64,000 bases of DNA, from the NCBI GenBank assembly GCA_964472875.1, contig CAYYMD010000005.1, positions 7,670-71,669 on the forward strand. The letters run 5' to 3'. The position numbers were made by a program, and so were the translations under genes. This DNA comes from an uncultured Planctomycetaceae bacterium. Lineage in GTDB: Bacteria; Planctomycetota; Phycisphaerae; SM23-33. The notes below the pieces were generated by a model. That model worked only from the letters and a program-made list of their open reading frames with translations. It searched no databases and had not been told where the DNA came from. Within the stretch, counting starts at the first letter, position 1; each line of letters starts with the position of its first letter. Positions 1 through 64,000 of this stretch are shown here, in pieces.

Positions 1-613
1 TGATATTGACATTCGTAACGCGACCCTGCTTGCCGACAACCAGTCGCAAGATGGTTCTTCCGGTGACGCCGTCTATTTTTGCCCGCCGGGGGTAATACCG
101 GGACAGGTCCGGCGGCTGGATGAGCAGGGGCCCGCGTGTCGTTCCGGCGGGGCCGGGTGATGACGGATCGGGCGTTGGGGGGACATTCGGCGAACGGCCG
201 ACCACGGGCGTAGAAATCGCCTCGGCCGATATGTCCGGCAACCGGTCGGATACTTCCGGTACGAGGACAGCGTCGGCCCGCGGCATCGTGGGGGCGTCGA
301 GTTTTACCGTCTCTGTGGCGATTTTCGGCATCGGCGGGGAGGGCAGGTTCGGCGCGGCCGGCTTCTCGGCAGGGGCGGCGCTGGTGACAGCCGCATCAGT
401 GACGATCTTCATTTCTTCTTCGGGTAAATCTACCACCTCCAGCGGAACGGCGCGGGGCGGCTTACCTGCGGAGTCTCCTTCGGCCATGTTCCAAGCCGCC
501 AGCAATATGACGAGCGCCGCATTGAGGGCGACAGCACCGGCCGCAGCCAGTATGTGTCGGATGCGGGGCCCGGGGCGGTATTTGTGAGTCAAATTTAGTT
601 TTTTGTTTTCCAT
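1..613 (-). CDS. tonB: TonB family energy transducer (3' end cut by window edge)
   Basis: My own minus-strand translation from the ATG at 611-613 gives MENKKLNLTHKYRPGPRIRH. It continues with a TM helix (ILAAAGAVALNAALVILLAAW), a Pro-rich spacer (PAEKPAAPNLPSPPMPK, PPTPDPSSPGP) and a TonB_C-like end (YPRRAKIDGVTGRTILRLVVGKQGRVTNVNI). It is absent from the ORF track because no stop lies inside the window. It sits directly downstream of exbD. Confidence 0.8.
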   Translation of the reverse strand, partial: MENKKLNLTHKYRPGPRIRHILAAAGAVALNAALVILLAAWNMAEGDSAGKPPRAVPLEVVDLPEEEMKIVTDAAVTSAAPAEKPAAPNLPSPPMPKIATETVKLDAPTMPRADAVLVPEVSDRLPDISAEAISTPVVGRSPNVPPTPDPSSPGPAGTTRGPLLIQPPDLSRYYPRRAKIDGVTGRTILRLVVGKQGRVTNVNI

Positions 614-626
614 TGCGGTTTAGCCG

Positions 627-1040
627 TTACTCTGCGATTGCGGCAACGCTGACATCCTTCGCGCCGGCGGCCTTGCAAGTGTCCAGCACCTTCAGCAGCA
701 GGTGCGTTGGCACGTCCCGGTCGGCCTGGATGACCACGCGGCGGGCGTCGAGGTCTTTCATGGCGGCCTCGATGGACGAGGCGTCGCCGGGATTTATTGT
801 GCGCCCGGCCACGTGAACGGTGCCAGCCTTGGTGATGGCCACGGGCAGGTATCGCGCGGTTATCTGCTCGGCCGAGGCGCTCTGTGGGCGGTTCACCACC
901 ACGCCGGAGTCCTGGACGAAACTCGTCGAGACGATGTAGAAAATCAGCAGGATGAACACCATGTCTATCAGCGGAGCCATCTCGATGGTCGCGCCTTTAC
1001 TGCTGTATCGCCTGCCTGTAAGCACGTCGCGGCGCATCAT
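627..1040 (-). CDS. exbD: Biopolymer transport protein ExbD/TolR
   Basis: 137 aa. The N-terminal signature IEMAPLIDMVFILLIFYIVSTSF is followed by a periplasmic domain (RRVVIQADRDVPTHLLLKVLDTCKAAG). There is a 4-nt overlap with exbB. Confidence 0.9.
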   Translation of the reverse strand: MMRRDVLTGRRYSSKGATIEMAPLIDMVFILLIFYIVSTSFVQDSGVVVNRPQSASAEQITARYLPVAITKAGTVHVAGRTINPGDASSIEAAMKDLDARRVVIQADRDVPTHLLLKVLDTCKAAGAKDVSVAAIAE

Positions 1041-1498
1041 CGCACCTTCTCTTTCATGCGGGCGGTTTGGGCCAATTGGCTGACCAGCTGCCGCCGACGA
1101 AGCAAAAATCTCTCGACCAGCAGGCCCGGGGCCGCTATGGCCAGACCGAACTGCGTGGTCAGCAGCGACTTCCGTATGCCGGCGCTCATCTCGGTTATAT
1201 ATCCGCCCTGCAGTATGCTTCTAAATGTTTCTATCATGCCGGTGACGGTGCCCAGCAGGCCAAACAAGGGGGCTATCACTATACACGCGCGGATGAGCCC
1301 CATGCGTCGCAGGCCCGCCAGTTCGCCGGTTTCGCGCATCGCAATGTTCCCGAAGGCCCCGGCACTGCGTAAAATTTTCGCCCGCACGGTAACGTCCCAC
1401 AGCTGCTCCAGTATCAGGAAAGTCATCGCCAGCGACAGGACGCACAGGGCGTACATCACTGCGCCGCCGTCATTTAACCATTTTATGATTTCGCTCAT
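1037..1498 (-). CDS. exbB: MotA/TolQ/ExbB proton-channel protein (short form)
   Basis: 153 aa with three TM segments. It carries the PLFGLLGTVTGMIETF and LLTTQFGLAIAAP motifs typical of ExbB/TolQ. It is translationally coupled on both sides. Confidence 0.9.
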   Translation of the reverse strand: MSEIIKWLNDGGAVMYALCVLSLAMTFLILEQLWDVTVRAKILRSAGAFGNIAMRETGELAGLRRMGLIRACIVIAPLFGLLGTVTGMIETFRSILQGGYITEMSAGIRKSLLTTQFGLAIAAPGLLVERFLLRRRQLVSQLAQTARMKEKVR

Positions 1499-2832
1499 TT
1501 GTCACGTCCGGATGAATCTTCGTGGTTAAGACCGAACACTCGTATCGCGTCGTGTTCGAGCAGGGCCTCGCGACGCTCGACCCAGCGGGCCAGGCCCGCA
1601 TGCGCCAACAGCAGCGGAATGGCCACCATCAATCCGAACTGCGTGGTGATAAGCGCCTCGGAGATACCGCCGGACAGCAGGCGGGGATTTCCCGTGCCCG
1701 CCGTCGAGATCGTATCGAAGGTGGCGATCATTCCAGAGACGGTACCCAGAAGCCCCAGCAGCGGCGCCACGCCTGCCAGGGCCGCCAGCACCGAGAGTGA
1801 CCTCTCCAGTTTGGGGGCCTCGGCCAGAAGGGCTGTCTCCATCGCCGCGTCGCGCTGCTGCTCGTCGGCGCCCATGGAGTCTATGCCGGCCCGCAGCACG
1901 CGGGCAGTCGGCGTGTAAGATTTTTTCAGTTCGATGTGCGCCTCTGAGGCCCGGCCGCTGCCAACCCTTGCCAATACGTCATTCACCAGCGACGGCGGCG
2001 CCTTGGTAGCCACCAGGTACACCACCCTCTCAATGATGAGGATGATTCCAACGGCCCCGACGACAATTATCGGATAAATGAACAGGCCGCCGGCGCTAAT
2101 CCAACTTTTCATCGTCCACGGCCGAGACGGGCTTCGCTCTACCAAAGACCCATCCACGTCCAAGGGCAGATGGGCAAGTTCGCCGTCGGCGGCTGCATGA
2201 AGAGTATCGGCGCCGTCCTCGGGAACGTACTGGCCCGTAACGCGCATGGAGCCGTCGGGCAATTTGCCAAGCAGGCCCAGCGTCGCCTCATTGTCGCCGC
2301 AGGCGTAGGCGGCGAAGTCGCCAAGGTGCAGCACGGTAACGCGTTGTTCGCCACCGTCGCGAGCCACGATATTTTCCGGACCGACGGTAACGTCGAAACC
2401 GTTGCGTATATTTTGCATCCGGCGCCTAAGCGCATCCCATGCTGCCTGCTCCACGGCAGCTATGGAATCGTTCACTTCTATCGAAGCGCCGGCAAGTTCC
2501 GCCAACTGTGTTACAATGTTTTTAGTGCGACGCTCGGCCATGGCGGCGTTGCTGCGGAGGTCTTCGGCCTTCTGTCGCATGCTTTCCAGCGATCGCTCGG
2601 TCTCTTTTGCCTCTGCGCGGGCGGCGTCGAGATTTTCGTAGGCCTTTTGTAACTTCGCGGCCAGTTCTTTGCGGCGTTGAAGATGTGCGGTTTTCGCCTC
2701 GGCCAGACGCTTGCGGGCCTGTTTGCGTGTGGCCCTTGCGCGGGAGAGCAGATCCTGCGGCGAGGGCAACTCCTGCGCAGCGACCGGGAGTGTAAGAATA
2801 ATGGGCACAATAACGCACAGGCCTCGCTTCAT
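1495..2832 (-). CDS. Large MotA/TolQ/ExbB-family protein, TtpC-like (TonB2-system component)
   Basis: 445 aa. It has a signal peptide, a coiled-coil and periplasmic N-terminal half, and a C-terminal ExbB module (APLLGLLGTVSGMIATF, LITTQFGLMVAIP). Its size and its position between a DUF3450-like gene and exbB-exbD-tonB match the TtpC slot of Vibrio TonB2 clusters. Confidence 0.75.
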   Translation of the reverse strand: MKRGLCVIVPIILTLPVAAQELPSPQDLLSRARATRKQARKRLAEAKTAHLQRRKELAAKLQKAYENLDAARAEAKETERSLESMRQKAEDLRSNAAMAERRTKNIVTQLAELAGASIEVNDSIAAVEQAAWDALRRRMQNIRNGFDVTVGPENIVARDGGEQRVTVLHLGDFAAYACGDNEATLGLLGKLPDGSMRVTGQYVPEDGADTLHAAADGELAHLPLDVDGSLVERSPSRPWTMKSWISAGGLFIYPIIVVGAVGIILIIERVVYLVATKAPPSLVNDVLARVGSGRASEAHIELKKSYTPTARVLRAGIDSMGADEQQRDAAMETALLAEAPKLERSLSVLAALAGVAPLLGLLGTVSGMIATFDTISTAGTGNPRLLSGGISEALITTQFGLMVAIPLLLAHAGLARWVERREALLEHDAIRVFGLNHEDSSGRDK

Positions 2833-3692
2833 TGTTCCTGCTCCTCGTTTTTATCGACGTTCAGGTGATGCACCGGAAGGAGCGTCCAGTGGGGCGCGGA
2901 CTGCCCCTCGGCGATGGCGAAGGCCTTTTTGATGGACTCTGCGTCCTGCTCGTCGGCCGCGGGATCCAACATCAGTTCCTCATCTTGCATGGTGGCCTGG
3001 CCGGCTTTTTTGCCGTCAAGCGACATCCACCACGCGGCCGCGCCGCCGGCGCGAAGGAGTTTGACGGTTACGGTCCGCCCGCCCAGTTCCGCGTTGACCA
3101 GTTCCACAGTTGAGGTGCAGTTGTTCTGCTCGGTTTTGGCCAGGCGATTAATATCGGCCGAAAATCGCCGCAGCGGGTCGGTTATCCCAGCAGCGGTGTC
3201 CGGCGGGACAACGCCGGGCAGCGAGTGGCCCTTCAGCGTTTCCAAGGCCTGTTCGAGCCGTTCGGCGAGTGCGTCCACCATCGCCTCGACCTCTACGAGC
3301 CGCTGCTGTTGGGCCTGCTCGTCGGCCACCTGCTTTTTCAGTTCCGAGCGATTCTTTTCGGCCTTATCGGCTTCCCGCCTGAGTTGCTCGGCCCGACGGT
3401 TGACCGAGTCTATGAGCATTTGGAGTTTTTCCTCCTCCATGGCCCATTGTTGCTCGGCCTGTTGCAGTTCATCGCGGGCCTGGTCGGCAGCGATTAGTTC
3501 GGCAATTACGTTTTGCGCGATAGAGGACGACGGGCGGGTGGCAGGCGAATCCGGCGGATCGCCCGTGGCCAGGGACATCAGCGCCAACAGACAAACAGCC
3601 GCATGCAAGTGAATGTTTTTGCATACGCGGCCGATGCCGGCGACAAACCCGACGATAATTTTCAAAACCATTTTTGATGCCTCAATTTGCAC
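2829..3692 (-). CDS. DUF3450-like periplasmic coiled-coil protein (TtpB-like)
   Basis: 287 aa with a signal/TM segment and a long Q/E/A/L-rich coiled coil (ELQQAEQQWAMEEEKLQMLIDSVNRRAEQLRREADKAEKNRSELKKQV). It occupies the conserved position upstream of the large ExbB paralog. Confidence 0.6.
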   Translation of the reverse strand: MQIEASKMVLKIIVGFVAGIGRVCKNIHLHAAVCLLALMSLATGDPPDSPATRPSSSIAQNVIAELIAADQARDELQQAEQQWAMEEEKLQMLIDSVNRRAEQLRREADKAEKNRSELKKQVADEQAQQQRLVEVEAMVDALAERLEQALETLKGHSLPGVVPPDTAAGITDPLRRFSADINRLAKTEQNNCTSTVELVNAELGGRTVTVKLLRAGGAAAWWMSLDGKKAGQATMQDEELMLDPAADEQDAESIKKAFAIAEGQSAPHWTLLPVHHLNVDKNEEQEQ

Positions 3693-3720
3693 GGTACAGA
3701 ATAATTATAAACTATTGAGT

Positions 3721-5769
3721 TCAAAACTTCAGGCCCAGGCCGCTTTTGAACGTGGCGCCTTCGTTGGGCCATCCGACGACCGTGGAATAATGCTCGTCGA
3801 ATATATTGTCCACGCCGAAGAAAACATAGTGCTGTTTGTCCTCGCCGAAGTAATATGTAACCTTCGTGTTGACCTCTGTGAAGTCGCCCAGGTCGACCGG
3901 CGCACTGCCCGAGGCGAGGAACCGCTGGTTTTCGTACTGAGAGACGCGCTTGGCCAGTACGGAGAATTCGACGTTCTTAATTAGGTACGACACGCCGCCG
4001 CCGAGAATGATATTGGGAACTTCCTCATCCTCGACCCATACACCATCCTCTTTTTTCTCCGTTTGCATGCCGACGGCGTTGAAGAAAAACTGCAGTCCGT
4101 TGTCGAACCTTTTTGACCGCACGTCCAGTTCCAGGCCATAGTTGTCCCTGTCGGTGTTTTCGAACAGCCCGAATTCGTTGCCATTGACGGTGACCGTCTG
4201 TCGTGTCAGCACGGCCGCGTCCTGCTGATGGACGTAAAATGCTGTCAGCGAGGCCTCGCCGAAGCGGTCCCATTCCCGCTTGAGGCCCAGGTCACATTTT
4301 GTCCTGGTCTCGGTTCCGGGCTGCTGGAGGTCGGTGTCGAGCATGCCGGGATTGGCCTCCAACTGGCCTCGCGTCACATTGGCGTGAATAGAGTAGCCCT
4401 TGGGCAGTTTATACACACCGCCGAGCGTGAACGTGTGCAGCGGATCGCGCCACTCGTCTTGGACTTTCACGTTCCTGAGGCCCCCCTTGGGGCTGCCTTC
4501 GACGTTGAAGCCGCCAAACTCGTTATAGTAGGTGCGGCTGAGGCGATAGCCGGCATTCAAAATTAAATTGCCGAAATCGTGCTCGTCGACGATTATCCCC
4601 GAATACGTCCACAGGTCAGCGGGGTTGCCCACATAAAATCGTTTTCCTGTCGGCGATATCCAGTTGTTGAACAGGCCGCCGAATCGCAGCGTGTTTTTCT
4701 CGCAGAGTTTCAGCGTCTGAGTTATTCGCGCCCCGTATTCGAAGTCGTCCTCGAGCCAGTCGTCGCTGCCGGAGGTATGGCCGTGAAATCGCCGCTGGGC
4801 GTAGTTGGCGATTATTTCTGTGGCGGCCCTGTCGCTCGGCTGATACCGCGCCTTGCCCACGAACAGGTAACTTTTCATCGGATCATAGTTAGTACTTTCG
4901 GTCCGGAACCTGGCCTGCGCGGGCGGTTCCGCAAGTTGCAGCGAGCGGTCGCCGAAGAAACTCATGCCCATAACTGAGAAAGTCCATTCCGGAGTGGGAC
5001 TGGCGACAATACGGCTATAGAGGTTGGTGATATTCTCATTGGCGTTTTCGCCATCCGGTCCGTCTGTGTGTTTGTACCCCGCCCCGATGGCGTAGGACAG
5101 TTCGCCGATTACGTCGCCGTGGCTGAGGTCAGTGCGGGAGGTGTTGTGGCTTCCGTAAAGGGTCTTAATATTGGTCCGGCGCTTGGTGTACGTGCGGGGG
5201 ATGATGTTTATCATGCCGGACATACCGCCGGGGCTGAGCATCATGGCGCCGCTGGAGCGAAGGACCTCCAGCCGTTCGAGGTTCGCGGTGCTGATAAAAT
5301 ATCCCGTTTCGTGGAATTCCCTGAACCATGCGCCGTCGATGAGATAACCCGGATAGGGATATCGCTGCCCGCGGACCGAAAAGAACTTTTTAACCTTTCT
5401 ACCGCGGGACTCCGTCCACGCGCCCGGCACGTACTTAAGCGCGTCAATGACGGAATACGCATCCAGCCATTCCATCTCCTCCTTGCCCACAACGCTTTGT
5501 GCGGTGTCCAGTCCTGGTGACTCGCTCAATGGCCGCTTGATTAGGTCGCGGGGCCCCTGGGCGGTGAAGTTGGACTTTTCGCCCTGCTCCACGGGTGATT
5601 TTTTACCCGTTATGGTGATGGTTTGCGCCTGTTCGTCCTCCCGGCCGGCGGGTTGCGTGGCCGGTTGCGTAGACGCAGCGACGGAATCATCATCGCCCGC
5701 TGCAGTCGAGTAAACGAATAAAAACGTTGCGAATATTGCCAAAAACATCTTCGAACTACTGAACTTCAT
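3721..5769 (-). CDS. TonB-dependent outer-membrane receptor
   Basis: The ORF runs 3721..5814. The likely start is the ATG at 5767-5769 (MKFSSSKMFLAIFATFLFVYSTAAG signal peptide, AAAGGA RBS upstream). It has a plug-like region (ITITGKK...DALKYVPGAW...RGQRYP), an aromatic-rich beta-barrel and a terminal GLGLKF with C-terminal Phe. I see no N-terminal STN signalling domain. Confidence 0.85.
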   Translation of the reverse strand: MKFSSSKMFLAIFATFLFVYSTAAGDDDSVAASTQPATQPAGREDEQAQTITITGKKSPVEQGEKSNFTAQGPRDLIKRPLSESPGLDTAQSVVGKEEMEWLDAYSVIDALKYVPGAWTESRGRKVKKFFSVRGQRYPYPGYLIDGAWFREFHETGYFISTANLERLEVLRSSGAMMLSPGGMSGMINIIPRTYTKRRTNIKTLYGSHNTSRTDLSHGDVIGELSYAIGAGYKHTDGPDGENANENITNLYSRIVASPTPEWTFSVMGMSFFGDRSLQLAEPPAQARFRTESTNYDPMKSYLFVGKARYQPSDRAATEIIANYAQRRFHGHTSGSDDWLEDDFEYGARITQTLKLCEKNTLRFGGLFNNWISPTGKRFYVGNPADLWTYSGIIVDEHDFGNLILNAGYRLSRTYYNEFGGFNVEGSPKGGLRNVKVQDEWRDPLHTFTLGGVYKLPKGYSIHANVTRGQLEANPGMLDTDLQQPGTETRTKCDLGLKREWDRFGEASLTAFYVHQQDAAVLTRQTVTVNGNEFGLFENTDRDNYGLELDVRSKRFDNGLQFFFNAVGMQTEKKEDGVWVEDEEVPNIILGGGVSYLIKNVEFSVLAKRVSQYENQRFLASGSAPVDLGDFTEVNTKVTYYFGEDKQHYVFFGVDNIFDEHYSTVVGWPNEGATFKSGLGLKF

Positions 5770-5845
5770 CGAATAAATCCTTTCCTTTCTCTGTTGGTAA
5801 AACGTCTGTAACAATTCCGGCTGTTGGTCTACATTTTGGGGGTGA

Positions 5846-7294
5846 TTACGAGCGGCCGGGTTCGGCCATGACGATGGCGTGTACGGTGCCGTCGCGTGTT
5901 TTTATGTATCCTGTGTCGCCGACACTGGCGAAGGCGTTGCATGAGAGCACTCCGGGTATACGACGGACGATTTTTCCGGTGCGGCGATCCAGCGCCACGA
6001 GCCGTCCGTTCCGGCGGGTGTCGACGTAATAAATAAGTCCGCCGGTCTCACTCAGCGGACTGCATCCCTCGGCGGCGCGCTTCCAGAGCACCCGGCCCGT
6101 GCGACGGTCAATCGCAGTTACATTCCTGCCCCTCAGATAGAGTCCCTCGGAGGTCGTCAGCAGGCACCGGGTGGGGCTGACCGCCCTGCGCCACAGTGTT
6201 CGGCGAGAGTTTTCATCGATGCAGAACAGTTTGCTGTCCATGCCGAGTTCGGTTTGTGCGAAATAAATCCGTCCGGACCCCAGCGCCACAAGCGGTCGTC
6301 CGATGGCGAACCTGCTGTCCTCGAATTCTCGGCGCCACAAAATATGCCCGGAGGACGCCTCCAGCCGCATCAGCCGCCCCGCAGTTGCTACGTAAATATA
6401 ACCGTTTCTATTTGCCGCACGGGAAGGCAGCCCCTCACGCTCGAATGACCGCGTCCACTTTACCTCGCCCGTGGATGCGTTCAGCATTCGCACCTCGCGG
6501 CCGACGGTCCAGCATACCCTGTCCTGGCCCAGTGGCGACGGCCGGGAGGGATATATCGTGTGCCCGCGCCCCCGATAGATACTTTGCCACAATTTGCCGC
6601 CGTCGGCGGCGTCCAGCGCAAGCAGGGCGATTTGCCCGTTTTGCCCCTTGGCCAGACAGAATACCCTTTTTCCGTCGGCTGCGAGATAACCGAAACTTCT
6701 GGCCGGGCAAGTCCATTTGGACTCGCCGGTGGCGGCGTCCACGGCTACCACATGTCCGTCCGTATCATCGCCGGCAACAAAATACATGTTGTCGCCGTTT
6801 ACGATGAAACCATCCGCCGTAGAAGCCCGCGCGGCCATGGCGCCTTCGTAACGCCACTTTTCAAGAAATCCGTTGCTGGCTGATGTTTTCCGCGGCTGCG
6901 ATTCGCCACTGATTATGCCCCACAAACTCACCGCCGCGATAAGTACGGCCGCGGCGCCGAAGACAGTAATGACGCGACGAATACGACGGCCGAAACGTTT
7001 CGATTTGATTTCCCGCGACACTGCATCCTGCAATCTGTATTCGAAAGCGACCGACGGCGCATCGGCGTCGCCTGAGCATTTGACGTCGTCGGCGATCCGT
7101 CGGATTTGCTCCTTGGCCTCGCGGCAGGCCGGACATTGTCCGAGGTGCTCGCGCACCCGGCAGTGTTGCTGCGGCGAAAGGCCGCCAAAGACGTACAATT
7201 CGAGATTTTCGCGGGCTTGTCGGCAGTTCATGGCCGCATCCGGATACGGGCATATCCTTCCATCAATACGCTCAAACCGTCCGCGGCGGGACAA
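5846..7294 (-). CDS. Anti-sigma factor: zf-HC2 N-terminus, one TM segment and a PQQ-like beta-propeller
   Basis: The zf-HC2 motif is CRQARENLELYVFGGLSPQQHCRVREHLGQCPACREA, followed by a TM segment (VITVFGAAAVLIAAVSLWGII). Repeated BamB/PQQ-like blades follow (G.KLW, GEVKWT, GHILWRR, RRTLWRR, GRVLWKR). An alternative start lies at 7231 (MNCRQ). The gene is adjacent to or overlaps the ECF sigma gene. Confidence 0.75.
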   Translation of the reverse strand: MSRRGRFERIDGRICPYPDAAMNCRQARENLELYVFGGLSPQQHCRVREHLGQCPACREAKEQIRRIADDVKCSGDADAPSVAFEYRLQDAVSREIKSKRFGRRIRRVITVFGAAAVLIAAVSLWGIISGESQPRKTSASNGFLEKWRYEGAMAARASTADGFIVNGDNMYFVAGDDTDGHVVAVDAATGESKWTCPARSFGYLAADGKRVFCLAKGQNGQIALLALDAADGGKLWQSIYRGRGHTIYPSRPSPLGQDRVCWTVGREVRMLNASTGEVKWTRSFEREGLPSRAANRNGYIYVATAGRLMRLEASSGHILWRREFEDSRFAIGRPLVALGSGRIYFAQTELGMDSKLFCIDENSRRTLWRRAVSPTRCLLTTSEGLYLRGRNVTAIDRRTGRVLWKRAAEGCSPLSETGGLIYYVDTRRNGRLVALDRRTGKIVRRIPGVLSCNAFASVGDTGYIKTRDGTVHAIVMAEPGRS

Positions 7295-7880
7295 TTTTTT
7301 TGGAAATGTCGCCCGAAATTTCTTCCTCTTCCCCTGTGCTGTCTTTGTACAGTCGCCGCATCCGTCCGCTTTTACGCAGTCGCCGAAGCGCCCGCTGGGC
7401 GCGTTTTTTAGCCGCCTCGGTGGAAATCCCCATCGCTGCGGCTACGTCGACGAAAGGCATCTCATGTACAATCCGCAAAGTCAATACCATCCTGTCGTCT
7501 TTACTCAGTCCGGCCAGAATGTCCGATGCGTCAATATCTTTCCATGGTGAGGAGGTGTATGAAATGCATGTGCTCCCGAATGCCTGCTGATTCATTACAT
7601 AATTTGTCCTGCATTTCTTGTGGTGCAACCGCCGTCGAATCATATCTGTGCAAACGTTGCGGAGTATCGTATAGAACCAACTCGAGAACGGCCGGGACGT
7701 GCGGAATTTCTTACGGCTGCGAATCACACGCAGGAACGCCTCCTGGACGGCGTCTTCGGCCGCGTGCCCATCGCCGGCGTGGTCCATAATTCCATTTGCC
7801 ACTGCAAGCGCAGGCGAAGTGTAACGCCGCATGAGTTCATCGAACGCATCTGCGTCGAGGCAGGCCTTGAACCGAGCCAT
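7272..7880 (-). CDS. ECF-type RNA polymerase sigma-70 family factor
   Basis: The track ORF is 7272..8087. I prefer the start at 7880 (MARFKACLDADAFDELMRRY), which gives about 203 aa. Region 2 reads AEDAVQEAFLRVIRSRKKF...WFYTILRNVCTDMIRRR. Region 4 reads DRMVLTLRIVHEMPFVDVAAAMGISTEAAKKRAQRALRRLR. Confidence 0.85.
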   Translation of the reverse strand: MARFKACLDADAFDELMRRYTSPALAVANGIMDHAGDGHAAEDAVQEAFLRVIRSRKKFRTSRPFSSWFYTILRNVCTDMIRRRLHHKKCRTNYVMNQQAFGSTCISYTSSPWKDIDASDILAGLSKDDRMVLTLRIVHEMPFVDVAAAMGISTEAAKKRAQRALRRLRKSGRMRRLYKDSTGEEEEISGDISKKIVPPRTV

Positions 7881-8158
7881 CAGCGATTCATCCCCAGCCG
7901 TACTTTTGCGACAGGGGACACCGTAACTTTTTCTGGAACAAAACGTTGTATTTTTCTTTTTACCGATGCTGTTGTTCCTCCGGATTTCGTGTCCCCATAC
8001 GGCACAGACGCCGCATGGCCGGCCAAATCGTCCGTTTTTGAAGTTAAACTCGATAATGTTATTATGGTTTTCCAATTTTATTGACAATTATTATTCACTA
8101 TTAATTTTCTGTTGCGATATGAAGTGTGAAGAAAATTGCCGAAATCCAAAATTTCTGG

Positions 8159-9004
8159 TTACTTGCTGAAATAAAGCCAAACGCCGTAATTGAGAGAGGA
8201 ATCTTCGGGCTTATGTCGAATTATCTCGAAGTCTTCGACATCCATTTGATTCATAATCACACGAAAACGCTTGGCGTCCTTGTCCGGATTGTACTTGGGC
8301 CCGCCGATTAAATGTTTGCGGGTCAGTTTTCTTACCTCACTTTCGGGCATAGTGGGCGCCACACCGCGCCCGATGAAGGCCTTCCCGCCCGGGCGCAGTA
8401 CCCTGTGAATTTCGGCCAGACCTGTTCGCAAGTCGCTCCAGAACTGGTAACTGCCGCGCGATATTATTATATCCGCGTAATTTTTCTTGAACGGCATGTC
8501 GCAGGCATCCGCAAACACAAATCCCGTACGATGCGCAAAATTGTAATCAAGAGATTCTTGTGCAAAGTTCCGAGCGCACCACGTGTTGATATCCGTGTTT
8601 ACCCAGTAGAAACGCTTGGTTCGCTCTACTAATTCAAAAACGAGATTGCCCGAACCGCCGCCGATATCAATCCCGATTCCCGCGCGTTTTGACAGGTTAA
8701 ACCGGTCCACCAAATAATCGGCCAGTCGGGCATAAACAATCTTCCGTCTGTCGCCAATCTTATCGATTCTCGCGGCTCTTTCCGGTCCGAATTTTTCGTA
8801 ATTCGGCCGCCGCAGGCCAAATCCAATTGTCGTGAGGGGTTTTTTTACATCAAAGCCGTGGTGAGCAAAAATTTCCCGGGCACGTGGACCGGCGCACACC
8901 AATCCCGTGCGTAAAGGAACGGCCACGATTTTCGAGCCCCTTTCAGTCGGCCGGCGGCTGCGTTCATCACCCTCGCCGCCGCTTAAAAAATGTCTTGCTT
9001 TCAA
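8159..9004 (-). CDS. Class I SAM-dependent methyltransferase
   Basis: 281 aa. Motif I is GIDIGGGSGNLVFEL and the post-I/II-like stretch is YADIIISRGSYQFW...RVLRPGGKAFIG. GC is visibly lower than in the neighbours. Confidence 0.75.
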   Translation of the reverse strand: MKARHFLSGGEGDERSRRPTERGSKIVAVPLRTGLVCAGPRAREIFAHHGFDVKKPLTTIGFGLRRPNYEKFGPERAARIDKIGDRRKIVYARLADYLVDRFNLSKRAGIGIDIGGGSGNLVFELVERTKRFYWVNTDINTWCARNFAQESLDYNFAHRTGFVFADACDMPFKKNYADIIISRGSYQFWSDLRTGLAEIHRVLRPGGKAFIGRGVAPTMPESEVRKLTRKHLIGGPKYNPDKDAKRFRVIMNQMDVEDFEIIRHKPEDSSLNYGVWLYFSK

Positions 9005-9066
9005 GGCAGCACTGAATTATAAAATAATATGGAATAGTCAACTTATACTGATTTAAGGATGAACAA

Positions 9067-10227
9067 ATGAATACCATGTATGCAAGGTCAATTCGGGATC
9101 GTGTTCGGAAAGATGATTATTTTCAGGCGGCGCGTCGGCGCAGGGACACATGGTTAGGCAGCAGACTTAAGCACACTGCGTTTACCCTGGTCGAACTGCT
9201 GGTGGTCATTTTCATAATCGCTATGCTGGTGGCCATACTTGTCCCCAATCTATCCAAAGCCATGAGCGTTTCAAGGCGCGTTCAGTGCGCCAAGCAACTG
9301 CACGACATGGGCGTGGCTGCCGGTGCAATTCGTTCCAGTGGGGACACGGCGTATAACCCAGAACCGCTGTTGACCAAAACTGGCTGGGGAGGGCAACTGT
9401 TGGCCAAACTTAACGAGGAATCCTTTATTTGTCCCGAAGAAGACCCCATGCTGCCCATAGACGCAGTAAGGCATCCGCACCCCATGTCGAATTTGGGGGG
9501 ATACAGCATATACAATAAAGGCCTTGGCCACTATACGCCTTTAGAAGAAGGAGCATGGATGGTCAAACTGTCACAAACACAATTTAATAATGCTAAAAAC
9601 CAGGGTTACTTACGGGACAAGGGGCGGTGGTGGAACCCGTGGACGTATGAACCGGACAACAATCCGGGACATTACTATTTATGCTATGAAGGTATGCGAT
9701 GGAAACAAATATATAATAATCGTCAAGAGAAGGAAGAACCCGACTTTGATGATATAATCATCGAGGTGGAATTACAGCCCGGAGGCGAGACACGCGTTAC
9801 TAGTAGATATCAACCGGGGCCTTGGCCTCCTAATGGATCGACGATATATACGCATGCCATGGTTAACGAGGAGGGGGAAAAGTTTTTCGACCCGCTCAAT
9901 TTCTACCCTACTCCTACTATCTTCGATGTGGACACGGGCATGTGCAGTTACGGCATCAACTATAACGATAATGTCCGCAAGCTGGAAAGTATGGGAAAGA
10001 AGGTGCTTCTGCTGGATTACGAGGCGATGTGCGCGGAAGAGGATGACGAATACTGGGAAACCGGCCAAACGGGGGACCGCGACGGCGATGGGACGCTTGA
10101 CATCGCGCGCCACAGCGGCAAAATGAACGTTCTGTACCTCGACGGATCTGTGGAGGCGAAACGTCCGGAGGAAATCAATCCCCAGGGCGATTCGAAGATT
10201 CGCAACAGGATATGGGAAGAGAACTGA
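9067..10227 (+). CDS. Prepilin-type N-terminal cleavage/methylation domain protein with C-terminal H-X9-DG motif
   Basis: The N-terminal pseudopilin helix is A/FTLVELLVVIFIIAMLVAILVPNLSKA. The C-terminal HSGKMNVLYLDGS is exactly H-X9-DG, the TIGR04294-type motif common in Planctomycetes, Lentisphaerae and Verrucomicrobia. Confidence 0.8.
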   Translation: MNTMYARSIRDRVRKDDYFQAARRRRDTWLGSRLKHTAFTLVELLVVIFIIAMLVAILVPNLSKAMSVSRRVQCAKQLHDMGVAAGAIRSSGDTAYNPEPLLTKTGWGGQLLAKLNEESFICPEEDPMLPIDAVRHPHPMSNLGGYSIYNKGLGHYTPLEEGAWMVKLSQTQFNNAKNQGYLRDKGRWWNPWTYEPDNNPGHYYLCYEGMRWKQIYNNRQEKEEPDFDDIIIEVELQPGGETRVTSRYQPGPWPPNGSTIYTHAMVNEEGEKFFDPLNFYPTPTIFDVDTGMCSYGINYNDNVRKLESMGKKVLLLDYEAMCAEEDDEYWETGQTGDRDGDGTLDIARHSGKMNVLYLDGSVEAKRPEEINPQGDSKIRNRIWEEN

Positions 10228-10281
10228 TTTGTAGTTCACGCGGCGCGGCGCAAAGACAAAGAGCGGAGAAGCGTTAATGTA

Positions 10282-10950
10282 ATGATACAGATGAGCCGTC
10301 GGATGTATATTCTTACAGGCATAGCCGTAGTGCTGGCCTGTGTTGCGGTGTGGACTCTGCTGACGGGAGAGGATATAAATGTAGATGACCCGATCCTGGC
10401 CAAAGTTTTGCGCCTGGAGCAGGAAGGCGATGTGGAAGCGCTTGCCCAAGCAGCCGGGGACGATAACACCCATCTTGCCGCCGAGGCCACAAAGGCCCTG
10501 GGGCGCATGGAAGTTGAAACCATACCACACGTGAAGGAATCCCTGAAAGACCGTCGCCAAAGGGTGCGCGAGGCGGCGGCGGGCGCGATTGGAAACATGG
10601 GCAGGCCCGCCGTGAGAAAATATCCCGGGGTAGTCGCCGACCTCGCACGGGTGGCGATGAATGACGACTCGGTGAATGTCAGGGCTTCGGCTGTGACTGC
10701 CCTCGGCAAGATGCGGGCCCACGAACACATGGAGGCGCTGCTGTCGGCCATGGACGATCCGGACGCTGCGGTCCGCGGGCGGGCGGCAAAGGCCGTTTCC
10801 AGGATTATCGGACGCGAATACGGCTTCAGGGCGAGCGCGCCGCGGGACCGGCGCCGCCAAGTTATTAAAAAGATCAGGGGCATCTGGCCGGAAATCGAAC
10901 CCTATATCCGCGAGTATTATTCCGAGGAATCACATCGCTGGAATGATTAA
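10282..10950 (+). CDS. Membrane-anchored HEAT-repeat protein
   Basis: 222 aa with an N-terminal TM segment (ILTGIAVVLACVAVWTLL). Repeated HEAT-like units follow (VREAAAGAIGNMG; VNVRASAVTALGKM; DPDAAVRGRAAKAVSRI). Confidence 0.7.
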   Translation: MIQMSRRMYILTGIAVVLACVAVWTLLTGEDINVDDPILAKVLRLEQEGDVEALAQAAGDDNTHLAAEATKALGRMEVETIPHVKESLKDRRQRVREAAAGAIGNMGRPAVRKYPGVVADLARVAMNDDSVNVRASAVTALGKMRAHEHMEALLSAMDDPDAAVRGRAAKAVSRIIGREYGFRASAPRDRRRQVIKKIRGIWPEIEPYIREYYSEESHRWND

Positions 10951-11377
10951 CTTAACCCTGTCGCAATGGGTCATAGCAACCGGAGATTTTACCTGCTGCG
11001 CTTCGGTCTGCGCCTGACTGGGGTGATAACTACTATCCGGGGCCCTGTTGCATCTCAGAGTTGAGACCGCGATTTGCCGCTGTACTTGCGGCGGAGGCGC
11101 TTAAGTATATCCAGGGCGGCCATTTGGATAACCGACGACCTGCCCGCCGACTGGTTTTCAAAAAGGTTGGCAGGCGGGTTCGTTCCATATGCTTAGATTT
11201 TTTTTGGCGCGGTAAGTCAAGTCGCGAGGCAGTTGCGCCAGCTGCACAATGGTGCTGCAATGGCCGATGGTTATAGCCGTGACCAAGTCACGAAAACGGT
11301 CCTATGCAGGTCCGACGAAGTGCTTGCATATGTGGTGAAAAAATTTTTTAACTTCCGCCGGAATCTCGCCGATGGTG

Positions 11378-11397
11378 GATTCCGGCGCGCCGGGATT
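11378..11397. repeat. Imperfect copy of the dispersed palindromic element (GATTCCGGCGCGCCGGGATT)
   Basis: Read directly from the sequence. The perfect 12-nt core CCGGCGCGCCGG is flanked by ATT/AAT-type arms. It is related to the elements at 18325-18344 and 21367-21382. Confidence 0.6.
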
Positions 11398-11515
11398 CCT
11401 TCAATAAGTCTTTCTGCAAAAATGCCATATCAGCAGTTGCAGCCGCGTTTATTTTGTGCTAATCACCATCGATATTTCCTAAGTGGGGAAGTTTGGAGAT
11501 ATGGAGAGTAAATTA

Positions 11516-12580
11516 ATGAATCACAAAGAACGCGTGCATACAGCTATACGTCACGAAATACCTGACATTACGCCCAAAGGCGATTTGGCAATCGAGGAAA
11601 AGCTTATTCGCAGCATTATCGGTCGGGTCCATTACGGGCGGATGAGCGCTAACGAGCGACTGCTTGCGACCTGGAACCGCCTGGGCGCCGACCTGGTCAA
11701 CATACATGAGTTCCCGATGGAACGGGTCGGGCGGACTGATTCGGGAAGTCCTATATTCCGCTCTGTTCTGGGCGACGAACATGTCATGGCGCCGGGCGCC
11801 TGCCGACTGCACCGGCCTGCAATGTCCGACATCGCGGAGGCCGAGCGATATGAAACCCCGGATGCCTCAACATGCAAAAGCGACTCTCTGGACTGGTTCG
11901 TCGCCAACAGCGATCTGTTTGTCTTCGCCCAGATCATGGGCCCGGTAAGCGCTCTGGACTGGATGCTGGGCACGGAGGATTTCCTCGTATATTGCATGAC
12001 CGAAACGAATTCCGTCCGGGACCTGATGGAGAAGGTAGCCAACTACGAAATCACTCGGGCTAAAATTTTTCTCGACCACGGCGCCGATGCGATTATGATT
12101 ACTGACGACATCGCATACAACGGCGGATTATTCCTGCCGCCGAGGATTATGGAAGAATTGGTTTGGGATCTGTACGTTCACATGTTGAGCGAGATAAAGA
12201 ACTGTCACAAAGCGCCGGTTTTTTTGCACACCGATGGCGATATCCGCGAGGTGCTTGGGAACATAGTCAAATGTGGATTTGACGGTCTGCATTCGCTGCA
12301 ACCTAGCGCAGGCATGGACATAGTGCAGGTCAAGCGCGACTTTGGCAATCGGCTTTGCCTGATGGGCAATATGGACCTGAATCACCTTATGCCTTATGGT
12401 GCGCCGGAAGAGGTAAGCAGGCAGGCAAAGTGGTTGTGCGAAACTATTGGCGGCAACGGCGGTTTCATTCTCGCAACGTGTAATGTGCTGACCGGTGCAA
12501 TCCCACTTGAAAACGTTTACGCCATGTATGGGGTTTCACCGCCGGACGGCAGTGAAACAGCCACCAGGAAAAATACATGA
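11516..12580 (+). CDS. Uroporphyrinogen decarboxylase (URO-D) family protein, MtaA/CmuA-like
   Basis: The track ORF starts at a GTG at 11483. The ATG at 11516 has the best RBS (GGAGAG, 7 nt upstream). The URO-D-fold pattern is DADAIMITDDIAYNGGLFLPPRIMEEL...FLHTDGDIREVL...GFDGLHSLQP...GNMD. The ATGA stop/start overlaps the downstream symporter. Confidence 0.7.
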   Translation: MNHKERVHTAIRHEIPDITPKGDLAIEEKLIRSIIGRVHYGRMSANERLLATWNRLGADLVNIHEFPMERVGRTDSGSPIFRSVLGDEHVMAPGACRLHRPAMSDIAEAERYETPDASTCKSDSLDWFVANSDLFVFAQIMGPVSALDWMLGTEDFLVYCMTETNSVRDLMEKVANYEITRAKIFLDHGADAIMITDDIAYNGGLFLPPRIMEELVWDLYVHMLSEIKNCHKAPVFLHTDGDIREVLGNIVKCGFDGLHSLQPSAGMDIVQVKRDFGNRLCLMGNMDLNHLMPYGAPEEVSRQAKWLCETIGGNGGFILATCNVLTGAIPLENVYAMYGVSPPDGSETATRKNT

Positions 12581-14409
12581 CCATAATCGATACAATTGTA
12601 ATAGTTTTGTATTTAATAGGCATCGTTGCGGTGGGAGTGTATTTCTACCGCCTTTCGTCGAGGGGGACGCGGGCCTACTTCTTAGGGGGCAATAAGCTGC
12701 CGTGGTGGGCACTTGCAGCATCGGGCTCCGCGTCAAACTATGATGTGACAGGAACAATGTTCCTGGTCTCGCTGTTTTACGTAGTCGGGCTACGTAGTTT
12801 CTGGATGCTGTGGAGTTGGCAGTTCATGTCTGCGGCATTCCTGATGTCCTATATGGCTATATGGATCCGACGAACGAGGGTTATGACGGCCGTGGAACTT
12901 CTTCACATCCGCTTCGGAGCGGGCCCCGGTGGACGCATGGCTCGCACAGCCGGGGCCGTGTTAATGGTTACATTCCTGGTTTTCTCGATAGGTTATGCAT
13001 TCGTAGGTATAAGCAAGTTCCTGCCCCACGTGATCCCGGAATGGATACCCGGCAACGGGCGAATATGGGCGGTCGTGATAATGCTGTTGACTACCGTGTA
13101 CGTAACAGTGGGCGGCCTATCCGGCGTTGTGGTAACCGACCTCATACAGGCCGTGCTGATGAGCGTGGGCGGGATTCTTGTAGGGGTAATTGTTTTCATG
13201 AAACTCGACCTCTCAACCGTAGCCACCCTGCACGAACGTTTCGATACCAATATGCTTCCGCAGGCACAACTGTCGATGCCCCCCGGATATGAAACATGGA
13301 ATGACTTTGGCATCCTGTGCCTGTTCTGGTTTGCCGCTGGACTGTTGCTGAACATGAGCGGAGCCGGCGGACACTACCAGGAGCAAAGGTTTCTCGCTAC
13401 AAGGTCGGCGGGCGACTCCGCTCGCGCAGGTTGTGCATGGGGCATTTTTCTGATTCCACGCTGGGCCATGGTCGCCGGCTTCTGCTACATCGCTGCGACG
13501 GGAATGGCCGGCGCAGACGACCCGGAGCAGATTCTGCCGGTTGTGTTAATGGAAATGATTCCCGCCGGTCTTCGCGGCCTGCTTCTGGCGGCTTTTCTTG
13601 CGGCATTCATGTCCACATTCAGCTCTTACGTCAACGCTGCGGCTTCAATGGTTATCCGTGACCTGCTGCATCCTTTCATGCCGCGGATGAAAGACAGAAG
13701 CCAGGTTCTGGCTGGTTATATTGTCAGCGTAATGGCGGTTGCCTTAGGCATAATAATCGGCTTTAACGCCGAATCGATTAAAAATATATGGGTCTGGATG
13801 ATTATCGGGCTTATAGGCGGTTCTTTGATACCGAACGTGCTGCGCTGGCACTGGCACAGATTGAACGGATGGGGTTACTCTGCAGGTATATTCCTGGGCC
13901 TGATAACTGCGATGGCGGTGCGGTGCGGCCTGTTCGGCAAGGACCCTGCCGAGTATGTTTACGCACCGGTGGTCTGGATTATGACCTTGATCGGATGTGT
14001 GGCGGGATCACTTCTGACCCGCCCGGCGCCCACAAAGGTGCTGGAACGCTTCTACCGGACAGTCAGGCCGTTCGGATTCTGGGGGCCGGTCAAGAGGAAG
14101 GTCAATGCCACACCTCCTATCGGCGGCGTGGATTCTTCGCCCCTGCGCATAGCAGGTAATGTAGTGGTGGCTACAGTCAGTCTTATCAGCGCTTTCCTGG
14201 CCACATTTTTTATCGTGGGACATTATCTGCTGGCATCGATAATAACATTAATCACGGCTCTAACCGGTAGTGTTATACTCTATTTAACCTGGTACCGCCC
14301 GCTGGTTGCCGGTGAAAAGACCATAGATGATCCGCAGAAGCGGGAAAGCGAGAACACCGTCCGCTATTTTAAGATTAATCCTGAAGACTCTGAAGGCCGT
14401 AATCAATGA
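12577..14409 (+). CDS. Sodium:solute symporter (SSF) family transporter
   Basis: 610 aa and polytopic (about 13-14 TM). The N-terminal YFLGGNKLPWWALAASGSASNYDVTGTMF pattern is typical of SSF. It overlaps both neighbours by ATGA. Confidence 0.85.
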   Translation: MTIIDTIVIVLYLIGIVAVGVYFYRLSSRGTRAYFLGGNKLPWWALAASGSASNYDVTGTMFLVSLFYVVGLRSFWMLWSWQFMSAAFLMSYMAIWIRRTRVMTAVELLHIRFGAGPGGRMARTAGAVLMVTFLVFSIGYAFVGISKFLPHVIPEWIPGNGRIWAVVIMLLTTVYVTVGGLSGVVVTDLIQAVLMSVGGILVGVIVFMKLDLSTVATLHERFDTNMLPQAQLSMPPGYETWNDFGILCLFWFAAGLLLNMSGAGGHYQEQRFLATRSAGDSARAGCAWGIFLIPRWAMVAGFCYIAATGMAGADDPEQILPVVLMEMIPAGLRGLLLAAFLAAFMSTFSSYVNAAASMVIRDLLHPFMPRMKDRSQVLAGYIVSVMAVALGIIIGFNAESIKNIWVWMIIGLIGGSLIPNVLRWHWHRLNGWGYSAGIFLGLITAMAVRCGLFGKDPAEYVYAPVVWIMTLIGCVAGSLLTRPAPTKVLERFYRTVRPFGFWGPVKRKVNATPPIGGVDSSPLRIAGNVVVATVSLISAFLATFFIVGHYLLASIITLITALTGSVILYLTWYRPLVAGEKTIDDPQKRESENTVRYFKINPEDSEGRNQ

Positions 14410-17400
14410 AACAAACAAAAGGCATAGAGAAAATAATCGACAAGTGGCGCGGACTAATCAAGAGTAAAAAGCGGGCTATTATCAGTTTTGAAGAAATTAT
14501 CCAAGGCCGCATAGAATCACTGAAACCCTGGATATATCCCGACAGCGAACCACTGGAGGGGTGGACTTACCGGCAGTTTAAATATGACCGCCACGGCAAT
14601 CGCACCTTTGTGGATGACGAATGGCGGCCGATCCGTCCCGGCGATACCTGGGGCGGCGAGGACATGAGCGCCTATTTCCGCTGCAAGGCCTCTATTCCAG
14701 AACGGTTCAGGGGCAGAACCGTAGTGCTCAAATTATATTTTAGCGGAGACGGCCTGCTCAGAGTCAACGGCGACGCATTCCACGGTCTAGACCCGTTTCG
14801 CGACACTATATTTATGACCGAAAACGCCCAAGGTGACGAGTGCTTCGACTTGGAAGCGGAATCGTACATTATGTGGCACTTCGGCGAGGGCACCGTTAAA
14901 CATTTTGAAATCTCACAGTGGGCCGTTTTTGACCGAGAGCTTCACGAGGCGTATTGGGATCTAAAGACCGTTTTCAACCTAATGATGTCGGAGAAGACAA
15001 ACCCTGATGTCGTTAATTTTATCCGCAAGCACCTGGACGACTCCACCCGTCACATCGATCAGCGATGCGAAGACGGGGCGACAGTGCGTGAAATGGCGGT
15101 CCGGGCCCGGAAAATTATAAGAGAGAAAGTATATTCCTGCGACAGTTTCCGCCACGAGGGACTCTTGCACCTTACCGGCAATTCTCATCTTGATCTTGTT
15201 TACCTTTGGACACACGCTGAGTTTATCCGCAAGATAGGGCGCTCCCACGCCACGGCCCTGCGGCTGATGGAGCGATACCCCGAATACATATTTACCCAAA
15301 GTCAGCCCCACATGTATGATCAAATGAAGCGCCACTACCCGGAACTTTTCGAACAGGTTAAGCGGCGAATCGCCGAGGGTCGCTGGGAGGCCATAGGAGC
15401 GTTCTGGGTCGAGCCGGATTGCAACCTGATATCCGGGGAGTCAATGGTTCGCCAGATTATGCATGGTGTTGCCTATTACCAGAAAGAGTTCGGAGTCACG
15501 CCGCGGACCGCGTGGATTCCGGATGTCTTCGGCAACGCCTGGACCATGCCACAAATACTCGTCAAGTGCGGCCTGGAGTTCTTCGTAACGCACAAGATGA
15601 GCATCTGGAACGACACCAATGCGTGGACAAAGAACGTGTTCTGGTGGGAGGGCCCCGACGGATCACGTATATTCTCGCACGTGCCCACCACACATTTTAT
15701 CGGAACGGCAGAACCGGACCACTTGCAGGAGCACTGGGAAAGATTCTCCGATAAAGTGGAAATCGGCGAGTCCCTTTACTGCTATGGGTGGGGCGACGGC
15801 GGTGGCGGTCCGGATGCGGAAATGCTGGAATATTGCTGTCGTTACAGGTCGCTGCCGGGGCTCGTTCCATGCCGCAACTCCACGGTTGAGGATGCTCTGG
15901 AAAGCATGCGCGAGCGAGCCGAAAATGCCGATATACCTGTTATCAACGACGAACTCTACCTCGAAGAACATCGTGGCGTTAACACCACCAAGGGGCGACT
16001 CAAGAAATTGAACCGCTACTGCGAGCATCTGTACCGCAAGGCCGAATTGTTCAACTGTTTCTGCCGCGTTGCGTATCCGGCTGAAAGACTCCGTCAGGGC
16101 TGGCGGGAAGTTCTCGTCAACCAATTCCACGATTCACTGCCGGGGACACATGACTCGCGTTCTTACCTAGACATTCTGGAGTCCTATGACAGGGCGGTCG
16201 CCATTGGTCGGCAAGAGCTTCAAAATGCCCTGGAAGACATCATATCGCAAATCGACACCGACGGTCCGGGCCGGGCAGCCGTGATCTTCAATTCACTGCC
16301 GGCACCGCGGGACACCCGCGTCTCGATCCCGTGCGAACTTCCGGCCGCAACCGTGCTGGACCGCCGAGGAAATGAGATCCCCTGCCAGTTCAGCACAGAT
16401 TACCAAACGCACCAGCGAACACTTGAGTTTGAAGTAACCGATTTGCCTCCTGTTGGTTATGAGGTTTACCATATATTGGACAAACAGGAGGGTACGCACC
16501 GACCACGTCTCGAGTGTTACTATGGAGACAATGGTGAGATAATCCTCAATAACGAGCATATTCGAGCGGTAATCGATCAGGAGGGATGTATTGCCTCTCT
16601 GACGGACAAAAGCACCGGACGCGAGTTCATAGATACCCGCCGACGGGCAAACGTTTTCAAGCTTTACGAGGACATCCCCGGTACGTTCGATGCCTGGGAC
16701 ATAGAGGAACACTACACCAGCCACGAGTTCGACATGGGCACTGCCAAGGTGGCCATTCTTGAACAGGGTCCAGTAAAGGCGGTGGTCGAGGTCAACCGTT
16801 GTTTCCGTAATTCGCAACTTCGGCAGCAAATAGTACTGGGTGCGCAGGCCCGTCGCTTGGACTTTTGTACGTGGGTGGACTGGAAAGAACAGCGCAAACT
16901 GCTGAAGGTGCGTTTCCATACAAATATTCGCAGCCGAACGGCTACATATGACATCCCCTACGGAAACATTGAACGCCCTACTACAAGGAACAATTCTTAC
17001 GAGGCCGCCAAGTTTGAAGTACCCGGCCACGAGTGGATGGACCTTTCACAGGCCGATAGGGGCCTGAGCCTGCTGACAGATTCTAAATACGGATACGAGG
17101 CGCTCGGCTGTATGATATCGCTGTCGCTACTGAAAGGCCCCTTGTACCCAGACCCAACCTCGGATCAGGAGGAACATTACTTCACGTATTCATTGTATCC
17201 CCACGCAGACGGATGGCGGCGAACGGATACGATAGGGCAGGCCGCCGATTTGAACGACCCTGTGGAAGTTGTTATGTCCGAGCCGCATACGGGGCAAGCT
17301 CCCACCAGACGTTCATTTCTTCGGATGCAGGGTGAAGGCGTTACGCTGGAGGCAGTCAAGCAGGCCGAGAATGCCGATGGTGTAATTGTGCGCGTGGTCG

Positions 17401-17585
17401 AGCGACATGGCGGTGAGAAAACCGTTACACTCGAATTGTATGGAAATTTCGGATCAGTTTGCGAGTGCGACCTTCTTGAACGTGATGGGCAACCTCTGTC
17501 CAAAAATGCGGCCGGAAAAGTGTCGCTGGCTATCCGTCCCTACGAGATAAAGACACTGAGATTCACCAACGGACCTGCCGACTGA
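14406..17585 (+). CDS. Glycoside hydrolase family 38 alpha-mannosidase
   Basis: 1059 aa. The N-terminal catalytic pattern is LTGNSHLDLVYLWT...FTQSQPHMY...WVEPDCNLISGES, with QFHDSLPGT in the central domain. No signal peptide is apparent, so it is likely cytoplasmic. Confidence 0.85.
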   Translation: MKQTKGIEKIIDKWRGLIKSKKRAIISFEEIIQGRIESLKPWIYPDSEPLEGWTYRQFKYDRHGNRTFVDDEWRPIRPGDTWGGEDMSAYFRCKASIPERFRGRTVVLKLYFSGDGLLRVNGDAFHGLDPFRDTIFMTENAQGDECFDLEAESYIMWHFGEGTVKHFEISQWAVFDRELHEAYWDLKTVFNLMMSEKTNPDVVNFIRKHLDDSTRHIDQRCEDGATVREMAVRARKIIREKVYSCDSFRHEGLLHLTGNSHLDLVYLWTHAEFIRKIGRSHATALRLMERYPEYIFTQSQPHMYDQMKRHYPELFEQVKRRIAEGRWEAIGAFWVEPDCNLISGESMVRQIMHGVAYYQKEFGVTPRTAWIPDVFGNAWTMPQILVKCGLEFFVTHKMSIWNDTNAWTKNVFWWEGPDGSRIFSHVPTTHFIGTAEPDHLQEHWERFSDKVEIGESLYCYGWGDGGGGPDAEMLEYCCRYRSLPGLVPCRNSTVEDALESMRERAENADIPVINDELYLEEHRGVNTTKGRLKKLNRYCEHLYRKAELFNCFCRVAYPAERLRQGWREVLVNQFHDSLPGTHDSRSYLDILESYDRAVAIGRQELQNALEDIISQIDTDGPGRAAVIFNSLPAPRDTRVSIPCELPAATVLDRRGNEIPCQFSTDYQTHQRTLEFEVTDLPPVGYEVYHILDKQEGTHRPRLECYYGDNGEIILNNEHIRAVIDQEGCIASLTDKSTGREFIDTRRRANVFKLYEDIPGTFDAWDIEEHYTSHEFDMGTAKVAILEQGPVKAVVEVNRCFRNSQLRQQIVLGAQARRLDFCTWVDWKEQRKLLKVRFHTNIRSRTATYDIPYGNIERPTTRNNSYEAAKFEVPGHEWMDLSQADRGLSLLTDSKYGYEALGCMISLSLLKGPLYPDPTSDQEEHYFTYSLYPHADGWRRTDTIGQAADLNDPVEVVMSEPHTGQAPTRRSFLRMQGEGVTLEAVKQAENADGVIVRVVERHGGEKTVTLELYGNFGSVCECDLLERDGQPLSKNAAGKVSLAIRPYEIKTLRFTNGPAD

Positions 17586-17752
17586 CACCCACGAGACTCC
17601 GCCTTCAATAATAACCATAACCAAAACTAATAAATCTTTTCCGAGCCGATTGCTCTGGCTGTAAATGACTGCCGCAAGGGGAATAAACTGCCATGGTTTA
17701 AAACCACGTAGCATTGCTGCTACGGATTTCGCCCGTCCGCCTGCTCCAAAGT

Positions 17753-18420
17753 GGTTTGGGATTTGGGTATTTGGGATTTGTTTCGCATTTCGATATCAGT
17801 ATTTCGGATTTTCATATTCTCCCATCCGGCCGTGTTTGTAAGCGCCCACTGTCAAGGGGGGGATGTTTTTTTCAATATGTTGCGTTATTATCCCCGCATT
17901 CACATGCGACAGCGGGGGCTTACTAAAATTACAAAAAACGCGTGCGGCCCTGCGGCCGAATTACGAATGACGAAATTCGAATGTCGAATCAATGACGAAT
18001 GCACGAATTACGAAACAAATCCGAAATCCCGACGGGACCTTTGGGCCCGGAGGGGCCGTCGGTCCGAAATTCGAAATATGTTTATCCCCTGCATCCCTGC
18101 TGATTTGCGCGCGCAGTTTGTCCGCGGAATCGGCCATAGCGCCCGAAAAAATAAAATTTTTTATGTCTTCTCCCGGCCGTGGGTTACGAATTCCGCATAC
18201 GCCCAACAGGCGCGGTTTGCGCGCGCAAAGGCGTTGTTTCGTCCAAGTATGGAGGGAAAAGTAAAAACTTAAAACTAAAAACTGAAAACTTAAATGCTGC
18301 CCGTCGCCATGGTGAAAAATGACCAATCCCGGCGCGCCGGGATTCCCAATGTCCAATTTCCTTACAAAAAACGCCGCGGGGCGGGCGGATCTGAAATCTC
18401 AAATTTTAAATTTCAAATTC
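17753..18420. repeat. Cluster of degenerate short tandem motifs, palindromes and an inverted 12-mer in a gene-free region
   Basis: Read directly. TTTGGGA/T occurs x3 (17754-17779) and ATTTCG x3 (17785-17808). CGAAT/GAAAT-type units run across 17961-18080. The 12-mer CGAAACAAATCC (18011-18022) is the reverse complement of 17777-17788. TTTGCGCGCGCAAA is a 14-nt palindrome at about 18207-18220. AAAACTNA occurs x4 (18262-18292). GAAATCTCAAATTTTAAATTTCAAATTC lies at 18392-18420. Confidence 0.6.
18325..18344. repeat. Perfect 20-nt palindrome AATCCCGGCGCGCCGGGATT (dispersed element, best copy)
   Basis: Read directly. The sequence is self-complementary over all 20 nt. Confidence 0.75.
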
Positions 18421-18833
18421 TTGTCTGCTGTCTGCCTCGAAAAAGCGCGGCTTTTGAGAGGATCGCGGGTCAGAATTATGATTAACCACTGCAATACATA
18501 CACTTACGAATTTCTGTCAAGGGTAAAAAACGCGCAATATCGCGCAAAAAGGTCTAAAAACCTGCAACAGCCCGGCACAACGCGCAAAAAACCGGCAATT
18601 CCTGAAATAACTTACAAAGACGAGCAATACAGGCCCGAGTTCCAAGTTCCTCGCAAACGTCTTGAACGCACAGCCGGGCGAAAATACTTGCTCCCTGCGC
18701 TGAATTTGTTAATTTTACATTAATCGCAAATGCTCGTATCGGTAACGGGCCCGCCGGTACGAGAATTATTCACGGGGCCTGAATAAATTGGCGATAAAAT
18801 GGTTCGTTTAACCGCCGCCAGGAAAGGTCAATT

Positions 18834-21335
18834 ATGTCAATTATAAACACACTATCCCGTTTTGCTTTGTCACATGTTTTGTTTCTCGGCCTGCTGACCG
18901 TCTCTTTCATGGCCACGGGTCTGCGTGCGGATACGTCGCTGCTGCCGATGGAATCGCCCCAACGGGGATTCGTCAGCACGCGTCCGGCCGAGACGTGGGA
19001 GCAGGGGCTCCTGACGGGCAACGGCACCGTCGGGGCGAACGTCTTCGCCCGCCCGCTGGAGGAGACGATAATATTCACGCACGAGCGCCTGTTCCTGCCG
19101 CAGGGCGACCCGCACATGCCTCCGCCTCAGATGGGCACGCGATTGTACGACATCCGCCGTCTGATAGACCGCGGGCTCTACAGCCAGGCCGCGCAACTGG
19201 CGTCCGACCTGTCCGAACAGGACGGTTTCATGTACCCCGACCCGTTTGTGCCGGCCTTTGATATGAAAATAGACATGACATCGCCGGGGACGTCAGCGAT
19301 CGAGCGCTACCGTCGCGGCGTGAATTTCGAAAACGGCCTGGCCGGTGTGCAGTGGAAGGACGGCAGGGGCGTGTTCGAGCGGCGAATGATGGTTTCCCGG
19401 GCAGACGACCTTGCGGCGATGCAGATACGCGCGTCCAAGGCCGGTTCTATCCACTGCACCCTGGATCTGACGCCCCGCCGGCCCAGCGAGAAAATCGATG
19501 AGAAAAAACGCCGCCAGTCCGTCCGGCGTTTCGAAAATTCAATTAAGGACCTTGAGATTACCGCCGACGGCCGCACGCTGACCTTCCGCAACACCTTCGC
19601 AAACGCCTACCCGGGCAGCGTTCAAGCCGTCGAGGGCGTGGTGCACGTCCGCACGCAGGGCGGAAAGGTCACCACGAAGGACCGGACGATGATCATCGAC
19701 GGGGCGGACGAGGTTACGCTGCTTGTCGACGTGAATGTTATTTACAGGAAGGACCATTCGCGCATCGAGCAGACAAAATCGCGCCTGGCCGGCATAAAGC
19801 ACGATTTCGAGACTCTGCTGGAGCGGCATGCGCGTATCCACGGCGAGATGTTCAACCGGATGCGCCTGGAAATCGGCGGCGAGCATCACGACTGGAGCAC
19901 CGAGAAACTGCTGGCCGCCTCGACGAACGAAAAACTCTCGCGGACGCTGATTGAGAAGGAATTCGACGCCGCCCGCTACAACATAATCTGCAGCACGGGC
20001 GAGCTGCCGCCGGTGCTTCAGGGAATCTGGGCGGGGACATACGTCCCGTCGTGGGCGAGCGACTTTACGCACAACGGCAACGTTCCTTCGGCCATCGCCG
20101 CAATGCTCATGGGCAACACGCCGGAACTGATGCTCGCCTACACCAATTACATGGAATCCATCGTCGGCGACATGCGGGTCAACGCCAGGAACATTTTCGG
20201 CGCCCGCGGCATCGTCCTGCCCTCGCGGAGCAGCGCGCGGGCGTTCAACAACGCACTTGCGCCGAGGTTCGCCGGCGGATTCTGGGTGGCCGGCGCGCCG
20301 TGGGCGGCGCACTTCTTCTACGACTACTACCTCTACACCGGCGACAAAAAGTTCCTCGCCGAACACGCCCTGCCGTTCATGGAGGAGGCGGCCGTGTTCT
20401 TCGAAGATTACCTTTACGAAGGCCCCGACGGAAAATACGTGTTCAATCCCACCCAGTCGCCGGAAAACACACCCTCCAACACGCACTCGCAGGCCACGTT
20501 CAACGCGACGATGTCGGTGGCGGCCGTGAAGCAACTGCTGCGAAACCTCATCGAGGCCTCGCAGACGCTCGGCGTCAACGAGGACAAAATCCCCCAATGG
20601 CGCAACATGCTTGCCAAGATGCCGCCTTACCTCATCGACGAGGAACTCGGCGTGGTGAAGGAATGGCTGACGCCAAAACTCAAGGACAATCTCAACCACC
20701 GCCATTCGTCCCAGCTTTACCCCGTGTATTACACCATGTCGGAGGAAGTGGCCGGCAGCGAAAAACTGCAAAACGCCTTCAAGCGTATCGTCGAGATAAA
20801 ACTCGAGAAGCACTGGAAAGCCAAGCGCTCGGGTTTCATGTCCTTCGGCCTGGTGCAGCTTGGCCAGGCGGCCACGACTCTGGGCGACGGCGATCTGGCC
20901 TACCGCTGCCTGCGGCAACTGGTCAACCGCTACTGGCTGAACAACCTGGCGTCCATGCACAATCACCGCTCGCTGCTGAACATGGACATAAGCGGCGGCA
21001 TGCCGGCCGTCATTATCAAGATGCTGGTCGCCTCGGCACCGGGCAGGGTGCAACTGCTGCCCGCCCTGCCGAAAGAGTGGCCCGCCGGCGCCGTGGAGGG
21101 CGTGTTGTGCCGCGGCCAAATCGAGGTCGAACGGCTCCGGTGGGGCAAGGACGGCATACGCCTGCGGCTGCGCTCGGGCAAAAAGCAGACCGTCACGCTC
21201 GAAGCGCCACAGTGGGCCGACCGGGCCGAGGTGGCCGAAGGCGACGCCACTGTGAAGGCCGCCGACCGCGACAACGCCTGGCGGCTGTCGCTGCCCGCCG
21301 ACCGGCCGGTCGAACTGACTATATCGGCGAAATAA
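18834..21335 (+). CDS. Glycoside hydrolase family 95-like protein (putative alpha-L-fucosidase type)
   Basis: 833 aa with a signal peptide (HVLFLGLLTVSFMATGLRA). The N-terminal GH95 pattern is W.QGLLTGNGTVGANVF...ETIIFTHERLF. The catalytic-domain patterns are DFTHNGNV...AAMLMGN and FNPTQSPENTP. Confidence 0.75.
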   Translation: MSIINTLSRFALSHVLFLGLLTVSFMATGLRADTSLLPMESPQRGFVSTRPAETWEQGLLTGNGTVGANVFARPLEETIIFTHERLFLPQGDPHMPPPQMGTRLYDIRRLIDRGLYSQAAQLASDLSEQDGFMYPDPFVPAFDMKIDMTSPGTSAIERYRRGVNFENGLAGVQWKDGRGVFERRMMVSRADDLAAMQIRASKAGSIHCTLDLTPRRPSEKIDEKKRRQSVRRFENSIKDLEITADGRTLTFRNTFANAYPGSVQAVEGVVHVRTQGGKVTTKDRTMIIDGADEVTLLVDVNVIYRKDHSRIEQTKSRLAGIKHDFETLLERHARIHGEMFNRMRLEIGGEHHDWSTEKLLAASTNEKLSRTLIEKEFDAARYNIICSTGELPPVLQGIWAGTYVPSWASDFTHNGNVPSAIAAMLMGNTPELMLAYTNYMESIVGDMRVNARNIFGARGIVLPSRSSARAFNNALAPRFAGGFWVAGAPWAAHFFYDYYLYTGDKKFLAEHALPFMEEAAVFFEDYLYEGPDGKYVFNPTQSPENTPSNTHSQATFNATMSVAAVKQLLRNLIEASQTLGVNEDKIPQWRNMLAKMPPYLIDEELGVVKEWLTPKLKDNLNHRHSSQLYPVYYTMSEEVAGSEKLQNAFKRIVEIKLEKHWKAKRSGFMSFGLVQLGQAATTLGDGDLAYRCLRQLVNRYWLNNLASMHNHRSLLNMDISGGMPAVIIKMLVASAPGRVQLLPALPKEWPAGAVEGVLCRGQIEVERLRWGKDGIRLRLRSGKKQTVTLEAPQWADRAEVAEGDATVKAADRDNAWRLSLPADRPVELTISAK

Positions 21336-21366
21336 ACGCAAATTCTGTGTCCCCAGCGCGTCGTAG

Positions 21367-21382
21367 TCCCGGTGCGCCGGGA
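21367..21382. repeat. Stem-loop copy of the dispersed palindromic element (TCCCGG-TGCG-CCGGGA)
   Basis: Read directly. It lies 32 nt after the GH95-like stop codon. Confidence 0.55.
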
Positions 21383-21619
21383 TAAACCAGTCTAAGACCA
21401 GGAGAGCCGCAAGCATTCCGGCCGTTCTGGCTGTATGCTTGCTCTACGCCTTTGCGATTTGGGGCAACGCAATTTGACACACTATTAAATTAATCTTAAT
21501 CGAATCTTAACAATCATTACAGAAACTTATTCCAACCTGAATATTTCACACGGCCGGCATGTCGGGAACATGCCGGGAAGGAATCTGAAAGTCTTTGAAT
21601 CAACCAATAAGGAGCACAA

Positions 21620-23059
21620 ATGATGACACAAAATAGATTCCTTGCAGCGGTGCTGGTGTCCGGACTCTTGTGCGGGGTTCTGTCTGCGGCCGAAACTTCC
21701 ATGGAAGAACTTCAGACCACCGTTGAGGCGCTGAAGGCCCGGATAAAGGACCAGGACAGGCGGATCGAGGAACTCGAGTCGCAGCAATCCGAAAACAAAA
21801 AGCAGCAGACGAAATTCCTCCAGATGTACGACAAGTTGCAGCATAGCGCCGCCGAACACGACAGCGATTTTCGCGTTTACTGGGACGACGGCCTGCGGAT
21901 GAAAAACGGCAACGGTTTTAAGATAAAGTTCGGCGGCCGGCTGATGTACGACATGGGCTGGGTCGACGGCGACGACGTGGAAGACCATTCCGACTTGGCC
22001 GGCGGAGATAACGACCTCGAGGACGCCGCCGACGTCCGCCGCGCGCGGTTGTATTTCCAGGGGGACATCTACGAGGATCTCCGGTTCAAGCTGCAGTTCG
22101 ACTTCGCCGGCGGCGACGCGGCGCTCAAGGACGCCTACCTGCGGTTCAAAGACGTCCCGTACGTAGGCAACATAACCATGGGCCACTTCAAGGAGCCGTT
22201 CAGTCTGGAAGAACTGACTTCCTCCAAGTACATAACGTTCATGGAGCGCGGCCTGCCCAACGCCATAGCACCCGGCCGGAACTTCGGCGTGATGGCCCAC
22301 GATTCATTTCTGGAAGACAACATGACGTACGCTATCGGCATCTTTCGCGACGTGGACGGCTACGGCGAAGACAACCCCGACGACAACGACGAGGACGGCG
22401 GATACAACATGACCGCCCGCGTCACGGCCGTGCCGTGGTACGCCGACGAGGGGAAGAAACTGCTTCACCTTGGCGGCTCTTATTCGCTGCGACACCCGCA
22501 GGAAGAGAGCATAAGGTTCCGCGCCAGGCCCGAGGCGCATTTTCTCTCGGAAAGGTACGTGGACGTAACGACCCCGGCCGAGTGGGAAAACAGGTTCGGC
22601 GCCGAGACTGCCATGGTTTACGGGCCCCTTTCGGCCCAGGCGGAATACATGGCCGTGGTCCCTGACGCCGGCAACGAGGCCGAAGTGGAGCCCACGCTGC
22701 AGGGCGCCTATGCATACGTGAGTTACTTCCTCACCGGCGAGCACCGCAACTACAGCCGCTCTTCGGGGACCTTCAAGCGGGTGACGCCGAAGAAGAATTT
22801 CCGCGAGGACGGCGGCCTGGGCGCATGGGAAGTGGGCGCCCGCTGGTCGTGGCTGGATTTCACGGACAATCCGCTGGAAGACACCGACGACGGCGCAAGG
22901 GAACTCAACAACGTCACGCTGGGCGTCAACTGGTATCTGAACCCGAACGTGCGACTGATGTGGAACTGGGTGCATCCCGTCGTCGAGGATGAGGGCCCGG
23001 TCGACGACTGGAAGGAAGAGAACGACATCTTCATGATGCGCATGCAGGTGGACTTCTGA
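21620..23059 (+). CDS. Phosphate-selective porin O/P (OprO/OprP-like) family outer-membrane porin
   Basis: 479 aa with a signal peptide and an N-terminal coiled coil (LQTTVEALKARIKDQDRRIEELE). The porin_O_P-like body reads FGGRLMYDMGW...RRARLYFQGDIYEDLRFKLQFDFAG...GHFKEPFSLEELTSS. The terminus is MRMQVDF. Confidence 0.7.
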   Translation: MMTQNRFLAAVLVSGLLCGVLSAAETSMEELQTTVEALKARIKDQDRRIEELESQQSENKKQQTKFLQMYDKLQHSAAEHDSDFRVYWDDGLRMKNGNGFKIKFGGRLMYDMGWVDGDDVEDHSDLAGGDNDLEDAADVRRARLYFQGDIYEDLRFKLQFDFAGGDAALKDAYLRFKDVPYVGNITMGHFKEPFSLEELTSSKYITFMERGLPNAIAPGRNFGVMAHDSFLEDNMTYAIGIFRDVDGYGEDNPDDNDEDGGYNMTARVTAVPWYADEGKKLLHLGGSYSLRHPQEESIRFRARPEAHFLSERYVDVTTPAEWENRFGAETAMVYGPLSAQAEYMAVVPDAGNEAEVEPTLQGAYAYVSYFLTGEHRNYSRSSGTFKRVTPKKNFREDGGLGAWEVGARWSWLDFTDNPLEDTDDGARELNNVTLGVNWYLNPNVRLMWNWVHPVVEDEGPVDDWKEENDIFMMRMQVDF

Positions 23060-23076
23060 ATCCGCCTGCGGGTTTT
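23059..23076. terminator. Weak bidirectional hairpin between the convergent porin and miaB genes
   Basis: AATCCG-CCTG-CGGGTT followed by TTT. The stem is short. Confidence 0.3.
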
Positions 23077-23100
23077 GCAGTTATATTACGGTCGGCGGGC

Positions 23101-24519
23101 TTACATGGCGCGCCGGGAAGAAGACGAATCTCCGCTGAGCCGGCCGAAGAGCGTAAGCGGTGAGGCGTCGGTGATGTTGACGCGGACGTACCGGCCGGCC
23201 AGCTCCGCCGGGCCGTCGAAGATGACGATGTGGTCCCAGCGCGTGCGGCCGGTCAGTTGCACCTGCCCCGCCGGTGGCTCGCCCGTCTGCTTGCCGCTTC
23301 GCGGCGATGGGCCTTCGGTCAGGACTTCGACCTCCCGGCCGACGTATTGGCGATGATGCGTCAGGCCGACTTTCTGCTGGACGGCCAGCAGTTCGTTGTT
23401 GCGGCGCTTTTTTACTGCAAGTGGAACATCGTCTTTGAGCCGCCCGTCGGCGGTTGTCCCCGGCCGTGGGGAGTATTTGAAAATGAATGAATTTTTGTAG
23501 CCGGCTGTTCGGATAAGGTCCGCGGATGCGTCGTGGTCGGCATCCGTCTCGCCGGGAAAGCCGACTATGAAGTCGCCGGCCAGCACGACGCCCGGGACGA
23601 TTTCCCTCGCGCGGGCGACGAAGTCGTCGTACTGTGCCCGCGTGTAGCCGCGCTTCATCCGCTTCAGCACCGCGTCCGAGCCGCTCTGGGCCGGGCAGTG
23701 AATGTACTCGCACAGGTTTGGCAGGTCACGCATGGCCGCCAGGATGTCGTCGCCGAAGCCGGCCGGGTGGGATGTTACGAACCGCAGCCGCCGCAGGTTG
23801 TCAACGTCGGCGACCCTGGCGAGCAAATCGGCGAAAGACACCGTCCGGCCGCCGGAGCGCCAACGGTAGGCGTTGACGGTCTGGCCCAGCAGCGTTATCT
23901 CGCTTCGCCCGGCATCCACGAGACGGCGGACCTCCTCGACGACGTGGTCGGGGCTGCGGCTGTGCTGCGGGCCCCGGACATACGGCACGACGCAGTACGT
24001 GCAGAACCTGTCGCAGCCGCGCATCACGCGGACGAATGCCTGCACTCCGGCGGTGGTGTGATTGACATCGCGGCCGAGGTCCAGCGCGTCAAGGCCTGCG
24101 GCCGCCTGCTGGTCGGGCGGTTCATTCCGCGCCGGGTCGAGCGCGACTACACGCCGACCGGCGGCGGCCTCGGCCAGAAGCTCGGTCAGGCGGTGAATCT
24201 GACCCGGCCCGCATATTACGTCCACCTGCGGGTACCGGCGGGCCAGTTCCGCTCCACGCCGCTGGGCCATGCAGCCGATGATGCCGACCACGATATTTTT
24301 GCCGGATTGCTTCCGCTTGCCCTCGGCGCCGATGCGCGAAAGGACCTTGTCCTCGGCGTGGCGGCGGACCGAGCAGGTGTTATACAGGACCGCCCGCGCC
24401 TGTTTGCGGTCGGCGACCATCTCGTGGCCGGCTCGGACCAGCGAATCGGTGATTAGTTCGCTGTCCAGGCGGTTCATCTGGCAGCCCATTGTCTCAAGAT
24501 AAATCTTCATACTTTTCAT
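23101..24519 (-). CDS. miaB: tRNA-2-methylthio-N6-dimethylallyladenosine synthase (radical-SAM methylthiotransferase)
   Basis: The N-terminal MKIYLETMGCQMNRLDSE belongs to the UPF0004 domain. The radical-SAM cluster motif is CDRFCTYCVVPYVRG, and a C-terminal TRAM domain is present. An alternative start lies at 24510. Confidence 0.9.
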   Translation of the reverse strand: MKSMKIYLETMGCQMNRLDSELITDSLVRAGHEMVADRKQARAVLYNTCSVRRHAEDKVLSRIGAEGKRKQSGKNIVVGIIGCMAQRRGAELARRYPQVDVICGPGQIHRLTELLAEAAAGRRVVALDPARNEPPDQQAAAGLDALDLGRDVNHTTAGVQAFVRVMRGCDRFCTYCVVPYVRGPQHSRSPDHVVEEVRRLVDAGRSEITLLGQTVNAYRWRSGGRTVSFADLLARVADVDNLRRLRFVTSHPAGFGDDILAAMRDLPNLCEYIHCPAQSGSDAVLKRMKRGYTRAQYDDFVARAREIVPGVVLAGDFIVGFPGETDADHDASADLIRTAGYKNSFIFKYSPRPGTTADGRLKDDVPLAVKKRRNNELLAVQQKVGLTHHRQYVGREVEVLTEGPSPRSGKQTGEPPAGQVQLTGRTRWDHIVIFDGPAELAGRYVRVNITDASPLTLFGRLSGDSSSSRRAM

Positions 24520-24598
24520 TCTACGAAATTTTGAACGTGAAGTTTACCGCCGGCGATGCGCTAAAATGATATAACAAGAAGATAGAAAGGAGACAGAC

Positions 24599-24940
24599 AT
24601 GGAAAAAGAACTTTGCGATTTAAAATGCAAGGCGTGCCGTGGCGACGTCGAACCGTTCGGCCCGGAGCAAATAAGCGAGTATCTCCCGCAGCTCGATGAC
24701 GCATGGAAGGTGCAGGACAACAAGCGCCTGGTGCGAGAGTTCAAACTGAAGGATTTCGCCGCGGCGCTGGAACTAGTCAACCGCATCGGCGAACTGGCCG
24801 AGCAACAACAGCACCACCCCGACATATTCCTTACCTGGGGCAAGGTGAAAGTGACGCTGATGACGCATAAGATAGGCGGCCTGCACGAAAGCGACTTTAT
24901 AATGGCGGCCAAGATCGACAAACTGTGGCAAGAGGGTTAA
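24599..24940 (+). CDS. phhB: 4a-hydroxytetrahydrobiopterin (pterin-4a-carbinolamine) dehydratase
   Basis: 113 aa. The signature is EQQQHHPDIFLTWGKVKVTLMTHKIGGLHESDFIMAAKID. Confidence 0.85.
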   Translation: MEKELCDLKCKACRGDVEPFGPEQISEYLPQLDDAWKVQDNKRLVREFKLKDFAAALELVNRIGELAEQQQHHPDIFLTWGKVKVTLMTHKIGGLHESDFIMAAKIDKLWQEG

Positions 24941-24972
24941 ACACAGTTTCGCAGGCACTAAAAATCTAAACG

Positions 24973-26127
24973 TCAGCCGGTGATTGTTTCCAATATCCGC
25001 AGGTAGCGTTGGTATCGGCCTGAAGGGATTTGTCCCTGCTTTACGGCATCCTTGACGGCGCAGCCGGGCTCGTGCGTGTGCGTGCAGTCATTGAACTTGC
25101 AATCTTGGGCCACATCCTCAAATTCCGGGAAGTACCACGGCAACTGCTCCGGCGACAGGTCGATGGCCAGTTCGCGTATGCCGGGCGTGTCGATCAGGAT
25201 GCCGCCTTCGCCCGCATCTTCGGCCGGCGGCAGGTCGTATACAGACGCCGCGGCCGTGGTGTGCCGCCCGCGATTGTCCTTCATGCGTATCGAGCGGGTT
25301 TTCGCCCCCGCCCCTGGAACAAGGGCGTTGACCAGTTCGCTCTTCCCCACGCCGGAGGCCCCCGCCAGGACACTTCGCCTGCCAGCCAGTTCGCGACGCA
25401 GTTCATCCACGCCGCTTCCGGTTATCGCCGATGTCTGGTATATCGGCAACTCCACGGCGCGGAACTCGGCCAGGAGTTTCTCGTCGGGGGCGGCAAGGTC
25501 CGTCTTGTTGACCACCAGCAGCGGCGCCATTTCGCCCCGCTCGGCGATTATCAGAAAACGGTCCACCAGCCCCGGTCGGAACCGCGGTCGGCGAGTGGAC
25601 GAGACAACCAGCAGGGTGTCCATGTTCGCGGCCACAACCTTCTGCACCGGTTGCGGGCCGTATTCGTCGCGATGCCGGCCGGCCTTCGGCGCCGGACGGG
25701 CCAGCACGGTCCGCCTGGGCTTTCGGGCTATTATCATGCCGTCGGCGCGGTCCTTGTCTCCTTCGGCTGCCTGTTTGGCGTCTTCGGCCACGGCCGCGGT
25801 CACCTCGTCGCCTACCGCGATGGGGCTCAGGTGCTCGCTACCGGCCGGCGGGCGAAACGCCTTTGCCACCCCGCACAGCAGTTCGCCTTCGCCGTCGGCG
25901 GGTCGAACCATCGCCCCACCGGGGAACAGGCCGGTTATCATGCCCTCGACGCACGGCAGCTCGTCGAGATTGCTGCCGGGCTCCGCCAGCCGGGACGGCG
26001 GCAGTTTGACGGCGCGGTGCGAGAGACTCTCCCGCGATGTCGCTCGGGCGTCGCCGGTCTTGCCGTCGAGATATTTTTGGCGCCAGTCTTTTATGCGCCG
26101 CTGCGATTTGCCCTTGTGTTTGGCCAT
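24973..26127 (-). CDS. rsgA: Ribosome small-subunit-dependent GTPase A
   Basis: It has the circularly permuted GTPase motifs (VVNKTDL, GASGVGKSELVNAL, DTPGIRE). The C-terminal zinc knuckle is CKFNDCTHTHEPGCAV. Confidence 0.9.
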   Translation of the reverse strand: MAKHKGKSQRRIKDWRQKYLDGKTGDARATSRESLSHRAVKLPPSRLAEPGSNLDELPCVEGMITGLFPGGAMVRPADGEGELLCGVAKAFRPPAGSEHLSPIAVGDEVTAAVAEDAKQAAEGDKDRADGMIIARKPRRTVLARPAPKAGRHRDEYGPQPVQKVVAANMDTLLVVSSTRRPRFRPGLVDRFLIIAERGEMAPLLVVNKTDLAAPDEKLLAEFRAVELPIYQTSAITGSGVDELRRELAGRRSVLAGASGVGKSELVNALVPGAGAKTRSIRMKDNRGRHTTAAASVYDLPPAEDAGEGGILIDTPGIRELAIDLSPEQLPWYFPEFEDVAQDCKFNDCTHTHEPGCAVKDAVKQGQIPSGRYQRYLRILETITG

Positions 26128-26248
26128 TGTGGTGTATTTTCTCCTTATATCGTGTAAAAATCAAATCTCACCGCTGCGGGGCAATGCACTTGACAACCGC
26201 TGCAATTAAGGTAAATTAAAGATTTCGCTCCGTAGTCGCGGGCGTAGC

Positions 26249-26321
26249 GGGCAGGTAGCTCAGTCGGTAGAGCAACGGATTGAAAATCCGTGTGTCGGCG
26301 GTTCGAATCCGCCCCTGCCCA
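26249..26321 (+). tRNA. tRNA-Phe (anticodon GAA)
   Basis: Cloverleaf folded by hand. The acceptor is GGGCAGG/CCTGCCC plus discriminator A. The D arm is GCTC-AGTCGGTA-GAGC. The anticodon stem is ACGGA/TCCGT with loop TTGAAAA. The T arm is GGCGG-TTCGAAT-CCGCC. Confidence 0.95.
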
Positions 26322-26410
26322 TTTTTTATCACTTTGCAATCTTTGGGCGCCCTTGTGGCGGGCAGGTTCAACTGTTAGCATTTTTCAGGAATCACTGGTA
26401 AGGAACACCC

Positions 26411-27832
26411 GTGCCGAAGCGCAACTTAATCTGGCTAATAGTAATAGTGGCATTCACGGCCGTGCTGGGGCTGGTTCTCCGCCCGCACCGCTCGGTGAGC
26501 ATTTCCGCGCGGAAGCAGTTCCGGCCCGTCGTGCACACCTACTCGCTGATAAAAGAACATTACGTCGAGCCGATGGACGATGAGGAACTGGCCCGCAAGG
26601 CCATCCGGGCCATGGTCGGCGAACTGGATAAATACTCCACTTACATCCCTCAACAACAGGTGCAGATGGTTCAGGATCACATGCTGGGTCTGGAGCACGG
26701 TTTGGGCCTGGTGTGGGAGTTTGAAGACTCTGCGGTTAAGATACTCGGCCCGCTGCCCGATTCGCCTGCATGGAGGGCGGGAATATGCACCGGAGATGAA
26801 ATCGTGGAAATAGACGGGCAGGCAACAGCCGAACTTGGCAAGGATAAAATTTGCGAACTGCTTGACCCGCAGCAGGACGATCGCGTTGCGCTGACCGTCC
26901 TCCGCGGCGGCCGACAGCAGGAGCACGTTACACTCGCGGCCGATAAGTTTCCCATCCGCACCGTCACGGGTATGTACCGCCGCGACGATTCGCGGTGGGT
27001 GTATCGCCTGCCGCCGGCGGAAGACAAAGGCCTCCCCCGGCGTAAAAATCGTTCGCCCGCATACATCCGCATACGCGAATTCGTCCGCACGACCGGCGAG
27101 CAGTTCCGGCAGGCGGTGCGGCAGGCGCCGCTGCGGGACGGGATGATACTCGACCTGCGCGACAACCCCGGCGGGCTGTTGCCTGTGGCGGTTGAAACGG
27201 CAGATATGTTCCTCCGCGACGGACCCATTGTAACCGTCGTCGAGCGGGACGGGCCGCCGGAGCTATACCGCGCGCACGCCGACGGAACGCTGCCGGACGG
27301 GATGCTGGTGGTGCTGGTTAATTCAGAAACCGCTTCGGCGGCCGAACTGCTGGCCGGGACGCTGCTGGCGGGCGACCGGGCGGTTATTATCGGCGCGCCC
27401 ACGCGGGGCAAACACTGCATCCAGAGCATGTTTCCGCTCGGCGACGAGATGGGACAGTTGAACCTGACAACTTCGCGGTTTTTCGTTGGCGAATACGAAC
27501 CCGAGGAAAAATCCACAACGCCGCAGGCGGATAACGATACCACCGCCGAAGAAACAAGTCACACCGACGAACCTGTCACGCCCGACTTGCTGGTGGAAGT
27601 CACGGACGAACAACTCGAAAAAATACGATGCTTCCGCCGGCGGCAGGAGGTTCTGCGACGACGGGGCGAAACACGCACCGACGATAACGCGCCACGGCCT
27701 CGGCAGTACGACCCTCAACTGGCCGCGGCCGAGGAACTGTTGAATAATCCCCGAAAATATTATTCCATAATTGCCGAGCGTAAGCGCCGCCGCTCCGAGC
27801 GAACGAGCGAATTAAAGGCAACTTCTGAATGA
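26411..27832 (+). CDS. ctp: S41 family C-terminal processing peptidase with PDZ domain
   Basis: GTG start and an N-terminal TM anchor. The PDZ-like stretch is GICTGDEIVEIDGQ. The tail-specific protease pattern is DLRDNPGGLL...VLVNSETASAAELLAG...GAPTRGK. Confidence 0.85.
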   Translation: MPKRNLIWLIVIVAFTAVLGLVLRPHRSVSISARKQFRPVVHTYSLIKEHYVEPMDDEELARKAIRAMVGELDKYSTYIPQQQVQMVQDHMLGLEHGLGLVWEFEDSAVKILGPLPDSPAWRAGICTGDEIVEIDGQATAELGKDKICELLDPQQDDRVALTVLRGGRQQEHVTLAADKFPIRTVTGMYRRDDSRWVYRLPPAEDKGLPRRKNRSPAYIRIREFVRTTGEQFRQAVRQAPLRDGMILDLRDNPGGLLPVAVETADMFLRDGPIVTVVERDGPPELYRAHADGTLPDGMLVVLVNSETASAAELLAGTLLAGDRAVIIGAPTRGKHCIQSMFPLGDEMGQLNLTTSRFFVGEYEPEEKSTTPQADNDTTAEETSHTDEPVTPDLLVEVTDEQLEKIRCFRRRQEVLRRRGETRTDDNAPRPRQYDPQLAAAEELLNNPRKYYSIIAERKRRRSERTSELKATSE

Positions 27833-28887
27833 CACCCGAAACTAACATCTTCGCCGTGGAGACCAGTTGTGACGAGACGGCGGCTGCGGTCGTGGCCGAG
27901 GGGCGATACGTGCTGTCCGGCGTGGTGGCCAGCCAGGTCGAACTACATGCACGTTATGGCGGCGTAGTGCCCGAGGTCGCATCCCGCGCGCATCTGGAGA
28001 GCGTTAACACGGTTATCGAAAAGGCGCTGGCGGATTCGCAACTTGCCCCGCCTGATATCTCGGCCGTGGCAGTCACCAGCGAACCGGGGCTCATCGGCTC
28101 GCTACTGGTGGGGCTGATGGCCGCAAAGACGCTTGCGTGGGTGTGGGACGTGCCGCTTATCGGCGTCAATCACATTTACGCCCATGCCTACTCGCCGGCG
28201 CTGGACGCCGAGGCGATAGATTATCCGGCCGTGGCGCTGATATGTTCCGGCGGGCACACCGCGCTTTACAAGTGCGACTCGCCGACGGAGATGGAACTGC
28301 TGGGGGCAACGATAGACGACGCGGCCGGCGAGGCGTTTGACAAGGTAGCCGCCGTCCTGAAACTGGGCTACCCGGGCGGCCCGGCCATCGAGCGGGCTGC
28401 GGCCGGCGGCGATGCATCGGCGGTGGATTTTCCGCGGCCGTTGTTGGCGGACAAGTCGCTGGATTTCTCCTTCAGCGGGCTCAAGACCGCCGTATTGTAC
28501 CACATAAACGGCGTGCCAGGCGCGCATCGCAAAAAGAGTAAATTGCCACGGCCGGGTGGAATCGAAAACTTCACCGACAAGCAAATCGCCGACGCGGCCG
28601 CGAGTTTTCAGTCGGCTGTGGTGGACGTTCTGGCGGGCAAACTCCGCCGCGCGGCCGAGACGGTGCGGCCGAAGTCGCTGATTCTCGGCGGGGGCGTCTC
28701 GGCCAACAAGGCACTCCGCGAGGCGGCGGGGCGAATCGCCGAGAAAACCGGCTGCCCGCTGCGCCTGCCGCCGATGCAATTCTGCATAGACAACGCCGCA
28801 ATGGTAGCCGGGCTGGCATGGCACTATCTCCGTGCCGGGCGAACCAACAATCTGGACCTCGAGGCCACACCGACGGTGAGGAGATAG
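27829..28887 (+). CDS. tsaD: tRNA N6-adenosine threonylcarbamoyltransferase
   Basis: Motifs seen are IFAVETSCDETAAAV, GVNHIYAHA and GGVSANKALR. There is a 4-nt overlap with ctp. Confidence 0.95.
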   Translation: MTPETNIFAVETSCDETAAAVVAEGRYVLSGVVASQVELHARYGGVVPEVASRAHLESVNTVIEKALADSQLAPPDISAVAVTSEPGLIGSLLVGLMAAKTLAWVWDVPLIGVNHIYAHAYSPALDAEAIDYPAVALICSGGHTALYKCDSPTEMELLGATIDDAAGEAFDKVAAVLKLGYPGGPAIERAAAGGDASAVDFPRPLLADKSLDFSFSGLKTAVLYHINGVPGAHRKKSKLPRPGGIENFTDKQIADAAASFQSAVVDVLAGKLRRAAETVRPKSLILGGGVSANKALREAAGRIAEKTGCPLRLPPMQFCIDNAAMVAGLAWHYLRAGRTNNLDLEATPTVRR

Positions 28888-28931
28888 GATATAGAGTTTC
28901 CGATTTCGATATAAATATTCGGAGATTGGAT

Positions 28932-29063
28932 TGAAAAACGTAAACGATCATACTGGCCGCCAAATTCGCCTGACTGATGAAAAACTGTCATATTCTCGAA
29001 CATCCCGAGATGAATGAGATGCTTGAGAGCACCAAAACACCTTCATTGTCACAGCTTATTTAA
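28932..29063 (+). pseudogene. Frameshifted remnant of a small conserved gene (RLTDEKLS / HILEHPEM type)
   Basis: One frame reads LKNVNDHTGRQIRLTDEKLSYSRTSRDE*. A +1 shifted frame continues HILEHPEMNEMLESTKTPSLSQLI*. Together these resemble small 'HI.EHPEM'-motif proteins split by a frameshift. This is recognition by memory only. Confidence 0.3.
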
Positions 29064-29091
29064 GGGATTCGCTCAAACGAGGCGGGAAAAC

Positions 29092-29354
29092 ATGGCCGAA
29101 AGAATAAAAGTCTGGGATGGCGCGGAAGCGGATTTTATCGAAGTTCTGTTTTCGATAAGGAAGGTTTCATGCGACGCACGGACAACGAGGCCGTAATGGA
29201 GAGTGTAAGCAAACATCAAAAAGATGCGCCGCCGGAGACCAAACTTGCTCAGCCATTTCCTGATGCGGTGTGCGAGGGGATTTTGACGCGCGGGGCATTT
29301 GCGATTGATTATCGCGGCCGGGCGCTGTTTAATCGTAATTTACAGCAATCATGA
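29092..29354 (+). pseudogene. DUF2283-like small gene, apparently frameshifted
   Basis: MAERIKVWDGAEADFIEVLFS is followed, after a 1-nt frame change near 29155-29165, by (G)FMRRTDNEAVMESV. That matches the DUF2283 pattern (W.d.EaDfLEVlFs...G.m..T.n.avm). The downstream part has diverged. Confidence 0.35.
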
Positions 29355-31063
29355 GTTATCTCGTACTGGCAAGAAAATATCGCAGCGCCACGTTCGAGGA
29401 GGTTATCGGCCAGGAACCCATCGCGCGGACGCTGAGCAACGCCATCAAAGAAGACAGGGTGGCGCACGCATACCTGTTCGCCGGCGCCCGCGGCGTGGGC
29501 AAGACCACCACCGCGCGAATACTGGCCAAGTGCCTCAACTGCATGTCGGTCGAGGAGCCCACCACCGAACCGTGCAACAAGTGCGAGGCGTGCGAGGCGA
29601 TATCCCGCGGCGATGACATAGACGTGGTGGAGATAGACGGCGCCTCCAACCGCGGCATAGACGAAATCCGCGAACTCCGCGCAAACGCCATCTACCGCCC
29701 CGCCCGCAGCCGGTACAAGATTTATTACATCGACGAAGTCCACATGCTCACCCGCGAGGCGTTCAACGCGCTGCTGAAGACCCTTGAGGAGCCGCCAGAG
29801 CACGTGAAGTTCATCTTCGCCACCACCGAACCTGAGAAGGTCCTGCCCACAATAACCTCCCGCTGCCAGCGGTTCGACTTCGCCGACATCCCGACCCGCC
29901 TGATAGCCGACCACCTCAAGGCAATCTGCGAGAAAGAGAAGATAAAGGCCGACGACGAGGCCCTGTTCCGCATCGCACGCGCCGCGGCCGGGTCCATGCG
30001 AGACGGGCTGAGTCTGTTGGACCAGATAATCGCCTCCGATGCGGAAATAACGCCCGAGGCCGTCGTCTCCATCCTCGGCACGCCGCCGGACCAGAAGGTG
30101 CTGTCCATCGTCGAGGCGATCGCCGCCGGCGACTCAGCGGCTGCGCTGGGCGAACTGAACAAGGTGCTAAGCGGCAGCGTAACGCTGTCATCGGTTGCTA
30201 AGGCCCTGGGCGATGCGTTCCGCAATATGATGCTGGCGGCCACATGCGGTGGCGACAGCGACCTTATTGAACTGCCCGATACGCAAAAACAGGCCACGGC
30301 GGAACTCGCCGGGCGATTCTCGCTGCCGGTGCTGGTGCAGGCGGTCTCGGTGGTACAGAACGCCGCATGGCGGATGCGCAGTTCGGCGCTGGCGAGGGCG
30401 CTGCTGGAGGCGGCGGTGGTGCGACTGGCCGAGGCCGACAAGTTCGTCGACCCGGAAAGTCTCATCGAGCGGCTACAGGAATTATCCGGCGGCCAAAAAA
30501 AAAATTCCCCACTAAAAGGTAAACCCTCTCCCGCAGCCACTGCCGGCTCACGCAGCGCCAAAAAAGAATCCTCTACCGGCCGTTACCTCGCAAACGAGCA
30601 ACCCAAACCCCCGCCACAGCTTCAGTGGGAACAGACCTGGCTTAGCGCTAACTGGGAAACTCTTATCGAAGCGCTGGCGGCCGTGGGCGAAAAGCAGGTG
30701 GCCGGGGCGATACGCCCTGCCCGTCTGGTGGAACTGGATGGCGAGACGGCCACGCTCGGCTTCGACAAGGACCATGAAATTCTACGGCGGCGATGCGACG
30801 GTGCGCTTAAGGCGCCTATCTGCAAAGCCCTTTCGCGACTGGCGGGCCGGCGTATAGAATGTAAATTCGTCTCCACGGCCACAAACGGCTCCGGCGAAGG
30901 CAAACGGGTGTTCGGTGGGCTGAGCACGGCAGAAAAAAACGGCATAGTAAAAGATCCTCACGTGCAGAAGGTCCTGGCGATGTTCGAAGCCGACGTCGTG
31001 GACATAACGAAGACCCAACCCTCGGCACCCGACACCGCCGGGGACAACACGCAGGACGACTAA
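29351..31063 (+). CDS. dnaX: DNA polymerase III subunits gamma/tau
   Basis: AAA+ motifs are HAYLFAGARGVGKTTTARILAK, the zinc module CNKCEACEAI, YYIDEVHML and LLKTLEEPPEHVKFIFATTE. The full-length product is 570 aa (tau). Confidence 0.95.
   Translation: MSYLVLARKYRSATFEEVIGQEPIARTLSNAIKEDRVAHAYLFAGARGVGKTTTARILAKCLNCMSVEEPTTEPCNKCEACEAISRGDDIDVVEIDGASNRGIDEIRELRANAIYRPARSRYKIYYIDEVHMLTREAFNALLKTLEEPPEHVKFIFATTEPEKVLPTITSRCQRFDFADIPTRLIADHLKAICEKEKIKADDEALFRIARAAAGSMRDGLSLLDQIIASDAEITPEAVVSILGTPPDQKVLSIVEAIAAGDSAAALGELNKVLSGSVTLSSVAKALGDAFRNMMLAATCGGDSDLIELPDTQKQATAELAGRFSLPVLVQAVSVVQNAAWRMRSSALARALLEAAVVRLAEADKFVDPESLIERLQELSGGQKKNSPLKGKPSPAATAGSRSAKKESSTGRYLANEQPKPPPQLQWEQTWLSANWETLIEALAAVGEKQVAGAIRPARLVELDGETATLGFDKDHEILRRRCDGALKAPICKALSRLAGRRIECKFVSTATNGSGEGKRVFGGLSTAEKNGIVKDPHVQKVLAMFEADVVDITKTQPSAPDTAGDNTQDD
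30495..30504 (+). promoter_or_regulatory. A10 homopolymer in dnaX: candidate recoding (slippage) site for a gamma-like short product
   Basis: There are ten consecutive A (codons CAA AAA AAA AAT, residues 382-385). The -1 frame reads TTC CCC ACT AAA AGG TAA, with the stop at 30520-30522. The +1 frame reads CCC CAC TAA, with the stop at 30513-30515. Confidence 0.5.
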
Positions 31064-31142
31064 AATTAATATTGAGAGATGAGGTTCGTATTCGCGAAAT
31101 CCCATCGGGATAAGTTCGCGGCTGAAATAATCAGGAGTAAAA

Positions 31143-31508
31143 ATGTTCGGTGACATAGGCAAGATGATGAAAATGGTGGGGCAGATGAAAAAGCGACTGC
31201 CCGAGATGCGCGAAAAGATGGCCAACAGCGAGTTCACGGCCGAGATAACCGCACCGGAGTCTCAGCGAGGCACCACCGGCACGGTCAGGGCGACAGTCAG
31301 CGGCAGGGGCACACTGCTGGATTTGCGGATAGAGCCGGAAGTTCTCGACCGTGACGACACGCCGGCCCAGATGGCTGAAATGCTCGAGGACATCACTGCC
31401 GCGGCCGTAAAGGCCGCTCAGGAAAAGGCCGCCGACGCCATAAAAGAAGCCATGAACGAACTCACCGGCGGCGCCGAACTACCCCCCGGCCTTTCTGACA
31501 TAATTTGA
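31143..31508 (+). CDS. ybaB: YbaB/EbfC family nucleoid-associated protein
   Basis: 121 aa. It begins MFGDIGKMMKMVGQMKKRLPEMREKM and sits in the canonical position between dnaX and recR. Confidence 0.9.
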   Translation: MFGDIGKMMKMVGQMKKRLPEMREKMANSEFTAEITAPESQRGTTGTVRATVSGRGTLLDLRIEPEVLDRDDTPAQMAEMLEDITAAAVKAAQEKAADAIKEAMNELTGGAELPPGLSDII

Positions 31509-31524
31509 TGATTACTATAAAGTC

Positions 31525-32124
31525 ATGGCAGATTATCCCAGCACAATCCAGCGTTTGATAGACCAGTTCGGGCGGCTGCCGGGCATCGGCGCCCGCACGG
31601 CCGAGCGGCTGGCGTTTTTTCTGCTGCGGTCGGAAAGACAGGAGGCGTTCGCCCTGGCCGAGGCCATCCGCGACATCAAGACCAAGGTCCGCCCGTGCAC
31701 GGTTTGCTTCAACATCGCCGAGGATGACCTGTGCAACATCTGCGCCGACCAGCAGCGGGACAAGTCCACCATCTGCGTGGTCGAGCAGCCCAAGGACCTG
31801 CTGGCACTGGAATCGACCGGCGCATACAACGGCGTGTATCACGTGCTGATGGGACACATAGCCCCGCTGGAGGGCGTCGGTCCGGAGGACCTGACCATCG
31901 ATGCGCTGGTGAAGCGCGTAAAGGCAGGCGGCGTGAAGGAGATTCTCCTGGCCACCAACCCCACAGTCTCAGGCGACAGCACGGCACTGCACATATCCGA
32001 GCGACTGGCAGACACGGCCGTAAACGTCACTCGCCTGGCGCGGGGACTGCCCACCGGCGGGCAGATAGAATACTCCAACAAATCCATCCTCGCCGACGCC
32101 ATAAGCAACCGGCGCAAAATCTGA
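31525..32124 (+). CDS. recR: Recombination protein RecR
   Basis: It has the HhH motif (LPGIGARTAERLAFFLL), the C4 zinc finger (CTVCFNIAEDDLCNICAD) and a Toprim domain (ICVVEQPKDL...LATNPTVSGDSTA). Confidence 0.95.
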   Translation: MADYPSTIQRLIDQFGRLPGIGARTAERLAFFLLRSERQEAFALAEAIRDIKTKVRPCTVCFNIAEDDLCNICADQQRDKSTICVVEQPKDLLALESTGAYNGVYHVLMGHIAPLEGVGPEDLTIDALVKRVKAGGVKEILLATNPTVSGDSTALHISERLADTAVNVTRLARGLPTGGQIEYSNKSILADAISNRRKI

Positions 32125-32211
32125 TAAAATAATTTATCTGCGACCGCACCTCTGTGGCTGCCTGCAACGCTTGACAGTTTCGCGCCGGTGGGATATCGTC
32201 GTTTACAATAC

Positions 32212-32298
32212 GCCCGGGTGGCGGAATTGGCAGACGCGTCAGGTTGAGGGCCTGGTGGCCTATAAAAGGCCGTGCTGGTTCGAATCCAGTCCCGGGCA
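32212..32298 (+). tRNA. tRNA-Leu (anticodon GAG)
   Basis: Folded by hand. The acceptor is GCCCGGG/CCCGGGC plus A. The anticodon loop is TTGAGGG. The long variable arm is TGGCCTATAAAAGGCCG. The T arm is CTGG-TTCGAAT-CCAG. Confidence 0.95.
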
Positions 32299-32397
32299 GT
32301 TTCACATTTCGGATCTCAAATTTGAGATTTCAAATTAAGAAACGTGTGGGAGGGTGACCAAGAGTCAGATTTTGTCTGTGGCGGCCGATTTTATGTT

Positions 32398-33339
32398 TTA
32401 AGTTTCGTTTTCCGTCGGTTTTGTTCCCGGCTTCCCCTCGGCCAGGTTGTCGTAAAACCGCCGTGTCGGATAGGCGAAATCCACGTTCTCACACTTCGAG
32501 AACTCTTCCAATATCGCCTCCCACATCTGCGCCTCGGTGCTGCGTCGGCGGCGCGGGTCGCACAGGTACCGCACGGTCAGCGTCACGCCGTAATCTATCA
32601 CCGACGTCCAAACGATGGGCGTTAGTTTCTCGTAGAAAATCATGTACTTGCCGGCCACGCGGCGGATCTGTTCGGCCGCACGCTCGCTCTTAAAGGCGGT
32701 GTGCTCCTGCGCCACGCCGGTGAGAATGTCCTTCGCCTTTCGCCAGTCGCTTTCGAAGGTAACCGTGACGGGAATCTCGTTCCAGATGAAGTTGAAGCCC
32801 TTGTTGTAGTTCGAGCACGAGTACTGGAATATCCAGTTGTTCGGCACATGGATGATCCTGCCGGTGCTCTGGTCGGCGTCGACCCAGTTGCCTATCTCGT
32901 TTATCGAAAACTGGAAGAGACTGATGTCGATAACGTCGCCGGCGTGCGAATGTATCTCGATGCGGTCGCCGGCGGTGAACGGCCGGGCGAATACTATGTA
33001 CAGCCAACCGGCCAGGTTTGTCACCGGGTCGCGTAGGGCTATGGCCAGGCCGGCCGAGACCAGGCCAAGATAGGTCATCAGGCCTGCTGCGCTGCCAACC
33101 CATACGCGGACCAGCGCCAGAACGGCCACGATGCCCAGCAGGTAGGTGATGCTCTTGGTGGCCATGTATTTACGGGCAACGTCCTTAACCCGCCGCCGGG
33201 CCAGGCGGACCAGTATACTGCGCACTACAAAGTAGCCCGCCACCACCGCCAGCGAAAGCAGTATGCTTCGCAGCGTATCCGGAGATATCCCCAGGTAACG
33301 GTGCACAACATCGCTGAAATGTTTCCAGATTGCATCCAT
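32398..33339 (-). CDS. Mechanosensitive ion channel (MscS) family protein
   Basis: 313 aa with three N-terminal TM segments. The MscS pore and beta-domain pattern is LGLVSAGLAIALRDPVTNLAGWLYIVFARPFTAGDRIEI. Confidence 0.85.
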   Translation of the reverse strand: MDAIWKHFSDVVHRYLGISPDTLRSILLSLAVVAGYFVVRSILVRLARRRVKDVARKYMATKSITYLLGIVAVLALVRVWVGSAAGLMTYLGLVSAGLAIALRDPVTNLAGWLYIVFARPFTAGDRIEIHSHAGDVIDISLFQFSINEIGNWVDADQSTGRIIHVPNNWIFQYSCSNYNKGFNFIWNEIPVTVTFESDWRKAKDILTGVAQEHTAFKSERAAEQIRRVAGKYMIFYEKLTPIVWTSVIDYGVTLTVRYLCDPRRRRSTEAQMWEAILEEFSKCENVDFAYPTRRFYDNLAEGKPGTKPTENET

Positions 33340-33439
33340 ATTGATTGAACTGTAAGCGTTACGGATAATTCTACGAGGTTACAGTCCGATATTTCGACAA
33401 AATTACGCTGAAAGGCCGCGCATGCCGGCGGAAAATCGG

Positions 33440-33592
33440 TTACAAAACACGTTCGTCGCCGAGAAGGTGCAGGAATGCCCCGCGGACGTTTAGACTCTCC
33501 TTGCGGGCTGGCATGAGGACGGCGGAACTGACGCCGTTGGCCGACAGGCCCAGAACGGCAATGACCAGCATCAACGGCGCATCTATGCTCAT
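33440..33592 (-). pseudogene. Fragment of a cation diffusion facilitator (CzcD/ZitB-like) transporter
   Basis: My own translation gives MSIDAPLMLVIAVLGLSANGVSSAVLMPARKESLNVRGAFLHLLGDERVL*. It matches the CDF TM4-TM5 signature (vavlGL.vN.....L....sLNvrgAflHvlgD) but is only about 50 aa. No upstream or downstream remainder is present. Confidence 0.4.
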
Positions 33593-33822
33593 GTCCCGCC
33601 CGAAACGCCGCCATGAGTTTCCGCGGCCGAATGCGCGCTTTACAGTCCTTGCAGGTATTTTCAGGTCAGCGGAGTTGACCTTTTATCGTAGTTTGATAAA
33701 ATCACTTTAGGTTATAAAGTAACCGGCTTATAAATGTACGATGGCAATGCCTCGCCAGCGTGATGAAGCCATAATATAAACGAAATATCGCAAAATCTTC
33801 GCGTAAAGACAGGAGATCGTTC

Positions 33823-36108
33823 ATGCGATTCTATTTTGAACTAAGCGATGATGTCGGTTCCACTGCCTTCGCCGCTTTATCGAACAGATGCCGTGCGCTG
33901 GGCTGGATTTGCCTTCTGGCCGCGATGCTTACGTTGTCTGTCGCCTCCGCCGCCGACGTCGTCGCGCCGCCTGATACGGAGGATGTATCCGAACAAATTG
34001 TCTCTAAGTACAAGTCGGTGTACACTACACGGCCGATAGGCCCAAATTATCAATCCTTGGATGCTGTTCTGATAGGCAACGGTGACGTGGCCGTCGCCAT
34101 CAGCACTACGCCGTCGCAGTTAAAAGGGCACCGGAGCCATCGCAAACCCGAGCAGATTCGTTTCTGGTTTCACAAAAACGACTTCTGGAAACTCGGCGGG
34201 CCAACCAAGAGTAAACTCCTGGGCTATATCGATTTCTGGTTCGAACTTCGCCACGGCAAGAATCGCCCTAAGCGAAAATACCGTTTCGAGAACGACCTAT
34301 ACACCGCAACCGCTCATGGCCGCGTGTCTCAGGGCGAGGACCAGATCCTCGACATAAAGGCCTGGGTCAGCGCGATTGACGATATGGTTTTTATACAGTT
34401 CTCCGCTCCCGCCAAGCAAAAGGTCTACTGGGTTAACACAGACCCTCAGATAATGCGGGCCGGCAGCGAGTGGGAAGCGAAAGGGGTAGACGGATACGAA
34501 AAGATTTTCTGGCGGCGGGAGTTTCCCGACGGCGATCCGCCTACGGGCATGAGCATGTGCTTCAAGAGGTATGGTGACAAAATGCGGCACGGCGAACTGG
34601 GCAAGAAGCCGCAGACGCTGGTTTTCGCCATTGACAGTCTTCTGGAGAACAAAAACTACGGCGAAAGCGTCCAAAAAAAGATAAAAGATTTTAAAATCGA
34701 GGACATGGAGAAGCAATACGCGGCCCATAGGCAATGGTGGTCCGATTTCTGGGCTAAAAGTTTCATCGACATTCCCGACGAAACAATCGAAAAGCAATAC
34801 TACCTGGCGAATTACGTGCTGGCCGGTTGCTGCCGCAACAAGGATTTCCCGCCCGGACTGCGGACTACATGGACGTGCAACGACAATCCGCGATGGAGTA
34901 ACGACTATCACCTCAACTATAACTTCCAGGCCGGATTTTACAGTCTGTATGGAACCAATCACCCCGAAATGGGCGAAGTGCAGGACCAGCCGCTGCTGGA
35001 TTACATGCCGGTCGGACGCAAACTCGCAAAAGAGCGACTGGGCGTGCCAGGCATTTTATATCCGGTCGGTATAGGTCCGAAGGGCACAACAACATGGGGA
35101 AATGACTACGGCCAGAAAAGCAACGCCTCATATGGCGCAGTCAACATGATTTTCCGCTGGAAGACCACATATGACCTTGATTATGCAAAAAAAGTTTACC
35201 CATACTTCAGGGAACTGACAACTTTCTGGGAGGCATACCTTAAGTACGAAAAAGAGAATGACCGCTACGTTATCGAAAAGGACTCGGTCCACGAGCAAAG
35301 CGGCAAGGACTTCAACTCCATTGTCTCCCTCGCGCTGTGCCGCGCGGTGTTCGAAACGGCCATGGACATGAGCAAGGCCCTCGGCGTGGACGTTGAAAAG
35401 CAAGAGAAGTGGAACCGCATCCTTGAACATCTCAGCGACTATGCCACCCAGCAGCGGGAGGGTAAAACGGTCTTCCGCTACACGGAAAAGGGTACGGAAT
35501 GGTGGAAAGGCAACACGCTCGGCATTCAGCACATATACCCTGCGCTGGGCATCGGCCTGGAAAGTGACCCGCGCCTTATAAAGATAGCCCGAAATACTAT
35601 TGACGTTATGCAGCGATGGTTCGACCACAACGGCGACAATAGTTTCTTCCCCGCGGCCGCTTACGTCGGATACAAACCCGAGGTCATCTACAAAAAACTC
35701 CACGAGTATGTCGCCAGCCACTATCGGCCTAACGGCCTGCGCGCCCGCCAGGGACATGGAACGGAGAAATTATCCACCATTCCAAACACGGTGAACATGA
35801 TGCTGTGCTCCGTACACCGCGGTGTCATGCGGCTTTATCCGGCCTGGCCGAAAGACGTCGACGCACGATTCGGCAACCTCCGTCAGTTTGGAGCGTTCCT
35901 TGTCTCCAGCGAACTAAAAGATGGAACGGTGCGGTATGTCACTATCCTGAGCGAAAAGGGCCGTGACCTGACACTCGTGAACCCCTGGCCCGGCCGGGAC
36001 GTGGCGCTGCGTCGGAACGGGCAGGAGGCAAAAAAGGTCCTCAGCGGGAAAAACTTTACTATTGAGACAAGCCCGGGCGAGACACTCGCACTGACTCCGG
36101 CTGAATAA
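33823..36108 (+). CDS. Secreted putative (alpha/alpha)6-barrel glycoside hydrolase (GH95-like, family uncertain)
   Basis: 761 aa with a signal/TM segment (LGWICLLAAMLTLSVASAA). The central pattern NDYHLNYNFQAGFYSLYGTNHPEMGEV...LLDYM resembles the GH95/GH65-type catalytic barrel. GC is lower than in core genes. Confidence 0.5.
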   Translation: MRFYFELSDDVGSTAFAALSNRCRALGWICLLAAMLTLSVASAADVVAPPDTEDVSEQIVSKYKSVYTTRPIGPNYQSLDAVLIGNGDVAVAISTTPSQLKGHRSHRKPEQIRFWFHKNDFWKLGGPTKSKLLGYIDFWFELRHGKNRPKRKYRFENDLYTATAHGRVSQGEDQILDIKAWVSAIDDMVFIQFSAPAKQKVYWVNTDPQIMRAGSEWEAKGVDGYEKIFWRREFPDGDPPTGMSMCFKRYGDKMRHGELGKKPQTLVFAIDSLLENKNYGESVQKKIKDFKIEDMEKQYAAHRQWWSDFWAKSFIDIPDETIEKQYYLANYVLAGCCRNKDFPPGLRTTWTCNDNPRWSNDYHLNYNFQAGFYSLYGTNHPEMGEVQDQPLLDYMPVGRKLAKERLGVPGILYPVGIGPKGTTTWGNDYGQKSNASYGAVNMIFRWKTTYDLDYAKKVYPYFRELTTFWEAYLKYEKENDRYVIEKDSVHEQSGKDFNSIVSLALCRAVFETAMDMSKALGVDVEKQEKWNRILEHLSDYATQQREGKTVFRYTEKGTEWWKGNTLGIQHIYPALGIGLESDPRLIKIARNTIDVMQRWFDHNGDNSFFPAAAYVGYKPEVIYKKLHEYVASHYRPNGLRARQGHGTEKLSTIPNTVNMMLCSVHRGVMRLYPAWPKDVDARFGNLRQFGAFLVSSELKDGTVRYVTILSEKGRDLTLVNPWPGRDVALRRNGQEAKKVLSGKNFTIETSPGETLALTPAE

Positions 36109-36293
36109 TTATGCCACAGTTGCCGTGAATACTTTCGTAAATACTTGGACGGAAATATTAGGATAGACGGAAGTGGCCGACAAAAATGTTCCTGCGCCGG
36201 ACGAATCGTATTGAGAGCACCCGCAGCGTGATTTGCATGAGACCTTTCGAGAATTGTCCGTCAATTAGGGAAAAATACAATATGGGCATGATT

Positions 36294-37379
36294 TCAATCG
36301 ATGGGAAGTTGAGGTGGCCGCGACTTTTTATCGCTTCCAGACTCGGGCTTTGGCTTAGGTGGCTTTACGCCTTTACACTTATATTGCCACACTATGATAG
36401 TCCACTTGTCACGGGTGGTGGGCACCCACCCTGCTGCTAAAGAGTATTCGTCGCTAACGCGACGCGCACGGACATAGAGTTCAAAACTATCGGGCCAGAC
36501 GACAAATCGCACGTACCGCTTATCTTTGTCCGTATGCCGCAACACTCGTTGAAAAAGACTGTGCGGCATTTGGATTCGATTTATTGTTTCGCCGCCTCCG
36601 CGCTTACGGTTCAATACCACTTGTACCCCTCGCCAGTGTGGCTCGACGGTGTATCTAAAATCGTTCGTTCCCAGATTGTGGTTCTGGAAATACTCCGCAA
36701 GCACCTTGCAATCGACAGGGGCTGTTTTGTCCGACCGATTGGGAAAGCAATGTCGAACAATCGCACTGACGACCTTTTTGACGTTATCGTAACTGACATG
36801 ATACAGACGACCCTCCCGGCAAAGAAATAATACGGGCCTGGCGCCTTTCGGCGCCGGGCGGGGATTTGGAAGAGTCACGATTTTTGGTGGCGGCGCTTTG
36901 ACCTTCGCCACCTCAGCCAGCTGTGTCTGGATACGGTCCTCTTGCTGATCGAGCTTACCGATTTGCTCGGTGAGTTTATTGATTTCGTTCTTGCGTTGTG
37001 TCAGGAGTTTTTCAACCTTTTGTTTGAACTTGTCCGGCTCAGTGGGTTCAGATAGCTGCTTTTGCAGACCGGCGATGCGCTGCTGTGTCTCGTCGAGTCG
37101 GCGACGCAATTCAGGCAGATGCTTCTTTTTCTGGTTCCATTGACGAAGCAGTTGATTGATTTCTTGTTCCTGTTGATTGGCTTTCTTCTCGGCCAGCGCC
37201 AGCTGCCGTCTGCTGACTACCGGAATGTCTTGCTCCGCGCGTAAAACCCTCTTGACCGCATCAGCGACATTAAGTTGCGTAACCACCAGCAGAATAACCA
37301 GAATGCCGACAACGTTAGTCATCGTGTCAAGCAGTGAATCGAGACTCCCAATTTCGGTTTTTCGCCTGCGTCGCGACAT
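36294..37379 (-). CDS. Single-pass coiled-coil membrane protein with ExbD/TolR-like N-terminus and C-terminal domain (operon gene 3)
   Basis: 361 aa. A basic N-terminus and TM segment (MSRRRRKTEIGSLDSLLDTMTNVVGILVILLVVTQ) carry an Asp in the ExbD-like position. A heptad-rich segment of about 120 aa follows (QQEQEINQLLRQWNQKKKHLPELRRRLDETQQRIAGLQKQL). The compact C-terminal domain ends in a Lys/Pro-rich tail. Confidence 0.55.
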   Translation of the reverse strand: MSRRRRKTEIGSLDSLLDTMTNVVGILVILLVVTQLNVADAVKRVLRAEQDIPVVSRRQLALAEKKANQQEQEINQLLRQWNQKKKHLPELRRRLDETQQRIAGLQKQLSEPTEPDKFKQKVEKLLTQRKNEINKLTEQIGKLDQQEDRIQTQLAEVAKVKAPPPKIVTLPNPRPAPKGARPVLFLCREGRLYHVSYDNVKKVVSAIVRHCFPNRSDKTAPVDCKVLAEYFQNHNLGTNDFRYTVEPHWRGVQVVLNRKRGGGETINRIQMPHSLFQRVLRHTDKDKRYVRFVVWPDSFELYVRARRVSDEYSLAAGWVPTTRDKWTIIVWQYKCKGVKPPKPKPESGSDKKSRPPQLPID

Positions 37380-37382
37380 GAT

Positions 37383-38189
37383 TTATTTTCCTTCAAAATG
37401 AGACAGATCAATCTTCCCCTCCCCCAGAACGGGAAGTTTACCGACTTGGCATTTATATTTCCATGCCTGATTGCGCATCGGTCTAATCAATCCTATAGAA
37501 TTGGGGCGAACCAGCAGGACCGCAACGCCTTTGCGCCTCTTCGCCGTACGGGAGAACACTTTAGCCAGTTCGGAAGAGTTTCCTATATCTTTCTGGTGAA
37601 TACGTACCGGCGGATCGCTGCTGTGGATTATAACATGGGGGTTGTCGAGTTCTATAAAAGCCGGCTGCATATTAACCCCGGAGCCGCTGGCGCGTATGCT
37701 GACACGCGGTTTCCTCAAAGATTGCTTTTCCTCCAGTTGCTGTTTGAGTTGCTTAATTTTCTCCTGCTGTTTGTGATATTGCTGCTGAAATGTTTGGATT
37801 CTCAGTTTCAGTCTTTCGGCTTCTTCCAGGCGCTTGGCTACTTCGCCGCTTTGCCTTTTAATTCTTTTCAACCGAACCTGTAACTGCTCAAGTTGTTGGC
37901 GATTCTTATTTAACTGATCGTTCAGTTTTTGGGCTTCATCGATTCGTTTTTGCAGTTGAGCAATCTGGTCGCTACGCTCCTTGTCGGAGCGGACCAACTG
38001 CGCATATCGTTGGGCCCGCTTTTTTGCCTCGACCAGTTCTCGCTCCGCTTTGGCTACCGCCTGCGGGTCCAATTGCCCCAGGGCCATAGCCGTGATCATC
38101 AATGTCAGAGTGCCTATTACACACGCCAGGATGCTCAGGAACGGAAACAGGGAAACGATATTCGCATTTTTACGCTTTCGACGGGCCAT
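37383..38189 (-). CDS. Single-pass coiled-coil membrane protein, ExbD-like architecture without TM Asp (operon gene 2)
   Basis: 268 aa. A basic N-terminus and TM segment (MARRKRKNANIVSLFPFLSILACVIGTLTLMITAMAL) are followed by a coiled coil of about 110 aa (RIDEAQKLNDQLNKNRQQLEQLQVRLKRIKRQ). The C-terminal domain reads GVAVLLVRPNSIGLIRPMRNQAWKYKCQVGKLPV, which resembles the ExbD periplasmic domain. Confidence 0.5.
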   Translation of the reverse strand: MARRKRKNANIVSLFPFLSILACVIGTLTLMITAMALGQLDPQAVAKAERELVEAKKRAQRYAQLVRSDKERSDQIAQLQKRIDEAQKLNDQLNKNRQQLEQLQVRLKRIKRQSGEVAKRLEEAERLKLRIQTFQQQYHKQQEKIKQLKQQLEEKQSLRKPRVSIRASGSGVNMQPAFIELDNPHVIIHSSDPPVRIHQKDIGNSSELAKVFSRTAKRRKGVAVLLVRPNSIGLIRPMRNQAWKYKCQVGKLPVLGEGKIDLSHFEGK

Positions 38190-39561
38190 TACCTTTGTTT
38201 TTCTTCCTCAGAGCGCCCCAGTTGAATAAACCGCGCTTCCGCACCTCCACGACGACATGTTCATGCCCGAGTTTTTCCAGCACCCGGTTCAGCGATGCCA
38301 TCCCCTCTTCCAGGCCGGTGAAGCAGCGATGAATTCTATCCGTCGTTTCAGTCAGCGACTGACTTAATTCGGTGTGCGCAGACTTCGAGCGTTCGCTGAT
38401 GGTCTCCATATTCGCGGCTGCTTCCTGCCCGACAACCTCGGCTTGTTCATGTATCGTTTGGGCGATATGCTCCATCTGGGCGATTTGAGACTCATGAAGT
38501 TCGGTAACTTTTTCCTGCACTTGTCTGATTTCGGAGTAAACTTCCGGTGCAAGTTGCCCCGTGGCCGAGGCACCGCCACCACCGTCGTCCAGCCGTTTAA
38601 GCAGGTTTTCGTTGCAGTACTCATCGACCCAATTGAGCAGGTCGTCCTCGCTCTTTTGCAGTGCGTGGGAGGGTATGGCGATTATCAGACTCATCACCAG
38701 CGCCACAAGCGTGGTGTCGAATGCGATGCCGAGCCCGGTTGTTACAGTGCCGAGTTTCGCCTTGAGGTCTTCGATGTCGGCGCCGGAATCCAGTTCACCG
38801 CTGAATCCGCCAACCGCGGCGCTGATGCCGATTACCGTACCAATAAACCCCAGAATAGGAATCGCCCACGTGAAAACGCGCACAAGCGTGTAACTGGACT
38901 CAACGGCATTGGCGTCAATATCAGACTGACTGTTCATCAGCGAGGCAACCTCACCGTTATTTCGACGAGCCGTGAAATGCTCCAGGCCACGAAGTACACG
39001 GTTTATCATGAAACTTCCGGAAGCCCGCACGGGCAACTTTCTGACGTGAGAGATGAACTTCTCGGCGTTGTGAGCAGTTATGGTGTCGGCTATTATATTG
39101 GGCAGGACATCGAACAGCATTACGTCGCGATGTCGTCGATGACGCAGCCATTTAAGCACAAGTATCGCTACCGACCATCCGAATAGAAGAACCAGCACGA
39201 ACGGAACCCACCCGCGCCGCCAGAACAAGTCGTGGAAATAAGTTCCTTTAAAGGGCAGGATAACCACCATGAACGCTGCGGCGATTATCAAGCCAACTAT
39301 AAAACTTCGAAGCGGGCTTACATTAACGCCCGTGCCGCCGAGTTCCGCCACGGCTTTACTGGCTACCTTTTTTGAAGTCTTAGCGGATATTTTCTCCGAG
39401 GTTGTTTCCGCGGGCCTGGCCGTGGGAATCGTCGCTTTAGATTGACAAGGAATTATTACCGTATTCTTACAGTATGGACAACGTGCTTTTTTACCCCTTT
39501 TGTCCTCTTGTGCCCGAAGATCTTTGCCACAGTGTTCACATGTGAATTTAAAGTAATTCAT
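38170..39561 (-). CDS. Zinc-ribbon-MotA/TolQ/ExbB-family channel fusion with helical C-terminal tail (operon gene 1)
   Basis: 463 aa. The N-terminal CxxC...CxxC is FTCEHCGKDLRAQEDKRGKKARCPYCKN. Two TM segments and a soluble loop follow. The ExbB-like core is WAIPILGFIGTVIGISAAVGGF...GLGIAFDTTLVALVMSLIIAIP. A Q/E-rich helical tail of about 150 aa completes it. It overlaps gene 2 by 20 nt. Confidence 0.75.
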   Translation of the reverse strand: MNYFKFTCEHCGKDLRAQEDKRGKKARCPYCKNTVIIPCQSKATIPTARPAETTSEKISAKTSKKVASKAVAELGGTGVNVSPLRSFIVGLIIAAAFMVVILPFKGTYFHDLFWRRGWVPFVLVLLFGWSVAILVLKWLRHRRHRDVMLFDVLPNIIADTITAHNAEKFISHVRKLPVRASGSFMINRVLRGLEHFTARRNNGEVASLMNSQSDIDANAVESSYTLVRVFTWAIPILGFIGTVIGISAAVGGFSGELDSGADIEDLKAKLGTVTTGLGIAFDTTLVALVMSLIIAIPSHALQKSEDDLLNWVDEYCNENLLKRLDDGGGGASATGQLAPEVYSEIRQVQEKVTELHESQIAQMEHIAQTIHEQAEVVGQEAAANMETISERSKSAHTELSQSLTETTDRIHRCFTGLEEGMASLNRVLEKLGHEHVVVEVRKRGLFNWGALRKKNKGNGPSKA

Positions 39562-39615
39562 TTTATTGACAACTTCTCCAATTTTTATCGGTCAACTTTA
39601 CTCATTGACTCATTG

Positions 39616-39644
39616 ATTATAGCAACAACCACCACCTTTGAAAA
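39616..39644 (-). promoter_or_regulatory. Candidate sigma70-type promoter for the MotA-like operon
   Basis: On the minus strand TTTTCA - 17 nt - TATAAT is followed by the direct repeat GTCAATGAG TCAATGAG. It lies about 55 nt upstream of the ATG at 39561. This is a pattern match only. Confidence 0.3.
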
Positions 39645-39881
39645 TGGGTTTCAGTGTAAGAGAGGTTTGCTTTGTAAGGATTTTTGCGGGGCCGTGGTGG
39701 TTGAAGGACACGGATTGAGGCGATCCGGCAAGGTGCGGCAGAATGAAAACACCGTTCTAAAGCGGAATTTGCTCCACACAACAGATCAACGGCTCATCGT
39801 GAGGGCTTTGACGGCCTGATAGCGCAGAGTTCCCCCGCAGGGACACATAAACGCCATAGATTTTCGGCTCCGGCGCCCCCC

Positions 39882-40031
39882 CTAAGCCACCTTCACCAGA
39901 GACCGAAGGTGCGGCTTTTGCTTCTCCCTGATACGGCCCAAGGCCATCGCCAGCATCACCAGCAGCGACAGACCGATCCGAAGACGCATCTTGGCCAGCC
40001 CACGAATAAAGTGATCCTCGAACCCAAAAGA
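39882..40031 (-). pseudogene. C-terminal remnant of an IS1182/IS5-type DDE transposase
   Basis: The tail of ORF 39882..40151 reads SFGFEDHFIRGLAKMRLRIGLSLLVMLAMALGRI. This resembles the conserved transposase C-terminus (FG.iK...g.rrFl.RGL.KV..e..L...A.NL.ri). No DDE core is present. Confidence 0.35.
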
Positions 40032-40174
40032 CACATCCGGTCCCCTCTTAAGCTTCATCCCGCACCGGATTTGAGCGGTGCGGGACTTCGGTGGACATGT
40101 TATATTGATTAAAACCTCTAACAATATGCTACTGACTTCGTTCGGCTGCATCGCCGAGGCGCTGCGTCGAACAG

Positions 40175-41578
40175 CTAATGGGTCGCTATTTTGAAATACT
40201 TTTTACATCGGCCTACGACATCCGGCTTTTTCTTGGCCAAATCATTTTTTTCGGCGATATCGTTTTCAAGGTCATACAGTGCGAATCCGCGTTTGCCGCA
40301 TCGGTGCAGTTTCCACTTACCGACCCGAATCACCCGTTTCCAGTAAAGGTACTCGTGCTTTTTTTGTTGGTCTGTGCGGCCCAGCAGTTCGGGCGAATAA
40401 CTGATTCCGTCTATATCCGAGGGCGGTTCGACCCCAGCCAGTTCGCAGGCCGTCGGCAAGAAATCCCAGAACGCGCTGGGATGATCGCTGGTACGGCCGG
40501 GATCGATCCTGCTGGGCCAGCGGGCGATGGTGGGCACGCGGATGCCTCCTTCTCGCAAAGACCGCTTTCCTCCTGAAAGCGGCCCGTTGCTGTTGAAAAA
40601 CTTCATAGACTGCCCGCCTTCGCCCGACGGGCCATTATCACTACTGAATATAACCAACGTGTTCTCGCTGAGATTCAGTTCATCCAGCAAGTCCAGTATG
40701 CGCCCGATATCGCGGTCCATCCGCGATATCATTCCGGCATATGTAGCGTTCGGGTGGCTCTGCCCGCAGTAGCCATTCTTGTATTGGCTACCGTAAGCGC
40801 CGCCGCCAGTATTTCCCTTGCCCTCGATTTTGGGCGTCTCCGGCCAGCCATTCTCCAGGTAGGGCTTCAAGGAATCTTGCGGCACAGTCAGTTCCGCATG
40901 TGGAATCGTGTAGGGCAAATAGAGAAAAAACGGATGGTCCTTGTTCTTTTTTATCCAGCCAAGTGCCTCTTTTGTAAATTCGTCGTGGCTGTAGGTCCCC
41001 TTGCCCGGGATGTATTCTCCGTTTTTCCGCAGTTTGTGATTTTCCGGGTATTTGACCTTTTTGTCGTTGCGCCACAGGAAACCCGGATAGTAAAAGTGCG
41101 CGAAGCCCTGGTTGTCGTATCCGAACCAGTGGTCGAAACCCTTGTTGTTGGGACTGCCCGGGTGTCCCGGCCGGCCGAGCAATCCCCATTTGCCTATCAT
41201 GCAGGTTTTGTATCCCGCCTGTTTCATGAGCATGGCGACCGTAACGTCTTGATTTTTCAAGCGGCCGCCGTTACGGGTTACTCTTGCGTGTCCCATATGC
41301 TTGCCGGTCATTAGGGAGCAGCGCGAGGGCGAACAGACCGTGTACCCGGCGTAATGATCTGTGAACCGCAGTCCCTCGGCGGCCATTTTGTCCAAGCGCG
41401 GAGTTTTAATCCTCTTCTGGCCGTAGCAGCCGAGGTCGCCGTAGCCAAGGTCGTCCGCCAGGATAAATACTATGTTGGGGCGGCGAGGGGACTTCTCGCC
41501 TGACACGGCGCGGGCCAGCGCCGGGATCGCGGCGCATGCAGTCATGCTCTTTAGAAATTCTCTGCGGTTTTTAATCAT
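40175..41578 (-). CDS. Arylsulfatase (formylglycine-dependent sulfatase family), Tat/Sec-exported
   Basis: A Tat-like leader (MIKNRREFLKSMTACAAIPALA) is present. The sulfatase signature is CSPSRCSLMTG, with NIVFILADDLGYGDLG at the N-terminus. Confidence 0.9.
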   Translation of the reverse strand: MIKNRREFLKSMTACAAIPALARAVSGEKSPRRPNIVFILADDLGYGDLGCYGQKRIKTPRLDKMAAEGLRFTDHYAGYTVCSPSRCSLMTGKHMGHARVTRNGGRLKNQDVTVAMLMKQAGYKTCMIGKWGLLGRPGHPGSPNNKGFDHWFGYDNQGFAHFYYPGFLWRNDKKVKYPENHKLRKNGEYIPGKGTYSHDEFTKEALGWIKKNKDHPFFLYLPYTIPHAELTVPQDSLKPYLENGWPETPKIEGKGNTGGGAYGSQYKNGYCGQSHPNATYAGMISRMDRDIGRILDLLDELNLSENTLVIFSSDNGPSGEGGQSMKFFNSNGPLSGGKRSLREGGIRVPTIARWPSRIDPGRTSDHPSAFWDFLPTACELAGVEPPSDIDGISYSPELLGRTDQQKKHEYLYWKRVIRVGKWKLHRCGKRGFALYDLENDIAEKNDLAKKKPDVVGRCKKYFKIATH

Positions 41579-41858
41579 GGCAAATCCTTTACCTCGTTTT
41601 GCAGCAAAAAAGATTCTCTCTCATTATTCCCAACCGATAAATACGGCCGACGTTTCGGATGATCATATCCCAAATAAGTGGCGAAAGAAATCTTCTGTCA
41701 TAAAAGGACAATGACATGCTTGCGGTACAGTAAGAAGAACAGGACCGACTGACTCCATAGCGAGATCCGCCTTCAGTCTCGGCTTGTGCTTTGTTCCACA
41801 CCGGCCCGCACACACCATGGCTCCGGAAAAATTGTCATAAAGCAACCCGTCCCGCACA

Positions 41859-43079
41859 CTACTTACTTTTCAATTCCCTCGCTTTGGCCAGGGCCTCCCG
41901 GCGTGTGGTGAGTTGTTCGTTGAGTTGTGCGTCGTAGAGTTTTCTAAGCACCCGGCCGAGGCGCGGCCCCTGTTTGTAGCCCATTTTCATCAGGTCCCGG
42001 CCGGTCACTAAAGGCGGCGGCGCGATTTTGTCTTCGGGGATTTTCCCCGCCCGGGCGGCTATGCGGCGGCACTGCGTGTCGGAGCCGGTGAGGCGCTCTT
42101 CCTCCACGCGCCACAGGGCATGCAGGCGACGGTAATCCTCATCGGCAAGGATGCGCTTGAAATCGCACAGCGGCAACTCGGCCGCTTCGCGCCATGCATC
42201 GAGTTTGTCGGCCAGTTTGCACAGCGTCGCGCGCAGCCGGTTAGACCCGCCCCAGCGGCGGATAATTTTGCTCACCTGCGACTGCGACAGCCCCGCCAGC
42301 AGGCCGCCGAGCGTCAGCACCCAGTCGCGCCTGCGGCAAAGCGCTTCGGCCCGGGCGAACCCGTCGCGCCACAAATCCTTTGACGAGAACAGTTCCGGCA
42401 AAACTGCGCCGGCGAGGTTGAGTTTGTTCAGCATCTCCAGCGCCACTGCCGCCGACTCTCGCGCGAGCATGCTGCTCATCTCATCCAGTATGCGCTCGCC
42501 GCTGATTGAGGTGATTTTCGGTGCGTGTTTTTTGATGGCAGCGGCTGTGGTCGGTGCGATTTTAAACTCCAGCCGAGCCGCGAACCGTACAGCCCGCATC
42601 ATCCGCAGGTAATCCTCGCCGAAGCGCTCGTCAGGCGCTCCGATGGTTCGGATGACGCCCTTTTTCAAATCCTCCCGACCGCCGACGTAATCCACCACCT
42701 TATCGGCCAGCGGGTCGTAGAACATGCCGTTTATGGTGAAGTCCCGCCGCTTGGCGTCTTCCTTTGCGGAGGTGAATCGGACGCCGGCCGGCCGCCGCCC
42801 GTTGCTGTATGACATATCGCTGCGGAAGGTGGTGACCTCGACCTTGCGGCCGCGCATAAGAACCATCGCCACGCCGAATTTTGCGCCGACCATCAGCACG
42901 CGGCGGAATATCCGCTGCACCTGCTGCGGCGTGGCGTCGGTGGCGATGTCGTAGTCCTCGGCCCTGCCGCCCAGCAGCATGTCCCTTACGCATCCGCCGG
43001 CGAAGTAGGCCTGATGTCCGGCGGAGTGCAGTTTGCGCAGAACGCGGACGGCGGTTTTTTTATCGGCGGATTCAGCCAC
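41859..43079 (-). CDS. cca: CCA-adding tRNA nucleotidyltransferase / poly(A) polymerase family protein
   Basis: The motifs are FAGGCVRDMLLGGRAEDYDIAT and RRDFTINGMFYD. Confidence 0.85.
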   Translation of the reverse strand: MAESADKKTAVRVLRKLHSAGHQAYFAGGCVRDMLLGGRAEDYDIATDATPQQVQRIFRRVLMVGAKFGVAMVLMRGRKVEVTTFRSDMSYSNGRRPAGVRFTSAKEDAKRRDFTINGMFYDPLADKVVDYVGGREDLKKGVIRTIGAPDERFGEDYLRMMRAVRFAARLEFKIAPTTAAAIKKHAPKITSISGERILDEMSSMLARESAAVALEMLNKLNLAGAVLPELFSSKDLWRDGFARAEALCRRRDWVLTLGGLLAGLSQSQVSKIIRRWGGSNRLRATLCKLADKLDAWREAAELPLCDFKRILADEDYRRLHALWRVEEERLTGSDTQCRRIAARAGKIPEDKIAPPPLVTGRDLMKMGYKQGPRLGRVLRKLYDAQLNEQLTTRREALAKARELKSK

Positions 43080-43228
43080 GGCGGCATTTTAACGCCGAAG
43101 CGGCCGTAAAATAAGCGCAATTTGCTGTTCCATCGCGAAAGGCGGATTAAAATCGCGAACTTGTCATTATGAGCGGCTACATAAACTTCTTGCCACGGGT
43201 CGGCACATGAGTTCAAAATATTTGGGTT

Positions 43229-44536
43229 ATGCCACGAAGAGAATCAAAATCACGAGCGGCGTTCGACCGATCCGAGAAGGTTCTGGTCGGCGGGGTGAAT
43301 TCACCCGTCCGCGCCTACGGTGCGGTGGGCGGCACGCCACCGGTCATTGACCGGGCGGTCGGCGCCTCTATAACGGATGTGGACGGCAACACATACGTGG
43401 ATTACGTATGCGGTTACGGTCCGGCCATACTCGGCCACGCGCACGAGCGGGTGGTAACGGCCATCAACAAGGCGGTCCGCAAAGGCGTGGTTTTCGGCGC
43501 TCCGTGCGTGGCCGAGACAAAACTCGCCGAGGCAATAGTCGCGGCCGTGGATTCCATCGAAAACGTGCGGTTCGTCTCGTCCGGAACCGAAGCGGTGATG
43601 TCTGCGGTCCGGCTGGCGCGAGCTGCCACAGGACGCGATAAGATAATTAAGGCGGTGGGCTGTTATCACGGCCACTCCGACGCGATGCTGGTCTCTGCCG
43701 GCAGCGGCGCGGCCACTCTGGGTGTTCCGTCCAGCCCGGGTGTCACATGCGGCGCGGCGGCCGACACAATAGCAGTCGGCTACAACGACCTGGATGCGGC
43801 GCGGCAGACTTTCAGCCACTACGGGGATGAAATCGCCGCCGTCCTGGTGGAACCTGTGGCCGGCAACATGGGCGTCATACCTCCGGCCGAAGGATACCTC
43901 GAAGGTCTGCGGCAGCTTTGCGACGAGCATTCCGCGCTGCTGATTTTCGACGAGGTTATAACGGGTTTCAGGGTCTCTTACGGCGGCGCGCAGAAATTGT
44001 ACGGCGTAAGGCCGGATCTGACGACCCTCGGCAAAATAATCGGCGGCGGCCTGCCCGTGGGCGCACTGGGCGGCCCGAAAGACCTCATGAAAGAACTGAT
44101 GCCGCTCGGCAAGGTTTACCAGGCCGGCACGCTATCCGGCTCGCCGGCGGCGATGGCCGCCGGACTGGCCGTGCTGCAGGTATTGCAGGAGAAGGGATTT
44201 TACAACCGGCTGGAGAAGATTTCGGCCGCCGTTCAGGACGCCCTGGAGCAGGCGGCGGTCGGTGCAGATGTCGACTCGAAGATATGCATAAACCGCGTGG
44301 CGAGCATGATGTGCTGCTTCTTCAATCCCGGACCAGTCAGAGATTTCGCCTCGGCCGGCCGGTCCAACACAGATGCCTACGCCTCGTATATGCACAAGAT
44401 GCTCGCCGGCGGCGTTTACCTGGCGCCGAGCCAGTACGAGGCAATGTTCGTATCCGCCGCGCACGGCCCGGACGACGTGTCCAAAACACAACAGGCGGCC
44501 GAAGCCGCTTTCGCCGACGTAGCTAAACTTATGTAG
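43229..44536 (+). CDS. hemL: Glutamate-1-semialdehyde 2,1-aminomutase
   Basis: Motifs seen are GGVNSPVRAY, FVSSGTEAVMSAVRLAR, LIFDEVITGFR and YQAGTLSGSPAAMAAG. Confidence 0.95.
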   Translation: MPRRESKSRAAFDRSEKVLVGGVNSPVRAYGAVGGTPPVIDRAVGASITDVDGNTYVDYVCGYGPAILGHAHERVVTAINKAVRKGVVFGAPCVAETKLAEAIVAAVDSIENVRFVSSGTEAVMSAVRLARAATGRDKIIKAVGCYHGHSDAMLVSAGSGAATLGVPSSPGVTCGAAADTIAVGYNDLDAARQTFSHYGDEIAAVLVEPVAGNMGVIPPAEGYLEGLRQLCDEHSALLIFDEVITGFRVSYGGAQKLYGVRPDLTTLGKIIGGGLPVGALGGPKDLMKELMPLGKVYQAGTLSGSPAAMAAGLAVLQVLQEKGFYNRLEKISAAVQDALEQAAVGADVDSKICINRVASMMCCFFNPGPVRDFASAGRSNTDAYASYMHKMLAGGVYLAPSQYEAMFVSAAHGPDDVSKTQQAAEAAFADVAKLM

Positions 44537-44641
44537 AACACCCGTGTACGTCGATAAATATATGCGTAATACGGCTGCGAAACCGTTCAAAATAGATGTA
44601 TAAGAACAATTCAAACGACAGCCCTTTTACAGGAGCAAATT

Positions 44642-45325
44642 ATGGAACAGCCGGACTCACAGGCAATGGAATATGCGGCGGCGTTTAAGACAATCAGATG
44701 CGCCAAGAATTTGTTCATTTTTCTGGTTCTGGCGGCGATAGTGGTTCAGCTGGCCAGCTTCGTCATGGTGGAATTCGTCGGCGTGGCGGATGAGATGTAT
44801 GCGGCGAGTACTGCCGGCGGCGTGGAAACGAAGCCCGCCGAAGCAAGCCCAAACGGCTGGGTCGAGCTGATGCACTGGTTGCTGCCGGGAGTGAAATTCG
44901 TGGCAGTGGTGGCGGCCGCGATTCTGTCGCTGACTCTGCTGGTGGGTTTGAAGATATCGCTGGTAGGCCGCCTGGGCGGAGCGGCCGGGCTGGTAAGCGC
45001 GTTTTTCTGGTCTCTTATCCTGCTGGCAATGGTCACACCCTGGCAGAAGGTGCTCAACAGTAGTTTCGCGTGCGGCGCGCTGTATAACTATGGCCATCTC
45101 GCCGGCGAGGCCGCGAAGATAAAGCCCTCCTGGGGCGCTGCCGGCGTTGGCCTTGTGGACAAAATTCTCTACTACGCGCGGTTTATCGCCTATCCGGTGT
45201 TGGCCGTTTTCGTTCTGCTGATAGTGCAGGTAAAGTGGAGTCGCGGATTCTCGCAGATGATATCCCCGCCCAAGCAACAGCCGCAGCGGCCGAGCGAACC
45301 GCCCGCCGAACAGCCGGAACAATAA
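44642..45325 (+). CDS. Integral membrane protein of unknown function with Pro/Gln-rich tail
   Basis: 227 aa with about 4-5 hydrophobic helices. The C-terminus is PPKQQPQRPSEPPAEQPEQ. I recognise no family. Confidence 0.6.
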   Translation: MEQPDSQAMEYAAAFKTIRCAKNLFIFLVLAAIVVQLASFVMVEFVGVADEMYAASTAGGVETKPAEASPNGWVELMHWLLPGVKFVAVVAAAILSLTLLVGLKISLVGRLGGAAGLVSAFFWSLILLAMVTPWQKVLNSSFACGALYNYGHLAGEAAKIKPSWGAAGVGLVDKILYYARFIAYPVLAVFVLLIVQVKWSRGFSQMISPPKQQPQRPSEPPAEQPEQ

Positions 45326-45379
45326 ACTTATATGCAAAGCAAATTATGAACGACGACGCCGGAACGCCGCCGCGCCATT

Positions 45380-45411
45380 AAAAAAAGCCCACGGTATTGC
45401 CGTGGGCTTTA
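45380..45411. terminator. Bidirectional rho-independent terminator
   Basis: The hairpin is AGCCCACGG-TATTG-CCGTGGGCT (9-bp stem). It has an A-run on the left and TTT on the right, and lies between convergent genes. Confidence 0.65.
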
Positions 45412-45433
45412 ATCCCGAAACCTATCCGAATAT

Positions 45434-46204
45434 TTACGTTCTGCGCTTGCGCAGCAGAGTGATTAAGCCCCCGCCCAACAGCAGCGCAAAGGCAGCCGGC
45501 TCGGGAACAAACTCGAAATCGTCGAAGTAGGCGTCGATTTCTACATCCATTTCGTCGCCCTGGTTTTGACCACCCGGCTCGCCGCTGTTGCGTAAGCAGT
45601 TGGTCAGCGCAGTGATGGTGAACTTGTAATCTTCGATGTTATCAATAACGTTCTGGTCAGTAATATTGATCTCGTACATTTTGAAAGCGTCATCATTGAT
45701 TGAGACCTCATTTATGTCTTCGATGCTACTGTCCGTTTTCTTCTCCCATGTGAGAGTAACGGAAATCTGTCTGGCAGTTGGCGTTTCTGCTATACCGTCT
45801 CTTTTGTAAACCGATGACGCTTTAAATCTCAGCTTCGTTGTGTCCTCGGGCGCTTCGAGCATTACGCCGCTTTCCGGCTGAATAAGCGTAACGGTGGCTA
45901 CGTCAATTGTGCTGGGGAGCACCCACTCGCTGCCGTTCCAATTGTATTTAATTTCAGTGTCAGCGTGGAAAGTATCAGAGTTATCGGAATAGTCCACGAT
46001 TTCGTGTGAAGCTAATCCGGCACCAAATTCTGAATCACTGACATCCCAGTTTGCTGTACTGCCGCCTCCTGTAGAAAAGTCCCCGTTAATGATGTCCGCA
46101 CGCGCGTAGCTGCACGCCATTACGATAATCGTCGTCGCCAATGTCCTCAATGTTTTCGCCTTCATGATTCGGCCCTCGATTTTACGTCTATACTGTCCGG
46201 GCAC
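45434..46204 (-). CDS. PEP-CTERM sorting-domain surface protein
   Basis: The C-terminus VPEPAAFALLLGGGLITLLRKRRT combines the PEP motif, a TM segment and a basic tail. The signal peptide begins at the internal MKAKTLRTLATTIIVMA. Confidence 0.75.
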   Translation of the reverse strand: MPGQYRRKIEGRIMKAKTLRTLATTIIVMACSYARADIINGDFSTGGGSTANWDVSDSEFGAGLASHEIVDYSDNSDTFHADTEIKYNWNGSEWVLPSTIDVATVTLIQPESGVMLEAPEDTTKLRFKASSVYKRDGIAETPTARQISVTLTWEKKTDSSIEDINEVSINDDAFKMYEINITDQNVIDNIEDYKFTITALTNCLRNSGEPGGQNQGDEMDVEIDAYFDDFEFVPEPAAFALLLGGGLITLLRKRRT

Positions 46205-46358
46205 ACTGCGCCGCCCGGAATGACGCGAGCATTTTTTTCAATCGAGCTGCCTCACATAAGCTTCAAGACGTGAATTACATCGTCACATCCATTTCCTCCC
46301 GGCTAATTTATCTTACCTCGGAAATGTGTTTTCACAAAGCACAAAATGCCGGTTGCCG

Positions 46359-46385
46359 TAAAAAATTACGCATTCGCGCGTAATT
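46359..46385 (-). terminator. Rho-independent terminator of the hyp operon
   Basis: On the minus strand AATTACGC-GCGAAT-GCGTAATT (8-bp stem) directly follows the hypE stop. A TTTTTT run follows the stem. Confidence 0.6.
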
Positions 46386-47411
46386 TCAGCAAATCCGCGG
46401 CAGTTCTTCACCATAGGGCATGCGAATAATCCGCCGGCCGCCTATAGAGGTTACCATTTCCACGAAGGGATTTTCACTTTTGTCGCAGATTCGCCCTATA
46501 TTGGCCGCCCTGGAAGCGATGGGATGCCGCCGGAGCACCTCGACGGCCTTTTCGGCCGCTTCGCCGTCGACCACTGCCACGAGTTTGCCCTCGTTGGCTA
46601 CGGACAGCAGGTCGAGCCCGAGCATTTCCCCGGCCGCCAACGCCGCTTGGTTCATCGGAATCGCCTTCTGACGAATTTCCACATCCGCGCCAGCGCTTTC
46701 GGCCAGTTCAACCAGCGTGGCCGCCACGCCCCCGCGTGTCGGGTCGCGCATGAAGTGCACACTGTCGCCCAGCGACTCCAGCAGGTCGGCGGTCAACTCG
46801 TCAACGGCCGCACAGTCGCTTTGCAGTTCTCCGGTGAACTCCAGCCCCTCACGCAGGCACATCACCGCCAGGCCGTGCTCGCCCGGCGGGCCCGAGAGGA
46901 TAACCGCATCATCCTTCTTTATTCGCTCGAAACCAAGCGACGCCTCCGGCCGCAGTTGCCCCACGCCTGTGGTGTTAATGACAAGCCCGTCCAGCGCATC
47001 GCGCCCCACCACTTTGGTATCGCCGGTTACTATTTTGACACCCGCCTCAGCAGCCGCCCGCCCGGCCGAGGCCAGCAGGCGGCCAAGAAGTTCGATTTCC
47101 ATCCCCTCGGCGATGACAAGGGCAATGCTTATGGCAGCGGGCGCCGCACCTGCCACGGCCAGGTCGTTGACCGTGCCGCAGACCGCCAGTTTGCCGATGT
47201 CGCCGCCGGGAAATTCCAGCGGCTGAACAACGTAAGTGTCGGTGGTAAATGCCACCCGCCCGGCGTCAAAATCCAGCCCCGCTGCGTCGCTGAGGTGCTC
47301 GGCATCCTGCGCGCCGGCTTCGCCCAGCGCTGGGAGAATCACGTCGTGAATAAGTTCGGCGGTCAGTTGTCCCCCGCCGCCGTGCGCGAGTCGAATACGA
47401 TTATCCTGCAA
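46386..47411 (-). CDS. hypE: Hydrogenase maturation protein HypE
   Basis: It has the AIR-synthase-like fold pattern and the diagnostic C-terminal PRIC. Confidence 0.95.
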   Translation of the reverse strand: MQDNRIRLAHGGGGQLTAELIHDVILPALGEAGAQDAEHLSDAAGLDFDAGRVAFTTDTYVVQPLEFPGGDIGKLAVCGTVNDLAVAGAAPAAISIALVIAEGMEIELLGRLLASAGRAAAEAGVKIVTGDTKVVGRDALDGLVINTTGVGQLRPEASLGFERIKKDDAVILSGPPGEHGLAVMCLREGLEFTGELQSDCAAVDELTADLLESLGDSVHFMRDPTRGGVAATLVELAESAGADVEIRQKAIPMNQAALAAGEMLGLDLLSVANEGKLVAVVDGEAAEKAVEVLRRHPIASRAANIGRICDKSENPFVEMVTSIGGRRIIRMPYGEELPRIC

Positions 47412-47441
47412 ATCTGAACTCCGTTCAGGGTTGTTAACAAA

Positions 47442-48548
47442 TCAGCGATTTCTGTATTTATACGCGGCCGCGCACGCACCCTCGGAAGACACCATGCACG
47501 GCCCCAGAGGGCTGCGCGGCGTGCACCGCCCGCCGAACTGCGGACACTTGTCGGGGGCGATGCGACCGCAGATTACATCCCCGCAGCGGCATAAGTCCAG
47601 TTCGGATTTCTTCCTGTCGCGGCTTTCATCTCCCGGTTTTTCTTCCGCGGCAAGGTAAAATTGCTTTTGCGCATCGAAATCCGCGAACTCGCCGCTCGGC
47701 GACAGGCCGCTTTCGGGAATACGCCCCAGCCCGCGCCAGTCGGCGTCGCATGCCTCGAGGGCGCCGTTAACCATTTCCATAGCGTGCGCGTTGCCCCCGG
47801 CCGAGACGACCGGATACACAGTGCAGGCGGCGGGCCGCTGGTCGACAATTTGCCGCAAAATTTCCTCCACTCCGTAGAGAATCTGCCCCGGATCGAAACC
47901 TGCCACCACGCAAGGCCGGCCGTAATCGGCGGCTATCTGCTCATAGGCACGCCAGCCGATTATAACGCTGACATGGCCGGGACACAGGAAGCCGTCTATC
48001 TGAAGATCGCCGGAGTTCAGCAAAGCGTTCATAGCCGGTATGATTAATTTGTGCGCAGCGCAGACGGAAAAGTTATTCACTCCGTTTTCGCGTGCTCGGT
48101 TGAGGGCGATTACCGTCCCCGGCGCCGTGGTCTCGAAACCGACCGCCAGGAACACCACCTGCCTGTCGGGGTTCGCCTCGGCCAGTTCCACCGCCCGCCG
48201 CGCCGAGTAAACCACGCGCACGTCGGCGCCGTCGGCGCGTGCGTCGGCAAGCGAACCGTCCATGCCCGGAACCCGAACCATGTCGCCATAGGTGGCGATG
48301 GTTACGTCGTCGCGCTGGGCCAGAGACACGGCCGCATCTATATACGCCTGATCGGTTACACACACAGGACAGCCCGGACCGGATATCAACTCCAGCCCCT
48401 CCGGCAGCAGAGATCGCAGGCCGCTGCGCGCGATGTTCATGGTGTGCGTGCCACAGACTTCCATTATCCGCACCGGCCTGCCGATGCTTTCGTGCAGATG
48501 GTGTATGCTCTCAAAACGAGCGTTAATTTGTTTATTGCTTGTCGTCAT
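47442..48548 (-). CDS. hypD: Hydrogenase maturation protein HypD
   Basis: Motifs seen are MEVCGTHT, GPGCPVCV and GFETTAP. Confidence 0.95.
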   Translation of the reverse strand: MTTSNKQINARFESIHHLHESIGRPVRIMEVCGTHTMNIARSGLRSLLPEGLELISGPGCPVCVTDQAYIDAAVSLAQRDDVTIATYGDMVRVPGMDGSLADARADGADVRVVYSARRAVELAEANPDRQVVFLAVGFETTAPGTVIALNRARENGVNNFSVCAAHKLIIPAMNALLNSGDLQIDGFLCPGHVSVIIGWRAYEQIAADYGRPCVVAGFDPGQILYGVEEILRQIVDQRPAACTVYPVVSAGGNAHAMEMVNGALEACDADWRGLGRIPESGLSPSGEFADFDAQKQFYLAAEEKPGDESRDRKKSELDLCRCGDVICGRIAPDKCPQFGGRCTPRSPLGPCMVSSEGACAAAYKYRNR

Positions 48549-48771
48549 TGTCCGCGGGCGTGACGTTCATTTCGGCCAGGACGTCGAAGGTTTCCTTCGC
48601 CTGTTCGGCGTCGATAACTGTTATGGCGAAGCCGGCATGAACCAGCACCCAGTCGCCTGCTCCGGCATCGGGGACAAGGTCCAGCGACACTTCTTTCCTG
48701 GCGCCGCCGAGCGTGACGGTGGCGCGATTCGACGTTTTCTTCTCAATTTGTACCGGTACTGCAAGACACAT
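48532..48771 (-). CDS. hypC: Hydrogenase assembly chaperone HypC/HupF
   Basis: 79 aa with the MCLAVPVQI N-terminus. It overlaps hypD. Confidence 0.9.
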   Translation of the reverse strand: MCLAVPVQIEKKTSNRATVTLGGARKEVSLDLVPDAGAGDWVLVHAGFAITVIDAEQAKETFDVLAEMNVTPADNDDKQ

Positions 48772-48775
48772 TATT

Positions 48776-51145
48776 TTATTCCTGTTGTTTGCCTGTTAAC
48801 GCCTGCGACGGCGCTTGTTTGTTTTGCGCTATTCTTGCGGCGGCTACAATCGCCTGCCCCAGGGCCACGCCCCCGTCGCCGGGTGGGATAATCCTGTGAC
48901 GGATGACCTTCAGGCCCTTATCGGACAGCAACTCAATAACGCGGGCAGTCAGATATCTGTTGGCGAAGCAGCCGCCGGTAATGGCTACGGTCTCGAGGTT
49001 TGTTTCCTCGGCGGCGCGGACGGCGGCGGCGGTCAGAAATTCCGCGACAGTATTATGAAACTTCGCCGCAATTACCTCCGATGTCATCCCGCCTTCCAGG
49101 TCCGCAATTATATCTCTTACCATTATACACGGGTCTATGTGAAATTTCACGGTGCCGGCGGCTTCGACGATTTCAAATCCGTAGGAAGAATCGACGCCTT
49201 TTTCCACGGCCGCCTCGAGCTTCATGGGGGCTTCGCCCTCGTAGCGGTTTTTCTCGGCCACGCCGGTCATCCATGCCACGGCATCGAATAACCTGCCCAG
49301 CGAACTGGTCGGCGGGCAGTTGACGCCGGTCCGCAGCATCTCCATGGCCGCATGGATGTTTTCCGCTTCGGCTCGGCCGCGACACGCCGACATGCGCTCG
49401 GCGCAATCCGACCCGAATGCTCCATGCAGCGCCGCAAGCGCCGGCCGCCACGTCTGCACGGCCGCGGCGTCGCCACCGATAAGCGGCATCTCCTTCAGGT
49501 GGCCAATCCGTCGATAAGAGGCCAGGTCGGCGCGGAGAATTTCACAGCCCCACACGCCCCCGCCCGGGCCGTACCCTACGCCGTCACACGCAAGACCGAT
49601 GACCGGGCCATTGGTGGAATTCTCACCCAGGCACGCGGCCACGTGCGCGTGGTGGTGCTGAACCTTCTCAAGCGGCAGGTTGTCATCCTCGCTGCGCCGG
49701 GTAGCGTAGCGGCTGGAGAGGTACTGCGGATGCAGGTCGGCCGCGATGAGCGACGGCTCAAACTCGAACAGTCGACAGAGGTGTTCGATGGTGTCCGTAT
49801 AATGGCGATAGGTTCTCGAGTCGGTCAGGTCGCCGATGTGCTCGCTTATCAGGGCGCGGTCGTTCTGTATCAGGCAGAACGTGTTGTTTAACTCCGCCCC
49901 CACGGCCAGAATGCGCGCATCGGCGATGTTAAGACCCTCCAGCCGCACCGGCCTCGGCGCATATCCCCGCGCGCGACGCAGCAGGGCCGTGGCACCGTCG
50001 GTGTGCAGTTGCGCGACGCTGTCGTCGAGGCGGCGGGCGATGGGACGGTCGTGGATCAGGAACGCATCGGCAATGTCGCCCAGCAGGCGCAGGGCCTCGT
50101 CGTTGTCCTTGACCAGCGGCTCGTGAGAGAGATTGCCGGATGTCATCACCAGCGGCAGTTCGCGGACCGCCTCCTCGGCAAACAGCAGGTGATGCACGGG
50201 CGTGTAAGGCAGCATCACGCCGAGCGTGTCGAGGCCTTCGGCCACGCCCGCAGCGATATCGGCCTCCTCGCGGGTCGGCATGATGACTATCGGCCGCAGC
50301 GGCCCTTCCAGCAGGCGCGCGGCATCTTCGCTGACGCGGCACAAACGCCGGGCGCCGGCAAGGTCAGCCACCATAAGCGCGAACGGCTTGGCATCGCGGC
50401 GCTTCCTGCGGCGAAGGCGCGCCACGGCCTGTTCCTCGTCGCCGCGGCAGGCCAGGTGAAAACCGCCCAGCCCCTTGATGGCCAGTATTTTCCCGTCGCG
50501 GAGTATCTCGGCCGCCGTGGCGAAGGGCGACTCGGCCTGCATCTGCCGGCCACGGTTATCGCTCAGCCATACTTGTGGGCCACAGTCGGGGCACGCCACC
50601 GGCTGTGCGTGAAACCGCCTGTCGGCCGGGTCGTCATACTGTGATTTGCAGAAGTCGCACATCGGGAACGCGGCCATCGTCGTATTGGGGCGGTCGTATG
50701 GTATGCCGCCAACGATGGTGTATCTCGGCCCGCAGTTGGTGCAGTTTATGAATGGGTAGCGGTAACGTTTGTCGGCCGGGTCGAACAATTCCTTCAAACA
50801 CTCGGCGCACGTGGCGGTATCGACGGTCACCTGCGCTTCGGCCAGGCCGGACTCGCTGGATGGCACGATGCGAAAGTCGCTTTCACCGGCGCGCAGCTCG
50901 ATTTCCCGCCGGTCGCACGAGGCGATTTCCGCAAGCGGCGGCAATTCGCTGCCCAGTCGCCGGGCAAAGTCGTCAACGGCGTTCCTGTGGCCCTGAACCT
51001 CGATGAGCACGCCACGGGCGTCGTTGGAGACCCGGCCGGTAAGACCAAGCCCCGCCGCCAGGCGGTACACAAACGGGCGGAAGCCGACGCCCTGGACCTG
51101 TCCTGTGATGCGAAAGCGGCTACGAATTTTTTGCTGGTTGGCCAT
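48776..51145 (-). CDS. hypF: Carbamoyltransferase HypF
   Basis: The acylphosphatase N-terminus is FRITGQVQGVGFRPFVYRLA. Twin zinc fingers are present (CAECLKELFDPADKRYRYPFINCTNCGPRY; CDFCKSQYDDPADRRFHAQPVACPDCGP), followed by YrdC-like and Kae1-like domains. Confidence 0.95.
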   Translation of the reverse strand: MANQQKIRSRFRITGQVQGVGFRPFVYRLAAGLGLTGRVSNDARGVLIEVQGHRNAVDDFARRLGSELPPLAEIASCDRREIELRAGESDFRIVPSSESGLAEAQVTVDTATCAECLKELFDPADKRYRYPFINCTNCGPRYTIVGGIPYDRPNTTMAAFPMCDFCKSQYDDPADRRFHAQPVACPDCGPQVWLSDNRGRQMQAESPFATAAEILRDGKILAIKGLGGFHLACRGDEEQAVARLRRRKRRDAKPFALMVADLAGARRLCRVSEDAARLLEGPLRPIVIMPTREEADIAAGVAEGLDTLGVMLPYTPVHHLLFAEEAVRELPLVMTSGNLSHEPLVKDNDEALRLLGDIADAFLIHDRPIARRLDDSVAQLHTDGATALLRRARGYAPRPVRLEGLNIADARILAVGAELNNTFCLIQNDRALISEHIGDLTDSRTYRHYTDTIEHLCRLFEFEPSLIAADLHPQYLSSRYATRRSEDDNLPLEKVQHHHAHVAACLGENSTNGPVIGLACDGVGYGPGGGVWGCEILRADLASYRRIGHLKEMPLIGGDAAAVQTWRPALAALHGAFGSDCAERMSACRGRAEAENIHAAMEMLRTGVNCPPTSSLGRLFDAVAWMTGVAEKNRYEGEAPMKLEAAVEKGVDSSYGFEIVEAAGTVKFHIDPCIMVRDIIADLEGGMTSEVIAAKFHNTVAEFLTAAAVRAAEETNLETVAITGGCFANRYLTARVIELLSDKGLKVIRHRIIPPGDGGVALGQAIVAAARIAQNKQAPSQALTGKQQE

Positions 51146-51259
51146 GATTACACATTGGATTGAGCACTACATTGTACAACAATCGAGCGGGTATTGTGAT
51201 GTTTTGGGCAGGCGTAAGGTCCCGCGGACTTGTAAAAACCATCGATTGCGACGATACTC

Positions 51260-51904
51260 TTGGTCCGTATGGAAGACATCGCGCGAAAACTGGCCGGCAG
51301 GTTCATCGTCATAGACGGCCCGGACGGTGCGGGCAAGTCCACGCAGATGGAAATGCTCGCCGACCGACTGGAGAAAACCGGCGCGTCACTGGTGCGGACG
51401 CGTGACCCGGGCGGAACCGTCATCGGCGACAAGATACGGGATATTCTGCTGGACGGCAGGCACGATACAATGTCCGTCGAGTGCGAGGTGATGCTTTACA
51501 TGGCCAGCAGGGCGCAACTCGTGGCGGAGGTGATTCGCCCGGCACTTGCCGAGGGCAGGTGCGTGCTGTGCGACAGGTACATCTCCGCGACGGTCGCCTA
51601 TCAGGGCGCCGGCGGGGCCGACATAGACGCCATCCGCCGCGTGGGCGAAATAGCCGTGGGAGGGCTGATGCCGGATTTGACGATAATACTGGACATTCCG
51701 GCCGATGAGGGGCTCTCGCGCCTCGGCGAGTCGCCGGATCGTATGGAGTCCAAGGATGCGGCTTTCCACAGGCGCGTGAGGGAAATGTTCCTCGAACAGG
51801 CCGAACAGATGCCGGAAAGATTCGAAGTAGCCGAGGCAACAGGACCGCCCGAGAGTGTCCACAAAAAAATCCTGGATGCAATATCTGCATACCCTTGGGA
51901 ATGA
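51260..51904 (+). CDS. tmk: dTMP (thymidylate) kinase
   Basis: The P-loop is FIVIDGPDGAGKSTQ, with DRYISATVAYQG downstream. Confidence 0.9.
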   Translation: MVRMEDIARKLAGRFIVIDGPDGAGKSTQMEMLADRLEKTGASLVRTRDPGGTVIGDKIRDILLDGRHDTMSVECEVMLYMASRAQLVAEVIRPALAEGRCVLCDRYISATVAYQGAGGADIDAIRRVGEIAVGGLMPDLTIILDIPADEGLSRLGESPDRMESKDAAFHRRVREMFLEQAEQMPERFEVAEATGPPESVHKKILDAISAYPWE

Positions 51905-51984
51905 ATTTAAAATTTCTTGACAAACGACATTGAAAGGTCGATATTATAAATAGGGATAAGGGAAATTTTGATTGGATAAATTAT

Positions 51985-52033
51985 GGCTTTGTCTTACGCG
52001 TGACATCAATAGCAAGGCAAGGCCTTTTTATTT
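51985..52033 (+). terminator. Hairpin plus U-tract downstream of tmk and upstream of the NYN gene
   Basis: GGCTTTGTCTT (51985-51995) pairs with AAGGCAAGGCC (52014-52024). That gives 11 bp including two G:U pairs. TTTTTATTT follows. Confidence 0.5.
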
Positions 52034-52052
52034 GTAATGGGGATATTTTGAA

Positions 52053-52691
52053 ATGAAAAAGAAAGCAGCCATATTAATTGACGGTGGGTTTGTTTTAAAA
52101 AGACTATACCTTCTTATGGGTAGAACATGTCCTGAGGCCGAAGATGTATATCGATTTGCACATGCATGCTTAGGGGATGATGAAGAAATTTTCCGAATAT
52201 ACTTTTATGATTGCCCTCCTTACGAAGAAAATGCCTGCAATCCACTTGATCCCGAGCACCCGATAAACTTCGCCGAGACGAGTGTAGCAATTCGTAACAG
52301 ACGTCCGCAGCAGCAACTTTCCTTAATGCCGCACGTCGCGTTTCGCAAAGGCGAACTTTTACTGCAAGGGTGGCGATTGTCAGGCAAGTTGCAGAAAGAA
52401 ATTATCAGTAAACACAGACCGATTTGTAAGGATGATCTTTCGCCCGAACTGCGTCAGAAGCGTGTGGATATAAAAATCGGACTGGACGTAGCATGGCTTG
52501 CTTCAAAAAGGATTGTAGACAGGATAATACTGGTAACCGGAGATACGGACTTCATACCGGCGATGAAATTCGCCAGAGGCGAAGGTGCACAGGTAGTGCT
52601 TATAACGATGGGAGTAAAAGTAAAATCTTCGCTCAGGGAAAATACTGATCTGATTAGAAAAGGTTGGCCCCTGCGCGATGATGAAGCGTAG
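52053..52691 (+). CDS. NYN (LabA/PIN-like) domain protein
   Basis: 212 aa. The pattern is AAILIDGGFVLKRL...RQKRVDIKIGLDVAWLA...DRIILVTGDTDFIPAMKFARGEGAQVVLI. It is clearly more AT-rich than flanking tmk and holB. Confidence 0.7.
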   Translation: MKKKAAILIDGGFVLKRLYLLMGRTCPEAEDVYRFAHACLGDDEEIFRIYFYDCPPYEENACNPLDPEHPINFAETSVAIRNRRPQQQLSLMPHVAFRKGELLLQGWRLSGKLQKEIISKHRPICKDDLSPELRQKRVDIKIGLDVAWLASKRIVDRIILVTGDTDFIPAMKFARGEGAQVVLITMGVKVKSSLRENTDLIRKGWPLRDDEA

Positions 52692-52705
52692 GATGGACAG
52701 ATAAA

Positions 52706-53857
52706 ATGCTTCAGTTTACGGACATAGTCGGACAGGATGAGGCGATTATGCGTCTGCAGGAGGCGATGCGGTCACATCGCGCGCCGCACGCGTACATCTT
52801 CGCAGGTCCTGAGGGCGTTGGCAGGCGGACCACGGCCGAGGCACTGGCCGCGACTCTGCTCTGCCACAATGCCGCGGAGGTCGATTCGCCCGAGGCGCTG
52901 CAGCGGGCGGGCATGGACAAAATAGTCCAGGCCTGCGGCAAGTGCAGCGACTGCCGCACAGTGGCCGACGGCACACACAGTGACTATCACGTCATCCGCA
53001 AGGAACTGGCCCACTACCACCAGGACGCCAACGTCCGCAACCGCAAGATGCAGGAACTGTCGATAGACGTTATCCGCAGTTTCCTTATCGAACTGGCCGG
53101 GCGCACATCCGCCGGCGGTCGGGGCAAGGTGTTCGTGGTGCTGGAGGCGGAACTGATGAGCACCGCAGCGCAGAATGCGCTGCTCAAGACGCTCGAGGAG
53201 CCGCCGGATGGGGTGACAATCATACTTGTATGCAGCCGACCCGAGCGCCTGCTGCCCACCACGCTGAGCCGCTGTTCGATGGTGCGGTTCGTTCCGCTGA
53301 CCGCGGAATTCGTGGCGTCGCGGCTGTCCGAGGCGGGCGCGGACAAGGAACAGGCGCGTTTCTGGGCGGCGTTTACAGGCGGGTCGCTTGGCCGCGCGAT
53401 GAGACTGTCGCAAAAGGATCTTTACGAGACGAAGACCGAAATCATCCGGCGGCTGGCCTCGCCCGCGCCCGGGGAGGAGATGGAATTCGGCGAGGAACTG
53501 GCCGGCATAATGGACAATTTCGCAAAGGACATGGTCAGCGATACGAGTCAACAGGAAGGGCCGGAACTGGCCAAGACTCTCGCCGACCGTAGGGCGGCCG
53601 CCGTTCTGCTGGGCATTATCTCATCGGCCTACCGCGATGCGATGAAAATCGCCGCCGCTGCGGAGGCGGATCTGACAAACTCCGACCAGGCGGACGCCGT
53701 TAGCGCCATAGCCGCCCGCTTCGATACGGTGCGCCTGGCCGATATCATCGAACAAATGGGACGCTTTGAGCAACTGCTGTGGCGTAACTTAAACGCCAAG
53801 ATAATCTGGTCGAACGTGGCCGTCACGTGCGCATCGGGCGCGCCGCTGAACGTGTGA
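52706..53857 (+). CDS. holB: DNA polymerase III subunit delta'
   Basis: Motifs seen are HAYIFAGPEGVGRRTTAEALA, the zinc module CGKCSDCR and LLKTLEEPPDGVTIILV. Confidence 0.85.
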   Translation: MLQFTDIVGQDEAIMRLQEAMRSHRAPHAYIFAGPEGVGRRTTAEALAATLLCHNAAEVDSPEALQRAGMDKIVQACGKCSDCRTVADGTHSDYHVIRKELAHYHQDANVRNRKMQELSIDVIRSFLIELAGRTSAGGRGKVFVVLEAELMSTAAQNALLKTLEEPPDGVTIILVCSRPERLLPTTLSRCSMVRFVPLTAEFVASRLSEAGADKEQARFWAAFTGGSLGRAMRLSQKDLYETKTEIIRRLASPAPGEEMEFGEELAGIMDNFAKDMVSDTSQQEGPELAKTLADRRAAAVLLGIISSAYRDAMKIAAAAEADLTNSDQADAVSAIAARFDTVRLADIIEQMGRFEQLLWRNLNAKIIWSNVAVTCASGAPLNV

Positions 53858-53949
53858 ACACGGAGGGTTACACTTGACCGTGATAAACAAGGGCGAATAT
53901 CATTCCATGGCGAAGCCATGTATTAAAACATTGGTCATCGGAGCCAAAC

Positions 53950-54579
53950 ATGAAATCTGCTGAAGTTCCCAATCCGGTCGTAAGAAGAATCAGTCTATAC
54001 TTGAGACAACTCGAGGAATTCTCGGCACGCGGCATGGAGAAGGTCTCCAGCAGGGAACTGGCCGAGAGTCTCCAGCTCAGCGACGCCCAGGTACGCAAGG
54101 ACCTGGGGTACTTCGGACATTTCGGGCAGACCGGCGTGGGATATCAGGTCAGCGATCTCGTGGACGAACTCAAACGCATACTGGGCACGGATCGAATGCA
54201 CGAGGTAGTGGTTGTCGGCGCCGGCGACCTTGGCAGGGCGTTGTTGCGATACAAGGGTTTTGTGCCGAAGGGATTCGAACTCGCGGCGGCGTTCGACGTG
54301 GCGGCGGGCAAGGTCGGCAAAAAGGTCGGCTCTGTTCCCGTCTATCACATGGACAAACTCAAGGATGTAACCGCCGAACACAACGCGAAGCTGGCGGTGG
54401 TGACCGTTCCCGCCGAAGCCGCCCAGGAGGTTACCGATGCGCTGTGCGAGGCGGGAATAAAGGGAATACTGAATTTCGCCCCCACCACAATACAAACGCC
54501 TGCGGAAACCGCCGTTTACCAGGTTGATCTCGCGGCGGGACTCGAACAATTGTCTTTCCGCCTGAAAGATAAAAACTGA
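53950..54579 (+). CDS. rex: Redox-sensing transcriptional repressor Rex
   Basis: The winged-helix N-terminus is VVRRISLYLRQLEEF...SSRELAE. The Rossmann motif is VVVVGAGDLGRALL. Confidence 0.9.
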   Translation: MKSAEVPNPVVRRISLYLRQLEEFSARGMEKVSSRELAESLQLSDAQVRKDLGYFGHFGQTGVGYQVSDLVDELKRILGTDRMHEVVVVGAGDLGRALLRYKGFVPKGFELAAAFDVAAGKVGKKVGSVPVYHMDKLKDVTAEHNAKLAVVTVPAEAAQEVTDALCEAGIKGILNFAPTTIQTPAETAVYQVDLAAGLEQLSFRLKDKN

Positions 54580-54729
54580 CCCGCGGCTGATGTAGCTGTC
54601 GACCGCTCAGTGCCCGAGTGCGCATATATTACGATGGATGACTATGGTTCGGACGAATAAGGCAAAGGGGACTTTTCGGAAACGTCCGACTCACCGGGTG
54701 AATAATCCGGCGTCGACCCGAACGTTAGA

Positions 54730-55041
54730 CTACTGTCCCGGTCCTTTCTGCTCCATGCCTTTCTGAAGTTTGATTTTCATCAAACGGCCGGCCTTGAACT
54801 TGACCGCCCGGCGGGGTGGAACTTTTACTCTTTCGAGCGTTTTGGGGTTCTGCGCGATGCGCTCGGCGCGATCCTTGGTCTCGAATACTCCGAAATCACG
54901 GAACTCCAGGCGGTTGCCCTTGCCAAGTTCGTCTATGATTTCGTCGAGAAAACGCTGGACCACTTCCTTGACCAGAATGCGTTTCGTGTCGGCCTTGTCG
55001 GCGATCCTGTCTACCAATTCCTTCTTTGTTACTGTATGCAT
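54730..55041 (-). CDS. HU/IHF family DNA-binding protein
   Basis: The track ORF is 54730..55137. I prefer the start at 55041 (MHTVTKKELVDRIADKA). The HU fold pattern is FRDFGVFETKDRAERIAQNPKTLERVKVPPRRAVKFKAG. Confidence 0.85.
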   Translation of the reverse strand: MHTVTKKELVDRIADKADTKRILVKEVVQRFLDEIIDELGKGNRLEFRDFGVFETKDRAERIAQNPKTLERVKVPPRRAVKFKAGRLMKIKLQKGMEQKGPGQ

Positions 55042-55198
55042 AGCGTCACCCTTTGCCTGGGTTAAAAGAACCTTATGCTTAACCTTCGACCGGAATCCAC
55101 TCACATGGCAAAACCATGATATGCCGGTTATTTCCAACGTGCTAAATATATATTATGGCATTACCTATCAACGCCACAAGAAAAATTTTACGTATTCT

Positions 55199-56251
55199 TT
55201 ACGATTCTTCGTCGGGAAGATCGCGGCTGTGGCGGAGGTCTTCGAGTTTGTCAAGCGGTTTGCGGAGCATGTTCGTGCGTGTGGTGCGGATATTTTCGTA
55301 TGTCCGCGAGACCGTATCGAGCTGGCTGCCGAGGCGGTCTATCTCCTCATTGTATTTCTGCCACTGCTTGTCGAACTCGTGTAACAGGTTCATCACCTCG
55401 TCGGCCGCGCGCATGAGATTGGCGCTTTCGGCCGACTGGCGAATCACCGCCAGCATGGCGTACAAGGTCAGCGGGCTGGCCAGGACGACCTTGCGCGACA
55501 ACGCCTGGTCTATCATGTCCGGCCCGGCCTCCAAGGCCAGTGCGTAAACCTGCTCGCTCGGTACGAACAATATCACGTAATCGACCGTTGGTATTTTCTT
55601 GTCCACGTAACCGCGCGACGATACGGCGCGGACGTGTGAATTAAGGTCCGACACGAGTTGTTTGCAGGCCGCCTTGATTGCCTCGTCGGTTTCGGCGTCG
55701 AGGTAGGCCTTGTACGCCTCGAGCGGAAATTTCACATCCATGTTGACCTTCAGGTCGTTGGGAAGGAAGAAGGTAAAGTCCGGCCGGTCGTTGCCCGTGG
55801 CGTATTGGCTGTCCTGCTTGGCATAGTTTATACCCTCGGCCATGCCCGCCAGCCGGAGGATGTCCTCGGCCATGCGCTCGCCCCACGCGCCTCGCCGCTG
55901 CGTGCTTGCAAGCATGCGGTGCAGTTCTCCGGTGGTCTGCGAGAGTGTCTGAAGTGATTTGTCCAGTTCGCCGAAGTCCTGCTTCCTGGAAGACTCCACA
56001 CTTTGAAGGTATCCGCGCACGTGCTCGAGGCGGTCGTTGACCGCCTTGATGGCCTGGTCGATGAGTTCCTTCTTGGACTCCATCGCGGCCGCGGTCTGTG
56101 CGGCCAGGCGCTGCGAGTTGGAATCGAGCGCTTCGGTCGCCAGGGCCTTGAAGGCGTCGCGCGAGCGGGCGTAGTACACCCTGCCGATTATAAATACAAG
56201 CGCTGCGCTAATAACCGCACCCATCAAAAATCCGATAATAAAGTAAATCAT
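55199..56251 (-). CDS. rmuC: DNA recombination protein RmuC
   Basis: It has an N-terminal TM segment and a coiled coil. The RmuC nuclease-like core is RPDFTFFLPNDLKVNMDVKFPLEAY...ILFVPSEQVY. Confidence 0.85.
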   Translation of the reverse strand: MIYFIIGFLMGAVISAALVFIIGRVYYARSRDAFKALATEALDSNSQRLAAQTAAAMESKKELIDQAIKAVNDRLEHVRGYLQSVESSRKQDFGELDKSLQTLSQTTGELHRMLASTQRRGAWGERMAEDILRLAGMAEGINYAKQDSQYATGNDRPDFTFFLPNDLKVNMDVKFPLEAYKAYLDAETDEAIKAACKQLVSDLNSHVRAVSSRGYVDKKIPTVDYVILFVPSEQVYALALEAGPDMIDQALSRKVVLASPLTLYAMLAVIRQSAESANLMRAADEVMNLLHEFDKQWQKYNEEIDRLGSQLDTVSRTYENIRTTRTNMLRKPLDKLEDLRHSRDLPDEES

Positions 56252-56367
56252 CTTATTGTCTGAAGGTATTGTATTGCCCGGCCGGCCAAATAAAAAGCCC
56301 CCACGCGGGAAACGCAGGGACTTTTATTAATTAGTCTTTATCCGCATTAATCTCTCGTACATCCCCG

Positions 56368-58185
56368 CTATTTAACACGTTTGAAGCGGACGGCCCGCAG
56401 GTTCATCACCGCCATTGCGGGTTTTTTAATCGGTTTGACGGCCAGGTTTATTTTGCCCGACTTGTCGATTTTAACCGTTCCGAGTTTCTCTGTGACGTAA
56501 CTGTCCCATCCGCCGGTTGGCTCTATCTTACCTTTAAGCGTCTGATTACCGACGGCCACCTTGTAAGTTGAGCCGCCGCTGCCGTTATCGCATGCGTAAA
56601 CAATTTCCACATCGAACCGGCCGGGTTTATCGATTTTGAAAGTCCATTCGACCCAGTCCTTGGCGTCGCTCCAGTATCCGATATTGTCGCCGGCCGCCCT
56701 CTGCTCAAGTCTTGCCGAGGAGCCGTGGATTTCGGCATCGGAGGCATTTAGAGATACCACGCCGTTTTCTTCTTGCACCAACATTTTGGAAACGGACAGT
56801 TCGCCCTTGTATTTCACCGCCACCACTGTGTCTATGGCGTCGGGGAGTTCTTCCGGCAAGGATATTGTCACGCCGTGGTCGGAAGAATTGACCTTAAGCG
56901 CTGACCTGCTCTTATCGGCCAGCAGGTAGGCCTTTTTGACCTTATTGTCAAGCCCGCGAAGGTCCAGCACGCCGTCTTTCGGCGCGTCAAATACGTGCAG
57001 ATACATGGTGCCGTCACCGACAGTTATTCTGCCCCACGACGGATGATGCCGCCAGGGCCCATCGCCGCAGCCGTAAATGGATTCGCCGTTGACCTTCATC
57101 CAGTCGCCGATTTCCTTGAGGCGTGTTATAGACGCCTGTGGAATCGTGCCGTCGGCCTTGGGCCCGACGTTCAACAGGTAATTACCGCTCTTGCTGACGA
57201 TGTCCACCAGGTTTCGGATTAGCGTCTTGGTGGATTTCCAGTTGTCGTCGTAACTCTTGTATCCCCACGTGTTGTTCATGGTCATGCAGGTTTCCCAGTA
57301 GTTTTCACTTTTTTGGCCGGGTATGTGCTGCTCCGGCGTGCCGTAGTCGCCGCCGAAGCCCCCGCCCAGACGGTTGTTGGTTATGATGTGCGGCTGGAGT
57401 TTCACCAGCTTATAGAGTTTTCTGGCGCGTTCGGCGTTCATGCCCACCGGCGTGTCCCACCACAATATTCCAAGCGGGCCGTAATTGGTGAGTATCTCGC
57501 GGACCTGTGGAACGGCGATTTCCTCTATGTATTTGTCCATGTCGCCGTCCTGTTTTTTGTCCCAGTGGCCCCTCATCGCGGCGGCGCCGCCGGGATGGGT
57601 CCAGTCCTGCGCCTGAGAATAATAGAAGCCAAGCTTGATGCCGTGCTTTCGGCAGGCCTCGGCCAGCGGCTCAAGAAGGTCCTTGCCGTAGGGTGTGGCG
57701 TCAACGATATCCCACTTGGTTACTTTCGAATCGAAAAGGGCGAAGCCGTCGTGGTGTTTCGAGGTTATGATTATGTACTTCATCCCCGCATCTTTGGCCA
57801 TGCGAACCCATTCGTCCGGGTCGTATTTGACAGGATTGAACTGCTTTGCGTACTGGCGGTATTCGTCCACGGGGATTTTGCCCCTCAGCATAATCCATTC
57901 ACCTATACCGCCGATACGCCTGCCCTTGTACGTTCCGGCCGGCACGGCGTAAACGCCCCAGTGGATGAACATGCCGAAGCGGTCTTCCCGCCACCACTGG
58001 CAGCGCTGCCGGCGCGTCTCCTGTCGCCATTGCCTGAACTGGGCCAAACCGGCATCCTCCGGCGGTTCGCCGTCATAATAAACATCGCTGACTTTGTTTG
58101 CGCCGCCCGCACCGCTGCATCCCGAGACGATTAAGAATACACAAACCGCCGTCGCCGCCACCATCAATCCTGCAATGCTTTTCAT
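56368..58185 (-). CDS. Glycoside hydrolase family 29 alpha-L-fucosidase with C-terminal carbohydrate-binding module
   Basis: It has a lipoprotein-like signal (LIVSGCSG). The GH29 pattern is RFGMFIHWGVYAVPAG...YIIITSKHHDGFALFDS. A beta-sandwich domain of about 150 aa lies at the C-terminus. Confidence 0.85.
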   Translation of the reverse strand: MKSIAGLMVAATAVCVFLIVSGCSGAGGANKVSDVYYDGEPPEDAGLAQFRQWRQETRRQRCQWWREDRFGMFIHWGVYAVPAGTYKGRRIGGIGEWIMLRGKIPVDEYRQYAKQFNPVKYDPDEWVRMAKDAGMKYIIITSKHHDGFALFDSKVTKWDIVDATPYGKDLLEPLAEACRKHGIKLGFYYSQAQDWTHPGGAAAMRGHWDKKQDGDMDKYIEEIAVPQVREILTNYGPLGILWWDTPVGMNAERARKLYKLVKLQPHIITNNRLGGGFGGDYGTPEQHIPGQKSENYWETCMTMNNTWGYKSYDDNWKSTKTLIRNLVDIVSKSGNYLLNVGPKADGTIPQASITRLKEIGDWMKVNGESIYGCGDGPWRHHPSWGRITVGDGTMYLHVFDAPKDGVLDLRGLDNKVKKAYLLADKSRSALKVNSSDHGVTISLPEELPDAIDTVVAVKYKGELSVSKMLVQEENGVVSLNASDAEIHGSSARLEQRAAGDNIGYWSDAKDWVEWTFKIDKPGRFDVEIVYACDNGSGGSTYKVAVGNQTLKGKIEPTGGWDSYVTEKLGTVKIDKSGKINLAVKPIKKPAMAVMNLRAVRFKRVK

Positions 58186-58373
58186 TTGTTCGCTCCTTGA
58201 AATATCATACCAACTGAAATTTCCGAACTACCCGCATAATTAATTGTTGTCTTTGTTGCCATCCATAAGCAACCTGTAATTGATGTATTTCGTGCTGATA
58301 ATATTTAGCGCAGAATTATCGCAAAATCGTCTTAGTGTTGTCAAATCCTACTTGTTCGGATAAGAATGTCTTT

Positions 58374-59702
58374 ATGTCCCTTCCGATGGTAGCAATCGTG
58401 GGCCGGCCTAACGTCGGCAAGAGCAGTCTGCTGAACTGCCTGATGGGCAGGCGCATCGCGATAGTCGACGCCACGCCCGGCGTTACGCGCGACCGCGTCT
58501 CCGGCCCGTGCGCGCTGGACGAAGACCGCTGGGTGGAACTGGTCGACACCGGCGGGATGGGAATCGATGACGTGGACAACCTCACAGACCACGTCGAGGG
58601 CCAGATTAACTACGCCGTCTCGGCCGCGGCGGTGATTCTGTTCGTCGTCGACGCTCGCGAAGGGCTGACGCCGCTGGACCGCAAGGTCGCCGAAATGCTC
58701 CGCCGGCAGGACAAGCCGGTGGTGCTGCTGGCCAACAAGGCCGACAAGCCCGGCCTGGCCCTGGAACTCGGCGAACTGCACAAACTCGGATTCGGCGAGC
58801 CGCTGGCGGTCTCGGCCATGCATCGCCTCGGGCGGGATGAGATACTCGAGGCAGTCGCAGAAAGACTACCTACGGACGCCGCCGCCCGACCGCCGGAGGC
58901 GGTCATGAAACTTGCCGTCATCGGCAAGCGCAACGCCGGCAAGAGCACGTTCATAAACACGCTGGCCGGCAGCGAGCGGGTCATCGTCTCCGAGACTCCC
59001 GGCACCACGCGCGACAGCGTGGACGTCAGCGTCGATATGGACGGGAGAACGTTCGTGCTAATCGACACCGCAGGCGTCCGCAAGAAGCGCAAAATTGCCG
59101 ACTCGGTCGAGTATTACAGCATCGCCCGCACCAACCGCTCCATCCGCCGCGCTGACGTGGCCGCGCTGCTCATCGACGCCTCCGTGCCCGTCTCGCGCGT
59201 GGACAAGCACCTGGCCGGACTCATCGCCGAGCAGCACAAGCCGGTCGTGCTGGTGGTCAACAAGTGGGACATCGCCGCCGAAAAGACCGAACCCGACCAG
59301 TACTCCGATTACCTCCGCAAGACCTTCCCGCAGTTCGACTACGCTCCGGTGAGTCTCACGGCCGCGATTGACGGCACGAACGTGCCCCAGACGGTCGAAC
59401 TGGCCGAGCAGTTATACGAGCAGGCGAACTCCCGCGTGCCGACCGCCCCGCTGAACGAGGCCGTCGAAGATATTATGGCCTCGCACCGCCCGCCGCGCGG
59501 CAGGAGCGGCCGGCCCGCCAAGATTTTCTACGCCTCGCAGGTGGCCACCGCGCCGCCGACAATAGTATGCTTCGTAAATGACCTGGACTGCTTCACACAG
59601 TCCTACCGGCGGTTCCTGCTGAACCGCCTGCGCGAATACGTGCCGTTTGCCGAAGTGCCTATCCGGCTGCTGTTCCGCCCGCGAAGCGGTAGAAATAAAT
59701 AA
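58374..59702 (+). CDS. der: Ribosome biogenesis GTPase Der (EngA)
   Basis: It has tandem GTPase domains (GRPNVGKSSL; GKRNAGKSTF) and a KH-like C-terminus. The ATG at 58374 is preferred over the GTG at 58335. Confidence 0.9.
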   Translation: MSLPMVAIVGRPNVGKSSLLNCLMGRRIAIVDATPGVTRDRVSGPCALDEDRWVELVDTGGMGIDDVDNLTDHVEGQINYAVSAAAVILFVVDAREGLTPLDRKVAEMLRRQDKPVVLLANKADKPGLALELGELHKLGFGEPLAVSAMHRLGRDEILEAVAERLPTDAAARPPEAVMKLAVIGKRNAGKSTFINTLAGSERVIVSETPGTTRDSVDVSVDMDGRTFVLIDTAGVRKKRKIADSVEYYSIARTNRSIRRADVAALLIDASVPVSRVDKHLAGLIAEQHKPVVLVVNKWDIAAEKTEPDQYSDYLRKTFPQFDYAPVSLTAAIDGTNVPQTVELAEQLYEQANSRVPTAPLNEAVEDIMASHRPPRGRSGRPAKIFYASQVATAPPTIVCFVNDLDCFTQSYRRFLLNRLREYVPFAEVPIRLLFRPRSGRNK

Positions 59703-59773
59703 TTTCCGCCAACTTGTCTGCTGCAGGTGGATTCGTGTAACTTGTTCGCTGAAGGCGGAGTCGTGGACTGAAA

Positions 59774-60823
59774 ATGGACCCGGCGAGAATGCACAGGATA
59801 ATGAGCGGCCGTGCGCTCGACCCAGGCGCACACCTGCTGCGTGCGCTTATGTGGACGGCGTGCGGGACATACGCCGCGGCCGTGCGGCTGCGGCGGTGGT
59901 TATACCGCACGAACCCGCTTCTGTCGCGCTCGGCGCCGGTGCCGGTGATATCGGTGGGCAACATAACCACAGGCGGCACGGGCAAGACGCCAATGACCGC
60001 GTGGGTGGTGCAGCGGCTCACCGAATCCGGCAAAAGTCCGGCCATCCTGACCCGCGGTTACAAGTCATCCAAAGGCGCCTCCGACGAGCCGCAACTGCTT
60101 CGCCAGTCAACGGGCGCGGCCGTGGTGGTCAACCCCAACCGCGTGGCCGGGGCCAAACAGGCGGCCGCCGACGGCGCCGACGTGTGCGTGATGGATGATG
60201 GCTTCCAGCACCGTCGCCTGCGGCGCGACCTGGACATCGTGCTGGTGGATGCGACAAACCCGTTCGGCTACGGGTACTGCCTGCCGCGGGGACTGCTGCG
60301 CGAGCCGCTAAACGCGCTGACCGACGCGCACGCTATTGTCATCACGCGAAGCGACATGATTCTCGAAAACCAAATGGAGGACCTGGCCTCCCGCCTGGGC
60401 GAACTGGCCCCGCAGGCCAGCGTGCACCGGGCGGTCCACAGGCCCACCGGCGTGATAGACGAGGCCGGACTGGACGTGCCGGCCCAGACCGCCTCGCGCA
60501 AGCGGGCGTATGCCTTCTGCGGACTGGGCAATCCGGAGAGTTTCCTCGAGACGCTCGCCCACCAGGGCATCCGAGTGGTAGGCAGCAAAATGCTGGCCGA
60601 CCACGTCGGCTACGACAGCCGCAGGATAGAAGCCATCGAGGCCGACGCGCACAGGCAAGAGGCCGAGGTGCTCATAACCACGCAGAAGGATTACGTCAAA
60701 CTCCCGGCCGGGGCGTTCGATATTCCCGTATGGCAATTGGGCGTGGAGATACAGATAACGGCCGGACGCGACGAACTCGTGGAGAAAATTAATCGCGCCG
60801 CACGAAAAGCCACCACGGATTAA
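59774..60823 (+). CDS. lpxK: Tetraacyldisaccharide 4'-kinase
   Basis: The P-loop is VISVGNITTGGTGKTP, with DDGFQHRRL downstream. Confidence 0.85.
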   Translation: MDPARMHRIMSGRALDPGAHLLRALMWTACGTYAAAVRLRRWLYRTNPLLSRSAPVPVISVGNITTGGTGKTPMTAWVVQRLTESGKSPAILTRGYKSSKGASDEPQLLRQSTGAAVVVNPNRVAGAKQAAADGADVCVMDDGFQHRRLRRDLDIVLVDATNPFGYGYCLPRGLLREPLNALTDAHAIVITRSDMILENQMEDLASRLGELAPQASVHRAVHRPTGVIDEAGLDVPAQTASRKRAYAFCGLGNPESFLETLAHQGIRVVGSKMLADHVGYDSRRIEAIEADAHRQEAEVLITTQKDYVKLPAGAFDIPVWQLGVEIQITAGRDELVEKINRAARKATTD

Positions 60824-60827
60824 CGGG

Positions 60828-62039
60828 ATGAATATGAAATTGCAACTGACTGTGTTATTTGTGGCCGCGATGGCGGCCACAGCGGCCCTGCACGCGACGG
60901 AGGATGAGGTGGAAATCCCAACCGAGTCGAAGTGGCAGTTCCCGCGCATCGCGATGTTGTGGTCGGCGGCAGACAATCCCGACACCGGCAAACGACACCG
61001 CCCGAACCAGAAAGGATTCTGGAAAAATGTCGCGAGGCACGATGTGGTGCTTCTGGGCGCGGGCACGCTCGGGCTGGAGTGGACACACGCCAAGTACCAC
61101 GCCATGGTCGAATCTTTCCAAAAGGATTCCATCCCCGCCGCCAGAAGAAATCTCGCCCGCATAAAGGAATTGAATCCGCAGGCCGTCGTCCTGGTGGAGG
61201 TGTACTTCTTCGAAGATGCAAAGGACGCCTACCCTCCCGGGCACCAGTGGTGGCTGCGGGATGAGAAGGGACAAAAGAAGACGTTCTGGCCGGGCACGTG
61301 GCAGTGCGACATCAGCAACGAGGAATATATCTCACACGTGGCGCGGCGGATCGCCGCAGTTCACCGGGCCACCGGCGAGAAGGCCGGCATATTCCTGGAC
61401 AACATCCGCCTCGACAAAAATTCCAGGGCGGCCTGGGAAAAACTGCTCAAGAAAGTGCGAATCGCCTGCGGGGCCGAGATGCCCATACTGGTCAACGCCG
61501 GCTGGAACAGCCACGGCCTGCTGTGGCTGGGAAGGTACGTAAACGGCATCATGTACGAAGATGCAATCAACCACCTTCCCAAAAACGATCCGTCGAAGGA
61601 ATCGTACTACGGCCGTATCGCCGCCCTCGACGCCACGCTCCGCCCGCCGCGCATCAGCGTCAACGAGATATTCGGGTCGCGAGACGATGCGGCCGCGATG
61701 CGGCGGGAACTTATCCGCACGCTTGTCTATACGAATATGTCGTATCTGTATTCCGACTCAACGCAAGGTCACGAGCATCCCTGGTACGACATATGGAGCG
61801 CCCCCTTGGGCGAGGCCGTGGATACGCCGCAGAAGCCCGCACACGGCCGGCTCGCCCGGCGCGACTTCGCCGGCGGGACGGTCCTGTGGCTGCCAAAAAA
61901 CGCCGAGAACCCCGCCACAATCGAGTTCGACTCGCCAATGCTACCTTACGGCAGCGAGAATGAAGTCACAAAAATCACGCTCAAACCAAACCACGGCGAA
62001 ATCCTCCTGAAACCCGAACCAGCCACGAAGCAGAAGTAA
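60828..62039 (+). CDS. Secreted hypothetical protein (possibly a GH114/GHL-type TIM-barrel hydrolase)
   Basis: 403 aa with a signal peptide (LTVLFVAAMAATAALHA). The GIFLDNIRLD and ILVNAG stretches faintly recall TIM-barrel glycosidase-like families. It starts 5 nt after the lpxK stop. Confidence 0.45.
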   Translation: MNMKLQLTVLFVAAMAATAALHATEDEVEIPTESKWQFPRIAMLWSAADNPDTGKRHRPNQKGFWKNVARHDVVLLGAGTLGLEWTHAKYHAMVESFQKDSIPAARRNLARIKELNPQAVVLVEVYFFEDAKDAYPPGHQWWLRDEKGQKKTFWPGTWQCDISNEEYISHVARRIAAVHRATGEKAGIFLDNIRLDKNSRAAWEKLLKKVRIACGAEMPILVNAGWNSHGLLWLGRYVNGIMYEDAINHLPKNDPSKESYYGRIAALDATLRPPRISVNEIFGSRDDAAAMRRELIRTLVYTNMSYLYSDSTQGHEHPWYDIWSAPLGEAVDTPQKPAHGRLARRDFAGGTVLWLPKNAENPATIEFDSPMLPYGSENEVTKITLKPNHGEILLKPEPATKQK

Positions 62040-62047
62040 CCCACGCA

Positions 62048-62254
62048 ATGCCGGCCGAAAAATGCAAATGGTACGAGTGCTGTCCGATAAAGCGTTTCAC
62101 CGACGCCGGGCTGCTGGATGAGAAATGGACGCGGCGGTACTGCCTCGGCGGGCTGTGGAACGAATGCGTTCGCTACAAAATGGAGGAATCACACCGGCCG
62201 CACCCGGACAATATGCTCCCCGACGGTTCGATAGACCGGAACCTGCCGGCTTAA
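62048..62254 (+). CDS. Small conserved Cys-rich protein of unknown function
   Basis: 68 aa: KCKWYECCPIKRFTDAGLLDEKWTRRYCLGGLWNECVRYKMEESHRPHPDNMLPDGS. I recognise this pattern from small proteins of anaerobes and methanogens, but this is from memory only. Confidence 0.55.
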   Translation: MPAEKCKWYECCPIKRFTDAGLLDEKWTRRYCLGGLWNECVRYKMEESHRPHPDNMLPDGSIDRNLPA

Positions 62255-62490
62255 CACCTTAAGAATAATCTGTCATCCGCAGTGACTACATAGTCGCCTT
62301 CGCTTACGGGTTAGGGAACTGGTTGCCCCTCGACCCACAGGCCTTCAATGTGCAGGTCAATGGCTTCATTGATGAATTGCTTCAAAGCTTCGACGCTATT
62401 ACCTCAGTACGCGCAGCCGGGTAGGACGGCAACGTAAGCACAGTAACTGCCATCGGCGCCCCTTCCGATTAATACCAGGTATTTCACCAT
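62251..62490 (-). pseudogene. hicB: HicB-like antitoxin gene interrupted by an in-frame TGA
   Basis: My own translation gives MVKYLVLIGRGADGSYCAYVAVLPGCAY*GNSVEALKQFINEAIDLHIEGLWVEGQPVPNPVSEGDYVVTADDRLFLRC*. The TGA is codon 29 (62404-62406). The HicB N-domain pattern (Y.v.ie..edG.y.a.vpdlPGC...G.t.eEAl....eAi.lhleg....G..iP.P) is clear. Confidence 0.5.
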
Positions 62491-62638
62491 AATCGACCTC
62501 GCCAACGTTTCAGTCTACGCCTGTTTAATGTTCCTTTTGTTTGGCACGTCTATGGTCGGTTTAAGTGGTAGCTCCTAGTAAAGTGCTACGGGTTAAAACC
62601 CGGTACCTGTTTAGCGTGTTAAAATATTTTATTACCGT
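62491..62638 (-). pseudogene. hicA: Decayed HicA-like toxin remnant
   Basis: Pieces appear in two frames: TVIKYFNTLNRYRVLTRSTLL and PTIDVPNKRNIKQA*TETLARSI. They resemble HicA (evIKaLek.Gf..vRq.GSH ... t.VP.H..kdik.GtLrsIlkq). Frameshifts and an in-frame TAG are present. Confidence 0.3.
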
Positions 62639-62943
62639 CCCAAAGGTGTAGGAACGATCTGTATCTTCCGAAGTAACCACATGACGTTGCCTTCCAGCCG
62701 CAGCTTCTTCTTCCAGTAATCATCCCAGGCCTTCTTATTAGTGAATCGCTTGAGGACAATACGAGTCATCTTTGCGGCTCCGGCTCCACACCGGCCGCGG
62801 GCGATGCGCTTGTTGAACGCTTTCTATAGTGAATGTTATAGCATCGGCTGCAGTGCCGCAGGCGTATTTTTGGAAAACATGGCTACAGGGCTGATATCTA
62901 CCAGGATGCTTGCGTATATACGGCCGTCCGTTGAGCAGGTTTT

Positions 62944-63040
62944 CACCGCTTGACGGCCGTGGGGGATTTGCGGAAAATGGCATTCATGCAGGGGTCGCCA
63001 ACATTTGACGACTGGGCGTTGGGGCGGCGGCACGGCCGTA
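62944..63040 (+). repeat. Direct repeat copy 1 (5' part of the IS66-like fragment)
   Basis: ACCGCTTGAC...ATGCAGGGGTCGCCAACATTTGACGACTGGGCGTTGGGGCGGCGGCACGGCCGTATCC recurs at 63901-64000. About 80-85% of positions are identical by eye. Confidence 0.8.
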
Positions 63041-63351
63041 TCCCCGGCCGTCGTGTCCATGTGAACGTCAATCCCGGCGGTACTTCGCATGCGCTCAGCG
63101 TAATCGCGCTGATTGACGATTCTGGTAACGTGGCCGAGCGGATGATCCGTCCTGCGGTGATACTGCGTAAGGTCAGCCAGTCGAACCGGAGCGAGAAAGG
63201 CCCTGCAGTTCAGGCGGTGTTGATGGGCGTGTATCGTACGTTGAATCTCCGCGGCCATGCACCTCTGGCTACGATCACCTCAACCCTGCGAACTTACATG
63301 AGCACCGGCGAACTACCTCCGCTGCCGATAAAATCTGTTGCAGATGGGTAA
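62950..63351 (+). mobile_element. IS66-family transposase C-terminal fragment (truncated)
   Basis: The 133-aa ORF ends DDSGNVAERMIRPAVILRKVSQSNRSEKGPAVQAVLMGVYRTLNLRGHAPLATITSTL. That matches the IS66 C-terminal pattern (DNN.AER.lRp.vi.RK.s.g..Se.G.......l.sv..T.rl.G.nP...l...L). No DDE catalytic core lies upstream. Confidence 0.5.
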
Positions 63352-63407
63352 AGTGTTACAAGAAAATATAGAATAAAACTTAAAACAATGACAGGTTAAT
63401 ATATTAT

Positions 63408-63776
63408 ATGCGAAATATTTATAAATTACGATTATTATGCGATATATTTATAGCCCTATTTTGGTTGTCGTTTTTTATATTTACATTAATAGGTAATATA
63501 ATATTAATTATAGACTTAAATGCGGGTAGGATATTCTTTAATTATTGTATGCATGCGTTATCTGATGATTTGTATATGGCTATATTTTATTATATATATT
63601 TGTTTATTTATGCTATATGGCTATATTCTGGTGGTCTAAATTCAAACCTCTGGAAGTGGTGCCCGCCCTTTGTTATTATTAACAGCGCTTTACCATTTAA
63701 AATATGTCGAATATTATTTGTGTTATTCATAAGTATGTGGTTTCCCATCTTTGCTACGATTGAATTGATAAAATAG
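63408..63776 (+). CDS. Very AT-rich ORF encoding a small polytopic membrane protein (foreign composition)
   Basis: 122 aa, rich in Ile, Phe, Leu and Tyr, with about 4 hydrophobic helices. The first 60 nt contain only 15 G/C, in a window that is mostly GC-rich. It is flanked by the two repeat copies. Confidence 0.45.
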   Translation: MRNIYKLRLLCDIFIALFWLSFFIFTLIGNIILIIDLNAGRIFFNYCMHALSDDLYMAIFYYIYLFIYAIWLYSGGLNSNLWKWCPPFVIINSALPFKICRILFVLFISMWFPIFATIELIK

Positions 63777-63900
63777 GATAGTGTCCTATGATATTTAGAA
63801 GCGCCAGCAACAGGCAAGAAGCAGCGGGTGAAAGTTCCGCCCGGTGAAGGCAGTAGCGACCCACACCGAACATGATTTATTGAATTGCCTTGCTTTAGTA

Positions 63901-64000
63901 AACCGCTTGACTGCCACGGAGGATTAACGGAAAATAACGCTTATGCAGGGGTTGCGAACATTTGACGACTGGGCGTTGGGGCGGTGGCACGGTCGTATCC
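63901..64000 (+). repeat. Direct repeat copy 2 (start of a second IS66-like fragment, runs off the window)
   Basis: It aligns with 62944-63040 and encodes LMQGLRTFDDWALGRWHGRI against MQGSPTFDDWALGRRHGRI in copy 1. Confidence 0.8.

Follow-up and report, generated by a model that had tools for sequence, protein, structure and literature searches.

The 1,248-nt gap between a GH38 and a GH95 gene (positions 17586-18833), the largest between long ORFs in the 64-kb window (the whole stretch of DNA analyzed), is on balance best read as non-coding DNA accreted from small repeated modules, a mosaic of MITE-, REP- and STRR-like repeats arranged in the manner of BIMEs and NIMEs. The mosaic would comprise a MITE-like foldback (~17763-18034), short GC-rich palindromes of the REP type (18028-18062, 18104/18216 and 18325-18344), AT-rich heptamer arrays and an A-tract-rich core of ~175 nt (18436-18612). 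These modules, probably selfish or neutral for the most part, would owe their spread or rearrangement either to transposition in trans or to recombination at simple-repeat arms. A function of the gap is unproven.

Genomic context and coding content of the gap

On its upstream side, the gap borders a URO-D-like/SSF/GH38 operon, the GH38 gene of which (Pfam Glyco_hydro_38N/C) stops at 17585. On its downstream side, the GH95 gene (Glyco_hydro_95_cat) starts at 18834 as the first gene of a new transcription unit. The spacer has a GC content of 0.476 compared to 0.569 for the window, and GC3 of the genes on either side is 0.61 and 0.81. Identity to the closest relatives of GH95 and GH38 is about 70%, and synteny of the GH38/GH95 locus is not conserved in relatives. 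The host contig is Sedimentisphaerales-like (Phycisphaerae).

The original prediction had described this region as gene-free and unusually repetitive, with no credible ORF between 17585 and 18834. Both statements held. The three ORFs from inside the gap that were run against Pfam gave zero matches, and codon-usage log-odds of the gap ORFs did not exceed 0 (mean of 41 genes, 0.22). In addition, a tblastn search with 1,543 ORFs, taken from the window and from 57 related loci, found nothing significant in the gap. A replication origin was also considered and rejected, as the gap contains no TTATCCACA-like DnaA box (at most one mismatch) and the cumulative GC skew has no minimum there.

A foldback element with heptamer-array arms

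The foldback, referred to as element A, spans ~270 bp (~17763-18034), and its arms are inverted arrays of degenerate heptamers. The left arm (17755-17811) begins with three TTTGGGA-type units (TTTGGG[AT] at 17755, 17762 and 17770), as noticed originally, and continues with TTTCG-type units. Three ATTTCG copies were likewise found (17726, 17787 and 17801), only two of them within the interval 17754-17808 to which all three had been assigned. The right arm (17957-18027) consists of heptamers of the CGAAT/CGAAAT type, which TRF lists as an array of period 7 with 8.6 copies. Of the CGAAT/GAAAT-type units reported before, six CGAAT copies were found in 17957-18004, and CGAAAT at 17971, 18022, 18065 and 18072. 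A 27-nt inverted repeat (left copy 17766-17792, right copy 18004-18030; 23/27 complementary, 85% matched) brackets 211 nt and scores 34, while shuffles score 16.6±2.5 with a maximum of 24. The 12-mer CGAAACAAATCC (18011-18022) forms part of this repeat; it does possess the predicted exact reverse complement, located at 17774-17785 and thus 3 nt away from the 17777-17788 originally given.

The centre of element A (17812-17956) is a nested imperfect palindrome. Folding of 17745-18085 yielded z scores of -4.4 (plus strand) and -4.8 (minus strand). Since the foldback is equally stable on both strands, we consider it a DNA-level repeat. The other four gap segments folded no better than shuffles (z +0.6 to -0.8), so that the earlier description of the gap as too structured applies to 17745-18085 only.

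As in a MITE, terminal inverted repeats (the 27-nt copies) bound a short element (less than ~600 bp) lacking a coding signal. The flanks, TGGGATTTG on the left and GACGGGACC on the right, have no common direct repeat that would represent a target-site duplication, and Pfam detected no transposase, RAYT, IS200-type or recombinase gene in the window. Element A and the core each occur once in the 64 kb. When metagenomes were searched with a degenerate pattern of the centre of element A, a single DNA match emerged, locus L058 beside an IS110 transposase, which was taken as a chance match; the similarity is confined to 26 nt and scores 40, with shuffles at 29.7±4.9 and a maximum of 46.

Heptamer arrays and palindromes

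TRF detected only four period-7 tandem arrays in the entire window, and all of them sit in the gap (17755-17780, 17957-18014, 18264-18294 and 18389-18419). They are AT-rich and, as tandem 7-nt units in intergenic DNA, of the STRR type. The AAAACTN heptamer array (18256-18294) contains the four copies of AAAACTNA noted previously (18264-18292), and an array of this type appears in translation (KNLKTKNLKLKLKK) in P0121, one of two database ORFs described below, there downstream of the core. The AAATYTC-type heptamer array (18386-18419, with GAAATCTCAAATTT at 18393) resembles the 3' flank of tRNA-Leu (32310-32336), a likeness already suspected that proved sound (18396-18419 against 32313-32336, 22/24, E 0.002 within the window). 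Heptamer arrays of the gap's kind were absent from the related Planctomycetota loci L001-L007, and 12-16-mer matches from the gap to coding regions were at chance level. A repeated module of arm plus GC box, with the reverse complement of 17700-17830 compared to 18290-18430, was rejected (score 17 versus 14.8±2.2, not significant).

The predicted CCGACGG/CCGTCGG hairpin, with its halves at 18029 and 18056-18062, belongs to a 35-nt GC-rich imperfect palindrome (CCCGACGG...CCGTCGG; 18028-18062). It is bracketed by a direct repeat of TCCGAAAT (18020-18027 and 18063-18070) and resembles an insertion of a small hairpin into the heptamer array. It is followed by a pair of palindromic boxes, TTTGCGCGCGCA(AA) (18104-18229), lying 100 nt apart at 18104-18115 and 18216-18229; these are the 14-nt palindrome TTTGCGCGCGCAAA (18216-18229) and the near copy, TTTGCGCGCGCA at 18104, that had been pointed out together. 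A 20-nt perfect palindrome, AATCCCGGCGCGCCGGGATT, is present at 18325-18344 as predicted and has near copies at 11380-11395 and 21367-21382, all of them between transcription units. The motif TCCCGGCGCGCCGGGA within it (at 18327) recurs with one mismatch at 11380 and 21367, 3/3 copies being intergenic; three copies in 64 kb are suggestive, not high-copy, and the palindrome may belong to a small family at operon borders. Perfect palindromes of at least 14 nt number two in the gap versus 0.13 expected (p 0.006), with only six window-wide, and the total of gap palindromes of at least 10 nt is as expected by chance.

Gap modules recur rearranged in two unnamed ORFs

One frame of the conserved core (~175 nt, 18436-18612) is 83-84% identical to parts of P0121 and P0122 (E ~1e-26, local tblastn of the protein sequences against window DNA). 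Among 1.84 billion proteins, ORF 18319-18720 matched only these two (E 1e-21). P0121 (172 aa, on an NCBI contig of 58,740 nt) and P0122 (193 aa, on an NCBI contig of 37,953 nt) are unnamed and without Pfam domains, and their contigs could come from one MAG. The identity is limited to ~51-61 middle residues of ORFs of 134, 172 and 193 aa, the ends of which are unrelated. Two further segments of the gap match P0122: 17821-17907, read on the minus strand and over a stop codon, aligns with residues 47-75 (62% identity, E 7e-8), and 18312-18410, in another frame, matches residues 13-39 (E 0.003), the P0122 counterpart missing the central 12 nt of the 18325-18344 palindrome.

The core, foldback centre and arm segment in P0121/P0122 thus differ from the gap in order, frame and strand, once across a stop codon, which argues that they are non-coding modules at non-syntenic places. 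Moreover, contigs of 58,740 or 37,953 nt are missing among those that carry the 120 best GH95 homologues or the GH38 loci. As the modules occur elsewhere without neighboring GH95/GH38 genes and in rearranged form, they behave as dispersed or rearranging DNA modules rather than as a gene. No core peptide was present in JGI metagenome contigs or in viral contigs, and blastn against plasmids and phages gave no match, suggesting that the family is rare or limited to a poorly sampled lineage. Of the three explanations originally offered, a graveyard of MITE or REP elements is the best supported with respect to the three pieces that recur reshuffled and the near copies of the GC palindrome at 11380 and 21367, but not with respect to a target-site duplication, absent at element A, or a transposase, absent from the window.

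Several observations could be taken to indicate a small protein gene, real or decayed, in which the frame 18319-18723 or a 45-81-residue core would specify a basic protein common to P0121 and P0122. The frame is open in 3/3 sequences with 83-92% local identity, and only 0.16% of shuffles produced a frame that stays fully open for 134 codons over the core. However, the conserved sequences have no start or stop codon in common, and the unrelated ORF ends are low-complexity translations of heptamer arrays. Beyond the core, the P0122 ORF is homologous to window DNA read in another frame, and also matches the other strand of the window across a stop codon. The replacements P>L, P>S, F>N, E>G and S>R are radical, Pfam is blank, and the ORF over the core lacks a coding-type GC pattern (0.48/0.42/0.50 at codon positions 1/2/3, hence a GC3 of 0.50) and has a codon log-odds of 0.0. 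The open frames of P0121 and P0122 can be explained as an ascertainment effect, because the protein database takes only ORF-called copies. Finally, the search for homology to a degraded gene that the original prediction had called for matched only these two unnamed ORFs, crossing frames and strands of the window, and so argues against a gene. We therefore regard a protein gene as highly improbable.

The matches to P0121 and P0122 also bear on whether the gap is simply an ordinary long promoter/terminator spacer, with repeats generated by local replication slippage and chance resemblances elsewhere. Such a spacer would be in line with most short similarities between the gap and other parts of the window being at chance level, with the count of palindromes of at least 10 nt, with 4/5 folded segments being unremarkable and with the missing synteny in relatives, which leaves conservation of the locus unsupported. 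Yet the matches (E 1e-21 versus 1.84 billion proteins, and E 7e-8 for a second module) are beyond chance, and shuffled sequence falls short of both the inverted repeat and the long palindromes. An ordinary spacer is thus largely refuted by the P0121/P0122 matches and very unlikely.

Candidate promoters, terminators and RNA

A sigma-70-like promoter, TTGAGA-17-TATGAT (10/12 consensus match, plus strand), at 18454-18482 is the only such match on the GH95 strand in 17400-19000. Its -10 element lies in the invariant part of the core, and its -35 element is not conserved in P0121/P0122. A canonical TTGACA-16-TAAATT upstream of tRNA-Phe indicates that the sigma-70 consensus is valid for the host. 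Four A5-6 tracts (18525-18591), spaced 21, 10 and 30 nt and thus in helical phase, suggest that the core contains intrinsically bent DNA. A by-eye comparison of the core with a XerCD dif site reached only 8/11 in one arm, and this candidate was dropped.

Two adjacent hairpins, CATGGTTTAAAACCACG and CGTAGCATTGCTGCTACG (17692-17724), ~110-140 nt past the GH38 stop, may mark where the GH38 operon ends; the terminator scan called them terminator-like on the minus strand only. An inverted repeat, CTCGTATCGG-N11-CCGGTACGAG (18732-18763), lies 70-100 nt 5' of the GH95 ATG and is a candidate operator or leader hairpin. Going by consensus matches alone for both roles, the modules may donate terminator hairpins and the sole sigma-70-like promoter 5' of GH95. 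As a by-product of module accretion, hairpins and T-runs would insulate the GH38 operon from GH95, and the core would supply GH95 with the promoter at 18454-18482 as well as bent upstream or leader DNA.

The original prediction had alternatively proposed a structured ncRNA locus. This proposal found no support, given that Rfam is blank, the fold is strand-symmetric and the conserved core is unstructured (z -0.2 and +0.6). Across the whole window, only tRNA-Phe and tRNA-Leu reached the Rfam gathering threshold, and a permissive search of 17400-19000 returned best E-values of 2.2-7.2 and no family. A small RNA locus would most likely lie on the minus strand, for example as a ~120-nt RNA running from near 18487 to a GC hairpin plus T6 at 18385-18362. 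In its favor, 17400-19000 contains seven terminator-like sites, each of them on the minus strand, compared to 2.2±1.4 expected for both strands together, a conserved minus-strand TTGACA (18522-18517) has phased T-tracts upstream, and the core is well conserved. However, the excess of minus-strand T-runs is accounted for by the A-richness of the plus strand, the promoter scan is blank at the minus-strand TTGACA and no TAnnnT -10 hexamer follows it at 16-18 nt. Furthermore, the candidate RNA reaches a z score of only -1.8, the core has the z scores given above, and an Rfam family is absent even at E≤10. A small RNA is thus quite unlikely.

Regulatory DNA for GH95 is also unlikely, although somewhat less so. 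Here, the arrays and palindromes would be sites for a regulator or nucleoid protein, or element A would be an inverton setting GH95 expression. For the last of the original explanations, a protein-binding array that controls the flanking glycosidase genes, no positive evidence emerged. The gap does lie directly upstream of GH95, which opens a new transcription unit, and it offers 211 nt bracketed by the 27-nt inverted repeat, phased A-tracts inside the core and the operator-like repeat at 18732-18763; moreover, the element A centre is reversed relative to the core at the P0122 locus. Against this, element A has no sigma-70-like promoter, the inverted repeat is matched only 85% and genes for a recombinase or a local regulator are absent from the window. 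The P0122 copy of the centre is also displaced, not merely flipped, and the same modules reside on contigs without GH95/GH38 homologues. Readings of the gap as ncRNA, pseudogene, oriC or inverton are unsupported or weak.

Significance

Repeats, promoters and regulatory DNA of Planctomycetota, notably of uncultured glycan-degrading Sedimentisphaerales, are little known. Beyond a mosaic of repeats, we consider as a long shot that the arms, foldback centre and A-tract core constitute an undescribed, Phycisphaerae-specific family of modular mobile non-coding cassettes, which would carry a portable promoter/bent-DNA or invertible segment and rewire adjoining glycoside hydrolase genes. Should the modules indeed belong to a dispersed family, genome plasticity around carbohydrate-active enzyme genes could be usefully tracked with them, and they would be candidate donors of portable promoters and terminators. 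If they are mere local debris, the finding is ordinary and only flags the GH38 operon and GH95 as separate transcription units that meet at a codon-composition step. The gap modules also explain why P0121 and P0122 are annotated, spuriously, as hypothetical proteins in public MAGs.

Comparison with known repeat systems

Among cyanobacteria, short tandemly repeated repetitive (STRR) heptanucleotides such as CCCCAAT were reportedly described by Mazel and colleagues in the Journal of Bacteriology in 1990. As in STRR, tandem heptanucleotide arrays, sometimes as inverted pairs, occupy intergenic DNA in the gap, and the gap unit TCCCAAA (the complement of TTTGGGA) resembles STRR1. Unlike STRR, the gap arrays are found in a different phylum, are short (3-9 units) and degenerate. 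STRR sequences serve for fingerprinting (PMC5088731).

Element A resembles MITEs and foldbacks (Correia, ERIC, RUP) in being a non-coding element of ~270 bp bounded by 27-nt inverted repeats, which forms a long imperfect hairpin on either strand and the centre of which is found elsewhere in the other orientation. Unlike MITEs, it lacks a target-site duplication and an identified parent IS, and its inverted repeat, instead of forming sharp termini, lies within degenerate tandem heptamers. MITEs are further characterized by multiple dispersed copies related to the ends of an autonomous IS. Like invertons (fimS, Bacteroides polysaccharide/PUL switches), element A has an inverted repeat around ~200 bp upstream of a glycan-related gene and a segment in opposite orientation at a related locus; unlike invertons, it has no internal promoter or nearby invertase gene, its arms are imperfect and the related copy is displaced as well.

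REPs are imperfect palindromes of 20-40 bp present in many extragenic copies. One of their ends bears an unpaired tag, GTAG or CGTC, and they are associated with a RAYT transposase; the CGTC-1/dRS3 units of Neisseria cluster in large mosaic intergenic regions among other repeat families (PMC3733652). The recurring palindrome of the gap has neither GTAG nor CGTC; GTAG occurs only in the hairpin CGTAGCA..TGCTACG (17707-17724), within the stem. NIMEs consist of RS units between dRS3 repeats, together with Correia elements. The linkers of the gap are AT-rich heptamer arrays, unlike the 20-bp dRS3 repeats of NIMEs. The gap modules also differ from BIMEs and NIMEs in having no sequence similarity to those families, in being present at only 1-3 copies each in 64 kb and in lacking a RAYT or other transposase in their window. 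Like BIMEs (E. coli) and NIMEs (Neisseria), however, the gap is gene-free intergenic DNA built of several unrelated short repeat families, with palindromic units at operon borders and with variable order and orientation of the modules. In our best reading, the gap would therefore be a local, planctomycete counterpart of the mosaic intergenic repeats known in other bacteria.

A gene-free spacer at a step in codon composition

The window DNA is chromosomal and derives from an uncultured Phycisphaerae/Sedimentisphaerales-type planctomycete. Its GH95 protein is identical to P0001, which is encoded on a 72,118-nt NCBI contig; all further GH95 relatives show at most 70% identity and carry the labels Phycisphaerae, Sedimentisphaerales or Planctomycetota, and the closest relatives of GH38, at 69%, are MAGs of Sedimentisphaerales and Planctomycetota. 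The spacer (17586-18833) follows an overlapping three-gene unit of URO-D-like (11483-12580), SSF transporter (12577-14409) and GH38 (14406-17585) genes and precedes the genes for GH95 (18834-21335) and a porin O/P. The remaining window genes are housekeeping and glycosidase genes, and no transposase, integrase or recombinase is encoded in the window. At 1,248 nt, the spacer is the longest interval between long ORFs in the window; the next longest apparently gene-free stretches, 62040-62835 (796 nt) and 10951-11482 (532 nt), lack heptamer arrays.

GC3 is 0.56-0.67 in genes to the left (7272-17585) and 0.70-0.81 in genes to the right (18834-33339), placing the spacer at a composition step. This step falls exactly at the spacer, with no mobility gene; on its left lie a sigma factor, a methyltransferase, a pseudopilin-like gene, a HEAT protein and URO-D/SSF/GH38, on its right GH95, the porin, MiaB, RsgA, TsaD, DnaX and RecR.

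Database proteins matching the spacer appear to be spurious

The original prediction that the spacer contains no gene was upheld: Pfam searches of its ORFs were empty, and codon log-odds did not exceed 0, versus a mean of 0.22 in real genes. Compared with 1,543 ORFs from the window and related loci, the spacer ORFs showed no similarity. In a homology search for a degraded gene, a 134-codon frame (18319-18720) gave two strong matches among 1.84 billion representative proteins (E ~1e-21), P0121 (172 aa) and P0122 (193 aa), which were also its sole matches in a 5.8-billion-sequence collection. Neither has a name or a Pfam domain, and they lie on NCBI contigs of 58,740 and 37,953 nt, respectively. 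Shared identity is limited to ~51-61 residues in mid-ORF, corresponding to a core at 18436-18612, and the ORFs of 134, 172 and 193 residues have no start or stop in common. The flanks of P0121 and P0122 are translated heptamer arrays of the kinds seen in the window (e.g. SEIRNPQSEI, KNLKTKNLKLKLKK, RGAGGSEISN).

When both protein sequences were aligned back to the window DNA by tblastn, the single ORF of P0122 joined three separate window segments: the core (E 6e-26); 18312-18410 in another frame (E 0.003), where the central 12 nt of the palindrome at 18325-18344 are missing; and the centre of a ~270-bp foldback, 17907->17821, which lies on the opposite strand in the window and is interrupted there by a stop codon (E 7e-8). 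Moreover, an AAAACTT-type array follows the core in P0121 and precedes it in the window. As the segments differ in frame, strand and order, the homology is at the DNA level, independent of frame and strand, with the modules rearranged, which argues against a single degraded gene. Based on this DNA-level homology, the flat GC content of the core frame (0.48/0.42/0.50 at codon positions 1/2/3) and the radical substitutions among the three core copies, we conclude that P0121 and P0122 are in all likelihood spurious ORFs called over non-coding repeats. The same observations, together with the empty Pfam searches, led us to reject a small or decayed gene. As a caveat, only 0.16% of shuffles contain an open frame as long as 134 codons; the open frames of P0121 and P0122 reflect ascertainment, as these ORFs are in the database precisely because they are open. 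Both stand as "hypothetical proteins" in NCBI MAG annotations.

The spacer is a mosaic of repeat modules

All motifs listed in the original prediction were found, within 3 nt of their coordinates, and the inverted 12-mer forms the centre of a 27-nt inverted repeat (17766-17792/18004-18030; 23/27 paired) scoring 34 versus 16.6±2.5 in shuffles. The spacer holds two of the six perfect palindromes of at least 14 nt in the entire window (0.13 expected; p 0.006); palindromes of at least 10 nt occur at chance level, as do 12-16-mers common to the spacer and the rest of the window. All four period-7 arrays detected by TRF in the window lie inside the spacer, and a period-14 array lies outside it, directly behind tRNA-Leu. 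The spacer is a non-coding mosaic made up of a foldback (17763-18034) whose arms are heptamer arrays, other heptamer arrays, REP-like palindromes and a core that is conserved and unstructured.

The palindrome TCCCGGCGCGCCGGGA has two further copies with one mismatch each, the first in front of the URO-D operon at 11380, the second 32 nt past the GH95 stop at 21367. Two direct 21-nt copies of ATYCCGGCGCGCCGGGATTCC with a single-base difference bracket the whole URO-D/SSF/GH38 operon (11379-11399 and 18326-18346), with a third variant after GH95 (21367-21382); they could be REP-like terminators or recombination-site relics. The array at 18386-18419 resembles the DNA directly 3' of tRNA-Leu(GAG). 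There, a related AT-rich period-14 array (32299-32336), which includes the perfect 16-nt palindrome ATCTCAAATTTGAGAT, probably serves as the tRNA terminator. Just past the tsaD stop, GTTTCCGATTTCGATATAAATATTCGGA (28896-28923) is of the same motif type as the left foldback arm (17780-17808), a weak match (24/29, E 0.9 within the window).

Folding and regulatory signals

The spacer had been considered too structured for a simple promoter region, which holds for 17745-18085 only (z -4.4 and -4.8 on the two strands); the GH38-proximal part, 18095-18345, the core and the GH95 leader gave z +0.6 to -0.8 versus shuffles. Equal folding on both strands marks an inverted repeat at the DNA level and not a strand-specific RNA, and an Rfam scan found no match in the spacer even at E<=10; the suggested structured RNA is not supported. 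One or more minus-strand sRNAs would fit the terminator-like hairpin/T-run sites in 17400-19000, seven of seven on the minus strand and none on the flanking genes' strand, but a canonical -10 hexamer and a structure signal are missing, and the A-rich plus strand explains the bias. AT skew in this region reaches +0.36. A reading as oriC was rejected.

A single sigma-70-like candidate promoter on the GH95 strand lies inside the core (18454-18482, TTGAGA-17-TATGAT); TTGACA-16-TAAATT upstream of tRNA-Phe shows that the consensus applies in this genome. The core carries four helically phased A-tracts, and the candidate -35 hexamer is not conserved in P0121/P0122. A regulatory array or inverton would account for the inverted repeat and for the opposite orientation of the P0122 segment; however, the putative invertible part contains no promoter, the window encodes no recombinase, and the P0122 segment also occupies a different position.

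Possible dispersal and relation to known repeats

Sequence comparison shows that two other contigs share modules of the mosaic in another arrangement. Among the 120 best-matching GH95 homologues and the GH38 loci, none lies on a contig as long as that of P0121 or P0122, so the copies in P0121 and P0122 are in a different gene context. The family was not found in JGI metagenome contigs, viral contigs, plasmids or phages. Metagenomes contained one match to a degenerate pattern of the foldback centre, adjoining an IS110 transposase (JGI contig Ga0209131_1007254), which we regard as chance, as similarity stops within 26 nt. On this contig, an Rfam Acido-Lenti-1 match below threshold (6276-6345; 30.9 bits against a gathering score of 37; E 5e-5) lies ~460 nt upstream of the IS110-family gene (4798-5814, minus strand), on its strand, which raises the question whether this orphan motif is part of an IS110-type element's non-coding end.

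Spread or rearrangement of the modules may depend on a transposase supplied in trans or on recombination or slippage at the arms of simple repeats, and their persistence would be mostly neutral. Side effects on neighbouring genes are plausible; the GH38 transcript may terminate at hairpins such as those at 17692-17724.

Cyanobacteria carry STRR heptamer repeats; these, BIME/REP clusters, Neisseria mosaic intergenic regions and MITEs are the spacer's nearest kinds. Mosaic intergenic regions are known in Neisseria (PMC3733652). By sequence, the modules belong to none of the named families. The proposed MITE/REP-like nature is supported by the rearranged modules on two other contigs; however, the foldback lacks the target duplication of a MITE, and the palindromes lack the tag and RAYT of tagged REPs. 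We consider the finding real and backed by new evidence, yet unsurprising, with any function putative: in kind, the spacer is a lineage-specific new case of mosaic intergenic repeats.

Follow-up and report, generated by a model that had tools for sequence, protein, structure and literature searches.

In Escherichia coli, dnaX is decoded with -1 programmed ribosomal frameshifting on A_AAA_AAG, a process that depends on an SD-like element together with a stem-loop. For dnaX of Thermus thermophilus, slippage on a run of nine A's, a tau:gamma ratio of 1:1 and stops in both alternative frames are described (Larsen et al. 2000, as given in PMC5009743 and PMC1088944). The RNA:DNA hybrid of RNA polymerase spans 9-10 bp and slippage in vivo is efficient on runs of nine A or T (PMC5009743), conserved run length among homologs is regarded as the signature of purposeful slippage (PMC1088944), and slippage stimulated by a stem-loop has also been reported (Penno et al. 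2015, as cited in PMC5009743). Genes for dnaX with ten A's occur in Chlorobi, Bacteroidetes and Verrucomicrobia (PMC3711429, Supplementary Fig. S3), and a "reversed" two-ORF dnaX with a 10-A run was described for Chlorobium, Flavobacterium, Cytophaga, Capnocytophaga, Prosthecochloris and Coraliomargarita (Antonov et al. 2013, PMC3711429); the figure of that paper lists no Planctomycetota. In Caulobacter crescentus, gamma is produced by ClpXP proteolysis of tau (bioRxiv 10.1101/2022.11.10.516041). Slippage in dnaX is as such already known, from Thermus and from the groups with 10-A dnaX genes, and is not a new principle; no literature report of it was found for Planctomycetota.

The gene considered here lies in a stretch of 64,000 nucleotides, referred to below as the window, and shares several properties with Thermus dnaX: one zero-frame ORF encodes tau, a long A-run is found on the sense strand, near stops close both alternative frames, the short products predicted here would be without the C-terminal part, and stimulators of ribosomal shifting are unnecessary. 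It differs from Thermus dnaX in that the run has 10 A's rather than 9, in that slippage is predicted here from sequence, and in its host, which is a mesophile-type planctomycete of the class Phycisphaerae known from metagenome bins only.

The A10 run and its context in the window

By its domain content the gene in the window is dnaX. The Pfam search identified DNA_pol3_delta2 at aa 21-179, the ATPase lid at 185-228 and the gamma/tau domain III (PF12169) at 234-375, and the NCBIfam model dnaX_nterm scored 433 bits against a cut-off of 250. The gene is the sole long ORF at the position of the run in the ORF listing and encodes 570 aa (Table 1). A profile built from 30 C-termini (alignment A1) and compared with PDB matched chain 5fku_E ("DNA polymerase III subunit tau") over profile positions 40-158, at an E-value of 8e-4, and about aa 426-548 (nt 30626-30994) form a domain similar to domain V of E. 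coli tau, which binds the polymerase. Because the sequence behind the run is homologous to this C-terminal domain of E. coli tau, a product truncated at the run would be of the gamma type, with domains I-III retained and the polymerase-binding C-terminal domain lost. The GC content is 61.8% for dnaX and 56.9% for the window. Rfam and tRNA scans of the window gave a tRNA-Phe and a tRNA-Leu as their sole matches, with neither an RNA family close to dnaX nor a tRNA-Lys.

Table 1. Features of the dnaX locus, with positions counted from the first nucleotide of the window
Feature	Position	Strand	Remarks
dnaX gene	29351..31063	+	570 codons plus stop; zero frame is full-length tau; ORF, Pfam and NCBIfam
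Coding region of clamp-loader domains I-III (aa 1-375)	29351..30475	+	common to tau and the predicted gamma-like products; Pfam
A10 run (T10 on the template strand), proposed slippage site	30495..30504	+	codons 382-385, CAA AAA AAA AAT
In-frame A_AAA_AAA heptamer, formal -1 ribosomal slippery site	30496..30502	+	inside the run; from the reading frame
Tau-only C-terminal region (aa 386-570)	30506..31060	+	Pro/Ala/Ser-rich linker, then domain V-like part
TAA, +1 frame	30513..30515	+	would end A9 or A12 products (387 or 388 aa, ...KKIPH / ...KKKIPH)
TAA, -1 frame	30520..30522	+	would end A11/A8 or -1 ribosomal-shift products (390 or 389 aa, ...QKKKFPTKR)

The A10 run, whose first A is at codon position 2, reads ...GGC CAA AAA AAA AAT TCC CCA CTA AAA GGT AAA... 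in the zero frame. It starts 7 codons past the end of domain III, and is thus placed after the clamp-loader domains shared by all predicted products and before the C-terminal domain specific to tau. No homopolymer in the 64 kb of the window is longer, the next being a T8, and about 0.011 runs of ten or more A's are expected in the window under a simple base-composition model. An AAG version of the run, AAGAAGAAGA, is a replacement that encodes the same amino acids. The zero frame runs on for 186 codons past the run to the tau stop. The +1 frame reads AAA AAA AAA ATT CCC CAC TAA, its TAA also being the end of an 88-aa ORF at 30249..30515, and the -1 frame reads AAA AAA AAA TTC CCC ACT AAA AGG TAA; among positions of the N-terminal part of the window dnaX, only 3% have both alternative frames closed as early as this. 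The first-pass annotation, which was made from the letters of the window, had placed the run at codons 382-385 of a 570-codon dnaX, after domains I-III and before the tau-specific C-terminus, with a TAA in each shifted frame and a short product of about 385-390 aa from either shift; this observation proved right in every detail, the Pfam boundary of domain III and both stops agree with its description, and the predicted sizes are 387-390 aa.

Conservation of the run and of the closed frames among relatives

Two sets of related loci were compared, namely relatives with 40-72% protein identity from Planctomycetota genome bins, of which 75 were testable, and 75 testable loci from metagenome contigs (best 73% identity), which were used as an independent replication. 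The results showed that 66 of the 75 genome loci and 69 of the 75 metagenome loci carry an A-run at the homologous position, which amounts to about 90% of the roughly 150 related genes. The length of the run was 10 in 60, 9 in 6 and 11 in 1 of the 67 run-bearing loci when the window is included, and 10 in 59, 9 in 6, 11 in 3 (L101, L116 and L125) and 8 in 1 of the 69 run-bearing metagenome loci, so that exactly ten A's are found in about 87% of the run-bearing loci. Because the loci are related to one another, these counts do not represent independent events. The first-pass annotation had proposed to compare dnaX in related genomes for the run and for the flanking stops, and the comparison came out strongly in its favour; with the run kept in about 90% of the genes, it is very probable that tau and a gamma-like product are made from one gene.

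The DNA flanking the run is unalignable among the relatives, and the run starts in all three codon phases (48, 14 and 5 loci). The encoded residues vary with the phase and the flanking bases (Q/E-K-K-N/K in comparison to K-K-K) while the DNA is constant, and the preferred lysine codon in the relatives is AAG, with 657 occurrences in comparison to 200 for AAA (23%). Across 477 kb from the loci of the relatives, other A/T runs of at least 9 were found 5 times, and the window has none. As judged from these comparisons, the conserved unit is the nucleotide run rather than the protein sequence, and the A10 run at this position of dnaX is not due to chance. The run was absent in 9 of the 75 genome loci and 6 of the 75 metagenome loci, and the device is therefore dispensable in some lineages; a search for alternative slippery sites in the nine run-less genome loci found neither an interrupted A-run nor one of 7 or more. 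In these roughly 10% of relatives, a proteolysis of the Caulobacter type could provide the second form. Two DnaX forms from one gene, as predicted here, are also what Caulobacter crescentus has, the difference being that its route is post-translational and that a slippery sequence is unnecessary. Both DnaX forms are probably made everywhere.

The stops behind the run are conserved as well, as the first-pass annotation would lead one to expect. Both frames that do not encode tau are closed within 12 codons past the run in 94% of 66 loci in comparison to 4% at background positions, the background for stop distances being drawn from the N-terminal domains and not from linker sequence. For the relatives with tau in frame 0, a +1 stop within 5 codons is found in 82% in comparison to 14% for the background, and a -1 stop within 12 codons is found in 96% of loci in comparison to 12%. 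In the independent metagenome set, both non-tau frames are closed within 18 codons in 94%.

Relatives with the tau C-terminus in a shifted frame

In 11 relatives (L016, L020, L025, L029, L031, L032, L038, L042, L046, L048 and L066), the zero frame stops 1-11 codons past the A10, and the C-terminus of tau is encoded in the -1 frame, the -1 ORF being homologous to the zero-frame tau C-termini of the other loci. Since tau in these flipped loci lies behind the A10 in the -1 frame, a shift is needed for making the essential tau, and a flip would be tolerable only with efficient shifting. All 11 flipped genome loci have exactly A10, all six A9 loci have tau in frame 0, and the flipped loci group in coherent clades from different studies (e.g., L025, L032 and L038). 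Parsimony on a neighbour-joining tree, which is a rough tree, gave at least 7 flips, and this suggests that the flipped arrangement arose at least 7 times. The 11 planctomycete relatives, for example L020, L025, L032 and L038, present the exact reversed two-ORF arrangement described by Antonov et al., with an A10 that is usually followed by G at the same position of the gene. The window differs from the reversed genes in having tau in the zero frame, and because of this its dnaX would escape a frameshift-detecting scan such as GeneTack. In addition, the run is an A11 in the metagenome contigs L116 and L125 and tau is in the +1 frame there, an arrangement equal to that of an A10 gene plus one A. 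Two further loci, L049 and L130, were considered as flips with tau in the +1/-1 frame and were rejected, the frame change being upstream of the run (at or near a G12 tract in L049); neither was counted.

Probable transcriptional slippage and competing explanations

We consider it probable that the A10 serves for programmed transcriptional slippage of the kind found in dnaX of Thermus thermophilus. With RNA polymerase on the T10 template, the entire 9-10 bp RNA:DNA hybrid would consist of A:T pairs, and the nascent RNA could therefore realign by one or more bases without mismatch, which would give rise to a mixed mRNA population (A9, A10, A11, A12, A13 and so on). By ordinary translation, A10 and A13 mRNAs would yield full-length tau (570 and 571 aa), A11 and A8 mRNAs would stop at the TAA at 30520-22 (390 aa, ...QKKKFPTKR, and 389 aa), and A12 and A9 mRNAs would stop at the TAA at 30513-15 (388 aa, ...QKKKIPH, and 387 aa), with the predicted trans-frame C-termini ...SGGQKKKFPTKR and ...SGGQKKKIPH. 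We infer in this way that slippage occurs, that its rate is substantial, that the short proteins accumulate and that the clamp loader uses them. The suggestion of the first-pass annotation, a candidate slippage site giving tau and a gamma-like product, is supported by the conserved run, the closed frames, the domain V-like C-terminus and the 11 flipped relatives.

The shift could also take place on the ribosome, by -1 programmed frameshifting on A_AAA_AAA or by sliding on the poly(A) lysine tract, in which case the mRNA would be homogeneous and the gamma-like product would end at the TAA at 30520-22. The window resembles E. coli dnaX in the gene concerned, in the predicted gamma-like truncation past domain III, in the in-frame A-rich heptamer and in the near -1 stop. 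The heptamer A_AAA_AAA is in the correct frame in the window and a run of nine or ten A's holds such a heptamer in every phase, A_AAA_AAG, the slippery site of E. coli dnaX, is in frame at the end of the run in 38 of the 48 phase-1 loci, and the dnaX heptamer by itself gave 14-16% shifting in vitro (bioRxiv 10.1101/2025.10.02.679949). The -1 stop is near in 96% of loci, tau in the flipped relatives would be reachable by a -1 shift, and near stops in both alternative frames are also compatible with a sliding ribosome. Because any A10 carries an in-frame heptamer and 38 of the 48 loci carry A_AAA_AAG, a ribosomal -1 shift or poly(A) sliding could contribute. For a ribosomal -1 site, however, 7 bases in a fixed phase suffice, while the length here is fixed at 10 and the phase is variable; the early closure of the +1 frame is unexplained by a pure -1 shift, although poly(A) sliding might explain it, and G is the commonest base after the run also in the phases where AAG is out of frame (11 of 19). 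Unlike in E. coli dnaX, the run is longer than needed and conserved in length, the +1 frame is closed as well, and a conserved SD-like element upstream and a hairpin downstream are both absent. An SD-like 4-mer was found at -22..-5 upstream of the run in 19% of loci in comparison to 15% of control positions, which is no enrichment, and the only such element in the window, AGGA at 15 nt upstream, is not conserved. The mean folding z-score for the downstream 50 nt was -0.2 across 67 loci, giving no stimulatory structure, and the flanks in the window are not more stably folded than shuffled sequences, the z-scores being 0.08 for the upstream hairpin, +0.57 for the downstream 60 nt (MFE -8.2 kcal/mol) and 1.07. 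Efficient slipping of bacterial RNA polymerase on at least 9 A/T (PMC5009743) also makes heterogeneous mRNA expected regardless. We regard a shift made on the ribosome as an unlikely main route. A hairpin of the nascent RNA just upstream of the run was considered too and was rejected as a demonstrated feature, since composition-matched shuffles fold equally well: a GC hairpin adjoining the run is seen by eye in many loci and the upstream 32 nt are 79% GC, but the mean fraction of shuffles at least as stable was 0.47 for these 32 nt, and the end of a hairpin adjoins the run in 55% of real in comparison to 45% of shuffled sequences.

Two further explanations dispense with programmed shifting altogether. 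The run may have no decoding role, being there by chance or as a Lys-Lys-Lys patch needed by the linker, with full-length tau as the sole form of importance and truncated products as noise; it does encode lysines in a disordered linker, and about 10% of relatives are without it. Yet AAA is the minority lysine codon and about 135 diverged loci have the run without interruption, the residues change with phase and flanks while the DNA stays constant, and the near stops in both other frames and the flipped relatives are unexplained without a decoding role, which leaves this reading highly improbable. We give equally little credence to variation at the DNA level, by which, through replication slippage (phase variation) or homopolymer assembly errors, the flips would be artefacts and the site would give heritable on/off switching instead of two products in each cell. 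Homopolymers are hypermutable, the A11 genes of L116 and L125 equal an A10 gene plus one A, and L016 is on a 2.4-Mb contig that possibly comes from a long-read assembly. From an A10 gene with tau in frame 0, however, an indel error would produce A9 or A11, while 11 of 11 flipped genome loci are A10 and 6 of 6 A9 loci have tau in frame 0; the flipped loci fall in coherent clades from different studies, finished genomes of other phyla show the same arrangement (PMC3711429), and heritable switching-off is implausible because tau of dnaX is essential.

Implications for the Planctomycetota

The balance tips slightly towards the A10 cassette being an ancient and nearly phylum-wide device of the Planctomycetota (Phycisphaerae, and Planctomycetia such as Isosphaeraceae), maybe of common origin with the 10-A dnaX genes of Verrucomicrobia, Chlorobi and Bacteroidetes, with its length tuned to the 9-10 bp hybrid and an efficiency near 50%, hence the repeated swaps of tau and gamma as the "standard" product (at least 7 flips on the rough tree). 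If this is true, these genes would provide a natural example of an essential protein whose reading frame in the genome can be interchanged during evolution. The annotation of these genes is also affected, as standard gene calling gives one 570-aa DnaX in the window and about 15% of relatives would be called truncated or "frameshifted" dnaX.

The function of gamma is still an open question after 30 years according to the literature (bioRxiv 10.1101/2022.11.10.516041). With the Planctomycetota, a large phylum that has been little studied would join the organisms with two DnaX forms, which would strengthen the case for a selected function of gamma, and the constant length of 10, the early stops in both alternative frames and the repeated flips would together form a comparative data set on the efficiency and tuning of natural RNA-polymerase slippage.

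The dnaX gene and its run of ten A's

The dnaX gene of the window (score 433 bits against dnaX_nterm of NCBIfam, cut-off 250) lies upstream of ybaB and recR, which is the customary dnaX gene neighbourhood. By ORF order, region 27829-32298 carries a putative tsaD, a 460-nt gap, dnaX, ybaB, recR and tRNA-Leu(GAG); the tsaD name was taken from the N-terminal sequence only, and an Rfam scan of the gap returned no SRP RNA or other RNA family.

Features of the dnaX locus, in window positions or in residues of DnaX
Feature	Position	Strand	Remark
dnaX	29351..31063	+	sole long ORF here, 570 aa
DNA_pol3_delta2	aa 21-179 of DnaX		Pfam
ATPase lid	aa 185-228 of DnaX		Pfam
gamma/tau domain III	aa 234-375 of DnaX		Pfam
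A10 run	30495-30504		codons 382-385, seven codons past domain III
+1 frame stop TAA	30513-15
-1 frame stop TAA	30520-22
ybaB	31143..31508		3' of dnaX
recR	31525..32124		3' of ybaB

The first-pass annotation had proposed from the sequence alone that slippage at this run (sequence context GGC CAA AAA AAA AAT TCC CCA CTA AAA GGT AAA) probably yields both tau, the full-length DnaX, and a short gamma-like product. Its coordinates for the run and for the two out-of-frame TAA codons proved exact when compared with the window sequence and ORF, the run does lie between the clamp-loader domains and the tau region, and its other statements on the sequence were also correct, including shifted products of about 385-390 aa, for which we computed 387-390 aa. 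When the number of A's was varied in silico, A10 and A13 gave 570 and 571 aa, A11 and A8 gave 390 aa (C-terminus ...QKKKFPTKR) and 389 aa, and A12 and A9 gave 388 aa (...QKKKIPH) and 387 aa, respectively.

No other homopolymer in the 64 kb is as long as the A10 run, and base composition alone predicts about 0.011 runs of at least ten A's in the window; the GC content is 56.9% for the window and 61.8% for dnaX. The second-longest homopolymer is a single T8 at 11198-11205. Runs of A6 and T6-7 are clustered at 17500-19000, where GC is 48-50% in comparison to 57% for the window and the ORFs are all short (173 and 134 aa); this segment could be foreign or intergenic DNA.

Conservation of the run and of the stops behind it

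One genome per species was scanned, giving 80 loci with a relative of the window DnaX from Phycisphaerae or other Planctomycetota metagenome bins (protein identity 40-72%), 75 of which reached far enough to be testable; a separate scan of metagenome contigs gave 75 testable loci for replication. The relatives are thus metagenome bins or contigs throughout, the closest at 73% identity. The results showed that the run is kept in relatives: of the 75 genome loci, 66 carry 9-11 consecutive A's beyond domain III, at distances from a few up to a few tens of codons, and a run was found in 69 of the 75 metagenome loci (62 of the 69 not duplicating the genome set), although these locus counts are phylogenetically non-independent. 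The lengths were A10 in 60, A9 in 6 and A11 in 1 of 67 loci including the window, and A10 in 59, A9 in 6, A11 in 3 and A8 in 1 in the replication set. The DNA flanking the run is GC-rich and unalignable across loci, and the 477 kb of the relatives' loci contain just five further A or T runs of at least 9. Genome loci L008, L044, L050, L052, L061, L069, L071, L074 and L080 and metagenome loci L084, L085, L093, L106, L122 and L138 extend well beyond the homologous position and carry no A-run of at least 7. Because several of them (e.g., L008 and L044) are nested in A10-bearing clades, the run appears to have been lost repeatedly, in about 6 events on a quick neighbour-joining tree of the N-terminal domains, which is indicative only.

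The first A of the run falls on the second codon position in 48 loci, on the third in 14 and on the first in 5; the base 5' of the run is C, G or T, and the base 3' of the run is G in 49, T in 9 and C in 9 loci, so that the encoded residues vary (Q/E-K-K-K/N or K-K-K) and the ten A's are constant. Lysine codons in the N-terminal regions of these genes are AAG 657 times and AAA 200 times (14 and 4 in the window), so selection for a lysine patch as such would be expected to leave mostly AAG. The comparison across loci indicates that it is the DNA, not the protein, that is conserved at the run.

To describe the stops, the distance in each frame was measured from the codon holding the last A, with other positions in the structured N-terminal part of the same genes as background. 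Among the 55 loci whose tau is read in the zero frame, the -1 frame was closed within 12 codons in 96% in comparison to 12% of the background, and the +1 frame within 5 codons in 82% in comparison to 14%. Both non-tau frames were closed within 12 codons in 94% of 66 loci against 4% of the background, so the out-of-frame stops are kept in relatives as well; the loci are related and the trials not independent, yet the intervening sequence has diverged beyond alignment. For 65 of the 66 loci, the closure distance for both frames fell within the lowest quarter of the locus's own background. The window reaches closure of both frames within 6 codons, and closure as early as this is seen at 3% of the positions in the N-terminal part of its dnaX. 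For 62 replication loci, the corresponding figure was 94% within 18 codons (median 10).

A profile built from 30 C-terminal regions (alignment A1) matched, over profile positions 40-158, PDB chain 5fku_E (144 residues; "DNA polymerase III subunit tau") with E = 8e-4, and more weakly 2aya_A, likewise tau; both chains represent domain V at the C-terminus of E. coli tau, the part that contacts the alpha subunit of the polymerase. Given this resemblance, the predicted short products would retain domains I-III without the polymerase-binding domain, which is how gamma is defined.

Relatives with tau in another frame

At 12 genome loci a zero-frame stop follows A10 by 1-11 codons and a long ORF runs on in the -1 frame; in all 12 this ORF is homologous to C-termini that other loci encode in the zero frame (E 1e-7 to 1e-67). 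One of the 12, L049, was rejected since its -1 frame change precedes A10 and coincides with, or lies close to, a G12 tract at about codon 378 of dnaX, with A10 about 62 codons downstream; the G12 is either a homopolymer assembly error or a second slippery tract. The run is exactly A10 in 11 of the 11 remaining flipped loci, and tau is zero-frame at each of the six A9 loci. The flipped loci fall in at least 7 separate places on the neighbour-joining tree of N-terminal domains, which is rough and indicative only, and flipped clades combine different studies (e.g., L025, L032 and L038). As an assembly error in an A10 gene with tau in the zero frame would produce A9 or A11 rather than A10, the flips are most likely real and not assembly artefacts.

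The metagenome set added three A10 cases with tau in -1 and three A11 contigs, L116 (run at 1347), L125 (run at 2094) and L101 (run at 1183), with the tau C-terminus in +1 in the former two and in -1 in L101. L116 and L125 correspond to an A10 gene plus one A, and may reflect genuine variation, heterogeneity within the population or errors of sequencing. Locus L130 was rejected as a flip, because its tblastn match to DnaX shifts frame inside domain III at about nt 2003, some 45 codons upstream of an ordinary tau-in-frame A10 at 2137; this is probably an assembly indel.

Transcriptional or ribosomal slippage

Ribosomal -1 frameshifting of the E. coli type would call for a 7-base site whose phase is fixed, with an SD-like element on its 5' side and a hairpin on its 3' side. 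The heptamer A_AAA_AAA is indeed present in frame in the window (30496-30502), and an in-frame A_AAA_AAG ends the run in 38 of the 48 phase-1 loci. However, upstream SD-like motifs were not enriched (19% in comparison to 15% elsewhere), the downstream 50 nt fold like shuffled sequence across loci (mean z-score -0.2), and the window flanks gave folding z-scores of 0.08 upstream, 0.57 downstream and 1.07 for the whole 110 nt. Moreover, the run length is held at 10 where 7 would suffice, the phase is not fixed, and the +1 frame, never entered by a -1 shift, closes even earlier than the -1 frame. A ribosome sliding on poly(A) would likewise reach both frames and may contribute; we regard a mainly ribosomal route as unlikely. 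The lack of stimulators, the length of 10, the free phase and the +1 closure fit slippage by RNA polymerase, and on these sequence features transcriptional slippage is probably the main route at A10.

A run without function seems very improbable, since lysine is mostly AAG in these genes, yet the A's are kept uninterrupted. Variation at the DNA level or an artefact is comparably improbable in view of the uniform lengths of the flipped and the A9 loci and of the mixed studies within flipped clades.

The proposed transcriptional slippage at A10 has precedents. Thermus dnaX has an A9 run with stop codons in each alternative frame, its mRNAs include ones with added A's, and tau and gamma are made at a ratio of 1:1 (PMC1088944; PMC5009743). 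A conserved run length among homologs is regarded as a signature of purposeful slippage (PMC1088944), and slippage in vivo is efficient on 9 A's or T's, with an RNA polymerase hybrid of 9-10 bp (PMC5009743). By our own reasoning, ten A's would span this hybrid in full. An upstream hairpin stimulates slippage on shorter motifs (Penno et al. 2015, cited in PMC5009743). A stimulatory hairpin just 5' of the run looked plausible by eye and was rejected, being no better than composition-matched shuffles. Over the 67 loci, the 32 nt 5' of the run average 79% GC, and their folds are more stable than those of other stretches of these genes. The corresponding stretch of the window (30463-30494) has only 62.5% GC and showed no folding advantage over composition-matched shuffles. 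The upstream GC-richness may be a feature in itself or just reflect Gly/Ala/Pro linker codons.

Relation to known systems

Antonov et al. (2013) reported dnaX genes that consist of two ORFs and depend on recoding to make tau (PMC3711429), nine of them with a 10-A run, from Chlorobium, Prosthecochloris, Pelodictyon, Flavobacterium, Cytophaga, Capnocytophaga and Coraliomargarita (PMC3711429, Supplementary Fig. S3). The window dnaX resembles that of Thermus in having tau in frame 0 and the 2013 group in its 10-A motif, and its relatives include both the Thermus-type and the two-ORF architectures. A full-text literature search returned no report of such a dnaX site for Planctomycetes, which appear in the 2013 paper solely within a table of genome counts (PMC3711429). 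Given these precedents, the kind of site is known and this group is a new case, and the window and its relatives together provide a well-populated comparative series for candidate dnaX slippage runs.

What the first reader, a model, noticed from the sequence alone, without database searches (positions are those of the whole stretch)
62944..64000. AT-rich membrane ORF bracketed by direct repeats of an IS66-like transposase fragment
Seen in sequence:
- A block of about 97 nt starting ACCGCTTGAC (62944) recurs at 63901 and continues to the window end, with a period of 957 bp.
- Each copy opens an ORF with ...MQG..TFDDWALGR.HGRI.
- Copy 1 ends with an IS66-type C-terminal motif (NVAERMIRPAVILRKVS...SEKG...) but lacks any DDE core.
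- Between the copies lies a segment of about 450 bp with drastically different composition (15 G/C in the first 60 nt of the ORF).
- That segment encodes a 122-aa Ile/Phe/Leu/Tyr-rich polytopic protein.

Inference: this is either a tandemly duplicated unit (transposase tail plus AT-rich cargo) or a small foreign gene captured between two copies of a degraded IS. Small hydrophobic proteins of foreign composition next to mobile debris are candidates for immunity, abortive-infection or toxin functions.
Basis: partly seen in the sequence, partly recalled or inferred. Interest (0 to 1): 0.5.

Follow-up and report, generated by a model that had tools for sequence, protein, structure and literature searches.

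The report
Transposon relic beside AT-rich orphan gene
The window ends in a patch of decayed mobile DNA where a 233-bp leftover of an IS66-family insertion sequence, fused to an unrelated 183-bp leader that recurs 957 bp later, abuts a 27 % GC island carrying a 122-codon membrane-protein gene with no known relatives; it is mostly ordinary, and only the orphan gene remains unexplained.

Summary
A 99-nt direct repeat lies at 62945-63043 and 63902-64000 (85 % identity). A 133-aa ORF carries an IS66-type tail. A 27 % GC island contains an intact 122-codon ORF.

The interpretation needs correction. Only 63127-63359 is IS-derived. It is the last 233 bp, including an intact right terminal inverted repeat, of a roughly 1.6-kb single-ORF IS66-family element of the ISBst12 group, common in Phycisphaerae/Planctomycetota MAGs. 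The 99 nt that repeat are not IS sequence. They belong to a 183-bp leader of unknown origin fused to the tail. The same fusion occurs in one other protein, P0002 (71 % identity), so it predates the copies.

The unit has no left inverted repeat, so it is neither a MITE nor a composite transposon. The AT-rich island starts exactly at the IS terminus, so it is flanking DNA, not cargo.

The ORF is almost certainly coding: 0 stops against 5-14 in the other frames, p about 2e-4. It has no homologue among 1.84 billion representative proteins and no Pfam, NCBIfam, PADLOC or PHROG hit.

HicB/HicA pseudogenes and another remnant lie just upstream. Sequence beyond 64000 could not be retrieved. Verdict: a junkyard of mobile DNA plus one orphan gene; low interest.

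The parts
62945..63126 (+). Copy 1 of the 183-bp leader, which is not IS-derived. It contains a promoter-like TTGACG-17-GAAAAT at 62950-62978 and an ATG at 62986 that opens MQGSPTFDDWALGRRHGRI...
   Evidence: The first 99 nt repeat at 63902. There is no DNA similarity to 80 IS copies or to the tail itself. 16 of 20 conserved transposase columns are mismatched. The promoter-like hexamers are conserved in both copies. The only protein-level relative is P0002.
62950..63351 (+). Chimeric 133-aa ORF (P0001): about 59 aa from the leader plus 74 aa of IS66-family transposase C-terminus.
   Evidence: P0002 (128 aa, different contig) has the same architecture at 71 % identity and shares the derived residues RTYMSTG and KVSQ.
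63127..63359 (+). Solo 3' tail (233 bp) of an ISBst12-group IS66-family insertion sequence, ending in the element's right terminus.
   Evidence: blastn against 80 family loci starts at 63126-63133 and ends at 63359, with 81 % identity to the closest locus, L004. tblastn with P0015 covers residues 158-233 only.
63337..63359 (-). Right terminal inverted repeat. Read from the end inwards it is GTAACACTTTACCCATCTGCAAC.
   Evidence: It matches the family TIR consensus GTAACACTTCACCCGTCTGCAAC, derived from full copies flanked by 8-bp target duplications. It is unique in the window.
63360..63795 (.). AT-rich island (26 % GC), beginning at the first base outside the IS terminus.
   Evidence: The right flanks of 63 other copies of this IS average only 3.6 GC points below their locus, with a maximum drop of 14 points.
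63408..63776 (+). 122-aa orphan ORF encoding a predicted 3-4-helix membrane protein.
   Evidence: It has 0 stops, against 5-14 in the other five frames. The 130-codon open frame is matched in only 0.02 % of dinucleotide shuffles. T occupies 50 % of second codon positions. The single-sequence AF2 model is all-helical but low-confidence, pLDDT 59.7. No homologues were found and no family hits.
63777..63901 (.). 125-bp spacer of intermediate GC (48 %), with a 7-bp hairpin directly after the ORF's stop codon.
   Evidence: It has no similarity to anything fetched.
63902..64000 (+). Copy 2 of the leader, with only the first 99 nt visible before the window ends. It has TTGACT-17-GAAAAT at 63907-63935 and an ATG at 63943 that opens MQGLRTFDDWALGRWHGRI.
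   Evidence: The upstream 200 nt are unrelated to those upstream of copy 1.

Best explanation
The last 1.7 kb of the window is a strain-variable patch of decaying mobile DNA.

Shown:
- An ISBst12-group (IS66-family) insertion sequence once sat with its right end at 63359. All but its last 233 bp has been lost.
- The surviving tail is joined at about 63127 to an unrelated 183-bp leader, creating a chimeric 133-aa reading frame.

Inferred:
- The fusion happened once and was then copied. Diverged copies are copy 1, copy 2 (85 % identity) and P0002 on another contig. A further truncated tail of the same lineage is P0117/L084.
- Copying was probably by segmental duplication or recombination rather than transposition, because the unit has only one inverted repeat.
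- The 26 % GC island is the DNA into or next to which the IS inserted. This family shows a mild preference for AT-richer flanks.
- The island carries one complete, horizontally acquired gene for a small polytopic membrane protein with no relatives. The gene is real or was so until recently.
- The ORF's accessory role (for example immunity or exclusion) is a guess only.
For: IS family and its ends:
- 80 loci, mostly Phycisphaerae/Planctomycetota MAGs.
- Full copies of 1.56-1.67 kb, with 23-nt TIRs and 8-bp target duplications.
- A single ORF of about 500 aa.

Chimera:
- Sharp homology boundaries at 63127 and 63359.
- The leader is not IS-like.
- The same fusion occurs in P0002, with shared derived residues. 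Only these two chimeric proteins were found among 5.8 billion.
- P0117/L084 is a further-truncated tail of the same lineage, again abutting AT-rich DNA at the TIR.

Decay context:
- A HicB pseudogene with two in-frame stops lies at 62260-62490.
- Two independent Logan assemblies are 100 % identical up to 62630, and both stop there.

ORF and flank:
- Coding evidence for the ORF.
- Flank GC statistics for other copies of the IS.
Against: - The chimeric ORF is still open in both P0001 and P0002 despite 29 % amino-acid divergence.
- Its tail keeps 38 of 40 family-conserved residues.
- The first 58 coding nt are 93 % identical between copies, against 73 % for the 41 nt upstream. Within those 41 nt the promoter-like hexamers are conserved.
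- Together these hint at function rather than pure decay.
- A 30-point GC drop is far beyond the usual flank of this IS, so 'ordinary target DNA' does not explain the island's origin.
- How a one-ended unit multiplied is not shown.
- Nothing beyond 64000 could be seen.
Confidence: 0.6

Rival explanations
1. Tandem duplication of a roughly 957-bp unit (leader + IS tail + AT-rich gene + spacer). Copy 2 would then be followed by a second tail and a second, diverged AT-rich ORF.
For: The copies are direct, in the same orientation, and share an identical left boundary. Nothing upstream of copy 1 resembles 63360-63901, which fits copy 1 being the first unit. Tail duplications do occur in this IS family, as in L032.
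Against: 85 % identity means any duplication is old. No second chimeric protein matching copy 2 is in the protein database although P0001 is, and the 122-aa ORF has no paralogue there, though it was not called as a gene in the source either. P0002 and P0117 show that the unit also exists at unlinked sites.
Confidence: 0.2
2. A functional two-gene module. A promoter-bearing small protein, built from the transposase C-terminal domain, would act as a transposition inhibitor or regulator. It would be paired with a small membrane protein in a toxin/immunity or exclusion-like cassette.
For: The TTGAC-17-GAAAAT motif is conserved, with an ATG 8 nt downstream, in both copies. The ORF is intact in P0001 and P0002. 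The tail retains family-conserved residues. The AT-rich ORF is clearly coding, with a hairpin after its stop.
Against: 3 of 4 coding differences between the copies are non-synonymous. P0002 has changes at 6 of 40 conserved tail positions, including the AER glutamate and the IRP proline. There are no defence, toxin or phage family hits. The promoter scan is consensus-only, and Planctomycetota promoters are poorly known. Surrounding genes are pseudogenes.
Confidence: 0.12
3. A MITE-like non-autonomous derivative or a composite transposon: two IS-derived units mobilising the AT-rich gene.
For: An intact right TIR. Several diverged copies of the unit exist.
Against: There is no left TIR at or near 62945 or 63902 (11/23 and 8/23 matches by eye; the pattern search finds only the right end). 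The leader is unrelated to IS left ends or to the transposase N-terminus. The units are direct, each with one end only, so the transposase has no pair of ends to act on.
Confidence: 0.04
4. An assembly artefact: a chimeric join or mis-assembled repeat at a contig end.
For: Copy 2 lies at the window edge. Logan contigs break at 62630. The protein of copy 2 is absent from the database, which is consistent with the contig ending in the repeat.
Against: The copies differ at 15 of 99 positions, so this is not a collapsed or duplicated repeat. The AT-rich island is only 435 bp, is bounded on one side exactly by an IS terminus, and returns to host-like GC before copy 2. That is short enough to be spanned by read pairs.
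Confidence: 0.04

Closest known systems
ISBst12 group of the IS66 family (for example ISBst12; ISDge4 in PMC12898284)
   Same: Full-length relatives of the window's tail share these features: a single DDE transposase ORF of about 500 aa (PF03050), 1.56-1.67 kb length, TIRs beginning GTAAC (compare ISDge4, GTAACTGCTCAGCA), and 8-bp target duplications. The window's right TIR fits the family consensus at 21 of 23 positions.
   Different: The window holds only the last 233 bp. It has no catalytic core, no left end and no detectable target duplication. The fragment is fused to an unrelated leader, so it is a relic and not an element.
Solo or partial IS ends and IS-derived chimeric ORFs in degraded genomic islands
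   Same: A one-ended fragment retaining a TIR, surrounded by other pseudogenes (HicAB and another remnant) at a strain-variable boundary.
   Different: The same chimera exists in at least three diverged copies with open frames and a conserved promoter-like motif. That is more persistence than is usual for debris.
Orphan toxin/immunity cassette arrays (Rhs/CDI orphan modules) and integron cassettes, by analogy only
   Same: A conserved repeated 'head' followed by a small gene of foreign, AT-rich composition.
   Different: No toxin domain, attC site, integrase or Rhs/CdiA core is present nearby. Only one full unit is visible, and the conserved head includes an IS tail. No family hits were found.

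Membership tests
IS66 family, ISBst12 group (as an element) | DDE transposase core (PF03050 / NF033517 over most of its length) | tested here: not met
   Only profile positions 331-385 of 387 match (34 bits against a cutoff of 180). The Pfam hit is at E 0.045, below threshold. tblastn with a longer family protein covers residues 158-233 only.
IS66 family, ISBst12 group (as an element) | Terminal inverted repeats starting GTAA at both ends | tested here: not met
   The right TIR is present and intact at 63337-63359. No left TIR occurs anywhere in the window.
IS66 family, ISBst12 group (as an element) | 8-bp target-site duplication | not testable with these tools
   The left end is missing in the window. 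Target duplications were verified only in relatives: GATCGCGC, GAAGCCCT and GGTCAATG.
IS66 family, ISBst12 group (origin of the 233-bp tail) | Sequence homology of the tail and terminus to bona fide full-length elements | tested here: met
   68-81 % nucleotide identity across 63127-63359 to dozens of full copies, ending exactly at their terminus.
MITE / non-autonomous IS derivative | Both TIRs retained and target duplications flanking the short unit | tested here: not met
   One TIR only. The left boundary ACCGCTTGAC does not resemble the TIR.
Composite transposon | Two IS copies, each with functional ends, flanking the cargo | tested here: not met
   Copy 1 is a one-ended relic. The visible part of copy 2 is non-IS leader. 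The AT-rich DNA lies outside the TIR.
Anti-phage defence / abortive infection proteins (PADLOC models) | Profile match of either ORF | tested here: not met
   0 families at E <= 1 for both ORFs. PHROGs gives none for the 122-aa ORF.
Small membrane toxin or immunity protein | Toxicity or protection phenotype, or a cognate partner gene | not testable with these tools
   Only composition and hydropathy are available. There are no homologues.
Protein-coding gene (122-aa ORF) | Open frame longer than composition allows, with frame-specific stop depletion | tested here: met
   0 stops against 5-14 in the other frames. The 130-codon open frame was reached in 0.02 % of 5000 dinucleotide shuffles.

The most novel reading that the evidence does not exclude
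The promoter-bearing leader plus IS-tail unit could be a recurrent 'cassette head'. It would be copied by recombination at the conserved tail or TIR and would sit in front of different small AT-rich cargo genes. The locus would then be the start of a new kind of IS-end-bounded gene-cassette array. The chimeric 121-133-aa protein would be a domesticated transposase C-terminal domain, for example a transposition inhibitor.
Probability: 0.05. Interest if true: 0.6.

Novelty: new member of a known kind. Interest (0 to 1): 0.2.

Why it matters
As it stands it matters little. It documents a decayed ISBst12-group relic and a strain-variable junkyard in a Planctomycetota-like MAG, and it corrects the idea that an IS66 fragment brackets the gene.

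Two modest points of value remain:
1. A clearly coding 122-aa membrane-protein ORF at 26 % GC, with no relative among about 1.8 billion representative proteins, that the source annotation apparently missed.
2. A hint that roughly 230-bp solo right-end tails of this IS family arise repeatedly at nearly the same internal position. If confirmed, that would say something about how these poorly studied single-ORF IS66 elements break or target each other.

Tried and rejected
- **Leader as degraded transposase sequence.** MAFFT (A1) aligned the N-half of the 133-aa ORF collinearly with transposase residues upstream of the tail. I rejected this because there is no DNA similarity (z about 0) and 16 of 20 conserved columns mismatch.
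- **Leader as an older degenerate tail copy** (tandem tails, as in L032) or as the IS 5' end (a MITE). Rejected.
- **Retrieving sequence beyond 64000, or the contig of P0002.** All attempts failed:
  - Exact-protein look-ups for P0001, its ATG variants, P0002 and the 122-aa ORF.
  - A genome-contig scan with P0001.
  - Two metagenome scans.
  - Cluster look-up gave no accessions.
- **Viral contigs.** The one hit to the leader (L083) is antisense to an actinophage FtsK-like gene in GC-rich DNA and is spurious. There was no hit for the 122-aa ORF.
- **Rfam on 62000-64000.** Nothing at E <= 1.
- **Structure.** The single-sequence AF2 model of the 122-aa ORF is too poor (pLDDT 59.7) to justify a fold search, so none was run.
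- **Segments 62631-62944 and 63777-63901.** No similarity to any fetched locus or to the rest of the window. The weak ISH6 hit (E 0.063) is not significant.

Full report
**1. Observation**

The region was read directly and scanned for repeats. A 99-nt direct repeat lies at 62945-63043 and 63902-64000, with 85 % identity and 957-bp spacing. The second copy runs into the window end.

A 27-mer shared by both copies occurs twice in the window, against 0 expected in shuffles. No other copy exists in the 64 kb.

The copies differ at 15 positions: 11 in the first 41 nt and 4 in the following 58 nt. This rules out an assembly duplication artefact. Sequence upstream of the two copies is unrelated.

Both copies contain a promoter-like TTGAC(G/T)-17-GAAAAT motif, followed 8 nt later by an ATG. 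The ATG opens MQG(S/L)(P/R)TFDDWALGR(R/W)HGRI.

Copy 1 continues as a 133-aa ORF at 62950-63351. Downstream, 63360-63800 is 26 % GC against 57 % for the window, and it is the most AT-rich stretch in all 64 kb. It holds a 122-aa ORF at 63408-63776.

**2. The IS-derived part**

The last 75 residues or so of the 133-aa ORF match the extreme C-terminus of IS66-family transposases. The NCBIfam match covers positions 331-385 of 387 at E 1.5e-8. The Pfam PF03050 match is only sub-threshold. A search of 5.8 billion proteins found many PF03050 fragments that are about 80 % identical over that tail only.

A profile-guided scan of species-representative genomes returned 80 loci, almost all from Phycisphaerae/Planctomycetota MAGs. 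Multi-copy loci in a 4.2-Mb contig define the element:

- Length of about 1.64 kb, and 1.56-1.67 kb across the family.
- One ORF of about 500 aa beginning MD.RI...
- 23-nt TIRs with consensus GTAACACTTCACCCGTCTGCAAC.
- 8-bp target duplications: GATCGCGC, GAAGCCCT and GGTCAATG.

This is the architecture of the ISBst12 group of the IS66 family: a single ORF, GTAAC ends and an 8-bp direct repeat. ISDge4 in PMC12898284 is a described example.

In the window, blastn against all 80 loci starts at 63126-63133 and ends at 63359. Identity is 81 % to the closest locus. The last 23 nt form an intact right TIR, which is unique in the window. So exactly 233 bp, 63127-63359, is IS-derived, and the AT-rich DNA begins at the first base outside the terminus.

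**3. The repeated part is not IS sequence**

A MAFFT alignment at first suggested that the N-half of the ORF was a degenerate continuation of the transposase. That does not survive testing.

- The 183-bp leader (62945-63126) has no DNA similarity to any IS copy, to IS left ends, or to the tail itself (with z about 0, 70).
- It mismatches 16 of 20 family-conserved columns, while the tail mismatches 2 of 40.
- The left boundary carries no TIR-like sequence.

The unit is therefore a chimera of an unknown leader and a solo IS right end. It is neither a MITE nor one arm of a composite transposon.

The same fusion is present in P0002 (128 aa, another NCBI contig) at 71 % identity. P0002 shares derived residues with P0001 (RTYMSTG, KVSQ), so the fusion happened once and was then copied. 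A profile search with both sequences found no third chimeric protein among 5.8 billion.

P0117 (locus L084, GCA_964480425.1) is a still shorter tail of the same lineage. Its TIR again abuts a short AT-rich stretch.

The claim that an IS66 fragment brackets the AT-rich gene is thus an extrapolation. What is seen twice in the window is the non-IS leader.

**4. The AT-rich ORF**

The ORF frame has 0 stop codons, while the other five frames of the same 366 nt have 5-14. An open frame of 130 codons was reached in only 0.02 % of 5000 dinucleotide-preserving shuffles of the island. T occupies half of the second codon positions.

Hydropathy shows three to four membrane-spanning segments. A single-sequence AlphaFold model is all-helical but of low confidence, pLDDT 59.7. 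A 7-bp hairpin follows the stop codon.

The ORF fills the island: its start is 48 nt from the IS terminus, and the composition switches about 20 nt after the stop. It is therefore very probably a real, complete gene, now or until recently.

It has no detectable relatives or family assignment:

- No hit in the word-indexed 5.8-billion-protein search, not even to itself, so the source annotation did not call it.
- No hit in an exhaustive phmmer scan of 1.84 billion representatives.
- No tblastn hit in plasmid or phage collections, or in viral contigs.
- No Pfam, NCBIfam, PADLOC or PHROG match.

Right flanks of 63 other copies of this IS average only 3.6 GC points below their locus, with a maximum drop of 14 points. 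The 30-point drop here is not a general property of the family's insertion sites. The island is best read as xenogeneic DNA.

**5. Context**

Immediately upstream lie several remnants:

- A HicB antitoxin pseudogene with two in-frame stops (62260-62490, minus strand; PF15919 at E 7.5e-7) and HicA-like remnants.
- A 314-bp segment (62631-62944) with an unassignable ORF remnant.

Two independent Logan assemblies of SRR15425350 and SRR15425351 are 100 % identical to the window up to 62630, and both end exactly there. That marks a repeat or strain-variable boundary. No tRNA or integrase flanks the region, and Rfam finds nothing.

**6. Mechanism and rivals**

The best-supported reading (confidence about 0.6) runs as follows. 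An ISBst12-group element inserted next to or into an AT-rich foreign gene island. Most of the IS was later lost, and its tail was fused to unrelated DNA. The resulting one-ended chimera was copied a few times by recombination or segmental duplication and is now decaying among other pseudogenes. The 122-aa gene is flank, not cargo.

The rivals are:

- An old tandem duplication of the whole 957-bp unit (about 0.2). This is untestable without sequence past 64000.
- A functional promoter-small-protein/membrane-protein module (about 0.12). It is supported only by the open frames, the conserved promoter-like hexamers and the well-preserved tail. It is weakened by mostly non-synonymous differences between the copies and by substitutions at invariant residues in P0002.
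- A MITE or composite transposon (about 0.04). The missing left TIR refutes this.
- An assembly artefact (about 0.04).

**7. Limits**

Sequence beyond 64000 and the P0002 contig could not be retrieved by any route. P0001 is in the protein database but a copy-2 counterpart is not. This suggests that the contig ends in, or that the frame is broken soon after, the visible 99 nt.

**8. Verdict**

The orphan AT-rich membrane-protein gene is genuine and unexplained, but nothing ties it to a defined system. Interest is 0.2, and I class it as a new member of a known kind.

Noticed in passing
window 62260-62620, minus strand: A HicB-like antitoxin pseudogene with two in-frame stop codons (PF15919, E 7.5e-7). 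Frameshifted HicA-like remnants lie upstream of it on the minus strand. This is a decayed toxin-antitoxin pair directly after the last intact host gene.
   Followed up: partly
window 62630/62631 (L001 and L002 ends): Two independent Logan assemblies (SRR15425350 and SRR15425351) match the window perfectly and both terminate at exactly 62630. This suggests a repeat or strain-variable junction. The following 314 bp (62631-62944) carries a 45-aa minus-strand ORF remnant with only an insignificant ISH6 hit and no similarity to anything fetched.
   Followed up: partly
L032 6239-6468; L015 ~290; L075 ~2000; window 63127: Independent solo tails of this IS family begin within about 15 nt of the same internal motif, GCCGAGCGGATGATCC. 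About 8 of roughly 22 truncated copies break at transposase residues 414-432. In L032 a full IS plus a duplicated 229-bp tail is flanked as a whole by one 8-bp target duplication (GGTCAATG). This points to a possible hot spot for self-insertion or recombination.
   Followed up: partly
protein hits P0014, P0020, P0027, P0039, P0044, P0053, P0087, P0103, P0125: Many unrelated contigs carry a 79-aa protein that in the two sequences read (P0039, P0044) consists of the transposase tail (P0039: VPFDNNLAERMIRP...). The others were seen only as same-length rows in the hit list. They may be solo tails or frameshifted copies called from an internal start, or possibly a natural internal start.
   Followed up: no
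L084 1291-1380 (GCA_964480425.1, CAYZPY010000166.1): A shorter tail of the same RTYMST/ACPAGR lineage ends in the TIR. It is followed at once by about 60 nt of very AT-rich intergenic DNA before the 3' end of an mgtE gene. This is a second case of the lineage abutting AT-rich DNA.
   Followed up: partly
window 63407-63452 and 63573-63627: Short direct repeats lie inside the AT-rich ORF. TATGCGA(A/T)ATATTTATA occurs twice, 29 nt apart, at the start codon. TATATGGCTATATT occurs twice, 41 nt apart. Neither spacing is a multiple of 3. They may be chance in AT-rich DNA, or operator- or iteron-like sites.
   Followed up: no
window 62048-62254, plus strand: A 68-aa Cys-rich ORF (CKWYECCP...C...C) follows the GHL15-like gene. 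It is called in both Logan contigs, has no significant Pfam or NCBIfam match, and is the last apparently intact host gene before the debris.
   Followed up: no
window 51900-52700: The second-lowest GC stretch in the window (34-40 %): an AT-rich intergenic region followed by a 212-aa ORF (52053-52691) of lower GC than its neighbours. It shows no similarity to the island at 63360.
   Followed up: no
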